Source: Blastocladiella emersonii ATCC 22665 (Eukaryota; Fungi; Blastocladiomycota). From it: a DNA stretch of 64,000 nucleotides. The stretch covers positions 434,001-498,000 of the forward strand of contig JANHCV010000007.1 of the NCBI GenBank assembly GCA_025594325.1. The letters are read 5' to 3'. Each line of letters starts with the position of its first letter. The stretch's first letter is position 1. The translations under genes and the position numbers were made by a program. This document shows positions 1-64,000 of this stretch, in pieces. The notes under the pieces were generated by a model. It was given only the letters and a program-made list of their open reading frames with translations, was not told where the DNA came from and searched no databases.

Positions 1-2055
1 GGGTGGGTCGCGGTCGTGCCGAAGACGGCGGCGGCGTTCAGCGGCGTGGCCGAGCGCGCGGCGCGGTACTTCTTGACGGACGCGGTGCAGCGCGCGATCG
101 TCACGCAGTTCAGGCTCGCGCCCGCGCGGGCGGCGGTGGCTACGGGTCCGTTGCCGGTCGTGTGGTGGCGGGAGCAAGGGACTGACCGCGGCGACTTTGT
201 AGACCCGACCATGTGCCCCGCGATCCCGGCGTGCGCGTATAGCCTGAACACTCGCGTACGCTATCCTCTCCACACACCGTGGCCAATCCACTCACACCCC
301 CTCCCCGTGTAGCTCGTGTACCGCCCCGCCGCCGCTTCGGGCGCCAAGTACTCTGTGGTGTCACAGGCGATCGCCGAGACGTGGCGGAGCGTGCTGACGG
401 GGCAGTCCGTGGACCCCGCGCGCGCCATCACCGGTCTCTCGTCAACCCTCGCGTCGATCCTGTCGCTCGACGTGCTCGGCCCGCCGACAAACGTGTCGGC
501 CGACTCGGACCTCGCCCTGCTCGTCACCGGTTTGGGCCTGATCGGCCTATTCGCGGTGTTCAACACAGCGATCGCGCTGACGATCCTCAAAAAGCGCCCC
601 CGTATCCGCCGGCTCGCGCCGTCGCTCATGACGCTGATGCTGTCGGGCCTGTGTCTCGGGTACATTTCCGTGTTCGTGTACATCGGGGTCCCGACGGCCG
701 CGACATGCATCCTGCGGCCGTGGGTGCTGGGGACCGCGTTCACGGTGACGCTGGCGGCGTCCGGGTTCAAGAACTTCCGCATCTTCATCGTCGTGTGCAA
801 CCCCTACGCGAAGACGGCGAAACTCGACGACCGGCAGCTGTTCCGGTGGATCGGCGGGGTGCTCGCCGCGCTCGCGGTGCTGCTGGTCGCGTGGATGGTG
901 GCGGACCCGCCGCGGCCCATCGTCGTTGACCTGGCCACCTCGCGGTACGTGTCGTGTGGCGGGAGCGGCAACGGCGGCGCGGTGTCGACCTTCTTTCTCG
1001 TCCTCGTGTACCTGTTCATGGCGGTCCTCCTGTGCGTCAACCTGTTCGTGGCGGCCAAGACGCGGCGCGCGGGCAAGGACTACTCCGAGTCCAAGGCCAT
1101 CGGGATCTCCATCCACACGATCACGCTTCTCGCCCTCGTCACGGTGACCCTGACGGCGGTCGAAGGGCTCCCGCAGCCGTTGTATTTTACGGTGCGCGCG
1201 CTCGCGATCCTGATTGCGACGTCCGTGTTCCTCGTCTCCTTCTTCTTCCCCGTCCTCTGGCGCGAGATCAAGCCGCACCTCGGGACCTCCGCGACGCCTG
1301 GGCCAGCGACCATGGCGCTCGCCGTCGCCCCGCCCGCTCCGGCGCCGAAACCAGCACCGGCGGTGCCGGCACCTGAGCCCGCGGCGGCAGCCCTCGTCAA
1401 GGCCGACCCGTCGCTCTCGCACGTCACGGTTCCACAGCCCGACTCGGCATCGGCCCTCGCCGCGCAACTCACCCCGCTCCCGCCCACGGTCCCGCGGCGC
1501 CGCGGGTCCGTCTTCTCGGCGCTCCCGACGTCCATCGACACGGCGACCGCGGCCACGGCGGCCGTGATCGAGGGCGCGCTGACGGCAAGGCGCGGGAAAT
1601 CCGCGCTGCGCCTACAACTCGCGCCGTGGTCCGCGGTGCGGGCCGTGTTCATCCCCTCGCTCCGCATCCTGACGCTCATCTACCTCAGCGACCCGGACGC
1701 GGCGGCCGACGCGATGGGCGTGCTCGACGCGGCCGTGGTGCCGCTGGACAAGGTGACGGGCGTGTACCTGCAGGAGGAGGAGGTGGACGAGGATGATGAG
1801 GCCGAGGGCGGCGGCGCGGCGGGGGGAGGTGGGGAGCCGCAGTCGGTCCTGGTCTCGTTCGTCCTCGACGCGAAACCGTACATGTACGAGGTCATGGCCG
1901 CGCACCCGGCCGCGGTGCTCGGGTGGGCCGAGGCGATCAATGCGGTGCGTGCCGGGAGCAGGAAGGTCGAGGCCAAGGGCGCGCCAGGCGCTGCGGGCGC
2001 GGGCGGGAAGGGCAAGGAGAAGCAGAAGCGGATTGTGGGGAGTCGCGCCGAGTAG
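1..2055 (+). CDS. Class C (GABA-B-like, 7tm_3) GPCR with C-terminal PH-like domain; 5'-partial; intron 256-312
   Basis: Seven hydrophobic segments with class C hallmarks (LMLSGLCLGY, CILRPW, KNFRI..., AAKTRRAGKDYSESKAIG). C-terminal IEGALTARRG..WSAVRAVF..YMYEVMA..VLGWAEAINAV resembles a PH fold. GTACGC..TAG intron joins the frame-1 upstream exon in frame. Confidence 0.85.
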
Positions 2056-2275
2056 AGTCGGAGGCGAATAGATTTGGTTTCTGTCGTCAACTTGGCCACG
2101 GCCATGGGCATGACCATCACTCGCGCGGCCGTGGCCATGGCCGCCTCGCGCATGATCTCAAAAGAGCCCGCGTCGCACATTCTTTCAACAGAGCCAGCAG
2201 TGACGATTGAAAATAGGTTCATTTGATCAAGGGTGAGATATACAAGGGGAGGGGTACAATCAAATCAAGTCAACG

Positions 2276-4303
2276 TCACTCAGACGCCTTGGCCGTCGCG
2301 GCCGCGGGTGCGCCGCCGCCCGTCGCGCCACGGATCCCCGGCGGCGCCGAACTCAGCGCGGCAGCCGCAGCGGCGTAGCTGGAGAACGACGCCGAGTACG
2401 ACGGCGTCGTCGTCCCCACCCCCGCCCCCGCTCCCTGGGCCCCACTCGCAGCCGCTCCACTCGGCGCCGGCGGCTGGATCCCGGCCGCCGCCGCAATCGC
2501 CGCGTACCGCGCGGCCGCGGCCGCGCGATCATGCCCGTCGCGGTCCACGAGCAGCCCGCGGAGCCACGCGACCTCGGTCTCGAGCTCCTTGACGCGGCGG
2601 TCGAGCTGGTCGTTGCGCGCGGCGAGCTCGGCCGCGTTCTTCTCGAGGGCCTGCTCGCGCGCCTTCTTGCGCAGGCGGAACCGCGCAGACGCGGCCGTGT
2701 TGCGGCGGCGCTTGTCCTCTTCGGGGTCGGCGGGCTTGCCCGACTTGTCGAGGGAGGCGGGGCGAGGGTGGCCGTCGTCGTCGGCGTGGTCGGCGTCGTC
2801 GTCCGAGTGGTGGTGGTGGTCGAGGTCTGCGTCGGGCGCGGGCGCTGGGGCGACGGGCGCGGGGGCGCGCTTCTCGGACGCCGCGTCGGTGGCGTCCTTG
2901 GCCTTTTTGGCCGACTTGCCGGCCGTGGACGTCGACGCGCGCTTGCGCTTATTCGACGCCGCCGCAGCGGGTTCCGGTGCCGGCGTTGGTGGCACCGCGG
3001 CTGGCTCGAGCGGGCGCACGGGTGCCGGAGCAAGTACTGGCGCAGCGGCGGGACGCGGAATAATGGCCGAGAGCGCCGACGAGGGAGCGTTGGCGGCGAG
3101 GCGCGACGCGAGCGACGTGTCCGACGAAGCAACGGAGATCGGGTGCGGGGTACTCGACGGCGAGGACTCGGAGGAAGAGGAGGAAGAGGGCAGCGGAGGG
3201 AAGTTGAAGAGCGGCGGGAGCGAGCTCGTCGATGCCGCCGCCGATGGTACCGGTGCAGGCGCAGCGGGCGGAGGCGGGGCAATGGACGCGGTGCCGAGGT
3301 GCGCGGCGGGACCCAGGAGCGAGGTGGCGAGGCTCGACGGCGGCGGGACCGGTGCAGCGGCCACTACCGGCGCGGGTGCGGGCGGTGCAGGCGGCGCCGG
3401 AGGACCAGGCGGCGGCCCGCCGACCTGGGCGACCTGGACGGGGACCATGACCGTGTGCCCCGTCGACGACTGCTGCAGCATGTAGGCGGCGCCATTGGGA
3501 CCAAAGACGATCTGCGGGCCCGCGGGCGGTGCCGGTGCCGGCTGAGCCGCGGCTGCGTAGGGCGGGATGGGCTGCGGCGGGTGCGGATGCTGCTGGTAGT
3601 GCGAGGGGAGGTAGTGGTGGTGCGGCTGCGGGAGCGGGGCGGGCGTCGGCGCCGTTGCCGCGTAGGGCGGAAGCTGCGGCAGGAGCTGCTGGTGAAGGCT
3701 GCCGCTCACGGGCTGCGGCGCCTGCTGGGGCTGCGACTGCGGCGGCGGCGGCTGAGGGCGCTGGTAGACGAGCGGCTGCTGCTGCTGCTGGTGCGGGAGC
3801 TGCTGCGAGTGCGGGACGAGGGCAAAGTTCGGGTACGCGGTGGACGAGGACGACGAGGCGGCGGCGTCCTTGGCCTGCAGCAGGCCGGCGCGGGCCATGA
3901 AGCTGTCGATGATGCCCTCGGAAAGCGGCGGGAGGCCGGGGTGCCCGGGCGGTGCCGGCGGCGCGTCGAGCGAGTTGAACTGGGTGTTGGCAAAGGCATT
4001 GGCGGCGGCGGACGAGGAAGAAGAGGGAGCGGCCGACGAGGTGGGCGGGGCCGGGCCGGCGGCGAGCAGATCGTCGGCGAACGTGAACTGGGCCTCGGAG
4101 AAGAAGGCGAGCTGCTCGTTGAGCTGCTCGGCCGACAGCGGCGGCAGGCCGTCGTCGTCGTCGGGCAGGTCGAGCAGCGCCGACAGCTGGTAGTCGGCCG
4201 CGAGGTTTGTCGGTTGCGGTTGCGGCGGTTGCTGCTGGCCCTGCTGCTGCTGCTGGCCGTTGCCGGCGGCAAAGTGGTGGTGGTTGCCGTTGAACGAGGC
4301 CAT
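2276..4303 (-). CDS. bZIP transcription factor, MetR/Cys-3/Met4-like, with long Q/P/A-rich activation region
   Basis: KRRRNTAASARFRLRKKAREQALE..L......L......L basic region and zipper. Most plausible start is MASFNGN at 4303. Confidence 0.85.
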   Translation of the reverse strand: MASFNGNHHHFAAGNGQQQQQGQQQPPQPQPTNLAADYQLSALLDLPDDDDGLPPLSAEQLNEQLAFFSEAQFTFADDLLAAGPAPPTSSAAPSSSSSAAANAFANTQFNSLDAPPAPPGHPGLPPLSEGIIDSFMARAGLLQAKDAAASSSSSTAYPNFALVPHSQQLPHQQQQQPLVYQRPQPPPPQSQPQQAPQPVSGSLHQQLLPQLPPYAATAPTPAPLPQPHHHYLPSHYQQHPHPPQPIPPYAAAAQPAPAPPAGPQIVFGPNGAAYMLQQSSTGHTVMVPVQVAQVGGPPPGPPAPPAPPAPAPVVAAAPVPPPSSLATSLLGPAAHLGTASIAPPPPAAPAPVPSAAASTSSLPPLFNFPPLPSSSSSSESSPSSTPHPISVASSDTSLASRLAANAPSSALSAIIPRPAAAPVLAPAPVRPLEPAAVPPTPAPEPAAAASNKRKRASTSTAGKSAKKAKDATDAASEKRAPAPVAPAPAPDADLDHHHHSDDDADHADDDGHPRPASLDKSGKPADPEEDKRRRNTAASARFRLRKKAREQALEKNAAELAARNDQLDRRVKELETEVAWLRGLLVDRDGHDRAAAAARYAAIAAAAGIQPPAPSGAAASGAQGAGAGVGTTTPSYSASFSSYAAAAAALSSAPPGIRGATGGGAPAAATAKASE

Positions 4304-4789
4304 GGTGGTGTCGCGCGATGGAGGGCGGGAGAAGGTGCAAGGATGGCGCGAGTCGAGGAAGAAGAGGGGGAGCGGCGCCTCAAGAGGGGCTGGTGCGGGC
4401 TGCGGCGATGGCGGCGGCGAGGGCGCGCGTAGCGTAACGTGTTGAGGCGACGACGGGAGGTCGGGAGAGCGGTAGCACGGTGCAATCGATGGTCGCGGTC
4501 GCGGTGCACCGAGTCGCGCGTGGAGGGGAGTGCGGCGCGAGGACGGCTTAATCGCAGCCGTGGTCGGCCGACCCGCCGCCTTAGTCACGCCGATGCGGGA
4601 TGGCGCCATCCCACGTGCGACCTGCAGCGCCACGGCCCGCTGAATTCGCCGTCGCGTCAGATAATCGCGCACGTGCGCGGTGGCATCACTCCGGGTCCCA
4701 CGCGCCGCTCGGCTCGTGACTTCCGCCGACGCGAGCACTGTTCGTGACTGAGCGATCGGCGACGCCCTCTCTCCCCACGCACACACACC

Positions 4790-5767
4790 ATGACCGATAC
4801 AATGAATGCTACTACGACAGACACCATGAACCCACCACCAGCTCATGAAGAGCCCGTCACCGTCTTCGACGAGACGGCCGAGGCCGTGTCCCGCGCGCGC
4901 GACCTGTACCAGGCGGGCGACCTGAACGCGGCGCTGGCCCTCGTCACGCCCATTGCCGCCGCCGCGCGCCCGCCCGTCACGCCCGCCCAGCGCGCCGCCT
5001 GGCCCCTCTTCTTCGCCTGCACCGCCCAGGCCGGCGTCGCCATCTCCGAGGACGACTTCCGCGCTGCCCGCGACGAGACGTTACTCCCGCTACTGTACGC
5101 TTCGTCACTTGTTCACTGATCCCGATCGAAGCTCACCCCACAAGACAGCCTCCTCAACCGCTCCGCCGAAGCCCAGATCGACCTGCTCGACCGCATCATC
5201 CCGTCGCTGTGCGACCTGCGCACGCGCCTCGAGGCCGCCGAGGTCTGGACCGCCCGCGTCACGTCGCTCGCGCGCCCCGCCGCCGAGGCCGCCGTCGCGC
5301 GCGCCGCCGCCGAGTGGCTCGACGACGCCGACCGCGTCCGAATCCTCGCCACCATCGCCGAGATCACGCCCTCTACCGAAAAGACCGCGGCGCTCGCTCC
5401 GGTCCCGCCAACGGCCGCTGCCGCGCTTGACCGCGCCATCACGCCGCTTGAACCGAGTTCGGGTACCGCGGGCACCGTCTCGCCAGCGGCCCCGCGCTCG
5501 CCGCGCCGCCGCCACGGCCGCCCGTCCGTCGACGTGGCCGTCGACCGCCTCATGGACCTGCTGCGCCAGTTCCTCGCCCGCGCGACGGCGGCGATGCAGT
5601 CGCACCTCGGGATCCCCGAACGCCACGCGCGGCTCGCGGCCTCGTGGACCCTGACGTCGCTCGTTGTCGCGCTGTTCGCGTGGTTCTTGAACCGCCGCAA
5701 CCGCCAGATTTTGGGACTGGTTGCGCGGGTCAATGGGTGGGTCCAGTCGCACATGTCGCTCGTATAG
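4790..5767 (+). CDS. Unknown tail-anchored membrane protein; intron 5095-5148
   Basis: Spliced frame is continuous (..LLPLL|LLNRSAEAQIDLL..). Single C-terminal hydrophobic helix WTLTSLVVALFAWFL followed by NRRNR. Confidence 0.65.
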
Positions 5768-5805
5768 TGGAATAGATGCGCTAGCTAGTTTTGTATTGTT
5801 CCGGG

Positions 5806-8800
5806 TTACCGTGTCAACGGCCGCACCTCGACCGCCCGCGGATCCCTTGCCCGCGCTGCCGCCGCTTCCGCGTCCGCGGACCCTGGCCGCGCACCCGCAG
5901 CTTCGTCCTCCTCGCCGCTCTCCTCCTCGACGATCCCCATGGACTCCTGCCACGCCCGCAGCCGCTGCGCCTCGAGCGCTTCCGACAACGACGAATCGCC
6001 ATCATCATCATCATCGTCATCGTCATCGTCGTCGACCGCCTCCTCCTCGTAGTCGCCAAACTCGTGCCGCCGGTGACTGTGGCTGCCGTGATGCGCGCCA
6101 GCGGTGTTGGTCCACGCCGGCCGCGTCGCATGATGGGCGGTCGCGTCGCCGACCACGATTGACGGCGCGTCGTGCACGGATTCGAGGCTGTCGTCGACGA
6201 CGGGCTGGTCCTCGACGAAGATCGAGATGCGGGACGTCGACATGGCCGCCGCGGGGGTCCGCGCGGTGGGCGCGTGAATGGTCTCGGCGCCGCCGGCGAC
6301 GCTGCCCGTGCTCGTGACCGAGTCGCGCGACCGCTGCGGGCGCGACGCGTAGTGGTTGACGGGCACGCTGCGGCGGGCCGAGGACGGGGGCATCGGGAAC
6401 TCGTCGCTATCGGAATCCGAATCGTCGTCGGCGACCTGCTCGCTGCTGCCGGGGTCGATCATGACGACGGGCCCCGTGCGCGCGTTGATGGCGAGCGACG
6501 ACCCGCTGCTGCCCGTCGGGCTCGCCGCCGACGAGTCGAGGTGTGTCGCGGACCGGACCGAGAGCGACGGCTTGTACACCTGCACCGGGTGGTGGTGGTG
6601 TGCGAGCGCGGGCGTGCTGGACGCGGACATGAGCGAGACGGCCGCGGGGCCCGGCGCGAGCGCGTCGGACGTGGACGCGGGTGGGACCGAGATGACGATC
6701 CCCGCGGCCGCCCCACCACCGCTCAAGTCGTCGTCGTCGTCGTCAAACTCCGAGTACTCGCTCTCCCACGTGAGCCGGCGCACGCGCTCCTCCTCCTCGG
6801 CCGCAAAGTCGCGCGCGTCCTCGTCCCCCTCCTCGTCCTCGTCATCCTCGTCGTCGAGCATCGTCTCGTCGTCTCCGAGAACGCGAGGCCCCGCCGAATC
6901 GTCGCCCGGGAGTTCCGAATCACCCCCACCTTGGCCGTAGTTGAGCTCCATGACACTCCCGCCGGGCGTATCGATCCCGGCGCCGCGGAACCCGTACAGG
7001 TGCATGTTGGACCCGAGCGCGGGCGACCCGTCGATGCGCATCAGCCCGCTGCCGCGCCGCGGCGCGTCCTCGTCGCCGTCTTCCGAATCGCTGTCGCTGT
7101 CCGAGTCATCGTCCCGCGCGACGAACACGGCCGGCGGCGGCGGGCGGAGGTACTCGCTGCCGCCGCTCGGCGACCCGCCGCCCAGGGACCCGCGCCGGCT
7201 CCCGCTACGGCTACCCGAGGGCGACACCGCGCGGCCGTACCCGCCATTCGCCGCGTGCTGCGGCGACAGCGAGGTCGGGGACTGCGGGCGCGACGAGTCG
7301 TCGAAATGCCCGACGCTGCGGAACGCCACGGGCCGCGCGGTCGGGATCGCGAGGAGCGCATCCCCCGAAGCCGCGGGGACCGGGTCCGTCGCGGTCCGCT
7401 GCGGCCGCTCGGTCGCCGACCGGTCCCACGCGGCTTCGGGCGACAGGAACGTCGCGGAGCCGCGGCGCGAGCGTGAGGTGGGTGCGGGGGAGGGCGCGAT
7501 GTTGGCCGACGAGCCCGAGTCGTTGGACGTGTCGTTGCCGCCCGACAGGGCCATCTGCGACTGCGACTCGCGCTCGGGCGCGGTCGACGGGCGTTGTGGG
7601 AGGTCGTCTACACACACACGGGTCAGCTACGGGCGTGGGCCGATCGCGCGAAGAAAGACGTACCCGGCTGCGCGACACTCGGCATACTCTGCGCGCGCCG
7701 TCCGCGCCGCCGGCCCGTGAGGCTCTGGATGCTGTTGGAGAGGCGGCGAAACTGCTTCTTGATGCGGTCGAGGAGCCCGTGGGTGACGGCGTCGCGGACC
7801 TCGGCCTCGGTGACCTGGACCGTCTCGTAGTGGATCGGGTCCGTCTCACGCAACCACCGCGCGACCTCGGCCTCGCCACCCAGATCGCGCGTCGTCCACG
7901 GGTGCTTCTTGATCTGCGCGAGCGTGAACCGCGTGTCCGGGTTCTTGTCGAGGATCCCGCGGAACAGGTCCTCGAGGTCGCGGTCGAGCGGCGGCGACGG
8001 CGGGAACGTGAGCGGCTGCACCGGGATCTTCTCGAACAGCTCAAACTCGCTGTCGGCGACGAACGGGCACACGCCAAAGTACAGGCAGTACAGCGTCACC
8101 CCCACCGCCCACACGTCAATGGCTTTCGTGACGGCCGGCGGACCGCCCGACCCGCGCCGACCGGACCCGTCGTCGTCGCTGCCCACGTCGCCGACCCCGC
8201 CGAGAACGCACAGCTCGGGCGCGAAGAAGGCCGGCGAACCCGCTGTCTTGCCGAGCTCCTCGGCGTCCTCCTCGGTGCCCTCGGCGTCGGCCGGCTCGCC
8301 ACTGCCTCCGCTGCCGTCCTTTTTGCTCCGCTTGAACGCGAGCGCGATCGCGCTGAGGTTGATCGACGACCGCCGCTTCGCGATGGCCTTCTGCTCGCGG
8401 CGGAACTGGCGGCGCGAGAAGTGCGAGACGCCGAAATCAGATACCTTGACGGTGCCGTCGACGGCGCGCAGCAGGTTCGCCGGCTTGATGTCGCGGTGGA
8501 TGATCCCCTGCGTGTGCAGGTACTCGATCCCGACGACCACGTCGCGGAAGATGTGGCGGCACTCGGCTTCCGACAGCGCGGGGGTGCCTTCCGAGAGCAG
8601 CTCGGACCGCGAGTCGGCGAGACCTAGGCGCGATCCGCCGAACACCATGCTCCCGTTCACGCTGCTCCCGCCTGCGGGGCCCGTGCCGTGGCTCGGCGGC
8701 GCGCCGCCGGCCGACGCGCGGGAGGTCGGCAGCGAGTCGTTCGAGTTGGCGCCCGACCCCGCGGAGCCCGGGTACTGCCGCTTCCACTTGATCTCGCCGC

Positions 8801-10390
8801 CCGCCAGGTACTCGAGCACCATGTACACCTTGTCGCTGGCCGGGTCGTCGATCACCTCGAACAGCTGGACCACGTTCGGATGGATGCACTTTTTCATGAT
8901 GGCGATCTCGCGCCGGATCTTCTCGAGCTGCGGGGAGACCGGTGGGGACCCGCCGTGCTGCTGCATCCGGCTCACGTTCGACAGGCCCAGACGCCGCGTG
9001 CGCGTCGTCTTGCGGATGATTTTCATGGCCTAGATTTCGGGCGGGTGGTCAGTAGGCGCGGTGAGCGCAAATGCCCGAAGTGACGTACGAAAAGCTCCCC
9101 CGTCTCGGTATGCCGCGCGAGCTTGACCTTACCGTGGACCCCGCGGCCGAGCTCCTGCAGGATCATGTAGTGGTTGATGCACTTGAACCCGGACACGTCG
9201 TCAATCGACTTGACCAGCGCGTGCGTCTCGATGACGGGCGACCCGCGGTGCATCGAGCTGACGCTCCCCGGCGACTCGCTCCGCATCGACAGCGAGTGCA
9301 TGGACCCCGCCGGCGACCCCGCGGGTACCGCCATGGTCGCCGTCGACGCGTACGCGGACCCGGCGCCCGACGAGCCCGTCAGGATGGACAGGGAACCGCC
9401 CGATGTCCGATGCGACGGCGGCGTCTGTGCCGGCGCGCCGCCGGGGCCGAGGTAGCCCATCGACGAGGTCGGGGAGAGCAGCGTCGTAGACCCGTACGGC
9501 GACAGCAGGTTGGTCGACCCGTGCGGCGACAGCAGGTTCATCGAGGCCGCGGGGGAGAGGAACTGCGTCGACTCGCCGCGGTACCCAGCACCCGTGCGGC
9601 CCAGCGGCGTGCCGACGCTCGGCCACGCCCCACTGCTGTGTGACGACGCGGTGCCGCCGGACCCCATACTCCCCGCGCTCCCACCGCCGACGCCGAGCGC
9701 GGGGACCCCGATCGACAGCCCGTTCTCGTCGGCCGTCAGCATCCCGTTGCTGCTCGCCATGGACGCGGCCGACGACGCGGTGGTGACGGCGAGCCGCGGG
9801 TTCCCCGGCAGGCCGAGCGTCGACGACCCGCCGATGCTCATCTGGCTATGCTGCGTCGACGAGCCGGGCGACAGGCCCGAGCTCCCCCCGCCACCGCCAG
9901 AGGGGGACAGCGCCCACGCCGAAGCGGACGTCGACGACGCGCCGCCGTTGCTCGGCGACGCCGACTTGCTGAGCGACAGGCGGAACAAAGACCGCGCGGA
10001 TTTCGCGCGGCCCAGCGGGACCCCCGCGGGCGCGAGCCGCGGCGGCGTCGCGGTGCCGGCCGGGGATACATCGAGGGTCGGCGTGATCGGTGGAGACGGT
10101 GGTGGTGGCTCGGTGAGCGCTGGAACGCGGAGTGGTGGTGATTGAGGTTGAAGCGGCGGAGACACGGACAGCGACGAGCGGCTGCCGCTGTTCCGGCTGC
10201 CGGCGCGGAACAGACGCGGGGTGGACGAGGCGGCGGCGTCGGCCGACGTCGGGCGGCGCGGCGGCGAGGCCGCGGGTTGTTGGTCGGCGGTGGTCGTTGG
10301 TGGTGTGGGTGGCGGCGGAGTCGAGGAGCCCGAGCTAGAGGACAGCAGCTTGGTGCTGCCGCCGAAGCGAAAGTGCGGCGACGGGCCCAT
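5806..10390 (-). CDS. Ser/Thr kinase, CAMKK family (Sak1/Ssp1/Elm1-like); introns 9030-9088 and 7608-7663
   Basis: GRGVHGKVKLA, ELF|AMKII, EIAIMKKC, HRDIKPANLL, DFGVS, GSPAFFAPE, DVWAVGVTLY. Long S-rich N-terminus and acidic C-terminus. Start at 10390 is inferred. Confidence 0.9.
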
Positions 10391-11081
10391 GGTCGGGTTG
10401 GCGGTCGGCGATCCAGTGCACCGAGTCGCGCCGGGATTAATGCGGGTGGTTGATATCGTAGCGATGGAGGGGGGCGCGGGTGAGCGAGAGGGAGCTGGTG
10501 AGGGGAGGATAACCGTGGAGCCGGAGAGAGCAGCACTAAAGGGCGTCCCCCACGCCCGCCTGAGATATCTTGCGTGCGTGCGGGCGGTATTCGGGGACCC
10601 GTCCGGCCGCGATACATGGCGTATGAGGTGCGGGACACACGCGCACGTGCGCGCGAACAACGCGTCGCGGCGCGGTGAGGCGCGGCGAGGGCGGGCCTGC
10701 CGCTCGCTTCACCTCTCCGACGCTCTTGATCGAGGACGAAGCCAGAGGTACCTCTGACGAAGCCCGCCCCTCCGAAACCACGCGATGGAGCTCTCAACTG
10801 AGCTGTCAACTTGCTAGACGGAGGGAGCTCGCAAGTACTGGACCCGCGGGCGCGTGAGCGTGGACTTCGGACCCTGACCGAGTCGCCGTGGAGACAGTCC
10901 ACAGACCTCGATGATCATGGTTCAGGAAATGGAGTGAGACGCTTCAAACCGCGTCGAAAAATCACGCCAGGCCCGTGTGATGCCAAGGAAGCGACAGTAG
11001 AGAGAGGCCAGTAAGCGGTCCGGGACGTATCAAGCCGGCCGCCGCTCCCACGCTTCCTCTCTCCCCTTAAGCCCCACTATC

Positions 11082-14000
11082 ATGAAGCAGAAGAAGAATA
11101 CTCCCCGCAAACGCCCCGCCGTGACCCAGGCACCCGCCAGCACCAGCGACGCGCCCGCCGTCGCGAGCGACCCGACCCTGACGTGCGCGACGCTGGCCCT
11201 CGGCGACGCGGCCGACCCGTTCTACGCTTTCGGCCGGCCGTACGCGCGCGACATCTTCCTCCACCACAACCCGCAGAGTTTGAAGCGAGTCGACGCCCTG
11301 GTCTTCCAGTGCGGCGACCTGCGCGACGTGGCCTTCACGTTCGCCGAGGCTAAGCGCAAGTACGCGTACGCCACCGACTTGACGTTTGTTCTCAGCGACA
11401 CACACCCGGAGGTCCTCGCTCGCAATTTGCTCGTATTGCACGCTGTTGCCGGGTGTACCGAGGTCGAGGAACCCGAGCTGGTGCGTCGCGTCGGCCAGCT
11501 TACGTACTCGCTGCTGCTCGAGCCCGCCGTCCTCACTTTCTGGCGCGACCAAATGCGTTCTTGCCTGGACGCGACCTGGGACCGCGAAGCGGGCAAGACC
11601 CGCGTCCTCGACGACCACACGCTCCGCGCCGTCCGCCACTGCTGGGAATCGTGGCTCGCGTGCGACTGGTCTCCCGCCAAGCTCGCCGAGGAACGCAGCG
11701 CTTACTTTGCGCGTGTCCGCCCCGGCGAGGACCATGCGCAGGCCACACTCGACAACTTTATGGCGAACGCGCGCAGTGTCTACGGCGACGAGTACTTTGC
11801 TACGGATGACAGTATCAGGAAGATCGAGCTCGAGGCCTGGGCTTTCGTCTCCGATGGAGCGTTCTTTGTCGACTACGCGACTGTGGATGATCTCGTTGTC
11901 AATCCGACCATGCTTCTCGCCGGTCCCAATCGCGAGCTTTCGTTCTCAGCCCCGTTCGGCTTCTCGCCGCTCGACGTGTTCCACACCGACCCGAACGACT
12001 TGGAAGGGAGCATTTACCGCGCGCTATGCACGTACGTCGACACGCTCCTCGAGGCGTTTAAGCGGGATCGGTGCCGCGAGGCCTGGGTCATGAATCCAGT
12101 CTCCGAGTGGGAGGACAAGCCCATGAAGCCCAACTTTGCGTGCTGCGTCGCCTTCCTTGCCGGCCATCCGCTCGAGGTCATGGAGAAGCTCGTCGCGCAC
12201 GAACAGATCCGCCACGCGCCGCAGCCGTACCCGGGCATCCAACAACATCTCCAGGTCGAGCAGCCGTTGCTTCGCTTCAACGTCATCGATACGGGCAACC
12301 TTATGGACACGTGCGGGCTCTTGAACTTGCTCGTCCACGCGTCGCCGCTGCTCGCCACCGAGTGGCAAAAGGAGCGCTCGCTCATTCGAACCTGGAGCGA
12401 GCACACGCACGCGATCGCGGCTTCGCGCCTCGACTACTTGCGCCGCGTCACGGGTCTCCCGCTCGAGACGTTCCCGACCTTGCTCGGCGTCAACCTGTTC
12501 GAACGCTCGACCGATGAGTTCTGGGCTACGCGCGTGACGCGGCTCGCGTGGAGCGAGGATCAGGTCTTGCGCCGTGGCGGGCGGAGCTGCGAGGAGTTTA
12601 CTTTCTTCCGCCTCCCCGCGCCTACGGTGCCGATCGCGCTGCACGACTCGCCGTTCCTCCTCAACGTGCTAGTCCAGTGTGCCGAGGAGCTGTGCGGGTC
12701 TGATGCGGCTGCACTTCGTGGGACTCTTGGTACGCTCGCGCTGATTACAATTGGCGTGTCTTCAACGGGTCTAAAGTCTTGACGCCTAACTTTCTGTGTG
12801 TGGCCGGACCGCACGCGACGGGCGCGATTCTGCCCAAGCTGCTCGCTTCCGCTCTGGCCTCGGGCCGCTTGACCTGGACCGGTGCTGCGATGCTCGAGTC
12901 CGCCCCGTGGCCGGACATGCGCGAGCTGTGGTCATCGGTTCACGGCAGTCCTCGGCTCGCGGCGTCCGCAGCCGAGATTTTCGCGCAAGCTCAGCTCTAC
13001 GGCTTCCCGGTTGACGCAAACGAGATGCTCAAGGACAAGTACTTGTACCGCATCGAGGGGACGCTCGACCGCGCGCTCGTTGCCGCGGCGGGCGCTGTCA
13101 ACCCGCTCGCGACCATGGTGCTTGAGATCTCGCTTGGGTCCGCTGTGCACCAGTTCCGCAGCCTCACCGTGACGCCGACCGTCGAGGGCGACGAGCAGCG
13201 ACTGCGCATTGCCATATTCGTGCCGCGATACATCGTTGAGGGATCGCCGGCCGACTTTCACGTCCGCGTTCGCTTTGAATGCGGTCTCTCGGATGCCGCT
13301 ATGCTCTCATCCGTGTCCAAGACCAAGGTTTCGGTTGCCTCGCTCACGAAGGCGAGCGCCAGCATCGCCCAGTTTGCCATTGCAACGCGGTTTCTCAACC
13401 TGTGCCCGGGCAGAACGCTTCCGTCGCCGGACCTCCTTTTCCCCGCTGTTCGCGCCTTCGAGACCGCTGACAAGGTCGAGCTTACACTTTCAATCCCGCG
13501 CGCCTACCGCCGTGCCCTCATTTGTCGCGCCAATTCCGATGACACTACTCGGGCTGTCGGAGGCGCTGTCTTCAGCGTGGGCGGCAAGGAGCAGCTCGTT
13601 CGGCTTCCGTGTCACGTAGCCGTCGACTGGGTGACGACCGATGCCCAACAACGCGTTGTCAAACTCGTCGCGACACGCGTCCTGGCGCCCATCTCGTACG
13701 CGCACGGCCTCGAGACGCTCCCGGTGACGCTTTCGGATCACTCGGACCACTACGCCGCGGGATCGATGGGGCTCGCCGACCAGAAAGCCGCGGTCCGCGC
13801 GCTCCGCTCCGCGACCTCGCCGCGCGAGGCCGCCATCTTCGAGGCCGAGCGCACCGTCCCGCCCCAGATGGCGACGGGCGAGCAGGAGGCGCGGCACCTC
13901 CGCTTCCTGGTGTCGCAGCTGTTCCAAAACTACGCGCGCGGCGCGCGCGTCGTCGAGCTCTTCATCGCCGAGAGCGTAAACTTTGACCGTGGGCTTCTGC

Positions 14001-14563
14001 CCGCCGCCACGCTCATCTTCAACCGCATGGCAGTCCTCCCGCCGCCTAACCCGTCGCGCGCGCACACGCCCGTCCTCGACCTGTGCTTTCTCCCGAACCC
14101 GCACATGGCGGGACTCTGTATGCTGCAGAAACAGCGGGACCTGGCGAGCATGCAGCTCTTTGACCTGATCGCCCCGCAGTTCCTCGCCGCCCGCAAGAAC
14201 CGGCCGGGCGCGGGCGCCGCTGACTCGGTCGCGCGGATCATGGTCCCGATGAACTACGTGGTCCCGATGCTACAGATGCTCGGCGACGCGCACCGCGCGG
14301 CGCCCAGCAAGGCGGTCGCGAACGAGGTCGGGTTCGGCGCCAAGTTTTGGGCGAAGGCGCAGCCGCATCTGCTGCGTGGCTACCTGCTCCCGCTGTTCTC
14401 CGTCCATGGCACGGAGTGCCAGGTGCCGATCCCGCCTGCCTCGCCGTCCGTTGCGGATGTGACGCCCGTGGCTCTCGCTGCCGAGGACGCGATGATGCAG
14501 GGCCGCGTGAACTCGCGCGATGAAGGTGGCGAGGACGACGAGCGGATCGTGGAGATTGCTTGA
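11082..14563 (+). CDS. DUF4470-like protein, paralog A (~1140 aa); intron 12730-12803 with non-canonical acceptor (GG)
   Basis: VFQCGDLRDV..FVLSDTHPEVLARNLLVL matches the DUF4470 GCGDLRN..D....ARN motif. Two long ORFs are colinear with paralog D. The acceptor reads TGTGTGTGG where paralog B has TGTGTGTAG. Confidence 0.75.
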
Positions 14564-14810
14564 ATTACCCAGCTAAGAGGCCGGTGACGTTGGGTGCGAG
14601 TCAGACAGATGAATGAAACCATGACGTATTAAAAACTCGACCATGAGCATGATGAAAGGGAGGTGGATGCGAGACGTGGGACGCGTTTGGAAATCACGTC
14701 CTGATCAGGTGAGCGCGGGTTTCATCTTGGGGCGACTTTTCGTTCGTTCGCTCGCTCGCGGCGTTCGTTTCTCGCTCCCCCTGCTGGCGCCCACTGACGT
14801 CCCAGCGTCC

Positions 14811-16690
14811 ATGAAGCAGAAGGCCAAGTCCAAGCAAAAGTCGGCCCACGGCCGCGGCAAGGCGCCCGGCAAGGCTCCGGTGGCCGTCCCGTCGCTGACT
14901 TGCGCGACGCTTGCTCTCAACGACACGGCCGATCCCTACTACGCTTACGGCCAGTCGCAGGCTCGCGACATCTTCCTCTACCATACCATACCATAGCCCG
15001 CGCACGTACCTCCGCCTCGACGCGCTCCTCTTCCAGTGTGGCGATCTGCGCGACGTGGCGCACACAATCGACGAGGCCAAGCGCAAGTCCGGCTACGGCG
15101 CCGACCAGACTTTCGTGCTCAGCGACACGCACCCCCGAGGTGATTGCGCGTAACCTGCTTGTTCCGAATGCCGTCGCGGACCATCAGCCGATCGGCAAGG
15201 ACAAGCTGACGCGCTACGTCGGCCAGCCCGTCTACTCTTCCATGCTCGAGCCCGCGACGCACCAGTTCTGGCTCAACGAAATGCGCTCGTGCTTGAACGT
15301 TGTTTGGGCCCACGAGGATGCCCGCGCCCGCGTACTCGACGAGGATACGATGCGCGCCGTCCGCCACTGCTGGGAGTCGTGGCTCGCCTGCGACTGGTCC
15401 CGCAAGAAGACCGCTTTACCAGGAGCGCGACGCGCCTACTCTGCCCGGCTTGGCAACGACGGTGACGCGGTCGCCGGCGTCGAGGCGACCATCGACCGCT
15501 TCATGGCCAAGGCACGCAAGGTGTACGGCAGCGTGCTTCCGACCGGGACGGCCAATGTGGAACTCAAACGCTCTGTCCGCTCGCTTGCCGATGAAATCTT
15601 CCTTTTCGATGCAGCGACCAACCAGCGCGCCACCGCACGCGCCGACCTCGACCTCGACCTCGACCTCGTTGTGAACCCGACCATGCTTCCCGCCTGTGCC
15701 AATCGCTCGCTCGGTTTTGTTCTCGGCCCAGCCGAATTATTCGCCGCTTGACGTGTTTGAGATCGACTTTGACAACGTGCTCGGGGGTCTTGACTGCGAC
15801 CTGCTCGAGCACGTTGGTCCGCTCATCGAGGCATTTGGCCCCGGTAGCGAGCGCCGGTTCATCTCGACCCGAATGTCGCTTGTTGGTTCGTGGCGGACCC
15901 AGCTGGCTCCCCCGCCGGCCTTCCGGTGCCGCATCGCATTCATCGCCAGGCACCCCCGCTCAGCGTCATGGAAAAGCTTGCCCCGCAGCCCCAACTCGGC
16001 CACCCTGTACTTAATCGACGTCCGCGCCAGCACACTCGCTCCAGTTCGAGCAGAAGCTGCTCCGCTTCAGCGCTATTGACACGCGTGACTTGATGGACAC
16101 GTGCGGCCTTCTCAACGTCCTGGTCCTGGTCCACGCGCCGCCAATGCTTGGCACGGACTGGGAGCACGGTTGCTCCCACGATCCGCGTCTGGACGGACCA
16201 GGTTTACTCGCTCTCCACCTCGCGCCTCGAGTTCCTGCGCCGCGTCACGGGCCTCTCGCTCAAAGTCTTCCCCACGCTGCTCGGCATTACACAATCTCCT
16301 CGAGCGGCCCACCGACGACCACTGGATGACGCATACGACGAGCATTGGTTGGAGCGAGGACCGGGTCATGCGGCACGACGGTCGCAGCCGCGAAGAGTTT
16401 TTCCTGGCGATTTTGAACGTGTGTGTAGCCGGTCCGCACGCGACGGGCGCGCTTCTGCCCAAGCTTCTCGCTTTCGCCTTCGCCTTTGCCTCGGGCCGCT
16501 TGACGTGGGCTGGTGCTTCGATGCTTGACTTTGCGCCGTGGCCCTGCGACATGCGCGAGGTGTGGACTTCGCTTCGCGCCAGTCCGTGGCTTACGAAGTG
16601 TGCGGCTGAGATTTTCGCGCAGGCCCAGCTTTATGGCTTCCCGATCGACGTCGACAACATGCTCGGCGACAAGTACTTGTATTGCGAGGC
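14811..16690 (+). pseudogene. DUF4470-like paralog B, 5' half, multiply frameshifted
   Basis: MKQKAKSK start; CCATA x3 expansion with TAG at 14981-14996; extra C near 15135; further frameshifts and stops near 15750 and 16080; homology ends after DKYLY. Confidence 0.85.
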
Positions 16691-17069
16691 AGTCTGGACT
16701 TGGAAGGAGCGGAGGGGCCCGGGTCGGTCGTCGAATGTCTCGCGCGGCGTCTCGCAGCCACCACGTGAGCGATCACATGATAAATCGACGCGTCGAGCGC
16801 ACATCGACTCGTAGGTGCGTTGCAAGTCAAAGAACCGGCAGCCATCTTCTATTATGCCGGGTGTCCGTAGTGCAATAACTCGTTCGTTACGTTACTTCGT
16901 CAGCGCTGTACGCGAACGAGAACCTGATTGAGAACGAGAGCCTGAGCAAGAGCGAGAGCCAAGCTAGCCTCCTTGTGCACGAGCGCGACCGCGCTGATAT
17001 GCTGATATGAGAGCACTCAACTTTGGGAGAAGGAAAAGATATTGTAGTTGCCCAGAATGTACATTTGTG

Positions 17070-18068
17070 TCATGGCCCTGAGGTACGATATCCGTGCTGC
17101 GAGTGCCGCGCGTAGTCCTTGTGTGCGTTGATGACTGCATGGCTCGTGTACTTGAGGGGCAGGCTGGACTCGAACCACACGTCCATCACGGCCGTGTGGT
17201 CGTTCTCAACGGCTCTGTCGAGCGCCTGCTCAGAGTATTTGAGCGGGAGCTTGGACTCGTGGATCCACCACTTCACCGCTTCGGTCCAACCGTAGCTGCT
17301 CGCATCATCGAGAGCGCTCTTCGAGTACCGCACATTCCAGGGAAAGTGCTTGACGATCCACCGCAACACTCTGACCTGGCCAAGCCCGCTTGGGTGGTCG
17401 AGGTCGGTCAACGCACGGATTGTCAACCAGCGCGCGTACTTGACAGGAAGGGCTCGCTCTGGCGTTTCGCGGTGAAGCGCTGCGAGGTCGAGCGCGCCAT
17501 CTGGCCCAAACGCGGTCAGAAAGGAAACGCGCAGCCACAGGTCAAGCACGTCGATTTGGCCGAGGTCGATGGCGATGTAGGCAATTGTTTGCGTAGAAAT
17601 GCCCTCGTCCGTGACCCACGACACCCGCGGTCGGCGCAGGAGCCACTTGAGGATGCCGAACCGTCGGGCGATGCACAGCGCCGAGATCGCGGCCTGCACG
17701 GAGTGCACCTGGAACACCGATTTAAAGTCGTTGTGGCGAAAGTACGCTTCGGCGCGGTCCACTCGGTCCTCGGCGAAGATGTGGAAGAGCGAGAGACTCT
17801 GCACATTCGCGAGAACAAAGCGCTGTAGGCGACCAAGTCCGCGAGCGACGTTGAGGTAATTGCGCATCTCGAGCATCAAGTTGGCGAGAGCGAGATCCGA
17901 GTTCCAGCACGGGCGCTTGGCGGCAAAATTGCCCATGCACCCGCTCGAAACCATTTGGCGGAAGCAGTCGCACGCGACGACACTCCACTTGCGGGCGGCT
18001 AAGGCGGCCGCGATGAGGAGAATATCCTCAATGGTGTCGAGTGGGAGAGAGCGTCGCGGCGGGATCAT
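17070..18068 (-). CDS. Avo2-like pseudo-ankyrin repeat protein with F-box-like N-terminal helix (~332 aa), intronless
   Basis: Repeats SALDDASSYGWTEAVKWWIHESKLPLKYS and QALDRAVENDHTAVMDVWFESSLPLKYT; N-terminal SLPLDTIEDILL. Confidence 0.75.
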   Translation of the reverse strand: MIPPRRSLPLDTIEDILLIAAALAARKWSVVACDCFRQMVSSGCMGNFAAKRPCWNSDLALANLMLEMRNYLNVARGLGRLQRFVLANVQSLSLFHIFAEDRVDRAEAYFRHNDFKSVFQVHSVQAAISALCIARRFGILKWLLRRPRVSWVTDEGISTQTIAYIAIDLGQIDVLDLWLRVSFLTAFGPDGALDLAALHRETPERALPVKYARWLTIRALTDLDHPSGLGQVRVLRWIVKHFPWNVRYSKSALDDASSYGWTEAVKWWIHESKLPLKYSEQALDRAVENDHTAVMDVWFESSLPLKYTSHAVINAHKDYARHSQHGYRTSGP

Positions 18069-18329
18069 GGGGGCAGAGGGACCGAGTTCATGCGTGTTGC
18101 AGCGAGCGTAAGAAGAGCAGCGCGTGTCCTGTCGCCGGCCAAGCTGCCCAACCAAATCAAGAAGCGTTCGGCGAGTCCGAGGCCGCCGTGGAGCCCGGCA
18201 CGGAGCCCAGCGGGGCGTGGGCGTCAAGTGATGCCCCGGGGTCAGCAGCGAGCCAGGCGCCGCGTGGGGCTTGACTAGTGGCGTGACCACTGCAATCCAG
18301 ATACGGCGAAGCCGTATACGAATGTAGAT

Positions 18330-19408
18330 GATTGGCGTGACTGCATCATTCATCACCAAAACCGCCGCTCGCTCCGACAAGGTCGTGCTTCCGCTCTCCA
18401 TCGTTCATGCGTACCGGCGCGCAGACGCGTTGGAGCTGGCCCTTGCCCACGGCGCGTTCGAGTTTTTCGTCCACAAAAAGCCGCAATCGATGATGCTTCC
18501 GCGCCGAACCAAGCTCGAGTCCATGAACCCCAACCTTCAGCGGCACACGGTTGAGGTCGTGCTCACGCGTGCCCTGTCGCCCGTCTCGCTGGGTGTTGGG
18601 CTTGGCCCGCTTGCCATGTGCATCTCGGACCACACGGACACGATCGGGCTCCGTCCTTTTGGCGACGCGGACCAGTACGCTGCGAATATCGCGACTCTGC
18701 TTAATTCGACCGAGCGTGAGCGCATTGGCATGGATGCCGAGCAGAATCATGAATCAACGCCAACGGCCAAGCAGGAGGCGCGATTCCTTCGTGTATTCAC
18801 GTCGCGCCTAGTGATTGCTTACGGCAAGGGCTTCCGCGTCATCGAGCTTGTCAAGGCTGGCTCTGCGGGCAAGGCGCCCGAGTTCGTCGCCGTCCTTGTG
18901 TACCAGCGCATGACGTTCCTTCCGCCGTCGGACCAGTCGCACGCGCACACGCCCGTCCTCGAGATGAATTTTGTGCCCAACGCGCGCCTGTACAAGGGCA
19001 GCTTGCTCTCGCCGAAGCCCAAGGCGACGAATGTGCAGCTGCTCGGCAAAATTGCCGCGAAAAACCGCGGCCGTGGGCCCAGGACGGGGCTCCAGGCGGT
19101 CCAACGCATCGCGGTTCCGTCGTGCTACATCCCGTGCGTCTGAGCACGGTTTCCTCCTCGCCCCGCACAAATACACTTGGAACGAGGTCGAGCACGAAAA
19201 CCGCTTCTACGCGACGCTCGAGCCCCATTTGTATCGCTACTTCCTGCTCCCACTCTACCCCGTTCATGGCACCCAGTACCACGTTGCGATTCCCCCGCCC
19301 TCGGTCCCCGCGACTGCCGCGGCCGCCCCGCAGGAGACTGCTGGTCAAGACGTGAGCGGGCGTGTTGAGGAGGCGAAGGAGGATGACCGTATTGTTGAGC
19401 TCGAGTGA
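18330..19408 (+). pseudogene. DUF4470-like family 3' segment (probably the rest of paralog B), frameshift near 19135
   Basis: DKVVLPLSIVHAYRRA aligns to A DKVELTLSIPRAYRRA; HTPVLEMNF aligns to HTPVLDLCF; tail LEPHLYRYFLLPLYPVHG..DDRIVELE*. Confidence 0.8.
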
Positions 19409-19700
19409 ATCTTGCTATTGTCAAGGCGGTGCAAGTTGAATTACATGTCGTTGGTTGCTCTGTTCCCACCACTTGCGTCATGGAGCAAACTGAATTACTT
19501 CGAGCGGACGGTTGCTCTGCTCTTGTCCGTGCTGACAGGGGTGGCGCTGATGCGAGCAGGGGTGCTGGTGCGAGACGCACCGAGATATCACGTCTAGCTC
19601 ACGTGAGGTAAGCGAAGGGAATTCGTTTCAAGTCTTCGTCGTCCGTCGCATGTACATTGACGCTCTCCTCCCTCTGGCGTTCGCCGATGTCCCAGCATCC

Positions 19701-21656
19701 ATGAAGCAAAAGTCCAAGTCCAAGCAAAAGCAAAAGGCTTCCCGCAGCCGCGGGAACGGGGCCCAGCCGTCGGCGCCGTCGGCGGACGCCTCGCTATCAG
19801 GGCCGTCGCTGACTTGTGCAACGCTCGCTCTCGGCGACCGGGCCGACCCGTACTATCCGTATGGGCAGTCCTATGCGCGCGACATCTTCCTGCACCACAA
19901 CCCGCATGTACCGCCGCCTCGATGCCCTCCTCTTCCAGTGCGGCGACTTGCGTGACGTCGCGTACACGTTCGATGAGGCCAAGCGCAAGTACGGCAACGG
20001 CTCCGACCAGACTTTTGTCCTTAGCGACACGCACCCCGAGGTGCTCGCCCGCAACCTGCTTGTTCTCCACGCGGTCTCGGTCCACATGCCCGCCGAGAAG
20101 GCTGTGCTTGCTCGTCGCGTCGGTCAGCTCTATTACTCGACGATGTTCGAGCCCGCGACGCACCAGTTCTGGCTCGAGGAAATGCGCTTGTGCTTGGACG
20201 CCGACTGGATCCGCGAGGATGCCCACATCCGCGTGCTTGATGACGACACGCTGCGCGCGGTGCGTCATTGCTGGCAGTCGTGGCTCGCGTGCGACTGGAC
20301 GCCCGAGAAGCTTACCGCCGAGCGCAACGCCTACTTGGGCCCCAATTGGGTGCAGCTTGCGTCCGATCGCTTTCTCGACGAGGCGCGCACGGTGCACGGC
20401 CCAGAGTTCCCCACTGGGGCTCACGGCGAAATTTTGGAGCGCCACATTCGCGCGCTGCTGCTCGACGGCGTCTACCTGTTCGACCCGGCGACTAACGGCA
20501 AGTTTTCGAGTACTCGCACCAAGCTCGTTGTCAACCCGACGATGCTTCTCACAGGCGCCAACCAAGCGCTCTCATTCTCGGCACCTTACACCGTGACGCC
20601 GCTTGACGTCTTCGAGATCGAGCTCTTGGACGTGCACGGTGGTCTCTATCGCTCGCTGATCAAGTTCACCGACCAGCTTTCCGAGGCATTTGGCCCGGGC
20701 ACCGAACGTCGTAACGCCCCCAAGTATCTGACGTTTGCGACCTCTTGGAAAAAGGATCCGGTCCCAGCAGCCTTTACCCGCCGTATTGCTTTCATTGTCG
20801 GGCACCCGATCAAAGTCATGGAGAAGCTTGCCTCGCGCGCCCAGCTCACCCACCCTCGTAACCCGAAGCCAGAGTCTTTCCATGGTTTCCAACCCGAGCA
20901 GTCGCTGCTGCGCTTCAGTGTCATTGAGACGCGCAACTGGATGGACTCGTGTGGGCTGCTCAACTTGCTCCTCCATGCGTCGCCGCTGCTTGGTCTTGAA
21001 TACGAGTACGGCCGCTCGGTGATCCGCTGCCAGACATACCACGTCTACTTTGCCGCACCCTCGCGTCTTGACTTTTTGCGTCGCGTCACCGGCCTCCCAC
21101 TTGAGTCCTTTCCGACCCTGCTCGGCGTCAACTTGCTCGAGCGCCCACCGACGAACACTGGGCGACGTGGTGCGCACGTTCGATGACACCAAGCGCAAGT
21201 ACGGCTGTGCGGATCTAAGCTTTGTCCTCAGCGATACGCACCCCGAAGTCATCGCGCGCAACCTGCTTGTCTTACATGCCATCGCGCACGCCGATGTCAA
21301 TGCTGTCTCGGTAACCAAGCTTTTGCGCGAAGTTGGCCAGCTCTTCTACTCGTCAATGCTTGACCCGGCGACGCACGCGTTTTGGATCACCCAAATGCGC
21401 GCGTGCTTGGACTTCGACTGGACCCGCGAGGACGCCCAGGTCCGAGTACTCGGCGACGCCACGATATCGCGTCTTCCTGCTCCCAGTCTATCCCGCCCAC
21501 GGCTTGCAGTATCGTGTTCCTGTTGCCCCTGAGCAGGCTGCGGCTGCTGTCGAGGAACTCGAGCAGCTGTCGCTGGACGAAGGCTCGGTCGCGGCAGCGG
21601 AATGTGAAGCCTACGAGGACGATGACAACCGGATTGTTGAGATGGACGAGGAGTAA
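19701..21656 (+). pseudogene. Chimeric DUF4470-like pseudogene: paralog C 5' half, internal fragment of a fifth paralog, and a 3' tail
   Basis: MKQKSKSK start; frameshift near 19905; colinear to ERPTDEHW (~21161); then restarts at RDVVRTFDDTKRKYG..VRVLGDAT (~21463); then jumps to YRVFLLPVYPAHG..DNRIVEMDEE*. Confidence 0.85.
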
Positions 21657-21979
21657 TTGACGGGTTGAACTTTGTTCTCTGCTACACTCGATTAGTCGCG
21701 TCGTGTCGCTCGTTTGAATGGTACTTCGTTGCGAGCTGCAATTTGGTGCAGCCCATTTAGGCGAACACCCTCCAGGCTGGCTCCCGTAATTATGAATCGT
21801 CTGTGCCTTTAAGGAACTGGCTGCAACCCATCCTTGCCGTGATGCCGCGAACACCGCCGAGCGCGTTGCTCATCCCCGCGTGAGGCCGCTGGATCACCGC
21901 AGGGGGGTGTTTCAAGTGCGTTCCCACGGTCGCTTGGGCACGCTCTCTCCTCAACCATGAAGCAGTAATCCACACTACC

Positions 21980-24900
21980 ATGAAGCAAAAGAAACCAAAG
22001 TCAAAGACTTCTAGCAAACCACGCGGTGCGGCCGGACCTGCTGCCCCTCGCCCGGCCGCGGCCTCGTCGGGTCCGCCATGCCCCACCGTCACCAGCGCGG
22101 CGCTCGTCCCTAACGACGCGGCGGATCCTTACTGCCCTTTTGGCCGCGACTACCCGCGCGACCTCTTTTTGGACTACAACCCGCGCACTTTCGTGCGCCT
22201 CGACGCCCTCGTCCTCCAGTGCGGCGACCTGCGCGACGTCGCGCACACGGTCGGCGAGGCGAAGCGCAAGTACGGCAAGTCGCTCATGGACTTTATGCTG
22301 AGCGACTCGCACCCCGAGGTGGTCGCCCGCAACTTGCTCGTGCTCAACGCCGTCGCCGACGGGCGGTCCAAGCTTCCTCGGGCCGTTCTGGAGCGGCACA
22401 TCGGGCAGCTTTCGTACTCGCTCTTGCTTGATGCCGACACGAACGACTTTTGGCGTACCCAGATGCGCGCTTGCCTCGACGTCAACTGGACGCGCGCGGC
22501 GGCTCCGGTCCGCGTCCTTAACGAAGACACGCTCCGCGCCGTTCGCCGTTGCTGGACGGCGTGGCTCTCTGCGGAATGGTCACCCGAGCGCCTTGCCGCC
22601 GAGCGTGATGCCACGAATCACGTCCAAGTTTCCGTCGACCACGTTTTGCGCCGCGCTCGAGGCGAGTTCGGCGAGCAACTGTTTATTCCTTCACTCGCGG
22701 AGAAGCTCGAGCGCGAGGTACGTCAGCTCGCTTCGGACGGCACCTTCTTCCTTGGTGCCACGAAATCGGCAGCTTCGAGCGCCAAGGGCAAGAAGCAGGC
22801 AGCCCGCGTTGTGAACCCGACGATGCTTCTCGTTTGCGAGGACGGCTCGCTGCGCTTCTCGGCCCCGCTTGGACTCACGCCGCTTGACGTCTTCCACCTC
22901 GACTTCGACGACATGTTGCCCAGCATGCAGAGGCAGTTTACTGACATGGTCGCTTCTCTCGTTGACGCTTTCGGTCCTGGCAGCCAGTCGCCGCGCAAGG
23001 GCGACTATGCGCCGATCGAGACTTGGGCCAAGAAGCCCCAGCCGGCGCTCTTCCAGTGCCGCATCACTTTTGCCGTCGGGCACCCGATCACCGTCATGGA
23101 ACAAATCGTTTCCCTGCCGCAACAGGAAATGTTCAAGCCGCCGCTTCGCTTCCACGTCATTCACACGGGCAACTTGATTGACACGTGCGGGCTTCTCAGC
23201 ATCCTTGTACACGCGTCGCCGCTGCTTGCGCCCAGCTTCGAGCATTCCCGCGGTCTCATTTGCATGTGGACCGAGCACATGCACGCCATCGCGACTTCGC
23301 GCCTCGACTACGTCCGTCGTGTGACGGGTCTTCCGCTTGCAGCGTTCCCGACGCTTCTTGGCGTGAATCTCTTGGAGCGCCCGACCGACGAGTACTGGAT
23401 GACGCACGTGTCGCGGTTCGCGTGGAGCGAGCCGCAGATCATGCGCCACGGCGGCCGCAGTCGCGAGGAGTTTACCTTCTACGGCCTCGAGTTCCCGTCC
23501 GTCCCGATCAGCCTCCGCGACTCGACTTTCCTTATTGACTCGCTTGTCAAGTGTGCCGAGGAGCTGCTTGGGCCCGAGTCCGCCGGTATCGCTGCTTACC
23601 CTGGTACGGCCGTTTTTTTTTTCACCCCTTTGCGGAGGAGCGATACTAACGAACGATCCGATGTAGCTGGACCTCGCGTTACGGGCGCCGTGTTCGCCAA
23701 GCTTCTCTTCCTCGCCATGGCGCAGGGCCGGCTGACCTGGACAGGTGCGCAGCGCGTTTCGAAGAACTCGCCGCTCCCCGACATGCGCGAGTTGTGGCGT
23801 GCAATCTGCATTCGCCCGTCTGTGACCATCTTCATGGCCGACATTTTGGCCCAAGCGCAGCTCTACGGCTTCCCCGTTGACGGAGCGTTGGGTGGCAAGA
23901 TTGTTTGCCGCGTCGAAGCCATTGTCGATCGCGACGCTGTGATCGCAGCTGGCGGGGATGGGCAATCCGTCATGTCGCTCAGGTATCTCGACGGAAACTA
24001 CAACGCGTTCGAGATCAAGAGCTTACTTGTGACGCCAATTGCGCAGGGCTCTCAACTCCGCATCACCGCTTATCTGCCGCTTGCGCATGTCGAAAGTTGG
24101 GCAGACAGCGGTGCGCCAGTCCTTCAGCTGCGCTTTAACCGCGCATCGGTCTCGTCCGCTTCACCCTCAACTTCCCTCACGCTCTCTGATCCGACGACCA
24201 CCAAGGTTCCGTTTGGCGCGTTTACGGGTGCGCTTGAGCCCATCATCGTTTACACCGGCCTCGCCATGATTTATACACCGATCAAGGGCGGACTCGGAGT
24301 TTCCCTTCGCCTCGCGCTCCATCCCGCCAAGGCAGTCGAGCGCGAAGATTCCGTCGAGCTCGTCCTCTCGCTGAAGCAGAGCCAGGAGCAGTACCGCATC
24401 GAGCGCAATGAGCTCGAGGAGCCTGGCGCGCACGGCGCGGTCGCTTTCTTTGTCGATGACAAGCTTCAGGTCATCCGCCTCGCGCCGTTCCTTGCGATCG
24501 AAGAGCTCAAGGTCGAGCTGAGCAAGCAGCGCGTCCGCTTCCTTCTCAAGCGCGTGCTCTCGCCCATAACGCTCAAACACCAGCTTACGCCAGTCGTGTC
24601 CTACTTGAGCGACTACTCGGACCGCTTCCCGGCCGGTGTCATTTCATCGCTCCAGCGGCGCGCCTTGCAGCACGTTGCCGACTTTGCAGCCACGTCGGAT
24701 GACCATCTTGCCATGACCATGGATCGCGGCTTGTCCTCCTTCGCGAGCAATCGGACGCGCGCGTCGCCCGCCGAGTCCGCAATTCACTTACGCGCTTTCT
24801 TCTCGTCGCTTTCCAGTCTCATTTTGCGCGGCATTCGCGTCGTGGAGGTGCACTTTGAGCAGCACAAGCACGTCGCTTTGTTGCTTCTCAACCGCGTTGC

Positions 24901-25432
24901 GCTCGTTCCGCCGCAGGACGCGTCGCGCAACTGGACGCCCGTGCTTGACTTTAGTTTCGCGCTCGACCCGTCGCGGCTCCAGGACCAGGTGCTCGAGCCG
25001 CCGGCGCCGTGGGCGAGCCGGCAGCTGATTCCGCAGGTCGCTGAGCACTACCGCCGTATCAACAAGGGCGACGACAGCGGCATTTTCTCGCTGACGCTGC
25101 CCGCGCCGCACTTTCCGAGCTTCCTCAACTGCCTTGACACGGGCTTCATCGCCGCGCCGAACAACGTGGTCACCAACGACTTTGGATTCGACGCTGACTT
25201 TTTTGACAAGTTGCGGCCGTGCCTGTACCGCACTTGCGTGCTGCCCGTGTTCCCGGGCCACGGCCAGCAGTACCGCGTCCCGATCCCGTCGCCGGCCGAG
25301 ATCGCGGCCGCCGCGGCCATGGCCGCAGCGAATGCCGCAGCGGACGCGCAGGCTAGCATGGAGTCCGATTCCGAGCCGACGAGTGAGCTCGACTTTGGCA
25401 TAGTTGACGATCGTTTGGTGGAGCTTGATTGA
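21980..25432 (+). CDS. DUF4470-like protein, paralog D, apparently intact (~1129 aa after removing in-frame intron 23604-23666)
   Basis: Uninterrupted ORF with VLQCGDLRDV..SDSHPEVVARNLL. 63-bp GTACGG..TACTAAC..TAG intron at the same position as in A. No C-terminal MYND zinc finger visible. Confidence 0.85.
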   Translation: MKQKKPKSKTSSKPRGAAGPAAPRPAAASSGPPCPTVTSAALVPNDAADPYCPFGRDYPRDLFLDYNPRTFVRLDALVLQCGDLRDVAHTVGEAKRKYGKSLMDFMLSDSHPEVVARNLLVLNAVADGRSKLPRAVLERHIGQLSYSLLLDADTNDFWRTQMRACLDVNWTRAAAPVRVLNEDTLRAVRRCWTAWLSAEWSPERLAAERDATNHVQVSVDHVLRRARGEFGEQLFIPSLAEKLEREVRQLASDGTFFLGATKSAASSAKGKKQAARVVNPTMLLVCEDGSLRFSAPLGLTPLDVFHLDFDDMLPSMQRQFTDMVASLVDAFGPGSQSPRKGDYAPIETWAKKPQPALFQCRITFAVGHPITVMEQIVSLPQQEMFKPPLRFHVIHTGNLIDTCGLLSILVHASPLLAPSFEHSRGLICMWTEHMHAIATSRLDYVRRVTGLPLAAFPTLLGVNLLERPTDEYWMTHVSRFAWSEPQIMRHGGRSREEFTFYGLEFPSVPISLRDSTFLIDSLVKCAEELLGPESAGIAAYPGTAVFFFTPLRRSDTNERSDVAGPRVTGAVFAKLLFLAMAQGRLTWTGAQRVSKNSPLPDMRELWRAICIRPSVTIFMADILAQAQLYGFPVDGALGGKIVCRVEAIVDRDAVIAAGGDGQSVMSLRYLDGNYNAFEIKSLLVTPIAQGSQLRITAYLPLAHVESWADSGAPVLQLRFNRASVSSASPSTSLTLSDPTTTKVPFGAFTGALEPIIVYTGLAMIYTPIKGGLGVSLRLALHPAKAVEREDSVELVLSLKQSQEQYRIERNELEEPGAHGAVAFFVDDKLQVIRLAPFLAIEELKVELSKQRVRFLLKRVLSPITLKHQLTPVVSYLSDYSDRFPAGVISSLQRRALQHVADFAATSDDHLAMTMDRGLSSFASNRTRASPAESAIHLRAFFSSLSSLILRGIRVVEVHFEQHKHVALLLLNRVALVPPQDASRNWTPVLDFSFALDPSRLQDQVLEPPAPWASRQLIPQVAEHYRRINKGDDSGIFSLTLPAPHFPSFLNCLDTGFIAAPNNVVTNDFGFDADFFDKLRPCLYRTCVLPVFPGHGQQYRVPIPSPAEIAAAAAMAAANAAADAQASMESDSEPTSELDFGIVDDRLVELD

Positions 25433-25907
25433 GTTTCCCGCAGATACATTGTTTTTGTTCAGTAACAGCTGTATCTATCGCGCAGTGACCATCCTGTTAG
25501 GGGGCGCTGTCCAATCTCGTGCTCTCTCAGTCGTGGTGCTCGCTGGCCTCGCGCAGGACGACAAAGGCGAGGAGGAGGGAGACGTGGGTGAAATCGGAAG
25601 TATTAGTTTCGCGCGGGAGATGACGTTCACGTTGATTTAAATCTTAGGGCGTTAGTGTTCCCGGTGGCTGCGAAGCCTACAGTTTAGTTATGCTGCTACC
25701 CATTGAGAAGGAAAGCCTGTCACCAAACCTGCACGAACTTTCGCGACAGGGCACCAGATTCGCGATGGCCGCGCGGAGAACAAGCGATTCAAGAAGTTCG
25801 AAGGTGATTACGGATTACCACTACAATGCTCATAACCGTTGAAGGTATCGCCCATTGCCTCATACGCAAGGAGCTGGTGTTAATGCTAGAATGACACGTG
25901 TATCCGA

Positions 25908-26551
25908 CTACTCTTCGTCGTCGCCCTCAGCTTCGCGTTTGTCTAACTCTCGAGGATCGACGTCGTTACGGCCCTCCGTCGTAAAGACGGGCGCGTCGGG
26001 GTCGCACAACCAGACAAACTCGCGCTTCCATTTGCCGCCAGCCCAGTCCTCGAGCCAATGGGGGTACGTGAGTGGAGCCTTGCGGCCAAGCGCGATCACG
26101 CGGTACTCGTGACGCAAGTCGGGCCGTTTCGTTGGAGAGAGCGCAAGTTAAGTTGCGTAAAAGCTTGTCAGAGTCAAAGTCCCAAATTCCTGGTCCAGCG
26201 TAAGTCTCAGCAATTGCGTCAATTGTCACAACATCAACGCGAAAGGTCGGTCTCAACGACACGCAGCCACACTGCGGGGTCCGGGTCGGTCAGCGGCGTA
26301 AGCGTAGGGATGACGAGGCGTTGCTGGGCGAAGAGAAGCAGGTCGAGATCCGGAGCAGAAGCGGAAGAGGCACCCAAGCCGGGTGTGGCAGGTTGAGTGT
26401 AAACTTGTGGGTATGGCCGTGGGTGCAGCTGCGTCGGCGCTGCGGCTCCATGGGGCGTTGGCGGCAGGAAGCCAGACCACCTGGGCGATGGGCCCGGAGG
26501 GTAGCCCTGATACATGTGCGCGTATTGCGCCGAGTCCCAGCGGTTTTCCAT
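25908..26551 (-). mobile_element. Possible degenerate retroelement gag remnant (frameshifted)
   Basis: Joining frames gives IPTLTPLTDPDPAVWLRVVETDL/FRVDVVTID..KLLRNLTCALSNETARL, resembling the gag N-terminal P..W...E..F..K....AL pattern. No pol or LTRs seen. Confidence 0.3.
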
Positions 26552-26665
26552 TCGTTTACATGGAGCGACGAGGGGAAGCGGGAGAGCTGAAGCTGGGCTG
26601 CCGGTCCAGCTTCGAGTCAAGCCGCCACACCACGTGCAACCCGTGCAGATGACCGACACGCACCG

Positions 26666-28189
26666 ATGAAACGCGGCCCTGTCTTCGCACTTGCGCTGTG
26701 GAGAGCCCTTGGACGCCCGCTCAGCGTTAACAGCAAAGTGCTCGTGAGCGCAGTCAGCAACGAGAATTTCGAGACCTTGGCCTGGTGGCGTCGGTCGGGG
26801 CTACCTTTCGAAGACCAGGATGTCCCGAGCTGGAGTACCGAAGCTTTGCGCATCTTTTTGGATATGGATCCTTCGTGGTACGGCACAGTTCGCGACACGC
26901 TCGGACTGGTACGTCTCCAAGTCTCACGAACCGCATGTGTTTTCCCCTGCTGACAATTCGCCACACCCAACAGAACTCGATCACCTGCGCTCCGGGCGAT
27001 TTGCTTGCTGCGCAGATGAGCAAGGACATTGCCTCGGGCGACACGCCGTGCCTGAAATTATCGGGTGCGCGTCTCAGCGAGGGCGGCGCACGTATTTTGG
27101 CCAACGCTTTCGCCAGCCCTAAACAACAAGTTGACGTGATCGAACTCCAGCAAATGTGCCTCTCGTACCCTGTGCTCGCGCAGCTTGCCTCTTCAAGCAA
27201 AGCGCGAACTTTTCGACTTCGCGGAAACTATTTTGTCGAGGACGTCGACGTCAGCGGCGAGAAGGAATCGTGCCCCAAGCAATGGCTTCCCAACACCGCC
27301 GAGGAGCTTCACCTTGTTGGCGGTCTAGGGTTTCAAAACCCCTCGCCCAAACCTTACCTCAGCCGTTTCCCCGCTTCGCTTCGCCACATCACGATCGAGT
27401 CTCTCGAATATGATTGCGAATACCTCCCGACTCTTGCTGCTGGGATTTCTCCTGGTCTTGTTTCCCTCTCGCTCACTGACGTTGGACTCGAGCCCGCCGA
27501 CTGCGATGCGATCATGGCCCACCTCCCGCCCACTCTGCAGAAACTCAAAATTCTCTGCGAAGGCACCCCGTTCGACTCAACCTGCGAGATTGTGGCCAAA
27601 TTGCCGCAGTCGCTCCTTGTTTTCCAACTGGAGATGTGCGATGTTGACGAATACGCGCTTCGACTCCTTGCAGCCCACATGCCGCCCGCGCTGGAGCAAC
27701 TCCACCTTGAATTGAGCGCATTCGAAGGAGACGACGTTTGCGAGCTTTTCGGTGGGCTCCCCAAGATTCTGCAAACCCTGACAAATCGTCAGCCTGCCCA
27801 ACTTCACTGACGGGTGTGCGACGGCCCTGGCGAACAACTTCCCGGCTGGTCTCACCTCGCTTACGCTTTATTGCGTGGAGCTGACGCCGGCCAGCGCCAT
27901 TTTGCTTGCTACCAATGCGCCGAAAACGCTCCAGGCCATTGACTTCAGTGGTAACCAAATCGGCTCGGAGGCCGCATTCGTCGTTTTCCAAATAACGCAT
28001 CTGTTCCTGCGCGAGATTTCCCTAACGTCGACAGGCCTTGACGACGCGTTTCTTGAGAAAATTGGCAACGAGCTGACCAAGTGCAACCGCCCAGCCTTGT
28101 CGACTCCACACATGGTTCTCGGAATGAACTCGTTCAGTGAGCTCGCGCTTGCAGCGATCGAGGGTCGCATCAAGTTTAGCGTTTTTTAA
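26666..28189 (+). pseudogene. Ankyrin-like plus RNI-like LRR protein; intron 26909-26973; +1 frameshift near 27783; 5' end degenerate
   Basis: TLAWWRRSGLPF (Avo2-like) followed by LRRs (LPPTLQKLKI, LPQSLLVFQL, MPPALEQLHL, LQAIDFSGNQIG). Removing one A from ACAAATC joins the two ORFs as LTIVSLPNF. Confidence 0.7.
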
Positions 28190-30297
28190 GCCCGCTCGGG
28201 CTATTGATCTTTTCTCTCGAACCCTCTTGTCGGAGCGCCGCCGAGCAAAACATATAAACACGAATGGTTTCAGTATTGCATCTCTCCTCTGATCCAGCGT
28301 TATTACGGGCACCATTCAGGTTGCGTGTAAGGCCGTGACAGCCCTGCAGATTTGTGGGCCATGAGCCGCGGGCGCGTTGCTGCTGTCAGTCGATCTCAAA
28401 GACACGAGCGTGGATGAGATGCCAGCAAATATGCATGTTTTTGGCCGTGATGGCCAGCTCACTCGAGTTTTGTGTTACGCGCGTCCACCGTCCTGCCGCC
28501 GACTCACACCTCGTGAAGCGGGCCGTGCCAACGCTCGCAGCGTAACTCGATCCCAACCTCAGCGTCGTAGCAATCGTCCTCACATCGTGCCGCGACTCTA
28601 GTCCGCGGTGGCGCAGCGAGCCAACCTGCACGCGATAGCGCCTTGCGTTGAGTAACTCGCGATGCAGCACAATGCGCGTCTTAACGGTGGCTCACGATGT
28701 GATACTCGTGGGTGGAGGGCCATCGGACGCGTACGCAAGGTCGTGGTCAGCCAAGCTCGTTGAGAGCTGGGTCACGGTGCCCGAGGTCGCCAAGGTGATA
28801 GTACAGCAGCAACCAGGAGCCAACTCATGCGAGTTGCTCGCCTGTAATCTCGAGGAATAAGAACATGTTTTTGCGAGCGCGTCTACGAAGAGCTCATAAA
28901 GTAGCAAGTCGAGGGGGCGTGCGGGTTCAAGGACGGGATGGGCACGGGAAGTCAGGCAGTCTTGCGATCGGCCGGGGAGCTCATCGAGCGGAGCATTTTT
29001 CGGACGGACGGGCAGCACTGGCTCAGCTTTCGCGCCAAGATGGCCAGAAGCTCAAAGAGGACGACGCGACGCTCATGTGCACGCGGCAGGGCTGTCGCGC
29101 GCGTCAGCGAGTTGGGTGACGTCATCGCGTGTGTGCGGAGCAGCACAGACGTTTGCGGCGACGATACCGGCGAAGGCGTCGTTGAAGCACGATCCGCTCG
29201 CTCTCGTCACTCTTCGCAATGTATCGACATCCTCAAGACCGCCTCGGGCTCGCGCGGTCGGCGTCGGACGCGCGGTCGCGACGTGGCCGAGGCCGAGCGG
29301 GCGGGCGCGTCGGCGGCCACCCGCGAGTCTGCTGCATGGTGTGCGAGTAGTTTTGCGGCAGGTGCAGCCGTCGAGCGGAGCGGAGGGGAGGAGAGCGAGG
29401 CCGATCGGCGACGAGGCGGTGGCAGCGGAAACGCTTGTGGGGGCGGCGTCTCGTCTCGCACCGGTGCTCTCCCTCATCAGCTCATCATCACTCGGCTCAT
29501 CAGCATCGGTTTCGCTCGCCCCTCCCTCGCGTCCGACTGCATCCGCTCAATACCGAGTCCATGACCGACCACGCCCGCGCCTCGGCGACCCGCCAGCGTG
29601 CTCGCCGCCCGCCCGCCCATCACTTTGCATCGAGTCCCTGCCGATCCATCATCGTCCTTCATCACCGTCTGCGGCTGCAGAGTTCGCGCGCGCACGCCGC
29701 TGACGCGTGCCGAAGCGGTCGCTGCTCGCGGCCGCGGTGGCGTGACAGCAGCCGACCACGGCCAGTCTCCGACCGCTCTCCTCTCCACCCTCAGCGACTT
29801 GCACGGCCGCTCTACTTCGTCATCACCCTGATACGTCCTCGGCCTCGCACGCTCGCGCCGCCCTTCACCACGCACCACGCACCGCGCGACGTGCTCACCG
29901 CCAGCACCCGCCGCCCGCCTCGTCCACGATGCCCTCGCCCTCGTCCACCCGTTCGCGCGACGTGTCTCCACCCGGGTGTCTCGCACGGCCACGACGCGTC
30001 GGGCACGTGCTGCTGCGGCCCACTGCACGTCTCGCGCGTGTCTCCGCCGCCACCGCCGCGACGCGTCGCGAGACACGGCCCGCTCGACGCGCCTCCGCAT
30101 CAACAACGACGACGGCAGTGGCGGCTGAGCTCGAGCATCGCGACGCGCCGGTGCCCGCGGGCGGACGGGGGCACCGCGCGCGCGCCTACAAGACCGCGTC
30201 GCTCCCCCGGCCTCCCTCCTCTCTCGATCCTCATGTCCTCACGACAGCCTCGAGAAGAAGAAGAAGAAGATCCCCAAAAAGTAGTACCACCGCCACC

Positions 30298-33200
30298 ATG
30301 CACCCCTTCGTGCTCGCCCTCGTCGGCGCGATGATGTTCGCGCTGCTCGCCTTCCAGGCCATGTTCAGCGTGTCCACCGTCGCCGCCGTCGCCCCGCTCC
30401 TCGCCCTCGGCAGCGCCACCCTGGCCATCGCCGCCGCGGCCGCCAACGTGTCGGTCGCCGTGTCCGTCTCCCTGCCCGCCCTCTGCCTCCTCCCCGTCCC
30501 TCTCGGTGTCGTCCCGGCGTGCATCCCCGCCCTGCCCAAGCTCATCGCGCCGGCGCCGGCCGTGTACAACTTGACGACCGACCTGGCCGCTATCGTCCCC
30601 GTTCCCGCCACGCGTCACACCAAGCCCGCCACCGCTGCCGTCGTTGTCGACCCGTTCATCGACCGCTACGCGCCGTTCATCGGTACGCCACCTCGACGCG
30701 TCTCCCACCCCCACGAGCCGCGCCACCCCACTCACCGTGACCCGTCCCGACGCGTATGTAGTCATCGGCCCAATCCGCCCCCGCAAGCCCAAAAAGTCGC
30801 CGCGCGACATGCTCGGCGTGTCCGAGGCCACGCTTCTGTGGTACCAGTTCCGCGCGCGGTGCCCGCTTGTCCACGACTACGAGCTCACGTCGCCCAGCCA
30901 GCTCGAGTGGGCGACCATCAAGTACAAGAGCGACTGGACGTGCTTCCGCCAGACCGACACGACCCGGCCCGCGTACACGATCATCGACCTGCTGCGCCGC
31001 CGCCTCCTGCGGCCCTTCCCGGCCCCGACGGCCACCACGGCCGGCCTCGAGGCCTTGTTCCCCGCGCCCGTCGCCCAGCCCATCACGACGCGCATCGTCG
31101 TCGGCGGCGTGCTCGAGCCCGTCCCGACTTCGCTCGTCGCCGCCATCCCCAAGCCCGCTGTCGCCGTCGCCACCATCCCGATCCCCTACGACGCCGACTC
31201 GGGCATCTGCAGCGCCCTGACCCCCGTCGAGCGCAAGGTGTACGCGCTGCTGTACGCGGCCATCGACCCGGTCCGCCAGCACGTCCTCGGGAACACGTTC
31301 CGCCACGTCAAGCTCAACATCAGCTTCCCGCGCCATGTCGTTCTCGCTTTCAGCACCGTCATCCTGCTTCTCCTGGCCACGTCGATCGTCATCCGCTACT
31401 ACCGCGTGTTAACCACCGCGTCGCACCGCGTGTATCCCCTCAACGAGCACATCGAGATCGAGTTCGAGGCCAAGGCCAAGAAGTCGGGTCGGACGGAAAC
31501 GACGTTTCTGGGTCTCGTCTTGCGCCACATGCTCACCATGTACCTTTCCTCCTTGCTGCCTGCTTCTCTCTTGGGACCCGATCACTGACTCGCACCCCAC
31601 TCGTCTTCTGTAGCGTCGCCGCTATCTGGGACCAGTACAGCCGGGCTCCGGCGGGGAAGCTCAGCGGCGCGACCACGCTCATGGCGCGCCGGGTCTCAGC
31701 GACGATTGTGTGCATGATAAACAAGGCGCTCAACGTGTACATAAAGAAGAGTAGCACCACCCGCGCGACCAAGACCCAAGGGTACGCACTCACCTCACTC
31801 GATCATCGCACGATGATGATTGTGACTGACAGCCTCTCACTCCCACTGTAGTCTGCGCGAGCTACTCCAAGGCTCTGGCCACATGTACATGATCAAGGCT
31901 GGCACCGACAACGCGACCATCATCTACAGGTACGCTTCTCCCTCTGCGAGGTCCGCGACTCGGGTACGACTGACAATCATCTCGCCACCCCATAGTTTGC
32001 ACCAGCCGCTCATCCAAGTCAACAAGGAAGACACGTACCACTACCAGGGCTTCGGCCGTTCGCGGCGGGCTCGACGCGTGGTCCTTGAGTGAGCGTCCCA
32101 GATAGCGGGGTCGCTCGTCAAGTTTGTGGTGGCTGCCGTGCTTGCACCAATGGCCGAGTGCGCGGCCGCCGCGGTCCGGGTGCTGGTCGCGGGCAACTCG
32201 CTCGCAGTCCAGATTATCACGCACCCGGTCCAGTCCATCATGTACGCGGTCAAGCTGATCCAGGTCATCATCGAGGCCGCGCGCTTCTTTGCGCCTGCGA
32301 TCGCCAAGTTCATTGCGTACCGCATGGCGGTCAAGGCGTCGCCGTCGTCGTTCTTGCAGCAGCGCGGCAAGGCCCACTCGGCCTCCGCTGGCACAGCAGC
32401 CACTGACATCAAGACCATGGTCGTGTACTTGGGTCCCACTACTCGCAGCAGCCGCAGCAGCTCACCGTTGTTGTTGTCGTCCGACGAGCAGCAGGTGGTT
32501 GGCAAGAAGGCACCAGCGCCTTCTCGCCGCGACAGTGCCATGGAGCTTGAGCAGTACAACCAGCTCGCCCACGCGCCGCACAAGTACCCAAGCGACACCA
32601 CGACCACGACCACAATGGTTGTTCGCACAACACCTCTTGGCACCAGGATGATGACGGGTCCCATCATCCCCGCCCCCATTGGCGTCGTCCCCGCCAAGCA
32701 GAAGGTCCTCCCTGTCACGCTCATCGCCACCATGCTGTTCATGCAGCAGCAGTACCAGGACGACGGGGAGGTCGAGCTCACCGAGGTCGTTGGCAAGCAC
32801 ATGGCACTGGCACCCACCACCACCATCCCCGCCCCAGTCGCCGCCGCCGTCTGCGATCTCGCCGCCCAGGAGCCCGAGCTGCCGTCGCGCGCGGCCAGCA
32901 CCGAGACGGCTCCCGCCGCTGTCTCGACTGCCACCGCCGCCGCCGCGACACCGCCGCCGCCGCGACGTCGACCATCAACCACATTGCCGACAAGACCATG
33001 ACCACGACCCAGGACCAGACCAAGATCAACGACTACCACTACCAGGAGCTGCAGTACCAGGAGGTCTCGCTCAAGGAGGAGCAGACCCAGCAGCTCGTCG
33101 TCGCCAAGAGCAACTCGACCCGCGGCACCGAGATGGAGGAGAAGGGGCAGGAGGCGCCCACGGTGCAGGTCAAGTCGATGGCCGTTGCGGTCGCCGCCAT

Positions 33201-33747
33201 GGTCGCCGCCGCCGAGGTCAAGGAGCACGAGGAAATCCGGACCCAGGTCATCATCACGCTCATGCACAAGCTGCAACGGGCCAAGTTCCACGTCGCCGCC
33301 CTCAAGGCGCAGCAGAAGCAGCAGCAGCAGCAGCAGCAGCTCCACGTCGTCGCCGCCATTGAGGCGACGCAGCGTCAGCTGCAGCAGCAGCAGCAGCAGG
33401 TCGTCCAGTACCACTCCGCGCCGCACGGGTTCGTGTACACGGACGCGCAGGTCGACGGCGCCGTGGACCAGTGGGAGGCCGAGGCCGAGGCCAATGACGA
33501 TGACGACGACGTGTCGGAGGCCGGCAGCACGGGCTCGGTCGAGACGGTCATCCCGCCGCCGCAGAACATCTGGTTCGCGCGCTACGTGCCCGCGCACAAG
33601 CAGGATCTCACCGCGTACGCGCTGACCAAGTGGCACCATTTCGCGCAGTGCGACGACACGGTCAAGGGCGTTGCCACGGTCATCTTCAACTTCTGCGTCA
33701 ACACCACCATCGACTACCTGTGGTACGAGATCTGCGGCGGCCAGTAG
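30298..33747 (+). pseudogene. Orphan multi-exon gene (introns 30683-30761, 31540-31613, 31782-31851, 31930-31995) with in-frame TGA at 32090-32092 and a 17-bp frameshifting duplication
   Basis: Four canonical introns keep frame. The frame continues unchanged past the TGA (VVLE*ASQIAG). ACCGCCGCCGCCGCGAC is duplicated at 32933-32966; removing one copy joins the 32126 and 32998 ORFs. Confidence 0.65.
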
Positions 33748-34539
33748 GGCGGCGTGGGCCGCTGCACTCGACTCGATCCACCTCGTACCCGACCCGGCCC
33801 AGCCCTCGACTCGACCACGACCTGCGCCTGCACCTGCGCCTCCACTCCGACCATCAACAACATGCCCCTGTACGGACCAGCGCCAGATCTCTGACGTGTT
33901 CTTGTACTGACCTTTCGCTACTCCACCCATCCCTCCCCTCGCACTACCGACTCGCTCCTCCACTCCTACCCTTGTCGCTTCCCCTCTCCTCTCGCCGGTG
34001 CCTACATTTCGCGCTCGCTCCGCCTGCTCACCGAATTGACCTGTCGGCTGCCCTTTGCGGTGCCATCTTCTTCGTACCCGAGGATTTACGTGCGCGTGCG
34101 TGTTTCCTGCAACGGGGGAAGAAGCGGTCATGGTGAGTATGACGGGCGGGTGCGGGTCTTGTGTATTCGGGGGCAGGCACGTCGCGTCCAAGTGCTGGCC
34201 TTGTACAGCGACGCGCGCGCACTCGTCCACTCTCGCGCGTGCGGTCGGTCGGTCGGTCGCCCAGCTCATGGACCCGCGCTCCTCCTCCTCGTCGACGACG
34301 TCGTCATCGCCACCATGCTCCTCCTCGGGTCGCTCCACGGTGTCGCGGCGGGCGGCACCAGCGGCCATGGTGGCGACTGACGGCGGCGGCGAGAGTGCGC
34401 GGTCCACGGCGACCAACACGAAGCTCCATGGTCGGCGCTGTCATGCGCGTGTGTGTCTCACTCGCGTTGCTTTGTTACTCGTAGTAGAATAGATGGCCGC
34501 GGTTCTTGCCCCACTCTCCCTTGCGTGTCTCGCCCGTTT

Positions 34540-34977
34540 CTAAGGTGGCTTGTTGCCTTGCTTCTCGCTCTCGCTGTCCTGCAAACTCTCGTCCGCTCCG
34601 CGACACAGGTCAAGTTCGAGGTCTGCGTAGGGAATGCGCTCTCGCGGGACGATCCATGCCCGCCGCCTACCGCGCACACGTGTCGCGCGACGCGTTCTCG
34701 TCTTCGGGATCGAGCGTGGCGCCGTCCGCACGCATGCGCTCGACGGTCAGCAGTGCGTCGTCCTGCAGACTCCTTGAACTGGTCCGTGATGCCCTCGGGC
34801 GTCGTGTCCATGGCCAGCGCGCTCAGAGTCACGGCCGCCGTGAGTTTGGTCTCGTCGTGCTTGGACGCCGAAGTTGACCGCGAGCATGTCGATGGCCATG
34901 ACCACGGACCGCTCCTTTCGCGCGACTTGTAACGCGGTCTCGTCGTCCGGATCGAGCGCCGCGCCTTCCGCACACAT
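34540..34977 (-). pseudogene. Degenerate coding remnant, unidentified
   Basis: Protein-like segments in alternating frames (LDPDDETALQVARKERSVVMAIDMLAVNFG / KHDETKLTAAVTLSALAMD / ERIPYADLELDL). Confidence 0.25.
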
Positions 34978-35172
34978 ACGCGCGTGATGGTGATGGCTAG
35001 AAGCGCGTTGTCGTGCCGATTCGCCTCACGGACGCGTCTCAGTTGTCACTGAGAGCGAAGCTCAGCTCAGGATCGGCGGTTGCGAGGTAAAAGAGAACAA
35101 AATGTATACTCCGAGTCAACTCCGTGCCGCACCCCCGCAGCGAAGCACACCCCACCACCCGCCGCGCCGCCC

Positions 35173-36784
35173 TTACCAGACGTAGGGCACGAGCTTGTAC
35201 GGCACAATACGGCAGTACTCTTCCCAGTGCTTACCGTACTTGCCGCGGCACCGCGCGTCGTCGCGGTAGATGCGTCCGACGAGGAGGATCGTCATGAAGA
35301 TGATGTAAAAGTAGGGCGTGAGGTGCTCGAAGCCGCAGGCCAGGCACATGGCCGACGAGAGGAGCAGGTCGCCGAGGTAGTTGCAGTGGCGCGAGAGGCC
35401 CCAGAAGCCGGAGGTCAGCAGGATCGACTCGTGCTCGACGCCGTCCGACGTCGTGTACTTGGGGCGCAGCATGGTCGGCGGCTTGCCCCAGATGGTGCAC
35501 TGGCCGTTGGTGCGGCGCACCAGGTCCTTTTGGTGGTTGACGGCGCGGAAGATGGCGTAGCCGCCGAGCCCGAGCGCCGTGACGGCGGCCGCGTACCACG
35601 TCGGCAGTGACACGGGGTTCACGGCGAGGTAGTGGCCCTGCAGCGTGTAGGTGAAGGGGAGCCAGACCGAGTCGCCCCAGGCGAGGTAGAAGCCCTGTTG
35701 TGGGCAACGAGCGAAGTGTGAGCGCCCGTCCTGCGAGTCACGGTTGCGAAAAAAAAAGAACGTACGAAGTGGTCGTGGCAGACGTCAATGGTGCGGAGGT
35801 ACCAGTCCTCGTTGATGAAAAAGTCGACGACGTAGATGGCGTGGAGCAGGTTGACGATGACCATGGAGTTGGTGACGTGGCCGAAGTCGAGGTACTGGCG
35901 GACGGCGAAGCTGTAGCTGATGAGGGTCCAGGCGACGATGCCGGGGCGGCCGTTGTGGAACAGCTTGAAGTCGAACCACTTGCCGATGCGCGGGTTGAAC
36001 TCAATGCCCATGTAGAAGTCGTAGATGGCCGAGCCTGAGAACTTGCGGTCCTCGGCGTGGGTCGGGAACGCGTACGCCTTGACGTACGAGAAGACCGAGA
36101 GCGCGTAGCCGTAGATGTTGGCGGCAATGTAGATGCCGGGGAAGTAGTCGGCGATGACGGCGCCGCTGAACAGCGGGACCACGGTCGAGCACCCAATGTA
36201 CAGCGCGTGCGTCACGATCCACGCGAGCATCCCGTTCACCTTGTACTCGAGAATGTGGCCCGCGGGCGTCGGCTGGCCGTACCCGATCGGCGAGGGCAGG
36301 TAGAGGTACAGCGCGGCCTGGAACGTGAGCCAGCCGGCCGTCAGCTTGACGGCGTCCCACGAGAAGGCGGGCAGCACGGCCCACGCGCGGTCGGCGGCCG
36401 ACAGCGCGAGGAAGCCCGGGATCGAGGCGGGTACGGCCCAGGCGGGCGGGTCGGCGAGCAGCACGCCGAGCGCGGGCGCCGACAGCGCGCCGCCGAACTT
36501 GTCGATGGCGATCTGGAAGTAAGCGACGAGCAGCGGGCACACGGCCACGATCAGCGCGGCGATGGTCACGTCGACGGCGCTCACGTCTACAAGCGGGACG
36601 AGGGTCAGCACGCGTTGCAGGGGTACGACCAAGCGGACAGCGTACCGCGCTGGCGGCCCCACGTCTTGCCGACCTGGGCGTTGAGCTGGTCGCGGACAGC
36701 GGCCTTGGCGGCCTCCTTGGCGGTGGTGGTGGGCGCGGCGGCGTCGCCCGTGCCGCTCTTCTTGGCCTGGACGGGAACGGCCAT
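35173..36784 (-). CDS. DHCR7: 7-dehydrocholesterol (sterol delta-7) reductase; introns 36587-36645 and 35695-35765
   Basis: [32 protein letters not shown]|[13 protein letters not shown] and [14 protein letters not shown] are DHCR7-diagnostic motifs. Confidence 0.92.
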
Positions 36785-36852
36785 GGTGCAGTGTGTGCTA
36801 CGTCGTCTTCTTGTTGTTGATACAGTGCAGTAAGAGGTCGTATACGCAAGCC

Positions 36853-36858
36853 TTTATA
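36853..36858 (-). promoter_or_regulatory. Candidate TATA box of DHCR7
   Basis: GTATAAAGGC on the minus strand ~70 bp upstream of the ATG in a GC-rich background. Confidence 0.5.
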
Positions 36859-37364
36859 CGAGGCGGGAGCGGAAGAGCGAGCGAGGGGAGAGCGAGCGTC
36901 GCGCGGGCGGCCCAGCACAGGCACCCTCGCTCGCTCGCGCACTCGGCGCAACGTTGCGACGGCCGCGCCGATCGTTTGGCGTGACCGTCGGCCGGAAGGG
37001 GCGAAGGGGGTCGCCGTATTCGCCGTGTTCCCACGCGTCGCTCACGCGTAGACGCGCCTATTTTTTTCCGCCGCCGGCCGCGCGGCTTGCGCCTGATCGA
37101 CGCGCTGTCTCTGTCTCTGTCTCCCAAATTCGGCCTGTCTCCGGCTGTCTCGCGTCGCTACGACGCGTCGCACTCGACATGCATGGCCGACGCGGTCGCT
37201 GCATACATGCACGTGAAGCTGGCGAACCACAGAGCGAGCGGGCGAGAGCGGCTGCGTTTCGGATGGCAGATGGTGCGGGAGAACCGGGCGTCACGCGGTT
37301 CGGCCAAACGCAACCCCAGGTGCTCGACTTGCCACCGCCGTGTTGACGCGACAAGGTGCACGAG

Positions 37365-37370
37365 TATAAA
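37365..37370 (+). promoter_or_regulatory. Candidate TATA box of prolyl oligopeptidase
   Basis: GTATAAAGGC ~80 bp upstream of the ATG. Confidence 0.5.
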
Positions 37371-37449
37371 GGCGGGGCGGGCCCGCCGCGCGCGGCTCTC
37401 GCTCCCCCGCAAGAGCTTGCACTCTACCACGTAGCACTTATCATAGACC

Positions 37450-39709
37450 ATGGTCAACGAGACGCCCGCGAGCCCGCGCTACCCGTGGGGCAAGTACCCG
37501 GCGGTGCGCCGCGACGAGTCGTGCGTCGAGACGCTGCACGGCGTGCCGGTCGCCGACCCGTACCGGTGGCTCGAGGACCCGGACTCGGACGAGACCAAGC
37601 AGTTTGTCGAGGACCAGGCCACGCTGACCGAGGCGTACCTCGCCCAGTACCCCGACAAGGCCAAGTTCGAGGCCAAGCTGACCGACATGTTCAACTACGA
37701 GCGCTTCTCGGTCCCGTCCAAGCACGGCGACGCCTACTACTACTGGTACAACTCGGGCCTACTCAACCAGTCGGTCCTCTACCGCCAGGCCACGCTCGAC
37801 GCCGAGCCCGAGATCTTCTTCGACCCCAACAAGCTGTCCGACGACGGCACCGTCGCGCTGTCGACCTACTCGTTCTCCGAGAAGGCCACCTACTTTGGCT
37901 ACGCCATCTCCAAGTCGGGCTCCGACTGGGTCTCGATCCACGTCAAGCGCGTCGCCGACGGCGAGGACCTCGACGACGTCGTGCACTTTGCCAAGTTCAC
38001 CTCCATCGAGTGGACCAAGGACGAGGCCGGCTTCTTCTACACCCGCTACCCGAAGGTCGACGCCGCCGACCTCGGCACCGAGACCGACGCCAACTATTTC
38101 GCCCAGACCATGTACCACGCGCTCGGCACCGCCCAGGTCGACGACGTGCTCGTCTACCACGACCCTGAGCACCCGACGTACGCCGGCGGCGTCACCGAGT
38201 CCGACTGCGGCCACTACCTGATCCTCGCCGTGTCGGCGTCGACCGCTGCCAAGAACCTCCTGTGGATCGCCCCGCACCCGGCGGCCGGCGAGGGCTACGG
38301 CGCGCTGGCGTGGGCCAGGGTCGTCGACGACATCGACGTCGGCTCGTTCCAGTACATCACCAACGAGGGCTCCGTCTTCTACTTTTTGTCGAACGCGGGC
38401 GCGCCCAAGCAGCGCGTCGTGACCTACGACCTGGCCAACCCGTCGGCCGGGTTCGTGGACCTGGTCGCCGAGGACGCCGAGTGCCCGCTGACGTCGGCGG
38501 CGGTGGTCGACGGCGACAAGCTGGTGCTCGTGTACATGCGCGACGTCAAGGACACGGTGTGCCTGCACTCGCTGGCGACGGGCGAGCGGCTCGACACGAT
38601 CGCGCTGCCGCCCGCCTCGATCAGCGGGCTGTCGGCCAAGAAGAAGCAGTCCGACTTCTTCTTCTCGTACACGTCGTTCCTGTCGCCCGGCACCATCGTG
38701 CGGTACGACGTGCCGACGCGCACCGCGTCCGAGTTCAAGCGCGTGTCGGTCGCCGGGTTCAACCCGGACGAGTTTGTGGCCGAGCAGGAGTTCTACACGG
38801 GCAAGTACGGCACCAAGATCCCCATGTTCATCGTGCACTGCAAGGGGCTTAAGCTCGACGGGTCCAACCCGACGTTCCTGTACGGGTACATGGGCTTCAA
38901 CATCTCGATCGGCCCGGCCTTTTCGCCCGCGTGGATCACGTTCATGGCGCACTACAACGGCGTCGTCGTCGTGGCCAACGGCCGCGGCGGGGGCGAGTAT
39001 GGTGAAGAGTGGCACGAGGCCGGAACGAAAGCGCAAAAGCAGAACGTTTTTGACGACTTCCAGTGGGCTGCTCGTCATCTCGTGGCCCGCCGCTACACGT
39101 CGCACAAGAAGATCGCCATCAACGGCGGGTCGAACGGCGGCCTGCTCGTCGGCGCGTGCGTGAACCAGGCGCCCGAGCTGTTCGGCGCGGCCGTCGCCGA
39201 GGTCGGCGTCATGGACATGCTGCGCTTCCACAAGTTCACCATCGGTATGTCTTTTCTTTGCTTGTGTGGTTGTGCATGCACCAAAGTGGTGGTGGTGGTG
39301 GTGCACGGCGGACTCGGTCGGGTCGCGACTCGCGGACACGCGTCACTCACCCCCGTTCTCCTCCCAAACTCTAGGCCACGCGTGGATCGCCGACTACGGC
39401 AACCCGGACATTGCCGAGGAGTTTGCGTACATCCGCAAGTACTCGCCGGTGCACAACACGACGACGCAGGACTACCCGGCGACGCTGATCATGACGTCGG
39501 ACCACGACGACCGCGTCGTGCCCCTGCACTCGTACAAGTTTGCCGCCGCGCTGCAGCACGCCAACCCGAACAGCAAGAACCCGCTGCTGATCCTCATCGA
39601 GCGCAAGGCGGGCCACGGCGCGGGCAAGCCGACCAAGAAGCGCATCGAGTCGGCCGCGCTCAAGTTCGCGTTCATTACCATGAACATTGGCGCCCAGTGG
39701 CACGAGTAG
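37450..39709 (+). CDS. PREP: Prolyl oligopeptidase (S9A); intron 39245-39374
   Basis: VADPYRWLED, GGSNGGLL (catalytic Ser), SDHDDRVVPLHS (Asp), KAGHGAGKP (His). Confidence 0.95.
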
Positions 39710-39853
39710 GTGGTGGCCGTGGTGGCTGTTAACGTAGATCTGGATACACATCGCTCGTCGATTGCTCAAAATCCTTGTTCCAGATCAAAGCGATGCTGAG
39801 AGAGGGGGTCCTGAGCGAGAGTGCATCACCAAACCGCGGCTGCCGAGGGCCCA

Positions 39854-40069
39854 TGGATCCAGGGTGGATCCACCTTGAGCCTTCCAGCGCTGGATCCAGC
39901 ATTAATCTAGCGTTGGATCCAGATTTCGCTGACTGGATCCACCATCATGAAAGGCGGATCCAGCCTTGACTGAGATGAGCTGGAATGAGCTTCGCGGCGA
40001 CCTGGATCGAGACGTTGATCCATTTCCTTGAAAGTGGACCCACACCTTGATCCACGCGCCCTGGATCAA
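39854..40069. repeat. Cluster of palindromic TGGATCCA motifs (5 exact, ~6 variants), probable transposon subterminal repeats
   Basis: Exact copies at 39854, 39865, 39891, 39914, 39934; variants at 39955, 40003, 40015, 40035, 40047, 40062. Confidence 0.7.
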
Positions 40070-40349
40070 CTTGTTGTAAATGTAGTTCTAGGCGTCCATC
40101 TACGTCTGTATCCAACTCTTGCTCAGGCAGAACCAGGAGCTGATCGACGGTGAACATGGCGGTGAAGAAACTCGTGCGAAAATGTATTGAAATGGTCGCA
40201 ACGACCCAGCAAACCATGCGAGGAAGCCGAACGCAACTAGACGTGTTCGTGCTGCTGCAGGATGAGCTCGAGCCCGTCGTCAAACGTTGTGTTTGCGCCG
40301 CCAGGATCACGGCGGTCCACAAGTCGAGCGAGTTGGCGATCTGCGGCAT

Positions 40350-40676
40350 CATGAGCAGCGTGAGGCTCGCAGCGTCGTCGTACACGTTGATGAGGTACTC
40401 GGTGTACCCGTCCTGGTGCGCCGACGATGGCCGGTTCCCGTTCGGCGCGACGTGAAGGAAGGCCGAGATGGCCGACAACGGCACGATGTGGAACTCGCAC
40501 GTGGCGGGCTGCGTGGGACGGAGAGGAAACGTCTGCACGACGTAGAGGCCCGGCGGAACGACGTGCGGCACCGACTGGTACAGGTGGAAATGCTCAACGA
40601 CCGTGCTTTCGAGCTGCATGCCGTCCAACTTCAGGTCAGAGGGCCAGGTGCGCGGATACCGCTTGGCGACGCGCAT
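40350..40676 (-). mobile_element. Possible C-terminal remnant of a CACTA/Plavaka-like transposase
   Basis: LYVVQTF..FHIVPLSAISAFLHVAP..YLINVYDD resembles, from recall, the IIP..SI....HLIP..F.VN.Y.D C-terminal motif of CMC/Plavaka ORFs. It abuts the TGGATCCA cluster. Confidence 0.4.
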
Positions 40677-41399
40677 CCGAGGCCATCAGCAAGCTCGAAG
40701 TCTTAACTGAGACTCATAAAGCTTCAAGATGCGAGAGCTCTCACGACCGCTGTTACGACTCTTCACGCGAGGGGAGCGCTGCGGCGCGGCTTGCTCGCCG
40801 ACCAGGTCCGTCTCGGTCCACTTCCAAAGCTCACGGCACGGCCACACGCTTGCAGCGAGTGATTCATGGATCATTCATAGAGTGCGACGTCGCGGTACCG
40901 TCGCCGGGAGGAGAGAGCGCGGCGCTGCAGCGAAGCGCGAGCCGCAAAACGCGTCGAAGCCAGCGCCACGTGAGCGCGTCGATCGTTTCAGCCGCGTTCG
41001 CTTTTCGCGGACTTCGCGCCGCGGCGGCTCGCACTCTCTCGCCCCACCACCAACAACCATGCTATCGACCCACCCAACACCCGCGACCTCGCTCAACCGC
41101 CTGCACCGTCACCCCTCGGCCTCCATGTATCTCACGTCGACGCGCATCCGCCCAGCGCCGCCACGCGTCCGCGGCACGGTGACCCCACGGTACGCGTCTC
41201 TCCCCTTCTCCGAGGTCTCTCCCTCCTCGCGACGTGCATCCACAGCCATGCCTCGAGACCGGCGATACGCCCTGCACGCTTCGGCGGGTCTTGAACCTGC
41301 TGCGCTTGATGCTCGCGCCGCGTTCCCACGCCCTCCGCGCCGGCTGTCCGTTCGCTCGCTCGCTGACGCGTCACACGGTCACCTTGCTCTCTTTCGTAG

Positions 41400-41895
41400 C
41401 CTTCGAGATGTACATCAAGCTGCAGCGGCGCTCGTGGGGGCCGTCGTGACGCACCCGCGTCGATCTTGACCATGGTCGCGACAAGGTGCGCCGTGTGCGG
41501 CTCGGTCTCCTGCTCCCACGGGCCGAGACTCACATGTTCGCGAAATCCATCGGTAGGACGCCAAGTACGCCAAGTACGCCAAGCGGCACGACAAGCGCCG
41601 CGCCTTCGCCCGCCAGGCCAACTCGTGCGCGACGCGCTCAAGGCTACACGGTACGGGCCTTCTCCTTCGCGTTCTCGGCGTGATTCGCACTGATCGTGGG
41701 CACGGACAGGCTCCGAGCTCCCGAGCGACATCGCTCGTGTCGTCGGCCCAGATCCTGGCGACGCGGCCCGTCCGTTCGCCCCATGTGTATACTTCGCCCG
41801 ATCCCTTGCTCACTTGTCTCCGCCACGTCACCCATAGCCTCGGTCAACTACGACAAGCCTCAACGGTGCTCCAGAACACGCGGCGACTCAGGATA
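41400..41895 (+). pseudogene. Intron-containing degenerate gene remnant, unidentified
   Basis: Several intron-like segments (GCTGAC..TTTCGTAG, GTGCGC..GTAG, GTACGG..ACAG) separate short exons with stops and frameshifts; ACGCCAAGT x~3 at 41558-41583. Confidence 0.3.
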
Positions 41896-42244
41896 ACGGC
41901 CTCTTAATCGTCCGCGGCGGTGGCATTCACTGGCGAGCCCGATATCGCTGCGCGGTGGGGCTCCCAGCGCTTGCGCGAGACCGTTGACGATTATGTGCAA
42001 GTTGGAATTAAGCAGGGTGAGTTTGTCGTACACGTCACTCGAGGACATGTGTTTGATATATCCACATATTTTCCGAATGACTCCACTATTAGATAGTCAG
42101 TCTTGAGAAAGATACACTGTCCAGACACAGGAGTGGCGGCGCGCTATGTTGGGCGGGCAATTCCGTGCGCACGACGACAGTCCTCGTGTGATTGGCATGA
42201 AACGAATATCGGCTTTCATCCGGGATGTGAGCGCCGGGAACTGC

Positions 42245-42296
42245 GCAAATTTCACTTGATGTGGCACGGGTGGGCTGAAGACGCGTTGCGCCACAC
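42245..42296 (-). repeat. Inverted, partial copy (E) of the ~60-bp repeat
   Basis: GACGCGTTGCGCCACAC at 42280-42296 is the exact reverse complement of 43404-43420; weaker similarity extends ~35 bp further. Confidence 0.65.
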
Positions 42297-43015
42297 CTGC
42301 GCCACAACGTGACCGCGGCGAAGGCTTGGCCTCAGTCGCCTTCGCGAGCTCAAGTAGCCCGCGGCTTCCACTCAGGCACGCGCTCAGTCGCCCCATCTAA
42401 AGCATGCTGCTTTCGCCCACCAGCAGTCGCAGACCCAACCGAAGCAGGAAGGTTCAGTTGTTGACACGCGGCACCGACACTCGTGAGCTGACGTTTTTCA
42501 TTGACCACGTCCTCATCTCTTACGCTCATGGACCGAGCGACGCCTGCGAGATCAATACAGGAAATAAACTCGACACACCGTCGTCAAAGTTCCTTTCGAC
42601 CATCACGCATGCGATCAGCAAATAAAGAGTTGAGTCACGAGTGGGTGGTCGCGACGGCCATTCTCGCTCAGGTCTCCCTCTTTCAGAAACGCATGCAGCT
42701 GCTCCTTTCCAAACAGCAGTGGCAGCAGCAGTCGCAGTCAGTGCCCGCCCTGAAGAAGGAAAAGGCTACTGCTCTCGCTGAGCTTCAAGCCCAGCGCTGA
42801 GTCGCTGCAGCTCACGCAGCCCGCGGCTCTCACTCAAGCACACGCTCAGTTGCCTCATCTTAAGTATGCTGCGTCCGCCCAGAAGCAGCCGCAGCCCCTG
42901 CAGAAGCAGCAGAGGACCAGCGCCGTCCGCTTTCGTCGACGCGCAGGAACAAGCGTTCGTGAGCTAGGTGCACGCTCGCCTGAGGCACGAAACCGCTCGC
43001 ACGGCGTTCCTAACT

Positions 43016-43330
43016 ACAAACTCGTCCGGGTTGAACCCGGCGACCGACACGCGCTTGAACTCGGATGCGGTGCGCGTCGGCACGTCGTACCGCACGATGG
43101 TGCCGGGCGACAGGAACGACGTGTACGAGAAGAAGAAGTCGGACTGCTTCTTCTTGGCCGACAGCCCGCTGATCGAGGCGGGCGGCAGCGCGATCGTGTC
43201 GAGCCGCTCGCCCGTCGCCAGCGAGTGCAGGCACACCGTGTCCTTGACGTCGCGCATGTACACGAGCACCAGCTTGTCGCCGTCGACCACCGCCGCCGAC
43301 GTCAGCGGGCACTCGGCGTCCTCGGCGTCC
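43016..43330 (-). pseudogene. Inverted, near-identical duplicate of an internal prolyl oligopeptidase fragment (source ~38466-38777)
   Basis: Reverse complement matches CGCCGAGGACGCCGAGTGCCC..AACCCGGACGAGTTTGT with about one substitution seen (GCATCC vs GCGTCC). Confidence 0.92.
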
Positions 43331-43404
43331 TATGCGTCGGATTCAAGTCGTTGATGTCGTATCACGCCCGGGGCCCAAGTCAAGCACGTTTGCGCTTTCG
43401 GTTG

Positions 43405-43464
43405 TGTGGCGCAACGCGTCCATGCCGCGGCGCCAACTCTATCGATTTGATCGTGAGAGTGATC
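43405..43464 (+). repeat. ~60-bp structured repeat, copy A
   Basis: TGTGGCGCAACGCGTCCATGCCGCGGCGCCAACTCTATCGATTTGATCGTGAGAGTGATC; 49/60 ungapped identity to copy B. Confidence 0.85.
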
Positions 43465-43639
43465 CTAACACGGCTCCGCTTGTCCTCTCTTGAGCAGGCG
43501 ACTATTTCTTCGCACACGGACACTCTCAGTTTCAGCGAACCTGTAGTTGGAGCACAAAAATGACATCTTTATGATCACGGACACAAAACTGAGCACGGCC
43601 GATGCGCACGCGCTGCACGAAATGCTGCTACGCTCGCTC

Positions 43640-44885
43640 TCACGGCTTGGCCGCAGGCTCAGCATCGGGCGCGCGGTGCTTCCGGACGCAATGAACGCAC
43701 GTAGCCAGAACGAGGAGGACGATAGCAGCGAGTGCGACCCACGCTACAGGAGAAACAGCCGTCGACGAGGCCGAACCCTCGGGCACGGGGCACTCGGGGA
43801 GCGGACGGTTGAGGAAGTCGAGCGCGCAGGGGGAAGTGTGGGGATCGTCGCCCTTGCTGAGGCACTCGAACTTGTTGGACTCGCGGTCCGCGAGACTCAG
43901 CGTGCAGATACTGTTGACGCGAGGAAGAAGAGGGAGCGGGCCCGACAGGTTGTTGCGCGACACGTCCCTGTGGAAGGAATGGTGAGATAATGCTAGAGAA
44001 GCTGGGCCGAGTTCTTCCCGGCAGGCGGAACGTACATGTGGGTCAGCTTCTTCAAGTTGGTCAGCGTCGACGGCAGGGTTCCAGTGAATTGGTTCTTGTA
44101 CAGGTTTCTACGCGCGAGCGGATCCGCGTTAGCCGAGCTGAGCCGAACGCTCTTGTTGGAAGGCGACGTACAGCTCCTTGAGCTCGGTCATGTTGCCCAG
44201 CTCAGCCGGGAGGTTGCCGGAGAGCTGGTTGAAATCCAGGTTTCTAGCGCGAAACAGCGAGAATGAGTTAGATCAGCGCCTCGAGCGACGAACGTATCGC
44301 TGCTGAACGTCGCACGTACAGGTATCGGAGTTTCGTGAGCGTGGTCAGCTCGACAGGGATTTCGCCGGTCAGCGTGTTGTTTGAGAGGTTCCTGTGCGCC
44401 ACGGTGGTCAGACAGTCGACGGTCGAGCAGGATCTCGTGGAGAATGACGTACAGGGTCTCGAGCTGCGTCAGCTCCTTGAACCCGCGCGTGATGCTGCCG
44501 TTGAGCTTGGTGTTCACGATCGATCTGGAAGTCTACGGGCGTCAGATCGCGCTGCAGCCGACGGGCGTGGCACGTTAAAGTTGACCGTACAGCGAGAAGA
44601 GGCCAGTCAGCTCCCCGAACCGCCACGGGAACGGACCCGTCATGGGACCATCCCTGTTGCCGTTGTACGAGCTACATGCGCGGGCGAGAGTCACCGTCAG
44701 AGCACGGGTTGGGCGCGCGAGAAGCTCAACACGCTGTGCTCGTACAAGGTGTGGATCCGGTCGTCCTTGCACCACACGTTGCCCCACTTGCAGCAGTTGG
44801 GCTCGGTCGGCTTGGTCTCGAAGGGGAGATCCATGAGGATCTTGCACTCCTTGAGCTCCTCGGTGGTGAACGCAGAGAATTCCAT
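43640..44885 (-). CDS. Plant-type LRR receptor-like membrane protein (278 aa, 7 exons: 44746-44885, 44591-44671, 44453-44524, 44320-44391, 44172-44243, 44036-44107, 43640-43967)
   Basis: Spliced LRRs NLSNNTLTGEIPVELTTLTKLRYL, NLDFNQLSGNLPAELGNMTELKEL, NLYKNQFTGTLPSTLTNLKKLTHM; Cys-pair caps; TM segment VAWVALAAIVLLVLATCV; spliced length 837 bp. Confidence 0.85.
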
Positions 44886-45497
44886 GGTGCTTGGATGCTT
44901 GCAAGTGACGAGTGCTGTGAGAGTGAGGACTGGGTCGGGAGGAGTTCAGGCTTTTTGAGACTGCGGGAGCCCGCACGCGGACGCGGACGCGGACGCGAAG
45001 CGGCGAGCGAAAAACTCTGCGGCAAACTGCGTGGGTGCGGACCGCGTGGGCAACTGCGTGGGTCAACTGTTGCGTGCGCCAGTCATGCGAAAATGACCTC
45101 GCATGATGCAGGTTCCCACAGCTCCCTCCAATGACTTAAACCGCGCTACAACCGCGATCGACCGAAAGCACCGCGTCCGTGTTCGGATCAATCGAACGAA
45201 GCAGCTGCATGGAGCGGATTGCGGAAGTGGACCGCGTGGATCAACTCCTTGTCACACTGTGGGATTGTTTCTGTCTGTGCATGAGAACCGTGATGGTCAG
45301 ACTGATCCCGCGTGATCTGATATCTCGCTAGCTCTTCGAGAGTCCTCGGTGCTCGCGACCTGCATGGCTCATGCGAAATTGTCTCCCCAAGTGGCTTAGA
45401 GTGCTTTTTTTTCGGCTTGCTGGCTGTGCTGTCTCGATACGCTCACGTCGCGCAACACCGGCGCAGCCGAAATCAAACGCGTTCACTCGTTGAGAAC

Positions 45498-45557
45498 TGT
45501 GGCGCAACGCGTCCATATGGCGGCGCCAAGCCTCTCGATTTGATCACAGAAGTGATC
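45498..45557 (+). repeat. ~60-bp structured repeat, copy B
   Basis: TGTGGCGCAACGCGTCCATATGGCGGCGCCAAGCCTCTCGATTTGATCACAGAAGTGATC. Confidence 0.85.
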
Positions 45558-46592
45558 TCGAGACCTTAGCGATGTTGAGCACCCGGCGGCGCATTCTCAC
45601 GAGCGGCATTCTCACGAATGTGGCGCACCGCGGTTTGCCGTTCAGGGCAAGCGGGCGGGTCCGCGGTTCGCCCGCCGGCCCACGCGCACGCGCTCCCTCG
45701 GGCCCGCCACGAGCTCGCCTCCCCGCTCCCCCTCTCGCTGAATAAACCCTCCACTTCGTGCAATGATATCCCTCAATGTGAACCGACATCTCCGCTGAGC
45801 TGAGCTGAGCTGCGGGGGCGACGCGGCGCGCCGCCGCCGCCGGGCGCGAGAGGCCGTGCGGCGCTCGCTCGCTCGCTCGCCGCTGCATGAACGTTCCGGT
45901 CCGCGATCCCGATGCCATGGTGTTCAGTTATTCAAGTGGTGATTGGCTAGAGCAAGGAGCTGGGGGGAGAGCAAGGCTTTTGAGACTTCGAGAGCGCGCG
46001 CAGGCGAAGCGAGCGAAACTATTGAGGCAGAGGGCGTGGGTGTGTGGCGGCAGGATCGCATGGGCGGCAGCGGTTTGCTCGCGCTGTTTTGCGCCGCGTG
46101 ATCCAGCGTGTGATGCAGCTCATCAGTTCTGCGCGCGACTTGCACGCGTCGTGCATCGACTGTCTCCGAGTGTCTCACGGTGTCTCTTGTCCGGCAACAA
46201 CCGAGCCTGGGACACGCCGCCGCTGCCAGACACACGACTGCTGTGAGCGGCACTCACGCCTTCCGCGTCAGCTGCCTCGACGCCCGATCCAAGGGCTCAA
46301 CCGAGCCTTTGAGAGCTGCCGTCAGCTTAATGGCGCGTCGCCAGGCTCGCTGCCTTTCTCTCGGTGGCTATGTGGGGTGTGGCGGCGGGGAGCGCCACGC
46401 TGCGGCGGCGCGTGGCGTAACTTGAAACAACACACGCTTCTCGCTCGCCTCGACCAGCCCCCCCTGCCTCGACCACTTGGACCCGATCACGCGGCAGGTG
46501 GACAGGCTAGCAGTGTGGCGGCAGAGCAAACCTTCTTCAAGCTGCCGCGCGCCGACTTGGCTCTCGCTCTCTCCTTGCCCGCAGTTCTTGCA

Positions 46593-47315
46593 ATGACAGT
46601 CCGCAACCCGATCATCCGGTCTGAGACCAACTCGTCCACTTCCCGCGCAGCTGGCGCTCATGGTGGCGACTCCACGACCGACGAGCTCGCCGAGCTCAAG
46701 GCGCGACTCGCGCAGAGCGAGGCCAAGACGGCCGCCTTCATCGTGCAACTGGCCAATGTGCACGACGAGAACGAGAAGCTCAAGTTGGAGTTGTTGGCGG
46801 TGCGAGTGGAGCTGTCGACAACGCAGCTGGAGCTCAAGCGGGCCAAGCTCGACCTCGAGATTGCCCAGGGCAGCAGCGCGATCCTCGGGAAGGCCGCCAA
46901 GACCCCCACCACCACGCCCGCCGCCGCGGCCGCCGAGGTCAAGCCCAAGCAGAAGCAGACAACGGCCGAGCTCGAGGCCGTCAAGGCTGACCTCACGCTG
47001 GCGAACTCGCACATCGAGTTGCAGGGGGTGGTCCTGGCCGAGTACAACCAGGAGCGCCAGGAGGAGTTTTTCCTGGCGCACGCCATGGTCGACGACGCGC
47101 TGCACGAGGCCAACCGGTACTCGGATTTAACGCGCGAGTCGATGCTGCGCAAGATGCAGGAGTACGCCCGAAAGCACGACAAGGCCAAGGGCATGGGCGT
47201 GTTCGAGAAGCGGAGCGGGCGGTGGACCGCGCCGCGGTCGGCGTTCCCTGCCGCGCTGCGCCACCTGGGGCTCGAGATGCCTGAGAAGTATCGGGTTGGG
47301 CTGCAGCTCAATTGA
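46593..47315 (+). CDS. Unknown coiled-coil protein (240 aa), intronless
   Basis: Heptad-rich segment ELAELKARLAQSE..LKLELLAVRVELSTTQLELKRAKLDLE; GC3-biased codons. Confidence 0.7.
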   Translation: MTVRNPIIRSETNSSTSRAAGAHGGDSTTDELAELKARLAQSEAKTAAFIVQLANVHDENEKLKLELLAVRVELSTTQLELKRAKLDLEIAQGSSAILGKAAKTPTTTPAAAAAEVKPKQKQTTAELEAVKADLTLANSHIELQGVVLAEYNQERQEEFFLAHAMVDDALHEANRYSDLTRESMLRKMQEYARKHDKAKGMGVFEKRSGRWTAPRSAFPAALRHLGLEMPEKYRVGLQLN

Positions 47316-47391
47316 GTTTGAATGTATTTTGTTGCTGACGCATCAATTCCTCGCTTTTTGCGCATCGAGAGTCTGAGCGTAAAGCTCGCAG

Positions 47392-47451
47392 TGCGGCGCG
47401 ACGCGTCCATGTGGCATAGTGAAGCTGCATCAACTGATCGCGGGGATGATC
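47392..47451 (+). repeat. ~60-bp structured repeat, copy D (overlaps the PWP1 stop codon)
   Basis: TGCGGCGCGACGCGTCCATGTGGCATAGTGAAGCTGCATCAACTGATCGCGGGGATGATC shares both conserved halves with copy C. Confidence 0.65.
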
Positions 47452-48938
47452 TCCAGGTTTGCGGGAGAATCGGCGTCGCTACAGCCGCTTTTGGCCGAGA
47501 TGACCCTGTCCGTGCTCAAATCTAGCACGACCGCGCCTTTTTGGCCTCCAACAGCAAGGACGCGCTCGTGGTCGGGACTCCACGCGCATGTGCTCAGCAT
47601 CCCAAGATCCAGCTTGCGTTCGGAGATCAGCGTAGGCCGCGCTGCATCCGAAACTACGTCCCACAACTTGACTAACCCATCATACCCAACCGACGGGAGC
47701 GTGGTTCCCGCGGGCGAGAGCGCGATGCAGGCCGCTGCGCCAGCGTGCGCGGATACCCGGCCAAGGGTTGCCGCGGGGTTGCGCAGGTCGAGGACCACGA
47801 TATCGCCGCCCGCGGTCGACACGAACACGCGCTGCTGGTCGGACGGCGCGAACACGGCCGACCTGGGGAACGCCATACCGGTCGGAATCGCGGCCGTGGG
47901 GTCCGGGGACAGGTCGAAGCGCAACGCACTCTCTGCCGCCGACTTGGGCGACAACCGCGTATCGAGGTACCGCACCGTCCTATCACTGCTACCCGTAAGC
48001 AGGCACGCGGGTGTGAGGGGCGACCACTTGGTCAGCGTCACCTCGCTGCCGCGGTGGCTCGCTGGCTGTTGCGGGTGCGGGATGAACGAGGCCGTGGAAC
48101 GCAGCGCGTCGAGGTCCCACACCTTGACCGTCGAGTCCTGGGACCCAGACGCGAGCAGTTTGGGATGGCTCGGGTGCCATGACAGCGCGGCCACGCACAT
48201 GACGTGGTACTCGCCGTTGGGCGTTGCCTTTGGGCCGAACATGGTGGGCGGGTTGAACTTGCTGCCGCGGTTTCGGCGCGGCGCGCTGCCGAGGTACGCC
48301 ACGGGGAGCATTGGGCCGACGATGTCGGCGTTCCACAGCTCTATGTCAAAGCGCTGCCCGGCCACGGCCAGGAAGTTGCCCGTCGCGCCGGGCGGCGGGT
48401 TGAAGAGCGGCGGCGCCGCAGCGAGCGTGCCGGGAGCGCGGTTGAACCACTCAACGGCAGTTGGCATCCCAGGCAGCCACGCGTCGTGAATCTTGCGCAC
48501 GGAGTACTGGGCAGCGTCGTCGCAAGGGTGTTGCTTCTTGAGAGCGTGGAACTGCAGCTGGTTGCCGCGGGCTTTGGAGCGGGTCCCGAGAACAAGCACG
48601 CTCTCGTCATGAGCAATGTTGACTGCTGCATCAAGTTTGCCGCCGTTATTCTCATCGTTGTCGGTGTTCGCGGAGGGAGGGCGGTGGTCGGCATCACCCG
48701 CACTCACGCTAGCATCATCCACAGCCTCTGTCTTGACCGCCGCTTCCGCTTCCACCTCGTGCGCGACACGAGAGTATATGTCTGTTTCTGGCGCGAGCCG
48801 AGGGCGTCCCAAGAGTACACGCTCGGACCCAGCCAGCCGAGCAAGAAGGTCGTGGTCGGGGCTGCCCGCTGGAACATGGCGCGGCGCGGGTGCGCTCGCG
48901 CCCTGCTTGATCCATAGCAGCGTCGATATCATTGACAT
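47430..48938 (-). CDS. PWP1: PWP1-like WD40 protein, divergent, intronless
   Basis: MISTLLWIKQG N-terminal motif; DAWLPGMPTAVEWF..GNFLAVA..DIELWNADIVGPMLPVAYLG; LLASGSQDSTVKVWDL. Confidence 0.75.
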   Translation of the reverse strand: MSMISTLLWIKQGASAPAPRHVPAGSPDHDLLARLAGSERVLLGRPRLAPETDIYSRVAHEVEAEAAVKTEAVDDASVSAGDADHRPPSANTDNDENNGGKLDAAVNIAHDESVLVLGTRSKARGNQLQFHALKKQHPCDDAAQYSVRKIHDAWLPGMPTAVEWFNRAPGTLAAAPPLFNPPPGATGNFLAVAGQRFDIELWNADIVGPMLPVAYLGSAPRRNRGSKFNPPTMFGPKATPNGEYHVMCVAALSWHPSHPKLLASGSQDSTVKVWDLDALRSTASFIPHPQQPASHRGSEVTLTKWSPLTPACLLTGSSDRTVRYLDTRLSPKSAAESALRFDLSPDPTAAIPTGMAFPRSAVFAPSDQQRVFVSTAGGDIVVLDLRNPAATLGRVSAHAGAAACIALSPAGTTLPSVGYDGLVKLWDVVSDAARPTLISERKLDLGMLSTCAWSPDHERVLAVGGQKGAVVLDLSTDRVISAKSGCSDADSPANLEIIPAIS

Positions 48939-49170
48939 TGTGAGTGGAGAGAAAATTACTAGAGGTTGCATGAAGGGAGGCGGGGAGTGAGTGGTGGCCG
49001 AGCGAACGAATCAAGTTCGATGGCTGTACACTCTGCATGCACTCACCCAGCAAACCACGCTGTGTGACGCCCTCTAAGCTCATCGACGAGCGCATTGATT
49101 ACGCCTCGTCAAGAAAATTGGCTCCTTGGACGCGACTTCTTTCTTTCCTCGGTCGCAGCACGGCTGAAAA

Positions 49171-49232
49171 TGTGGCGCAACACGTCCGTGTGGCGCAGCG
49201 CCTCTCCGCGAGATCTGATCGCGACCATGATC
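49171..49232 (+). repeat. ~60-bp structured repeat, copy C
   Basis: TGTGGCGCAACACGTCCGTGTGGCGCAGCGCCTCTCCGCGAGATCTGATCGCGACCATGATC. Confidence 0.75.
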
Positions 49233-49391
49233 GAGAACCTTTCTCGGCTTGCCTTTCAACCTGGTGAGCCGGATGCTCAAACAAGTGCCTGTCTGCGAAC
49301 CGATCCCAAATCCCGAAGCCAGCACAACCAGCGCGGATGATACAAAAACGATTCAAACTATGTATACCTAACACTTTCCCCCTTCCACTCT

Positions 49392-52300
49392 CTAATCGGC
49401 GCGCGTCCGCCGCTTGACCATCTCCTCGTCCGCACACACCGCGACCGCGCGTCGCCACGCATCCCAATCACCCGCCTCCGCGACGCGATGAACAACCCGG
49501 CGGTACGCCGCCGCGAGCTGCTCGTCCTTGGTCTCGACGCGCTCAAGCGTGAACGCGAGCTGTCCGGCAGGTGCGCCGAGGACGCGCGCCTCGAACCCGG
49601 GCTCGGGCTTGGCGGTCGCCGCGAGGGCGATCCATCCCGCGCACTCGGTTGCGGTTTCGAGAGACGCCAAAACGCGGCGGACGGTGGCCTGGACGCGCGG
49701 CGCGGCCGCGGCGACGGCGGTGACGGCGTCGAGGATCGCGAGCCAGAGGGCGGGGTCGCGGGCGGGCGCGATGTCGAGCAGGTCAACGGACGTGAGGCAC
49801 GTCTGCGCGATGAGCGCGGCGTGGGCCTTCTGCACGTCCGTGTGGGTCGCGAGGACGGCCATGGTGCGTGCGATGGCGACGAGGAGCGCGGGCTGTGCGG
49901 TAGCCGAGGCGCCCTTGGTGGTACCTGCCTCGTTCGTCGCGGTAGCGGCGGCGGGGACGAGCGTCTCCGCGACGCGGTGGAGGTACGGGAGGACGCCCGT
50001 CGCAAACACGCTGCGCTCGAGGGTGCCCGCCATCTCGGCGTCGGCAGACCGCGTCAGGACGCACGCGTTGAGGACGACGTGCAGCATGCCGCGCGCGTGG
50101 TGCGGCGGGACGCCCGCGGGCGCGGACCCGAGGGACTGCATCCAGTCGAACACGTGGCGGTCGAGGAACGTTTTCGCGTCGGCGGCGGTCCGAAGCGTGG
50201 CCTGGAGGAGCATGAGCATCCACCCGCGCTCGCGGCCGGCGCGCGGCATGAGGTCCAGGAACGCAGGGATCCCTTCGAGGTCGAGGTACGGCCGCGCGAG
50301 GAGCGCCGCGTGGACGGGCTCGTACGCGTCGTGCTCCGGGTGGAGCAGGAGCCCCGTGGCGAGGGCGACGTAGGTGGCCGTGATGCACGGCAGGCGCGTC
50401 GGGTCGGTCGGGTCGCGCGACGTGATCTGGTGGCGCAGGAGGTCGAGGACGAGGATGATGGACGCCTTCCCCTTGATGCGCGACGTGTCGATGAGCGTCG
50501 AGAACTCGTCGAGGACTGCGAGCGCGGCGCGGCGCATGGCGGGGTGCGCGGAGGCGAGCGCCGCGATCGCGAGCCCGACGAGGTGCCGCTCGAGGAGGAG
50601 CCGGATGTCGATGGTGTTGCCCTGCTCGAGGTACTTGAGCGCCATGGCGAGGAAGAACCGCGGGTCGTACAGGTAGTCGCGGTCCTCGCCAATCGGCGCG
50701 GCCGGGACCTCGGGCACCGCGTCGAGCGCCGGCTGCAGGTCGAGGTCGAGCGGGAGGTACCGCATCGAGCGGGCCATCTTGTCGGCGTCGATCAGGTCAA
50801 TCGAGTCCTCGACGGTCCGCACGAGCGTGCTCGGCGGCTGGCCCCAGAACAGGAGGTGCTGGCCGAGGTGGGTCCCGGCGCGCAGCTCGTACAGCTGGAA
50901 GATGGCGAGGATCGTGGCGTCGCGCGGGTGCAGCGTCGCCTTGTAGTGCGCGACAAGCTGCAGCATGTAGTCGTGCTTGCACAGGCGTGCGGGGTCCGTC
51001 GCCATGATGCGGTGCGCCGCGCACAGGAGGCGGACCTGCGTGTCCCCACTGATCCCCTCCTCGCCCTCGGCGGCGTTGAGCGCCGCGAAGATGGCGTCGA
51101 GCACCGCCGAAATCACGCCCGACGACTGGTTCCGCGCAATCTGCGGCGCCCACGCGAGGACGACGTCGAGCGCTGCCGTCTCGCGGGTCGCGAGCAGCGC
51201 GTCAATGAACTCGGTCGGCTTGTCGAGGACGACCGCCGCGTCGTCGACGCTGGGCACGGCCGACGCCACAAACTCGAGCACAGCGGCGCGCTCGGGGATC
51301 GTCGCGACGCGGCGCGTCAGCAGCGCCGCGACGGCCTGCATGAACACGGCGACACGCTCGGGGTCGTCCCCGGCGGCGCGGGCCGCGAGGACGATGCTCG
51401 GGAGACTCGGCGCGACATCCTTGGGCGCGGCGGCCGCGCCGCCGACGGCCTCGCTGGCGACGAGCGCGACGCGGAGGTTGGGCGACTTGACGAGCGCAGG
51501 CACGCGGCACGCGAGGGCGAGGACGCGGTCGGCGGGGACGCCGTCCAGCCACTCGAGCGCGAACGCGGGCGCGGGGCCGACGGTCACGGATGCGTTGACG
51601 AGGGGCTCGATGTAGTCGGCGACAAGCTGCGCGTCCTTGGCGGCCTCGAGGTACGCGAGGAGGACCTCGTACAGGCGCGCCGAGTACGTGGCGAGGATCG
51701 TGACGAGGACCTGGCTCGACGGGGTGGCGGGGCGCAGGGCGAGGACGGACGTGAGGCACGACGCGGGGATGCGGGCAAGGTCAAGCGGCACCACTTCCGC
51801 GGCACGCAGGACCGCGTCGCTGCAGCTCCCGCGCACCGGGTACGCGGCCTGGAGGACGTGCAGCATGAGCTCGATGCGGTGCTCGGACACGTCGGCGGCG
51901 GTGAACAGGTGGTCGGCGACGGGCTGCGGGACCTGCGCGAGGCACGGGAGGAGCGTGAGCCACTGCGCGGCCGAGAGCGCCGACGTCGGGAGCTCCGCGA
52001 GATCGAGCGGCGCGCCGAGCGCCGAGTAGACGGCAGCGGCGGCGCGGCAGTGCGCCATTTTAGGGGACGACGCAGTGAGCGCAGCCTTGAACTCGGCGAG
52101 GACCGCGGCAACGGGCTCGCGCAGGGCCTCAGTGGCGCGGAGCTCGGCGGGGGCGAGGTGCTGCGCGACAAACTCGGCAGCGGGCTCCGGGTGCGCGCGG
52201 ACTACGGGAGCGAGCTGCGGGTGCTTCAGAATGACCGCAAGAAGCTTAGCGAGTGCAGCGCGGTCGTCAGCCGCGTCGTCGAGGATCGCCGTGAGCGCGC

Positions 52301-54989
52301 GGAACGTAGCCGCGGCGTCGTCGCCGTCGGCGGCGAGCGACTGCAGGCACCGGGTGACGCGGAGGACCGGGTTGTTCTGGGTACCCGAGACGTCGCCGGG
52401 GAGCGCGGCGAGGTCGACGGCCTGCGCCGTGAGCAGCCGCGTGAGCGGGCCGGGCGCGACCTGCGCGGCGAGGATGCGCGCGAGGACGGCCTTGGCGTAC
52501 GCCTTGGCGGCGTCCGGGATCGGCTCGGCCCCGTCGGCGGCGTTCGCCTGGGCGAGCTGCGCCACGAGCGCGGCGACCATGGGGCTGAACGGCAGGTCCG
52601 CCTCGGCGTCGGCGTCCTCGGCCGTCGCGTCCTGGTCGAGGCTCGCGCCGATCAGATCGAGCATGGCGTAGACGCGCTGGGTGGCGAACCCGAACAGGTT
52701 GGTGACGAACACGATGACGTCCATGGACGCGGGGAAGTCAGCGAGCCACCACTGCGGCTCGGCCGCGCACGCCGCAAACACGTTGGACGCGGCGAGGAGC
52801 TTGACGAGGAGCGGCGTCGACTGGTCGGCAAACTCGCCCGTCGCGTGGAGACGGAGCAGGGTGGCGAGCGATTTCGGCGCGAGCGTGGGCGGGACGACGC
52901 GGAGGAGGGCGAGGAGCTCGGCGCACAGCTCGGGCGGCGGGAGCGGCGCGAGGAGCTTGGAGGTATCGAACGCGGGGGTCCAGCGCGGTAGGAGCTCGGC
53001 GTGCAGCTTGATGGCGCGGACCGCGCACAGGTACACCATAGCGGGCTGGACGCCCTCGGCCTCCTCGAGCGCGCGCGCCGCGGGGTCCGTGACCGTGTCC
53101 AGATCATAAACGCCCGCGGCGAGCCGGCCCTGCGCGTTGAACAGGACCTTCTGGATCGACGCAAAGTCGGGGAGCAGACGCGCGACGTGGTTGGCGAGCT
53201 CCTCGCGGGCCGCGGCCCACTTGGCGGCCGCGTCGGCGTCGCGGTCCGACCACCACGCGGCGGCCGCGGCGAGCGCCGCGTCGGCCTGGCCGTACTTTTC
53301 GAGGACCGCGACGGCGAGGCGCAGCGTGAAGAAGAGGACGACGGGCGAGGCGAGCGACAGGCCGCGCGCGAGGTTCGCGCGCGTGATGGGCGGCGACGGC
53401 GCGACGTGCGCGAGGATGTGCGCGAGCGGCGGCGGGTCGAGGAGGTACACGTCGTTGGAGCTGCTGCTGGACGCGGCCGTCTGTGCGCCGAGATCGGTGT
53501 CGTCGCTTCCCGAAACAGCCGAGGCAGCGGCGTGGCTCGGGTCGAGCAGCTTCGGGAGCGGCGCGGCGACGAGGTCGCACACTAGGTTGACGTTGGCGAC
53601 CCAGCGGGCCGAGGGGCGCGGGTCGAGCGACATGGCGACGGTCTTGGTGTAATGGCCGACGAGCTCGGGCGACGCAGCGAAGATGCCGAACAGGAGCTCG
53701 CGCTGGAGGGCGTCGGTGATGTCGAGCTTGGTGGCGACGAGGGCGAGGAGCGGGTTGAAGAGGCGGTGTGCGCCGGCGGTCGACGGGTAGAGGCCGCGGT
53801 CGCGGAAGCAGACACCGGCGCCGGGCGTGGTGCACAGGCGGACGAGGAAGGCGTGGACGGCGTCGCGGTGGGCGGGGGCGAGGTACAGCTTGCGGAACAC
53901 GTCAAGCATGTACTGGTTGAAGAAGTGCATCTTGGTGGTGCGCGGCAGCTTGAGGTCGTCGGCGGCGGAGAGGAGGGCGTCGAGCAGGTCGGAGACGGCG
54001 TCGGGCGCGTCGGCCTCGAGGTCGCGAGTCAGCGGGCCAACGTAGTCGCGCGTCTCGAGGATGCGCTTGCGCACGGGGGTTTCAGAGGAGAGCAGCGCCG
54101 CGATGAACTGCATGTACGCGGAGCGCACCGTGGTGTGCGGCGTGGCATTCTCGGTGCGCGCGCGCTTGGCGCCGCGCCCCTTGCCTTCGGCCTCCACCTC
54201 GTCCTCGCCATCGGCAGCAGCCGGCTGCTCACCGTCCGCGGCAGCAGCGGGCGCCTTGCCGCCGTTCTTGGCGTTGGCGCGAGCGACAAAGGGTTTGGCG
54301 AGCTGCGGGTAGGGCTGCAGGAGCTCAGCGTTGATAAGCTCGAGGGCGTGGCCGTCGCGCACGCCCATGGTGAGGGTGCGCAGGGTGGCGATGGTGGTGA
54401 GCGGGTGGGACGAGGTCTTGAGCTGGTCTTCGAGGAAGCGCGAGTGGGCCTTGAGCAGGTGGCGGAAGAGCGGCGCGCGGTGGGTGGGCAGCGGGATCGG
54501 GACCGACAGGAAGAGGCCGATCACGTCGAGGATGACTGACTGGAGCGGGCGGTGGGACTAGATTCGTGGGAGCGAGAGTTAGCGCGGCGTTCGTGTCGAC
54601 GGGTGATGAGAAGTGCGGCGGACCTTGCTCCAGTCAAACGCGCTCCAGATGTGCCGCAGGTCCGGGTGCTCGTCAATGTACTCGATGATGACGCGCTGTG
54701 CGGCAATGTGCTTTGGGTGGTCGGGCTTGAAGAGCAAGCGCAGGTGGTCCTTGAGCTGCTTGCAGGCTAGGCGGGTGCGGATCAGAGCGAGTTCGGCCGC
54801 ATCTATGACTTAATATCGCGTACCGCGCGTCAGGAGCTCCATGTGGTCCGTCTCGAGGACCTGGGCGAGCTCCTGGGCCGACTGGAAGCACGTCACATCG
54901 TGGTGGTGCACGGCTGGCGCGGCAGCCGCTGGCGCATCGGCCGTGGCCACCGCGGCGACCTCGGGTTGTGCTGATGTTGTTTCTACCAT
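49392..54989 (-). CDS. URB1: Nucleolar pre-ribosomal-associated protein 1 (Npa1/URB1); introns 54767-54823 and 54558-54623
   Basis: ~1820-aa helical protein; N-terminal TVRSAYMQFIAALL..KTTKMHFFN pattern and C-terminal YDPRFFL..VGLAIAALAS..LPCI NopRA1-like region. Confidence 0.8.
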
Positions 54990-55761
54990 GTGGTCGTCGA
55001 CGGTGCCGGTGCGGCGAGTTTCATGGGCTATCCGTGATTCCGTGTGCGACGCGACTCGACTCACGACACTTCAGCGCGAGGAACGCGTAGTTCGGAAACG
55101 CAGAGCGAGAGGCGCGGTCGAGTTTTCGACGTCAGGTGAGGCGGGGTGACGCGTCGCCGGGCAGCAAAGGGCAGGGACGGCCCTGCCATCACGCATCAGA
55201 TAAGCCGCGATCGCGCGCGTCGGGTCGGCAAACAAACCGCGCCGTATCGCTCATCGCTCATCCTTGCTTGCCCCGCGATGCCTTGAGCCTCAAGAACCAC
55301 GCCCGTGCCCGACTCTCCCTCTCCCACTCACGCACCGCTATTCGCAACGTATCACACGCTCACGGAACAACCACGCATCGAGCCGCTCGCCTGCTGTCCA
55401 CGACGACGACCTGCAGCGACCGACCTCCATCTCCTTCTGAGGTATTGCTCGCTGCTGCCGCGTACCCGGCACGCCCGCTGTTGCCGGTGCCCGGAACGAA
55501 CGGAGCACTGACGACCCGACCGAACCCGCCGACCTAAACAGAGACCTCTAAGCGCGACGATCGGAATCCCCACATCCCGGCTCGCCCGGCCCTGACCCGA
55601 CTACCTGGCTTGCCCGGATAACCTGCGCCCTGCTGACGGTGTCGCGTACCGACCAACCGACCGAGCTCTTTCAACACGGGCTCGTCCCTTCCCACCCGTC
55701 CCCTCTCCCTCCGACTGCGCGCACCGCATCGGGAACCCCAACCACATCACCACACGCTACC

Positions 55762-56811
55762 ATGTCCTCTTCGTCCCCATACTCGCCAAGCTACTCTCCC
55801 GCCGCCGTCGCCGCCGCGTCGCTCGCCGCCTCGATGCCCGCGCCCGTGTCCGAATCTTCGATGGTCGCCGCGAACCCGGTCGAGATCGACCCCGACTACG
55901 AGGCGCTGCCGCCGACGGCGGGCCCGATCGCGCACATGGTGGCGGGCGCGCTGGCGGGGATCACGGAGCACACGGTCATGTACCCGGTGGACGCGGTCAA
56001 GACGCGGCTGCAGATCCTGTCGCCGACGCCGCAGGCGCTGTACTCGGGCACCATGAACGCGTTTGCCAAGATCTCGTCGACCGAGGGTGTGCGCGCGCTG
56101 TGGCGCGGGGTGTCGTCGGTCGTCGTCGGTGCCGGGCCCGCGCACGCGCTGTATTTCGCCACGTACGAGCACTTCAAGGCGTGGGCCATGGAGATCTCGC
56201 ACGCCGAGGACGAGCGCAACATCCACCCGGCGTGGGCGGGCGCCGCGGGCGCGACGGCGACTGTGGTGCAGGACGCGATCATGAACCCGTTCGACGTGAT
56301 CAAGCAGCGCATGCAGACCTTCTCGGGCCACCAGTACACGTCGCTCGTGCACTGCGCGCGGTCGGTGCTCGCCAACGAGGGGTTCCGCGCCTTCTACGTG
56401 TCGTACCCGACCACGCTGTCCATGTCGATCCCGTTCCAGTCGATCCATTTCGCCGTGTACGAGGCCGCCTCGGCCGCGCTCAACCCGTCGCGCCACTACG
56501 ACCCGAAATCGCACATTGTCGCCGGTGCCGCGGCGGGTGCGCTCGCGTCGCTGGTGACGACGCCGCTCGACGTGGCCAAGACGCTGCTGCAGACCAAGGG
56601 CGAGGTCAGCGACCCGGCGATCCGCAACGCCCGCGGCATGCGCGACGCGCTCCGGCTCGTGTGGGCGCGCGAGGGCGCCCGCGGGTTCGCCAAGGGTTGG
56701 GCGCCGCGAGTGCTGTCGCACATGCCCGCCACCGCCGTGTGCTGGACCACGTACGAGTACTTCAAGTTCTTCATGTCCACGTCGGCCGCGGACGCGGCGG
56801 CGATGGCATAG
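55762..56811 (+). CDS. MRS4: Mitochondrial iron carrier (mitoferrin, Mrs3/Mrs4 family)
   Basis: DYEALP..AGALAGITEHTVMYPVDAVKTRLQ; three PxDxxK carrier motifs; QFAVYE-like QSIHFAVYE. Confidence 0.9.
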   Translation: MSSSSPYSPSYSPAAVAAASLAASMPAPVSESSMVAANPVEIDPDYEALPPTAGPIAHMVAGALAGITEHTVMYPVDAVKTRLQILSPTPQALYSGTMNAFAKISSTEGVRALWRGVSSVVVGAGPAHALYFATYEHFKAWAMEISHAEDERNIHPAWAGAAGATATVVQDAIMNPFDVIKQRMQTFSGHQYTSLVHCARSVLANEGFRAFYVSYPTTLSMSIPFQSIHFAVYEAASAALNPSRHYDPKSHIVAGAAAGALASLVTTPLDVAKTLLQTKGEVSDPAIRNARGMRDALRLVWAREGARGFAKGWAPRVLSHMPATAVCWTTYEYFKFFMSTSAADAAAMA

Positions 56812-57012
56812 TTTGCCGGCAAAGAGTAGTTTTTGAACCCGCTATATATACATATTGATACAGGCCCCTCTCCCTTGTGTTGACGTTCGTGAGGTCGGTG
56901 AGGCCTCGAGCGAGACTTGGTCGCTGATCCTCGCGTCTCTCATCCACTCCACTTTGTGCATGCAAAACTTCCGTCTATCAACTCTACCCGCCCTCTCCTC
57001 ACCCCGCCGCAC

Positions 57013-57642
57013 TCAGCAGCAGATCGCAAGACACATCCAGCAATCCCGATCGCGCTTCATCTCCTCCTTCTCGCGCTCCGCGCGCTTGAGTTCCTCCTCG
57101 AACTTCTTGGCCTCCGCCGCCTTCTCCTTGGCGCGCGCCGCGTCCTCGCTGCCCGCATCCAGCGTCGGGGTCCACACGAGCGCCCCACCGCTCGTCTCGT
57201 ACGCCCACCCGTACACGCGCGCGTTGGCCTGGGTGCGGCCGGCCACGATCGCCTTCTGCTCGTCGGGCGAGACCACGAGCGGCGCGGGGGACGCGGGGCC
57301 CGGGATCGCGGCGGACGTGCTGGGCGAGGTGAAGTGGATGGTCGCGAGGCAGTTGGGCGCGGACGTGGCCGGCATACCGGCGCCGGGTTGCGCGGCGACG
57401 ACGCGCGAGTCGAACAGCGCCAGCGTGACGGCGTCCGAGGCGGGGTCCGAGGTCACCCAGATGTCGAGCGCGGCGATCGGGACCACGGCGAGTTCTGGGA
57501 ACACGAGCAGGAGAGAGGAGAAGCACGGGATCGACGGGCGGCCGAGCGCGAGGGTCGCGGGGCCCGCGGAGGTCAGGGTCGTGGCCGAGGCGGAACCGGG
57601 CGGGTACACCGGAGCGTCGAGCTGGGATTTCTTGGTGTCCAT
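57013..57642 (-). CDS. Unknown 209-aa protein with charged helix and Cys-rich C-terminus
   Basis: ATG in CTTCTTGGTGTCCAT context; upstream TATAAA at 57708-57713 (minus); ends KRDRDCWMCLAICC*. Confidence 0.65.
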   Translation of the reverse strand: MDTKKSQLDAPVYPPGSASATTLTSAGPATLALGRPSIPCFSSLLLVFPELAVVPIAALDIWVTSDPASDAVTLALFDSRVVAAQPGAGMPATSAPNCLATIHFTSPSTSAAIPGPASPAPLVVSPDEQKAIVAGRTQANARVYGWAYETSGGALVWTPTLDAGSEDAARAKEKAAEAKKFEEELKRAEREKEEMKRDRDCWMCLAICC

Positions 57643-57892
57643 GGTGGGCTGCTTCTTGGCTTACGTTGTGTGTGAGTGACGAGAGAGCGCGGCGGGCAAG
57701 AGCGAACTTTATAGGGCCCGGCGAGCGAGGCCCACCAGACGGACGCTGGCCGCGGCCACACGGACGCTGCCGCAGGATCGGCTGCGTTCCCTGGCTCCGG
57801 CACCCTCCTGACCACGGGGGTCAGTTGGTCATGCGCGCGTGGGGCATTTGAACGAGGCGCGGTCCGTGCTGCTAAGGAGCTAAACCCGGAAT

Positions 57893-58801
57893 CTATTCAG
57901 TGCGGCGGAGCCAATCCGCAACAATCTGCACAAACTCGGCCGGCCTCTCCGCGTGCGGCCAGTGCCCGGCGCCCTCCATACTCGCCACCTCGGCGTTCGG
58001 GAACAGCGCGTGGAGCTCGGGCAGGTGCGTGTCGGGGATGTACCCGGACCGGGTCCCGCGCACAAACAGCGCGGGCTGGGTGTAGACCGGTCCCTCCCCC
58101 AAAGAGTAGTTCCACATGGTCGGCATAAACGCGGCGATCGCCGGCAAATTGATCCGGAACCGGAGCTCGCCGTCGGGCGTGGCGACGAGGTTGGTGAGGA
58201 GGAACATGCGGATCGACTCGTCGGGGACGTGTTCCGCCAGAAAATCCTGGGCCGCGCGGCGCCGCGTGAGCCGCATGTCGTCGAGCTGCCGCATCAGGTC
58301 GAGGTACCGCGCGAACGTGTTGGCGCCGTTGGGCGCGGCGACCGGGGACACGTCCACGATCACGAGGCGCGGGAACTTGGCTGGGTGTGCGACGGCGGCC
58401 GACATGGCGACGCGGCCGCCCATCGAGTGCCCGACGAGCACGGATTGGGAGACAGCGAGTTCGGGCAGAAGCGCGGCAACGTCGCCCGCCATCTCCCCAT
58501 AACCCATGCGCGGGACGTGCGGCGACGCGCCGTGGTTGCGCAGGTCGACGGGGACGACGGCGTGGCCTGACGCCGAGGCGAGCGATTTGGCCACGCCGCG
58601 CCAGTTCTGCTTGGACCCGAATAGCCCGGGGAGGACGACGAGCGGGTCCGGCTTGCGCGGGATACCCGAGTCGGCCGCGGGCTCGTGCACCGCGTGCGAC
58701 AACGGGACCACCACCGCCGTCGCCAGACCACGGCGGGCGGTCGCGGCGGACGTTGCACCGACTAGAGCGCGGCGCAGGGCGTGCGCGGTTGCTGCATGCA
58801 T
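57893..58801 (-). CDS. Alpha/beta hydrolase, ABHD11/Imo32-like, probable mitochondrial presequence
   Basis: LPGLFGSKQNW, DLRNHG.SP, GHSMGG nucleophile, GAGHWPHAERP; R/A-rich N-terminus. Confidence 0.88.
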   Translation of the reverse strand: MHAATAHALRRALVGATSAATARRGLATAVVVPLSHAVHEPAADSGIPRKPDPLVVLPGLFGSKQNWRGVAKSLASASGHAVVPVDLRNHGASPHVPRMGYGEMAGDVAALLPELAVSQSVLVGHSMGGRVAMSAAVAHPAKFPRLVIVDVSPVAAPNGANTFARYLDLMRQLDDMRLTRRRAAQDFLAEHVPDESIRMFLLTNLVATPDGELRFRINLPAIAAFMPTMWNYSLGEGPVYTQPALFVRGTRSGYIPDTHLPELHALFPNAEVASMEGAGHWPHAERPAEFVQIVADWLRRTE

Positions 58802-59140
58802 GGTTTTCGAGGGGCGAGCAAGGAGAACAGGGGCGGGGATGGGCGGAGGCGGCACGTGACGGGTTTCAGGCGCGTTGCGTTGCGAGGCGTTCCCGTTGTG
58901 CCCGTCTCGCGGCTCTCCCTTCGTCCTCTTGAAGTTGAACGGAGACGCGCGCGCGCCGGGCATCGGAACTCGGTGCGTCCCGCCGTGATCGCCGCTGTGG
59001 CGCGCCGAACGGATGCATCGCCCCATGGATCGCTGCTGCTCGGCGTCGCGCCACGGCCGCGCGCGCTACCGCCATGTATACTCGACTCGGATCACCGACA
59101 CCTCATCCCCACAACGTGTAGCTCTCCACCCCCAACCATC

Positions 59141-60510
59141 ATGAACGGACCCATCAAAGGCGTCCTCGCATTGCTCGCGCTCCTCGCCGCCGCGCTCGCC
59201 GTTGCCGCGGGCGTGTACTGGCCGTTCGTGTCTCGGACGTACGACCTAGCGTTCCCCGCGTCCTGGCCCGAGCACTCTACCACAAACCTCGCCAAGCGGT
59301 GCACGACCCTCGACAAGTCGCTGTACGGGTGCGAGGACGTGGTCGTGCACGGCGACTACGCGTACCTGGCGTGCTCGTCGCAGGAAGCGCGCGCGGCGTG
59401 GTTCCCGGCCGTCGGGCACCGCGACGCGGCCGCCAAGGTGCCCGCCGACAAGTTCTACGTGTACGACTTTGCGGAAAAGGAGCTCAAGCCCGTCAAGGTG
59501 CTCGGCACCCCCGGGATCGGCGCGGGTCTGTCGCTGCACGGGCTCGCGGTGCACGACGGGCTCAAGCCGAACAAGGTGGTCGTCGCGGCCGTCAACCACC
59601 GGCGCGCCGGCGGGTCGTGCGTCGAGCTGTTCGACCACCGCACGGGCACCGACGAGCTGATCCACTTCGAGACGGTGTGCGACCCGCTCATCTACAACCC
59701 CAACGATATCGCCATGGTGTCGCGCCGGTCCTTTTACGTGACCAACTTCTTGTCCAAGGATGCGGACGCCAAGCAGGCGCAGCGCGAGGCCATGTTCCGG
59801 TCAGCCACCTCCAACATCGTGTTCCGCGGCGAGGACGGCAAGGTGACGGTCGTCCGCGAGGGGCTCGCGGGTGCCAACGGGATTGCGCTGTCCCCGAACA
59901 AGCAGCAGCTGTACCTCGCCGAGTCGACCAGGTACGTTTTCTCCTCTTTTCGGTGCGCCCGCCCCTCGCTCACTCTCCCCCCACGTGCGTGTGTAGCGGC
60001 GAGCTCTCGATCTGGGACATCCAGGCCGACCACTCGCTGCGGCTGTCGGGCCCGAAACTCGTGGCGCCCACGCCGCTCGACAACATCAACGTGATCCCGG
60101 AGACGGGCGCCATCGTCCTCGGCGCGCCCGCGTCGACGTGGGCCTACTACCGCGCGAGCCAGGCCAAGTTCGCCTACTCGAACGCCAAGAAGCCCGCTGG
60201 CGGGTCCACGAAGGGCGGTAAGGCCGCGTCCGCTGCGCCCGTCGGTCCGCCCGTCCCATCGGCCGTCCTCCTCGTCACCAACGCCACCTCCAACGCCGAG
60301 AAATTCTACGGCCAGCGGTACCGCATCGACCCCGTGATTGTGGATCCCGAGGGCTCGTTCCTGTACGCGCTGTCGGCGGCCGCCGTCCACTGGCCGTCCA
60401 AGAAGGCGCTCCTCGGCGGGCCCTTCATGCGCAGCGTCGCGATTTGTGACTGGCCCGAGCAGGTGCCCACCGCGGGCGCGAGTGAGAAGAGCAAGAAGGC
60501 GAGCAAGTAG
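59141..60510 (+). CDS. Paraoxonase/arylesterase-like six-bladed beta-propeller with N-terminal signal anchor; intron 59932-59996
   Basis: GCEDV, LHGLAV, VELF, NPNDI..FYVTN, ANGIALSP..LYLAE, LDNINV. Confidence 0.85.
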
Positions 60511-60819
60511 CTTCCGAGAGAAGGGAGGCGGAGGAGATGTATACCTGTATACGATCCCGATTACCTGCGTGCGCGTGGTGGTGGTGGCCAGGGCCGCGTG
60601 ATCCTGAAACGCGACGCGTTGCGTGTCTCGCACACGCGCCGCTGCGGCCGCGACGGCCATCGGCACCGTGGGACTCTTCATGCATCCGTTCGATTGTCCC
60701 TGCAGGGATCCGCCTCGCTTCTCCCACGCCGCCGTGCGTGCGCGCAGCGATGAGGTCAGCAGCTACGGCATGAATCCCGCGAGCGGAGCAACCGCAGCTC
60801 CCCCTCCTCCCTTCGCGCC

Positions 60820-62283
60820 ATGAATCCATTGCTACGCCTCGACACGCTACCGAGCGACATCCTGCTGCACCTGCGCCGCTTCTTCCCCGCGGCCGACGCG
60901 CTGCACCTGAAGCTCGCGACGCGGGACCTCTCCGCGCTCATCCCGCTTTCCGGGTACTACCCGCGCACGCACCTGCGGTTCCTCGCGCGCACCGATCCCG
61001 CGTCAACGCGCGCCGACGAACCCTTGCTGCTCTCCCTCGTCACGTCGCCGAAGTCCGACCCGGCCGCACACCACAACTGGGCGCTCCGCGCCGCGTGCGC
61101 GCAGGGGTTCGCGCGGCTCGCGCAGGTCCTGGTCCGCGACCCGCGCGTGCGGTCGGCCCCCGACACCCCGCTCGCGTGGGTCCTGCACGCATCCGTCGCG
61201 CACCCGGGTGTCCTGGCCGCGGTGCTGGGGGACGTCCCGGACCCGACGGCGGGGCACCACCGCGCGATGCGCGCGGCCGCCGAGCAAGGGAGTGTCGCCG
61301 CGGTCCAGGTCCTGATGCGCCACCCGCTGACCACGCTCGCGCCGCCCGGGCACGCGGCGGTCGGGATCGCGGCGCAGCATGGGCATTTGGCGCTCGTCGA
61401 GTTTTTGCTGGGGCTCGGGAGCGACGAGGTGAACGTCGAGGCCGACGACCAGTACGCGGTGCGGTGGGCCGCGCGCAACGGGCACACGGCCGTCGTGCGG
61501 CGGCTGTTGCGCGAGCCCGGCGTCGATCCGGCCGGGCACAACAACTACGCGGTCCGGTGGGCTGCGCGGAACGGGCACGCGGACGTCGTCTCGCTGCTTT
61601 TGGCGGAGGAAATCGACCCGAGCGCCGACGACAACGCGGCACTGACATGGTCCATCGCCGGCGGGCACCTCGGGATCGCGCGCGCGCTCCTCGCGGACCC
61701 GCGCACCGACCTCGCGCGCGGCGACTACGCCGCGCTCGTGTGGGCGGCCGCCGAGGGCCACGCGTGGCTCGTCGCGCACCACCTCGCCACCCTGCCCAAC
61801 CTCCCAACCTCCGCCGTCGAGGCCGCGCTGACCGAATCCGCGCGCGCAGGGCACCGCGATATCCTGCGCACCCTGCTGGCCTCGCCGCTGATCGCCACGT
61901 CGCCCGTCGTCATGCACGTCCTCCGCGTCGCGTGCCGGTACGCGCAGTGGGCGAGCGCCGAGGAGATCGTGGCGCACACGACTGTGGATCCGTCGGCGGA
62001 CCGTAACTTTTTGCTCGTGTACGCGGTCCAGGGCCGCGCGGCCGGGCTGGTTCGCGCGATTCGGGAGAGTCCGCGGTGGACGCCCATGGACCCGGCCGGG
62101 GTGCGGGTGTTGATCCAGCAGGCGAAAACGGCGGGAGCTGGGCCCGAGGTGTTGGTGGAGCTGTACGCGGTGCTCGAGGACGCGGTCAAGCGGTACGGCG
62201 ACGCGGGGCTGGCGGCGGTCGTGGCCCCGGGCGTCGCGCGGATGGCCGTCGGTGCAGAGGCGCCACGGCGGCCGGGAGTCTAG
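60820..62283 (+). CDS. F-box-like plus ankyrin-repeat protein
   Basis: LDTLPSDILLHLRRFF; repeats NYAVRWAARNGHADVVSLLL and DPSADDNAAL. Confidence 0.85.
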   Translation: MNPLLRLDTLPSDILLHLRRFFPAADALHLKLATRDLSALIPLSGYYPRTHLRFLARTDPASTRADEPLLLSLVTSPKSDPAAHHNWALRAACAQGFARLAQVLVRDPRVRSAPDTPLAWVLHASVAHPGVLAAVLGDVPDPTAGHHRAMRAAAEQGSVAAVQVLMRHPLTTLAPPGHAAVGIAAQHGHLALVEFLLGLGSDEVNVEADDQYAVRWAARNGHTAVVRRLLREPGVDPAGHNNYAVRWAARNGHADVVSLLLAEEIDPSADDNAALTWSIAGGHLGIARALLADPRTDLARGDYAALVWAAAEGHAWLVAHHLATLPNLPTSAVEAALTESARAGHRDILRTLLASPLIATSPVVMHVLRVACRYAQWASAEEIVAHTTVDPSADRNFLLVYAVQGRAAGLVRAIRESPRWTPMDPAGVRVLIQQAKTAGAGPEVLVELYAVLEDAVKRYGDAGLAAVVAPGVARMAVGAEAPRRPGV

Positions 62284-62318
62284 TCTCGTCCGCAGCAGTT
62301 GTATTGAAATAAAAGTCA

Positions 62319-64000
62319 TCAGTGCTCCGTCTGCGCGTGCTCCGCCGTCGCCCCGCTCGTCGTCGCAGTCGCCAGCACACTCGTCCCGACGACAGCGCCC
62401 ACACGCGTCGGCGCAGGACTCCCTCCACCCCCGCCCGCATGTCCGCCGTACAGCCCCGCAAACGACTGTCCGCGGTTCGCGAGCGCGTACGCGAGCGCGT
62501 CGGCCCACATGCCCGCGTCGGCGGGGGTCGCGGCCATCAGCTCGTACTGGTGGCCGTCCGTCAGCGCGATGGTGAAGGCCACGGTGGCGAGGTCGACGGG
62601 CGCGTCGGTATCGGCGCCGGCGGCGGAGGAGGGTGAGGGGGGAGACGGAGGGGTGATCTTGGCCAGCTCGTCGATGCATAGCACGTTGCCAGTGTCCGAG
62701 ACGTCCGCCTACACACACGCCGGGGTTAGCTTGACGTCGTTCTTGCGGATGCGGCATTCGTACCGAGTCGAGCGGCTCGAGCACGACCAGCCCCTGCTGC
62801 GGGTACACGAGGAACCGCGCCGCCTTCCACGCCGCGCGCCACATGAGCCGCGCGGTGCGCGAGTGCCGGTAGCTGAGCACGCCCTCTTTCACGTACGCGA
62901 GCGGCGGCGGGACTTTGGCGGGGGTGCTACCGGTGCTCTCGCTCGACTGCGTCATCGACGCCTTCCCACCGGCGCCCTTGGTCGAAGCGCCGCGGGTCTG
63001 CGAGTCCTCACCGCCAAACGAACCGCCCGTCCGCGCCTCGCTCCCACCCCCCGCGCGGCTCCCGCTGCGCTTCCCCGGCTCCGGCAACCCGCGGACCGTG
63101 CGGACGCCCGCGGCGACGAGCGGCGCGAGCAGCGTCGCGACGAGGGTCCCCGTGGCGAGCATCGTGCCCATGGCGAGGATCGCGTACTGGAGCGGCTGGC
63201 CGAGCGTGTTGAGGTAGACGAGCGGCGGCGCGACGAGCGCGATGAGGGCCAGGTTGTACGTGCAGAAACCGAGCCCTTTCGCCTCGGGGAACTGCGCCGC
63301 CGAGGCTTTGCGGGTTTTGACGGCCAGGTACAGCAGGAACGCGAGCTGTGCTCCCCCAAAAACGAACAGGATGGCGAGCATCGCGGTTTCGAATGCGGGG
63401 GATCGCGACGCGCACGCCGTGTATCGCGAAAGCGTCTGCGGCACGTCCGCGGGGACGCGCGGGTCGACGGCCGTCCAGACCGCGAGAACGGCGGCGGTGG
63501 TCCCGATGGACGCGGCGCGGAACATCATCCGCATGCGCGCGGGGACCGCGTTGATCGCGAGCCGCCGCGCGAGCGGGTTGCGGTGCAGCATGTACACGTG
63601 GAACAGGTTCATCCCCATGGCGTTGAACACGGTCGACGCCGCGAGCCCGGTCACCCACGGCTGCACGATGCACTGGAACGGCGTCGGCACACCGACGTAC
63701 ACCGCGGGCACAAAGTACGCGAGGAACGCGCCCGCCAGCATCTGCGCCGCGAGCGACGGGCACGACGACAGCGTGCGGCGCCACCGGGTCGGGTCCGACT
63801 TTGTGCGCAGGTGCGACGCGAGCGCGTAGAGCGCGAACAGGACGATGGTCAGCTGCCCGAGCGCCGCGAGGACCAGCATCACGAGCCCGACGGCGTCCGT
63901 CGCCTGCACGTTGGTCGGCAACCCCAGAAGGTCGATGGCCATGACCTGCGCGATCACCGAGTTGATGGTCGCTAGCATCTCCTCCTCGGTCACCTGCCCG
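62319..64000 (-). CDS. Class C GPCR with C-terminal PH-like domain; 5'-partial; intron 62709-62763
   Basis: CIVQPWVTG, AVKTRKASAAQFPEAKGLGFCTYN; tail VKEGVLSYRH..WKAARFLV..AFTIAL..QYELMA..AGMWADALAYAL. Confidence 0.85.

Follow-up and report, generated by a model that had tools for sequence, protein, structure and literature searches.

A dispersed, oriented motif of Blastocladiella emersonii as a predicted gene-boundary site, with a four-copy module in one rearranged stretch

Introduction

What is a repeat of about 60 nt doing between unrelated genes when it recurs every 1.8 to 2.1 kb with a single gene in each interval? The question is raised by one part of a 64,000-nt stretch of Blastocladiella emersonii DNA (the window). 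A sequence-only reading had seen the repeat as a hairpin-forming, local feature and proposed a cassette boundary resembling the attC sites of integrons, a local 3'-end RNA element or a tiny MITE. The explanation that we favour, with a probability of roughly 0.5, is that the core of the repeat is a genome-wide cis-acting element at gene boundaries, the site of an abundant DNA-binding factor with a boundary or terminator role.

Copies of the repeat in the window

The four direct copies and the inverted one were found again, and each interval does hold one gene: the LRR gene (A to B), the coiled-coil gene (B to D) and the PWP1-like gene (D to C) (Table 1). Direct copies of the core, which is written (T)GTGGCGCAACGCGTCC, are all on the plus strand, at 43406 and 45499 (0 mismatches each), 47393 (2) and 49172 (1), with spacings of 2093, 1894 and 1779 nt. 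All four share one order of blocks: the core, GTCC, an interval of 26/26/26/28 nt, TGATC, 7 nt and a second TGATC. Copies A and B are 88% identical across 60 nt in a pairwise alignment. In copy E, read on its own strand, a partial second copy (GTGGCGCAGG) and GTCACGTT precede the core. At up to three mismatches the window holds 16 core matches against 3.85 expected from shuffles, and 0 shuffles reached 16. At up to two mismatches the only further copy in the window, at 24916, lies inside coding sequence, and the other spacers of the window are without any copy.

Table 1. Repeat copies and neighbouring features (window positions).
Feature	Position	Strand	Remarks
Copy E	42279..42312	-	inverted core at 42279-42294, 1 mismatch
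Prolyl-oligopeptidase fragment	43016..43330	-	between copies E and A
Copy A	43405..43464	+	exact core, then inverted partial core (GCGCCA), then TGATC-N7-TGATC
Plant-type LRR receptor-like gene, multi-exon	43640..44945	-	interval A-B
Copy B	45498..45557	+	exact core and extension
Dispersed-repeat or MITE fragment	45567..45898	.	directly right of copy B
Orphan coiled-coil gene	46026..47315	+	interval B-D; codon score 152 for 46026-47312
Copy D	47392..47451	+	2-mismatch core, block spacing as in other direct copies
WD40 PWP1-like gene, intronless	47430..48971	-	interval D-C
Copy C	49171..49232	+	1-mismatch core, then second direct partial core at 49190, then TGATC-N7-TGATC
URB1/Npa1 ribosome-biogenesis gene	49392..54557	-	3' end towards copy C

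Copies A, D and C had been placed at the 3' ends of minus-strand genes, and there they are. Copy A lies about 220 nt beyond the LRR stop and 77 nt from the oligopeptidase fragment; copy D is flanked by convergent 3' ends, its extension overlapping the end of the PWP1-like coding sequence (last codons and stop); and copy C lies 204 nt beyond the stop codon of URB1 and precedes the start codon of the PWP1-like gene by 200 nt. Copy B does not fit a boundary model. The LRR gene is named from its LxxLxLxxNxLSGxLP exons and a transmembrane segment, the coding signal of the orphan gene is strong from 46530 on, and the PWP1-like gene has at least four paralogues in the genome, itself included.

The surrounding stretch is rearranged and rich in transposon fragments. 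The prolyl-oligopeptidase fragment is an inverted copy of window positions 38463-38777 (313 of 315 nt identical, a 99% identical gene-fragment duplication), and the fragment that starts 6 nt right of copy B is matched elsewhere at 90-99%, and these matches often form inverted pairs with about 680 nt between them.

A core motif dispersed through the genome

As a local feature the repeat did not hold up. The exact core occurs 164 times in the 32.65-Mb genome against 0 in the control, 662 times at up to one mismatch (control 15) and 1,816 times at up to two mismatches (reversed control 233), on all contigs. The excess of about 1,583 copies corresponds to about 0.16 per annotated gene, given the 10,031 annotated genes of this genome (PMC9730499). 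The conserved core is about 14-17 nt long and reads (T)GTGGCGCAACGCG(TCC). Its two halves co-occur rigidly as a single unit, the core is an imperfect palindrome, and conservation drops sharply at about 18 nt, with unrelated flanks at 42 of 60 sampled exact sites.

Sampled copies of the core are found almost entirely in non-coding DNA: none of the 60 exact sites overlaps a codon-scored segment, and only four of 57 sites at up to two mismatches do so, leaving 53 non-coding. The left flank carries CACGTG, an E-box, at 12 of 48 sites (1.7 expected), often abutting the core, and AT-rich words resembling those of a proximal 3' UTR are over-represented in the right flank. In one locus (L051) three tandem paralogues (63-78% identity) each carry an E-box and a core 113-144 nt past the stop, and around the oldest copy the flanking sequence has diverged; here the motif appears to be under purifying selection.

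Orientation and position relative to genes

The placement of the motif was read from 53 intergenic sites in 38 sequence sources (37 loci and the window), some sites sharing one locus, with gene calls from our own codon-usage scoring, which is crude and independent of the published annotation. On the right of the forward motif stands a gene's 3' end at 33 sites and a 5' end at 10 (p=0.0006), while the left side is evenly divided (24 3' ends, 26 5' ends). Of the tandem sites, 16 have the motif antisense to the genes and 3 do not (p=0.004); 15 sites lie in convergent spacers and 6 in divergent ones. Convergent and tandem spacers are over-used and divergent spacers under-used. In tandem spacers the distance from the stop codon to the motif is tight (81-172 nt in 10 of 15), and the distances from the motif to the following ATG spread widely, from 95 to 1648 nt.

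A 3'-end model expects convergent spacers and one tandem orientation only, whereas a promoter model expects no convergent sites, and the observed bias fits a 3'-end or boundary element rather than a promoter. About a quarter of sites are misfits to the boundary model (six divergent and three wrongly oriented tandem sites), window copy B among them. In convergent spacers the motif is often closer to whichever gene shares its strand (medians 241 and 400 nt); a simple terminator predicts no such closeness, so these medians count against it.

The motif could instead be a promoter site, an MCB element (ACGCGT, bound by an APSES/MBF-like factor) joined to an E2F-like half, TGGCGC, which would drive the minus-strand genes on its left and reach 3' ends as a side effect of short spacers. 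ACGCGT is exact within the motif, TGTGGCGC is one base off TTTGGCGC (read against TTTSSCGC, one T differs), two genome loci exceed the cut-off for KilA-N/APSES, and co-occurrence with an E-box is promoter-like. Where a left-hand 5' end faces the motif, the gene being antisense to it, 12 of 26 sites lie 95-260 nt from the ATG, and copy C stands in just this way before the PWP1-like gene. With ACGCGT in the motif and two APSES (KilA-N) genes at hand, an MBF-type promoter role is possible for part of the sites. A consistent position upstream of regulated genes was not found, however: convergent spacers, which hold no promoter, outnumber divergent spacers, which hold two, and a 5' end is faced by the left side in just 26 of 50 cases and by the right side in 10 of 43. 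It is also the upstream-stop distance, not the ATG distance, that is tight, and the two halves are locked together. A six-frame genome search for E2F_TDP gave 0 matches, in a comparison whose control genomes cannot show that family. As an account of the motif at large, we regard the promoter reading as unlikely.

Folding of the copies

Given that the motif is always turned the same way towards the upstream gene and that stop distances span a narrow range, the element might work as RNA, a hairpin of the 3' UTR or of 3'-end processing in the sense-strand transcript of the right-hand gene. The repeat had been described as hairpin-forming, which is borne out for two copies only: A and B fold as two hairpins, with plus-strand z-scores against shuffles of -2.7 for A and -1.9 for B (minus strand -2.5 and -2.2), but D (+0.7; minus strand -0.8) and C (+0.5; minus strand +0.3) fold no better than shuffles on either strand. 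In the four-copy alignment, 69.7% of cells in the proposed two-hairpin structure are paired, equal to the shuffle mean of 69.7%, which leaves no covariation signal. The imperfectly palindromic core could form a mini-hairpin, but its outer pairs change without compensation: positions 15-17 vary freely (TCC, TCG, TCT, TCA, GTC, ACT, CTC). Genome-wide copies are without the second hairpin arm, and an Rfam search gave 0 family matches. AT-rich, poly(A)-signal-like words stand between the stop codon and the motif and suggest that cleavage would occur upstream of it.

Of the proposed local 3'-end RNA element, the oriented placement at 3' ends survives and is seen genome-wide; its local character and its structure do not. 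A structured RNA seems to us very unlikely, and the uncompensated changes at positions 15-17 together with the missing covariation favour a protein site acting at the level of DNA.

The four-copy module and its origin

The composite of core, 26-28 nt and TGATC-N7-TGATC occurs four times in the genome, every time in this window. In a profile search of the genome the window copies score 60-68 bits, and the next best site 25.8 bits. The TGATC-N7-TGATC pair is itself a common motif, with 676 occurrences against about 68 expected from the frequency of TGATC. The shared module, 58-60 nt long, consists of the core, a second partial core and this pair; it was probably copied by local duplication into four adjoining spacers of a rearranged, transposon-rich stretch and afterwards diverged everywhere outside the motif blocks. 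The mechanistic reason for which four unrelated genes have one 60-nt module in common is not explained by the boundary reading.

Could mobile DNA have spread the motif, with the window copies as a tiny non-autonomous element hopping locally, or as relics or active ends of transposons? One family of DNA transposons, whose variants are 1.65 kb and >2.6 kb long, accounts for about 16-18 of the 60 exact sites, which lie 127 nt inside its terminal inverted repeats of about 190 bp. The state of the local stretch is in keeping with this, as are insertions or indels 31-68 nt right of the motif (at the loci L021 and L041 and at window copy B) and the scarcity of Pfam domains in motif-adjacent genes (12 of 30, against 10 of 13 controls). 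Against it, the contexts of 42 of the 60 sites are alike for about 18 nt at most, where a decaying repeat family would give graded flank similarity; all four direct copies have one orientation; and in L051 the motif seems to have been retained by selection within diverged paralogous flanks. Border reading and pairwise alignments revealed no target-site duplications or terminal inverted repeats at the borders of the four window copies. The proposed tiny MITE therefore finds no support in these copies, and the wider transposon reading is quite unlikely. Nor is there a many-copy family homologous along a whole element, judging by the four-fold occurrence of the composite, the gap in profile scores and the unrelated flanks of the 42 core sites.

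The last possibility is site-specific recombination at the motif, with each interval a mobile cassette of one gene and the whole a counterpart, in a eukaryote, of an integron array. Single unrelated genes are indeed flanked by direct repeats, the motif is oriented to the gene 3' end as in attC, and the region is rearranged. Where the motif lies antisense after a 3' end, just two of 10 genes have a Pfam domain (10 of 13 controls), and neighbouring genes are often orphans. But the bounded genes are on both strands and include a conserved core gene, URB1, and one with introns; the hairpin is not conserved among copies; and the excess core copies are spread over the genome. Five segmental duplications elsewhere have their borders away from the motif, the three-copy run in L051 is explained by tandem gene duplication, and at 16% occupancy chance should produce a few runs of four bounded spacers. 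Pfam scanning of 25 ORFs of the window detected neither a recombinase nor an integrase domain. The attC-like boundary is accordingly unsupported and extremely improbable. On the same grounds the evidence argues against a broader form, in which lineage-specific genes with an oriented motif at their 3' side are inserted, copied or exchanged among spacers and the four modules are a fresh example; we give it hardly any credence. Sites confined to one array with co-oriented, promoterless cassettes are at odds with the core copies on all contigs, the plus-strand coiled-coil gene beside minus-strand ones and the LRR introns.

A predicted site at gene boundaries

We return to the reading of the core as a protein site at gene boundaries. 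The motif is short, sharply bounded and present in many copies in non-coding spacers, and the tandem (16 against 3), convergent-to-divergent (15 against 6) and right-side (33 against 10) counts place it downstream of transcription units in an orientation-dependent manner, as judged from 53 sites with crude gene calls. On this pattern it looks like an undescribed, predicted binding site marking gene ends, possibly a roadblock terminator or an insulator. An abundant sequence-specific factor would occupy the core, often beside an E-box factor. Once bound, it would halt or insulate transcription coming from the right-hand gene, as do the general-regulatory-factor roadblocks of yeast, and the far side, be it the next promoter or the end of a convergent gene, would thus be shielded.

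Comparison with known systems

In integron attC arrays, too, single unrelated genes are separated by direct repeats of about 60 nt, which stand at the gene 3' side. Here there is no integrase among the 25 window ORFs and no conserved fold, the genes have their own eukaryotic structure on both strands, and the core is dispersed about 1,600-fold over all contigs rather than collected into a single array. With MITEs and other short dispersed repeats the motif shares its small size, many copies and intergenic position, and the core does occur within the terminal inverted repeats of one transposon family; unlike such repeats, most copies here are homologous over no more than about 18 nt, and the 60-nt form is confined to four local copies in the same orientation. 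The motif resembles MCB and E2F elements (ACGCGT; TTTSSCGC) in containing the MCB hexamer without mismatch and an octamer close to that of E2F, in a genome with APSES genes. It differs in being a rigid 14-17-nt unit that prefers convergent spacers and 3' ends, and in being carried by about 16% of genes, far above the size of a cell-cycle regulon.

The polar terminators of RNA polymerase I (the TTF-I Sal box, Reb1/Nsi1; Myb-like factors) are likewise oriented, measure about 11-18 nt and affect only polymerases coming from one side, and the orientation bias suggests the same here. Those sites lie in the rDNA spacer, whereas the present ones lie beside protein-coding genes. In the part of the unit that was read, the tandem repeat of 7.37 kb with which contig 1 begins contains only TGTGGCGCAAGACCATT, the left half of the motif, and so does not provide the same site in an rDNA terminator.

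The general-regulatory-factor roadblock sites of budding yeast, those of Reb1, Rap1 and Abf1 (PMC5052057), offer a further comparison. TGTGGCGCAACGCG is unrelated to TTACCCG, and the predicted site here is longer, more strongly oriented and, in the 53-site sample, favours 3' ends over promoters. In both cases, short sequence-specific sites occur in hundreds to thousands of copies in intergenic spacers (nucleosome-free in yeast) and other general factors co-occur, here at the E-box, a Cbf1-type site. The yeast sites stand at promoters and past 3' ends, where they are thought to stop read-through RNA polymerase II, and the motif described here may do likewise at the ends of genes.

Distribution and edges of the core motif

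The repeat proposed between genes in this window is present at all five places, each of which matches the 16-mer GTGGCGCAACGCGTCC, referred to here as the core, with 0 to 2 mismatches (see table, copies A to E). At up to 3 mismatches the window holds 16 core matches, compared with 3.85 expected from shuffles. The intervals between direct copies are also as first described, with a single gene apiece. What had been taken for a local feature, however, is spread across the genome. A search of 32.65 Mb in 21 contigs, using the reversed motif as a control, returned 164 exact copies (control 0), 662 copies at up to 1 mismatch (control 15) and 1,816 at up to 2 mismatches (control 233). Subtracting the control leaves about 1,583 copies, which amounts to about 0.16 for every gene; the assembly published for ATCC 22665 comprises 21 contigs, 34.27 Mb and 10,031 genes (PMC9730499). 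A literature search found no paper containing the exact motif string.

Sixty exact sites were fetched with their flanks. Across 42 unrelated contexts, conservation ends about 2 nt to the left and 0 nt to the right of the 16-mer. When sites are listed by the left half with the right half free, a rigid unit, TGTGGCGCAACGCG, is followed by a variable TCC, TCG, TCT, TCA, GTC or ACT. The core can be read as TGTGGCGCA fused to ACGCGT, a combination that recurs between genes; at one locus, three GCGCAACGCGTCCACGA copies form a head-to-tail homotypic cluster. At the start of contig 1, at least 9 units of 7.37 kb are repeated in tandem, probably forming the rDNA array. A link to rDNA terminators was rejected, as just the left half-motif, TGTGGCGCAAGACCATT, is present in each unit.

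A DNA transposon family accounts for about 16-18 of the 60 exact core sites. Its terminal inverted repeats are about 190 bp long, begin with the palindrome GAGGGCTAAAGCCCTC, and each hold the core (127 nt inside and directed inward), an E-box and several ACGCGT. Internal variants include 1.65-kb and >2.6-kb forms, with a 15-nt tandem repeat at one end, and a Pfam search of the transposon ORFs gave zero matches. Origin from a transposon is real for some copies of the motif but leaves the unique contexts of the others unexplained, and it is an improbable general account.

Coordinates of the core copies and related features (window positions unless a contig, C, or a locus around an exact core site, L, is named)
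Feature	Position	Strand	Remarks
Core, copy A	43406	+	exact
Core, copy B	45499	+	exact
Core, copy C	49172	+	1 mismatch
Core, copy D	47393	+	2 mismatches
Core, copy E	42279-42294	-	1 mismatch
First interval gene		-	LRR receptor-like, plant-type, multi-exon
Second interval gene		+	orphan or coiled-coil
Third interval gene		-	WD40 PWP1-like; URB1/Npa1 next
Prolyl-oligopeptidase gene	37447-39706	+	intact
Oligopeptidase piece	38463-38777		315 nt
Inverted copy of piece	43016-43330		between copies E and A
Dispersed-repeat fragment	45567-45898		MITE-like
Dispersed-repeat fragment	41800-41886
Dispersed-repeat fragment	42835-42965
Lower-G+C blocks	16000-30000; 42000-49400
PWP1-like paralogue	C2:1418134-1419626
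PWP1-like paralogue	C19:1744371-1745552
PWP1-like paralogue	C11:1238857-1240419		broken; carries stop codons
KilA-N/APSES loci	C15:1363808; C1:254203
7.37-kb tandem repeat	C1:1113-60096
Transposon copies	L025:2373-4016; also L024, L027, L034, L044 and others		93-99% identical
TGATC triple array	L026:2277-2305
Homotypic core cluster	L038:2501-2560
979-nt inverted repeat	L055:2640-4873

Placement and orientation at genes

Genes were called with a crude codon log-likelihood score trained on long ORFs, which assigns the correct strand to the Pfam-verified URB1, PWP1-like and prolyl oligopeptidase genes. The motif is intergenic, with coding overlap at 0 of 60 exact sites and at 4 of 57 sites with up to 2 mismatches (222 kb). 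Neighbours were counted at 53 intergenic sites drawn from 37 loci and the window, 38 sequence sources in all, with every site turned so that the motif reads forward. On the right, ends of minus-strand genes outnumber starts of plus-strand genes by 33 to 10 (p=0.0006); on the left, 3' and 5' ends number 24 and 26 (p=0.89). By spacer class, 15 sites are convergent, 16 tandem with genes antisense to the motif, 3 tandem sense and 6 divergent (p=0.006; p=0.004 for the tandem classes). These counts are close to the prediction of a one-orientation 3'-end element, namely convergent spacers and one tandem class only. Within tandem spacers, 10 of 15 motifs sit 81-172 nt from the upstream stop codon, and the next ATG is 95 to 1,648 nt away. 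Copies A, D, C and E, for which the sequence-only reading suggested a 3'-end pattern, fit the genome-wide orientation; copy B does not, but a transposon fragment begins 6 nt to its right.

The same counts bear on whether the motif is an MBF/E2F-like promoter element, as could be argued from the ACGCGT inside it, from two KilA-N/APSES loci recovered in a six-frame family search, and from the gene starts that make up half of its left-hand neighbours. A promoter element predicts zero convergent sites, a prediction contradicted by the 15 counted; we consider this reading unlikely, though not negligible. E2F_TDP, CG-1 and Nrf1 domains were not found in the six-frame genome search, for which the control genomes are prokaryotic and cannot show these families. 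Base-composition skews around the motif gave weak signals only as a discriminator between promoter and 3' UTR. CACGTG is enriched in the left flank (12 of 48 sites vs 1.7 expected), and the right flank is rich in AT-rich words, resembling the first 50-100 nt past stop codons in this genome.

The genes beside the motif can also be compared by domain content, in a small sample with control ORFs from one window. Pfam domains occur in 12 of 30 ORFs adjoining the motif vs 10 of 13 other window ORFs (Fisher p 0.045), and in 2 of 10 genes with the motif beyond their 3' end vs the same 10 of 13 (Fisher p 0.012). A protein-atlas look-up of two orphan ORFs adjoining the motif returned no usable relatives.

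Duplicated loci offer a view of selection. At L051, one of the sampled loci, three same-orientation core copies lie in a run, one gene apart, and the genes are tandem paralogues with 63-78% identity. In each paralogue CCACGTG and the core are retained, 113-144 nt beyond the stop codon, and the flank of the oldest copy is otherwise no longer alignable. We read this retention in diverged flanks as evidence that the E-box and core are under constraint. At another locus, a perfect 979-nt inverted repeat with arms 276 nt apart spans a convergent spacer, with one core copy per arm. In two duplication pairs, insertions lie 31-55 nt right of the motif.

The 60-nt module and its surroundings

Beyond the core, the four direct copies have in common GTCC, a spacer of 26/26/26/28 nt, TGATC, 7 nt and a second TGATC. 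Over 60 nt, copy B is 88% identical to copy A; its alignment with C extends for about 78 nt, and D has only blocks in common with the other direct copies. Whole-genome BLAST with copy B found copy A as its sole match and no extended repeat elsewhere. The composite (core, 20-40 nt, TGATC, 5-10 nt, TGATC) occurs 4 times in the genome, all 4 in the window, and a profile made from the sequences of these copies alone scored them at 60-68 bits, with 25.8 bits for the next best match in the genome. TGATC-N7-TGATC, with its 12-nt period, is itself over-represented (676 in the whole genome vs about 68 expected from TGATC frequency). This pair may be another common regulatory signal, or its abundance may in part reflect a codon effect (xTG ATC); TGATC triple arrays are also present in spacers. 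The module thus combines two common motifs in a fixed arrangement that occurs only in this window. Because the spacing is exact and conservation is block-wise, the alignment argues for common descent of the four modules, with drift between constrained blocks.

The copies had also been described as hairpin-forming, and an RNA hairpin element would require that structure to be kept. On the plus strand the two hairpins are present in A (z -2.7) and B (z -1.9), but C and D fold no better than shuffles. Nor was covariation found: the proposed structure pairs 69.7% of cells in the four-copy alignment, equal to the shuffle mean. The variable bases right of the rigid unit break the outer pairs of the core's small palindrome. 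Conserved RNA structure is absent from the motif copies; the hairpin reading was set aside as very improbable because structure is not conserved among them. No Rfam families were found in 20 motif loci or at 38-56 kb of the window, and no tRNA genes in 37 motif loci.

Scarcely credible is the suggestion of single-gene, integron-like cassettes bounded by attC-like sites. Against it stand the unconserved structure, a core dispersed throughout the genome, enclosed genes whose strand and structure do not fit, and the lack of a recombinase among the 25 window ORFs scanned. Segmental-duplication borders were rejected as cassette junctions, as none of the five examined falls on the motif. A tempting false lead is thereby removed, with no evidence here of such cassettes in a eukaryote.

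The stretch around the copies is visibly unstable. A piece of the prolyl-oligopeptidase gene has an inverted copy about 4.2 kb downstream that is identical at 313 of 315 positions; this duplication is very recent, and the stretch is rich in transposons. Three fragments belong to dispersed repeats with many further copies, 74-99% identical, in other places; one of the fragments is MITE-like because its matches on contigs 5, 15 and 21 form inverted pairs with a spacing of about 680 nt. PWP1-like WD40 genes are usually single-copy among eukaryotes; at least three paralogues, with 46-52% protein identity, lie elsewhere in this genome. Two blocks of the window have lower G+C (0.58-0.63 vs about 0.70 in the rest) and gene GC3 of 0.65-0.88 (vs 0.90-0.96 elsewhere), a composition unlike that of the conserved blocks.

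A candidate boundary element

We put at about one half the probability that the motif is a DNA-level boundary element, predicted to be bound by protein. Just past gene ends, the oriented site would be occupied by an abundant factor, often with an E-box factor alongside, and the bound factor would stop or insulate transcription coming from the right-hand gene. We infer that a protein binds the site and that polymerase is arrested, and likewise where poly(A) sites lie. If this is true, about one sixth of genes in an early-diverging fungus end at an oriented 14-17-nt DNA site to which one abundant factor presumably binds, and a simple sequence-defined boundary or terminator signal would be known outside budding yeast. 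To our knowledge, nothing is known of promoter or terminator grammar in this lineage. The motif can serve as a handle for factor pull-down, as a source of terminator parts for the genetic tools under development in Blastocladiella and as an aid to gene-end annotation. Polar Myb-type RNA polymerase I terminators provide a model for its orientation dependence, and the closest analogue of the proposed boundary element is found in yeast, where general regulatory factors terminate transcription by acting as roadblocks (PMC5052057).
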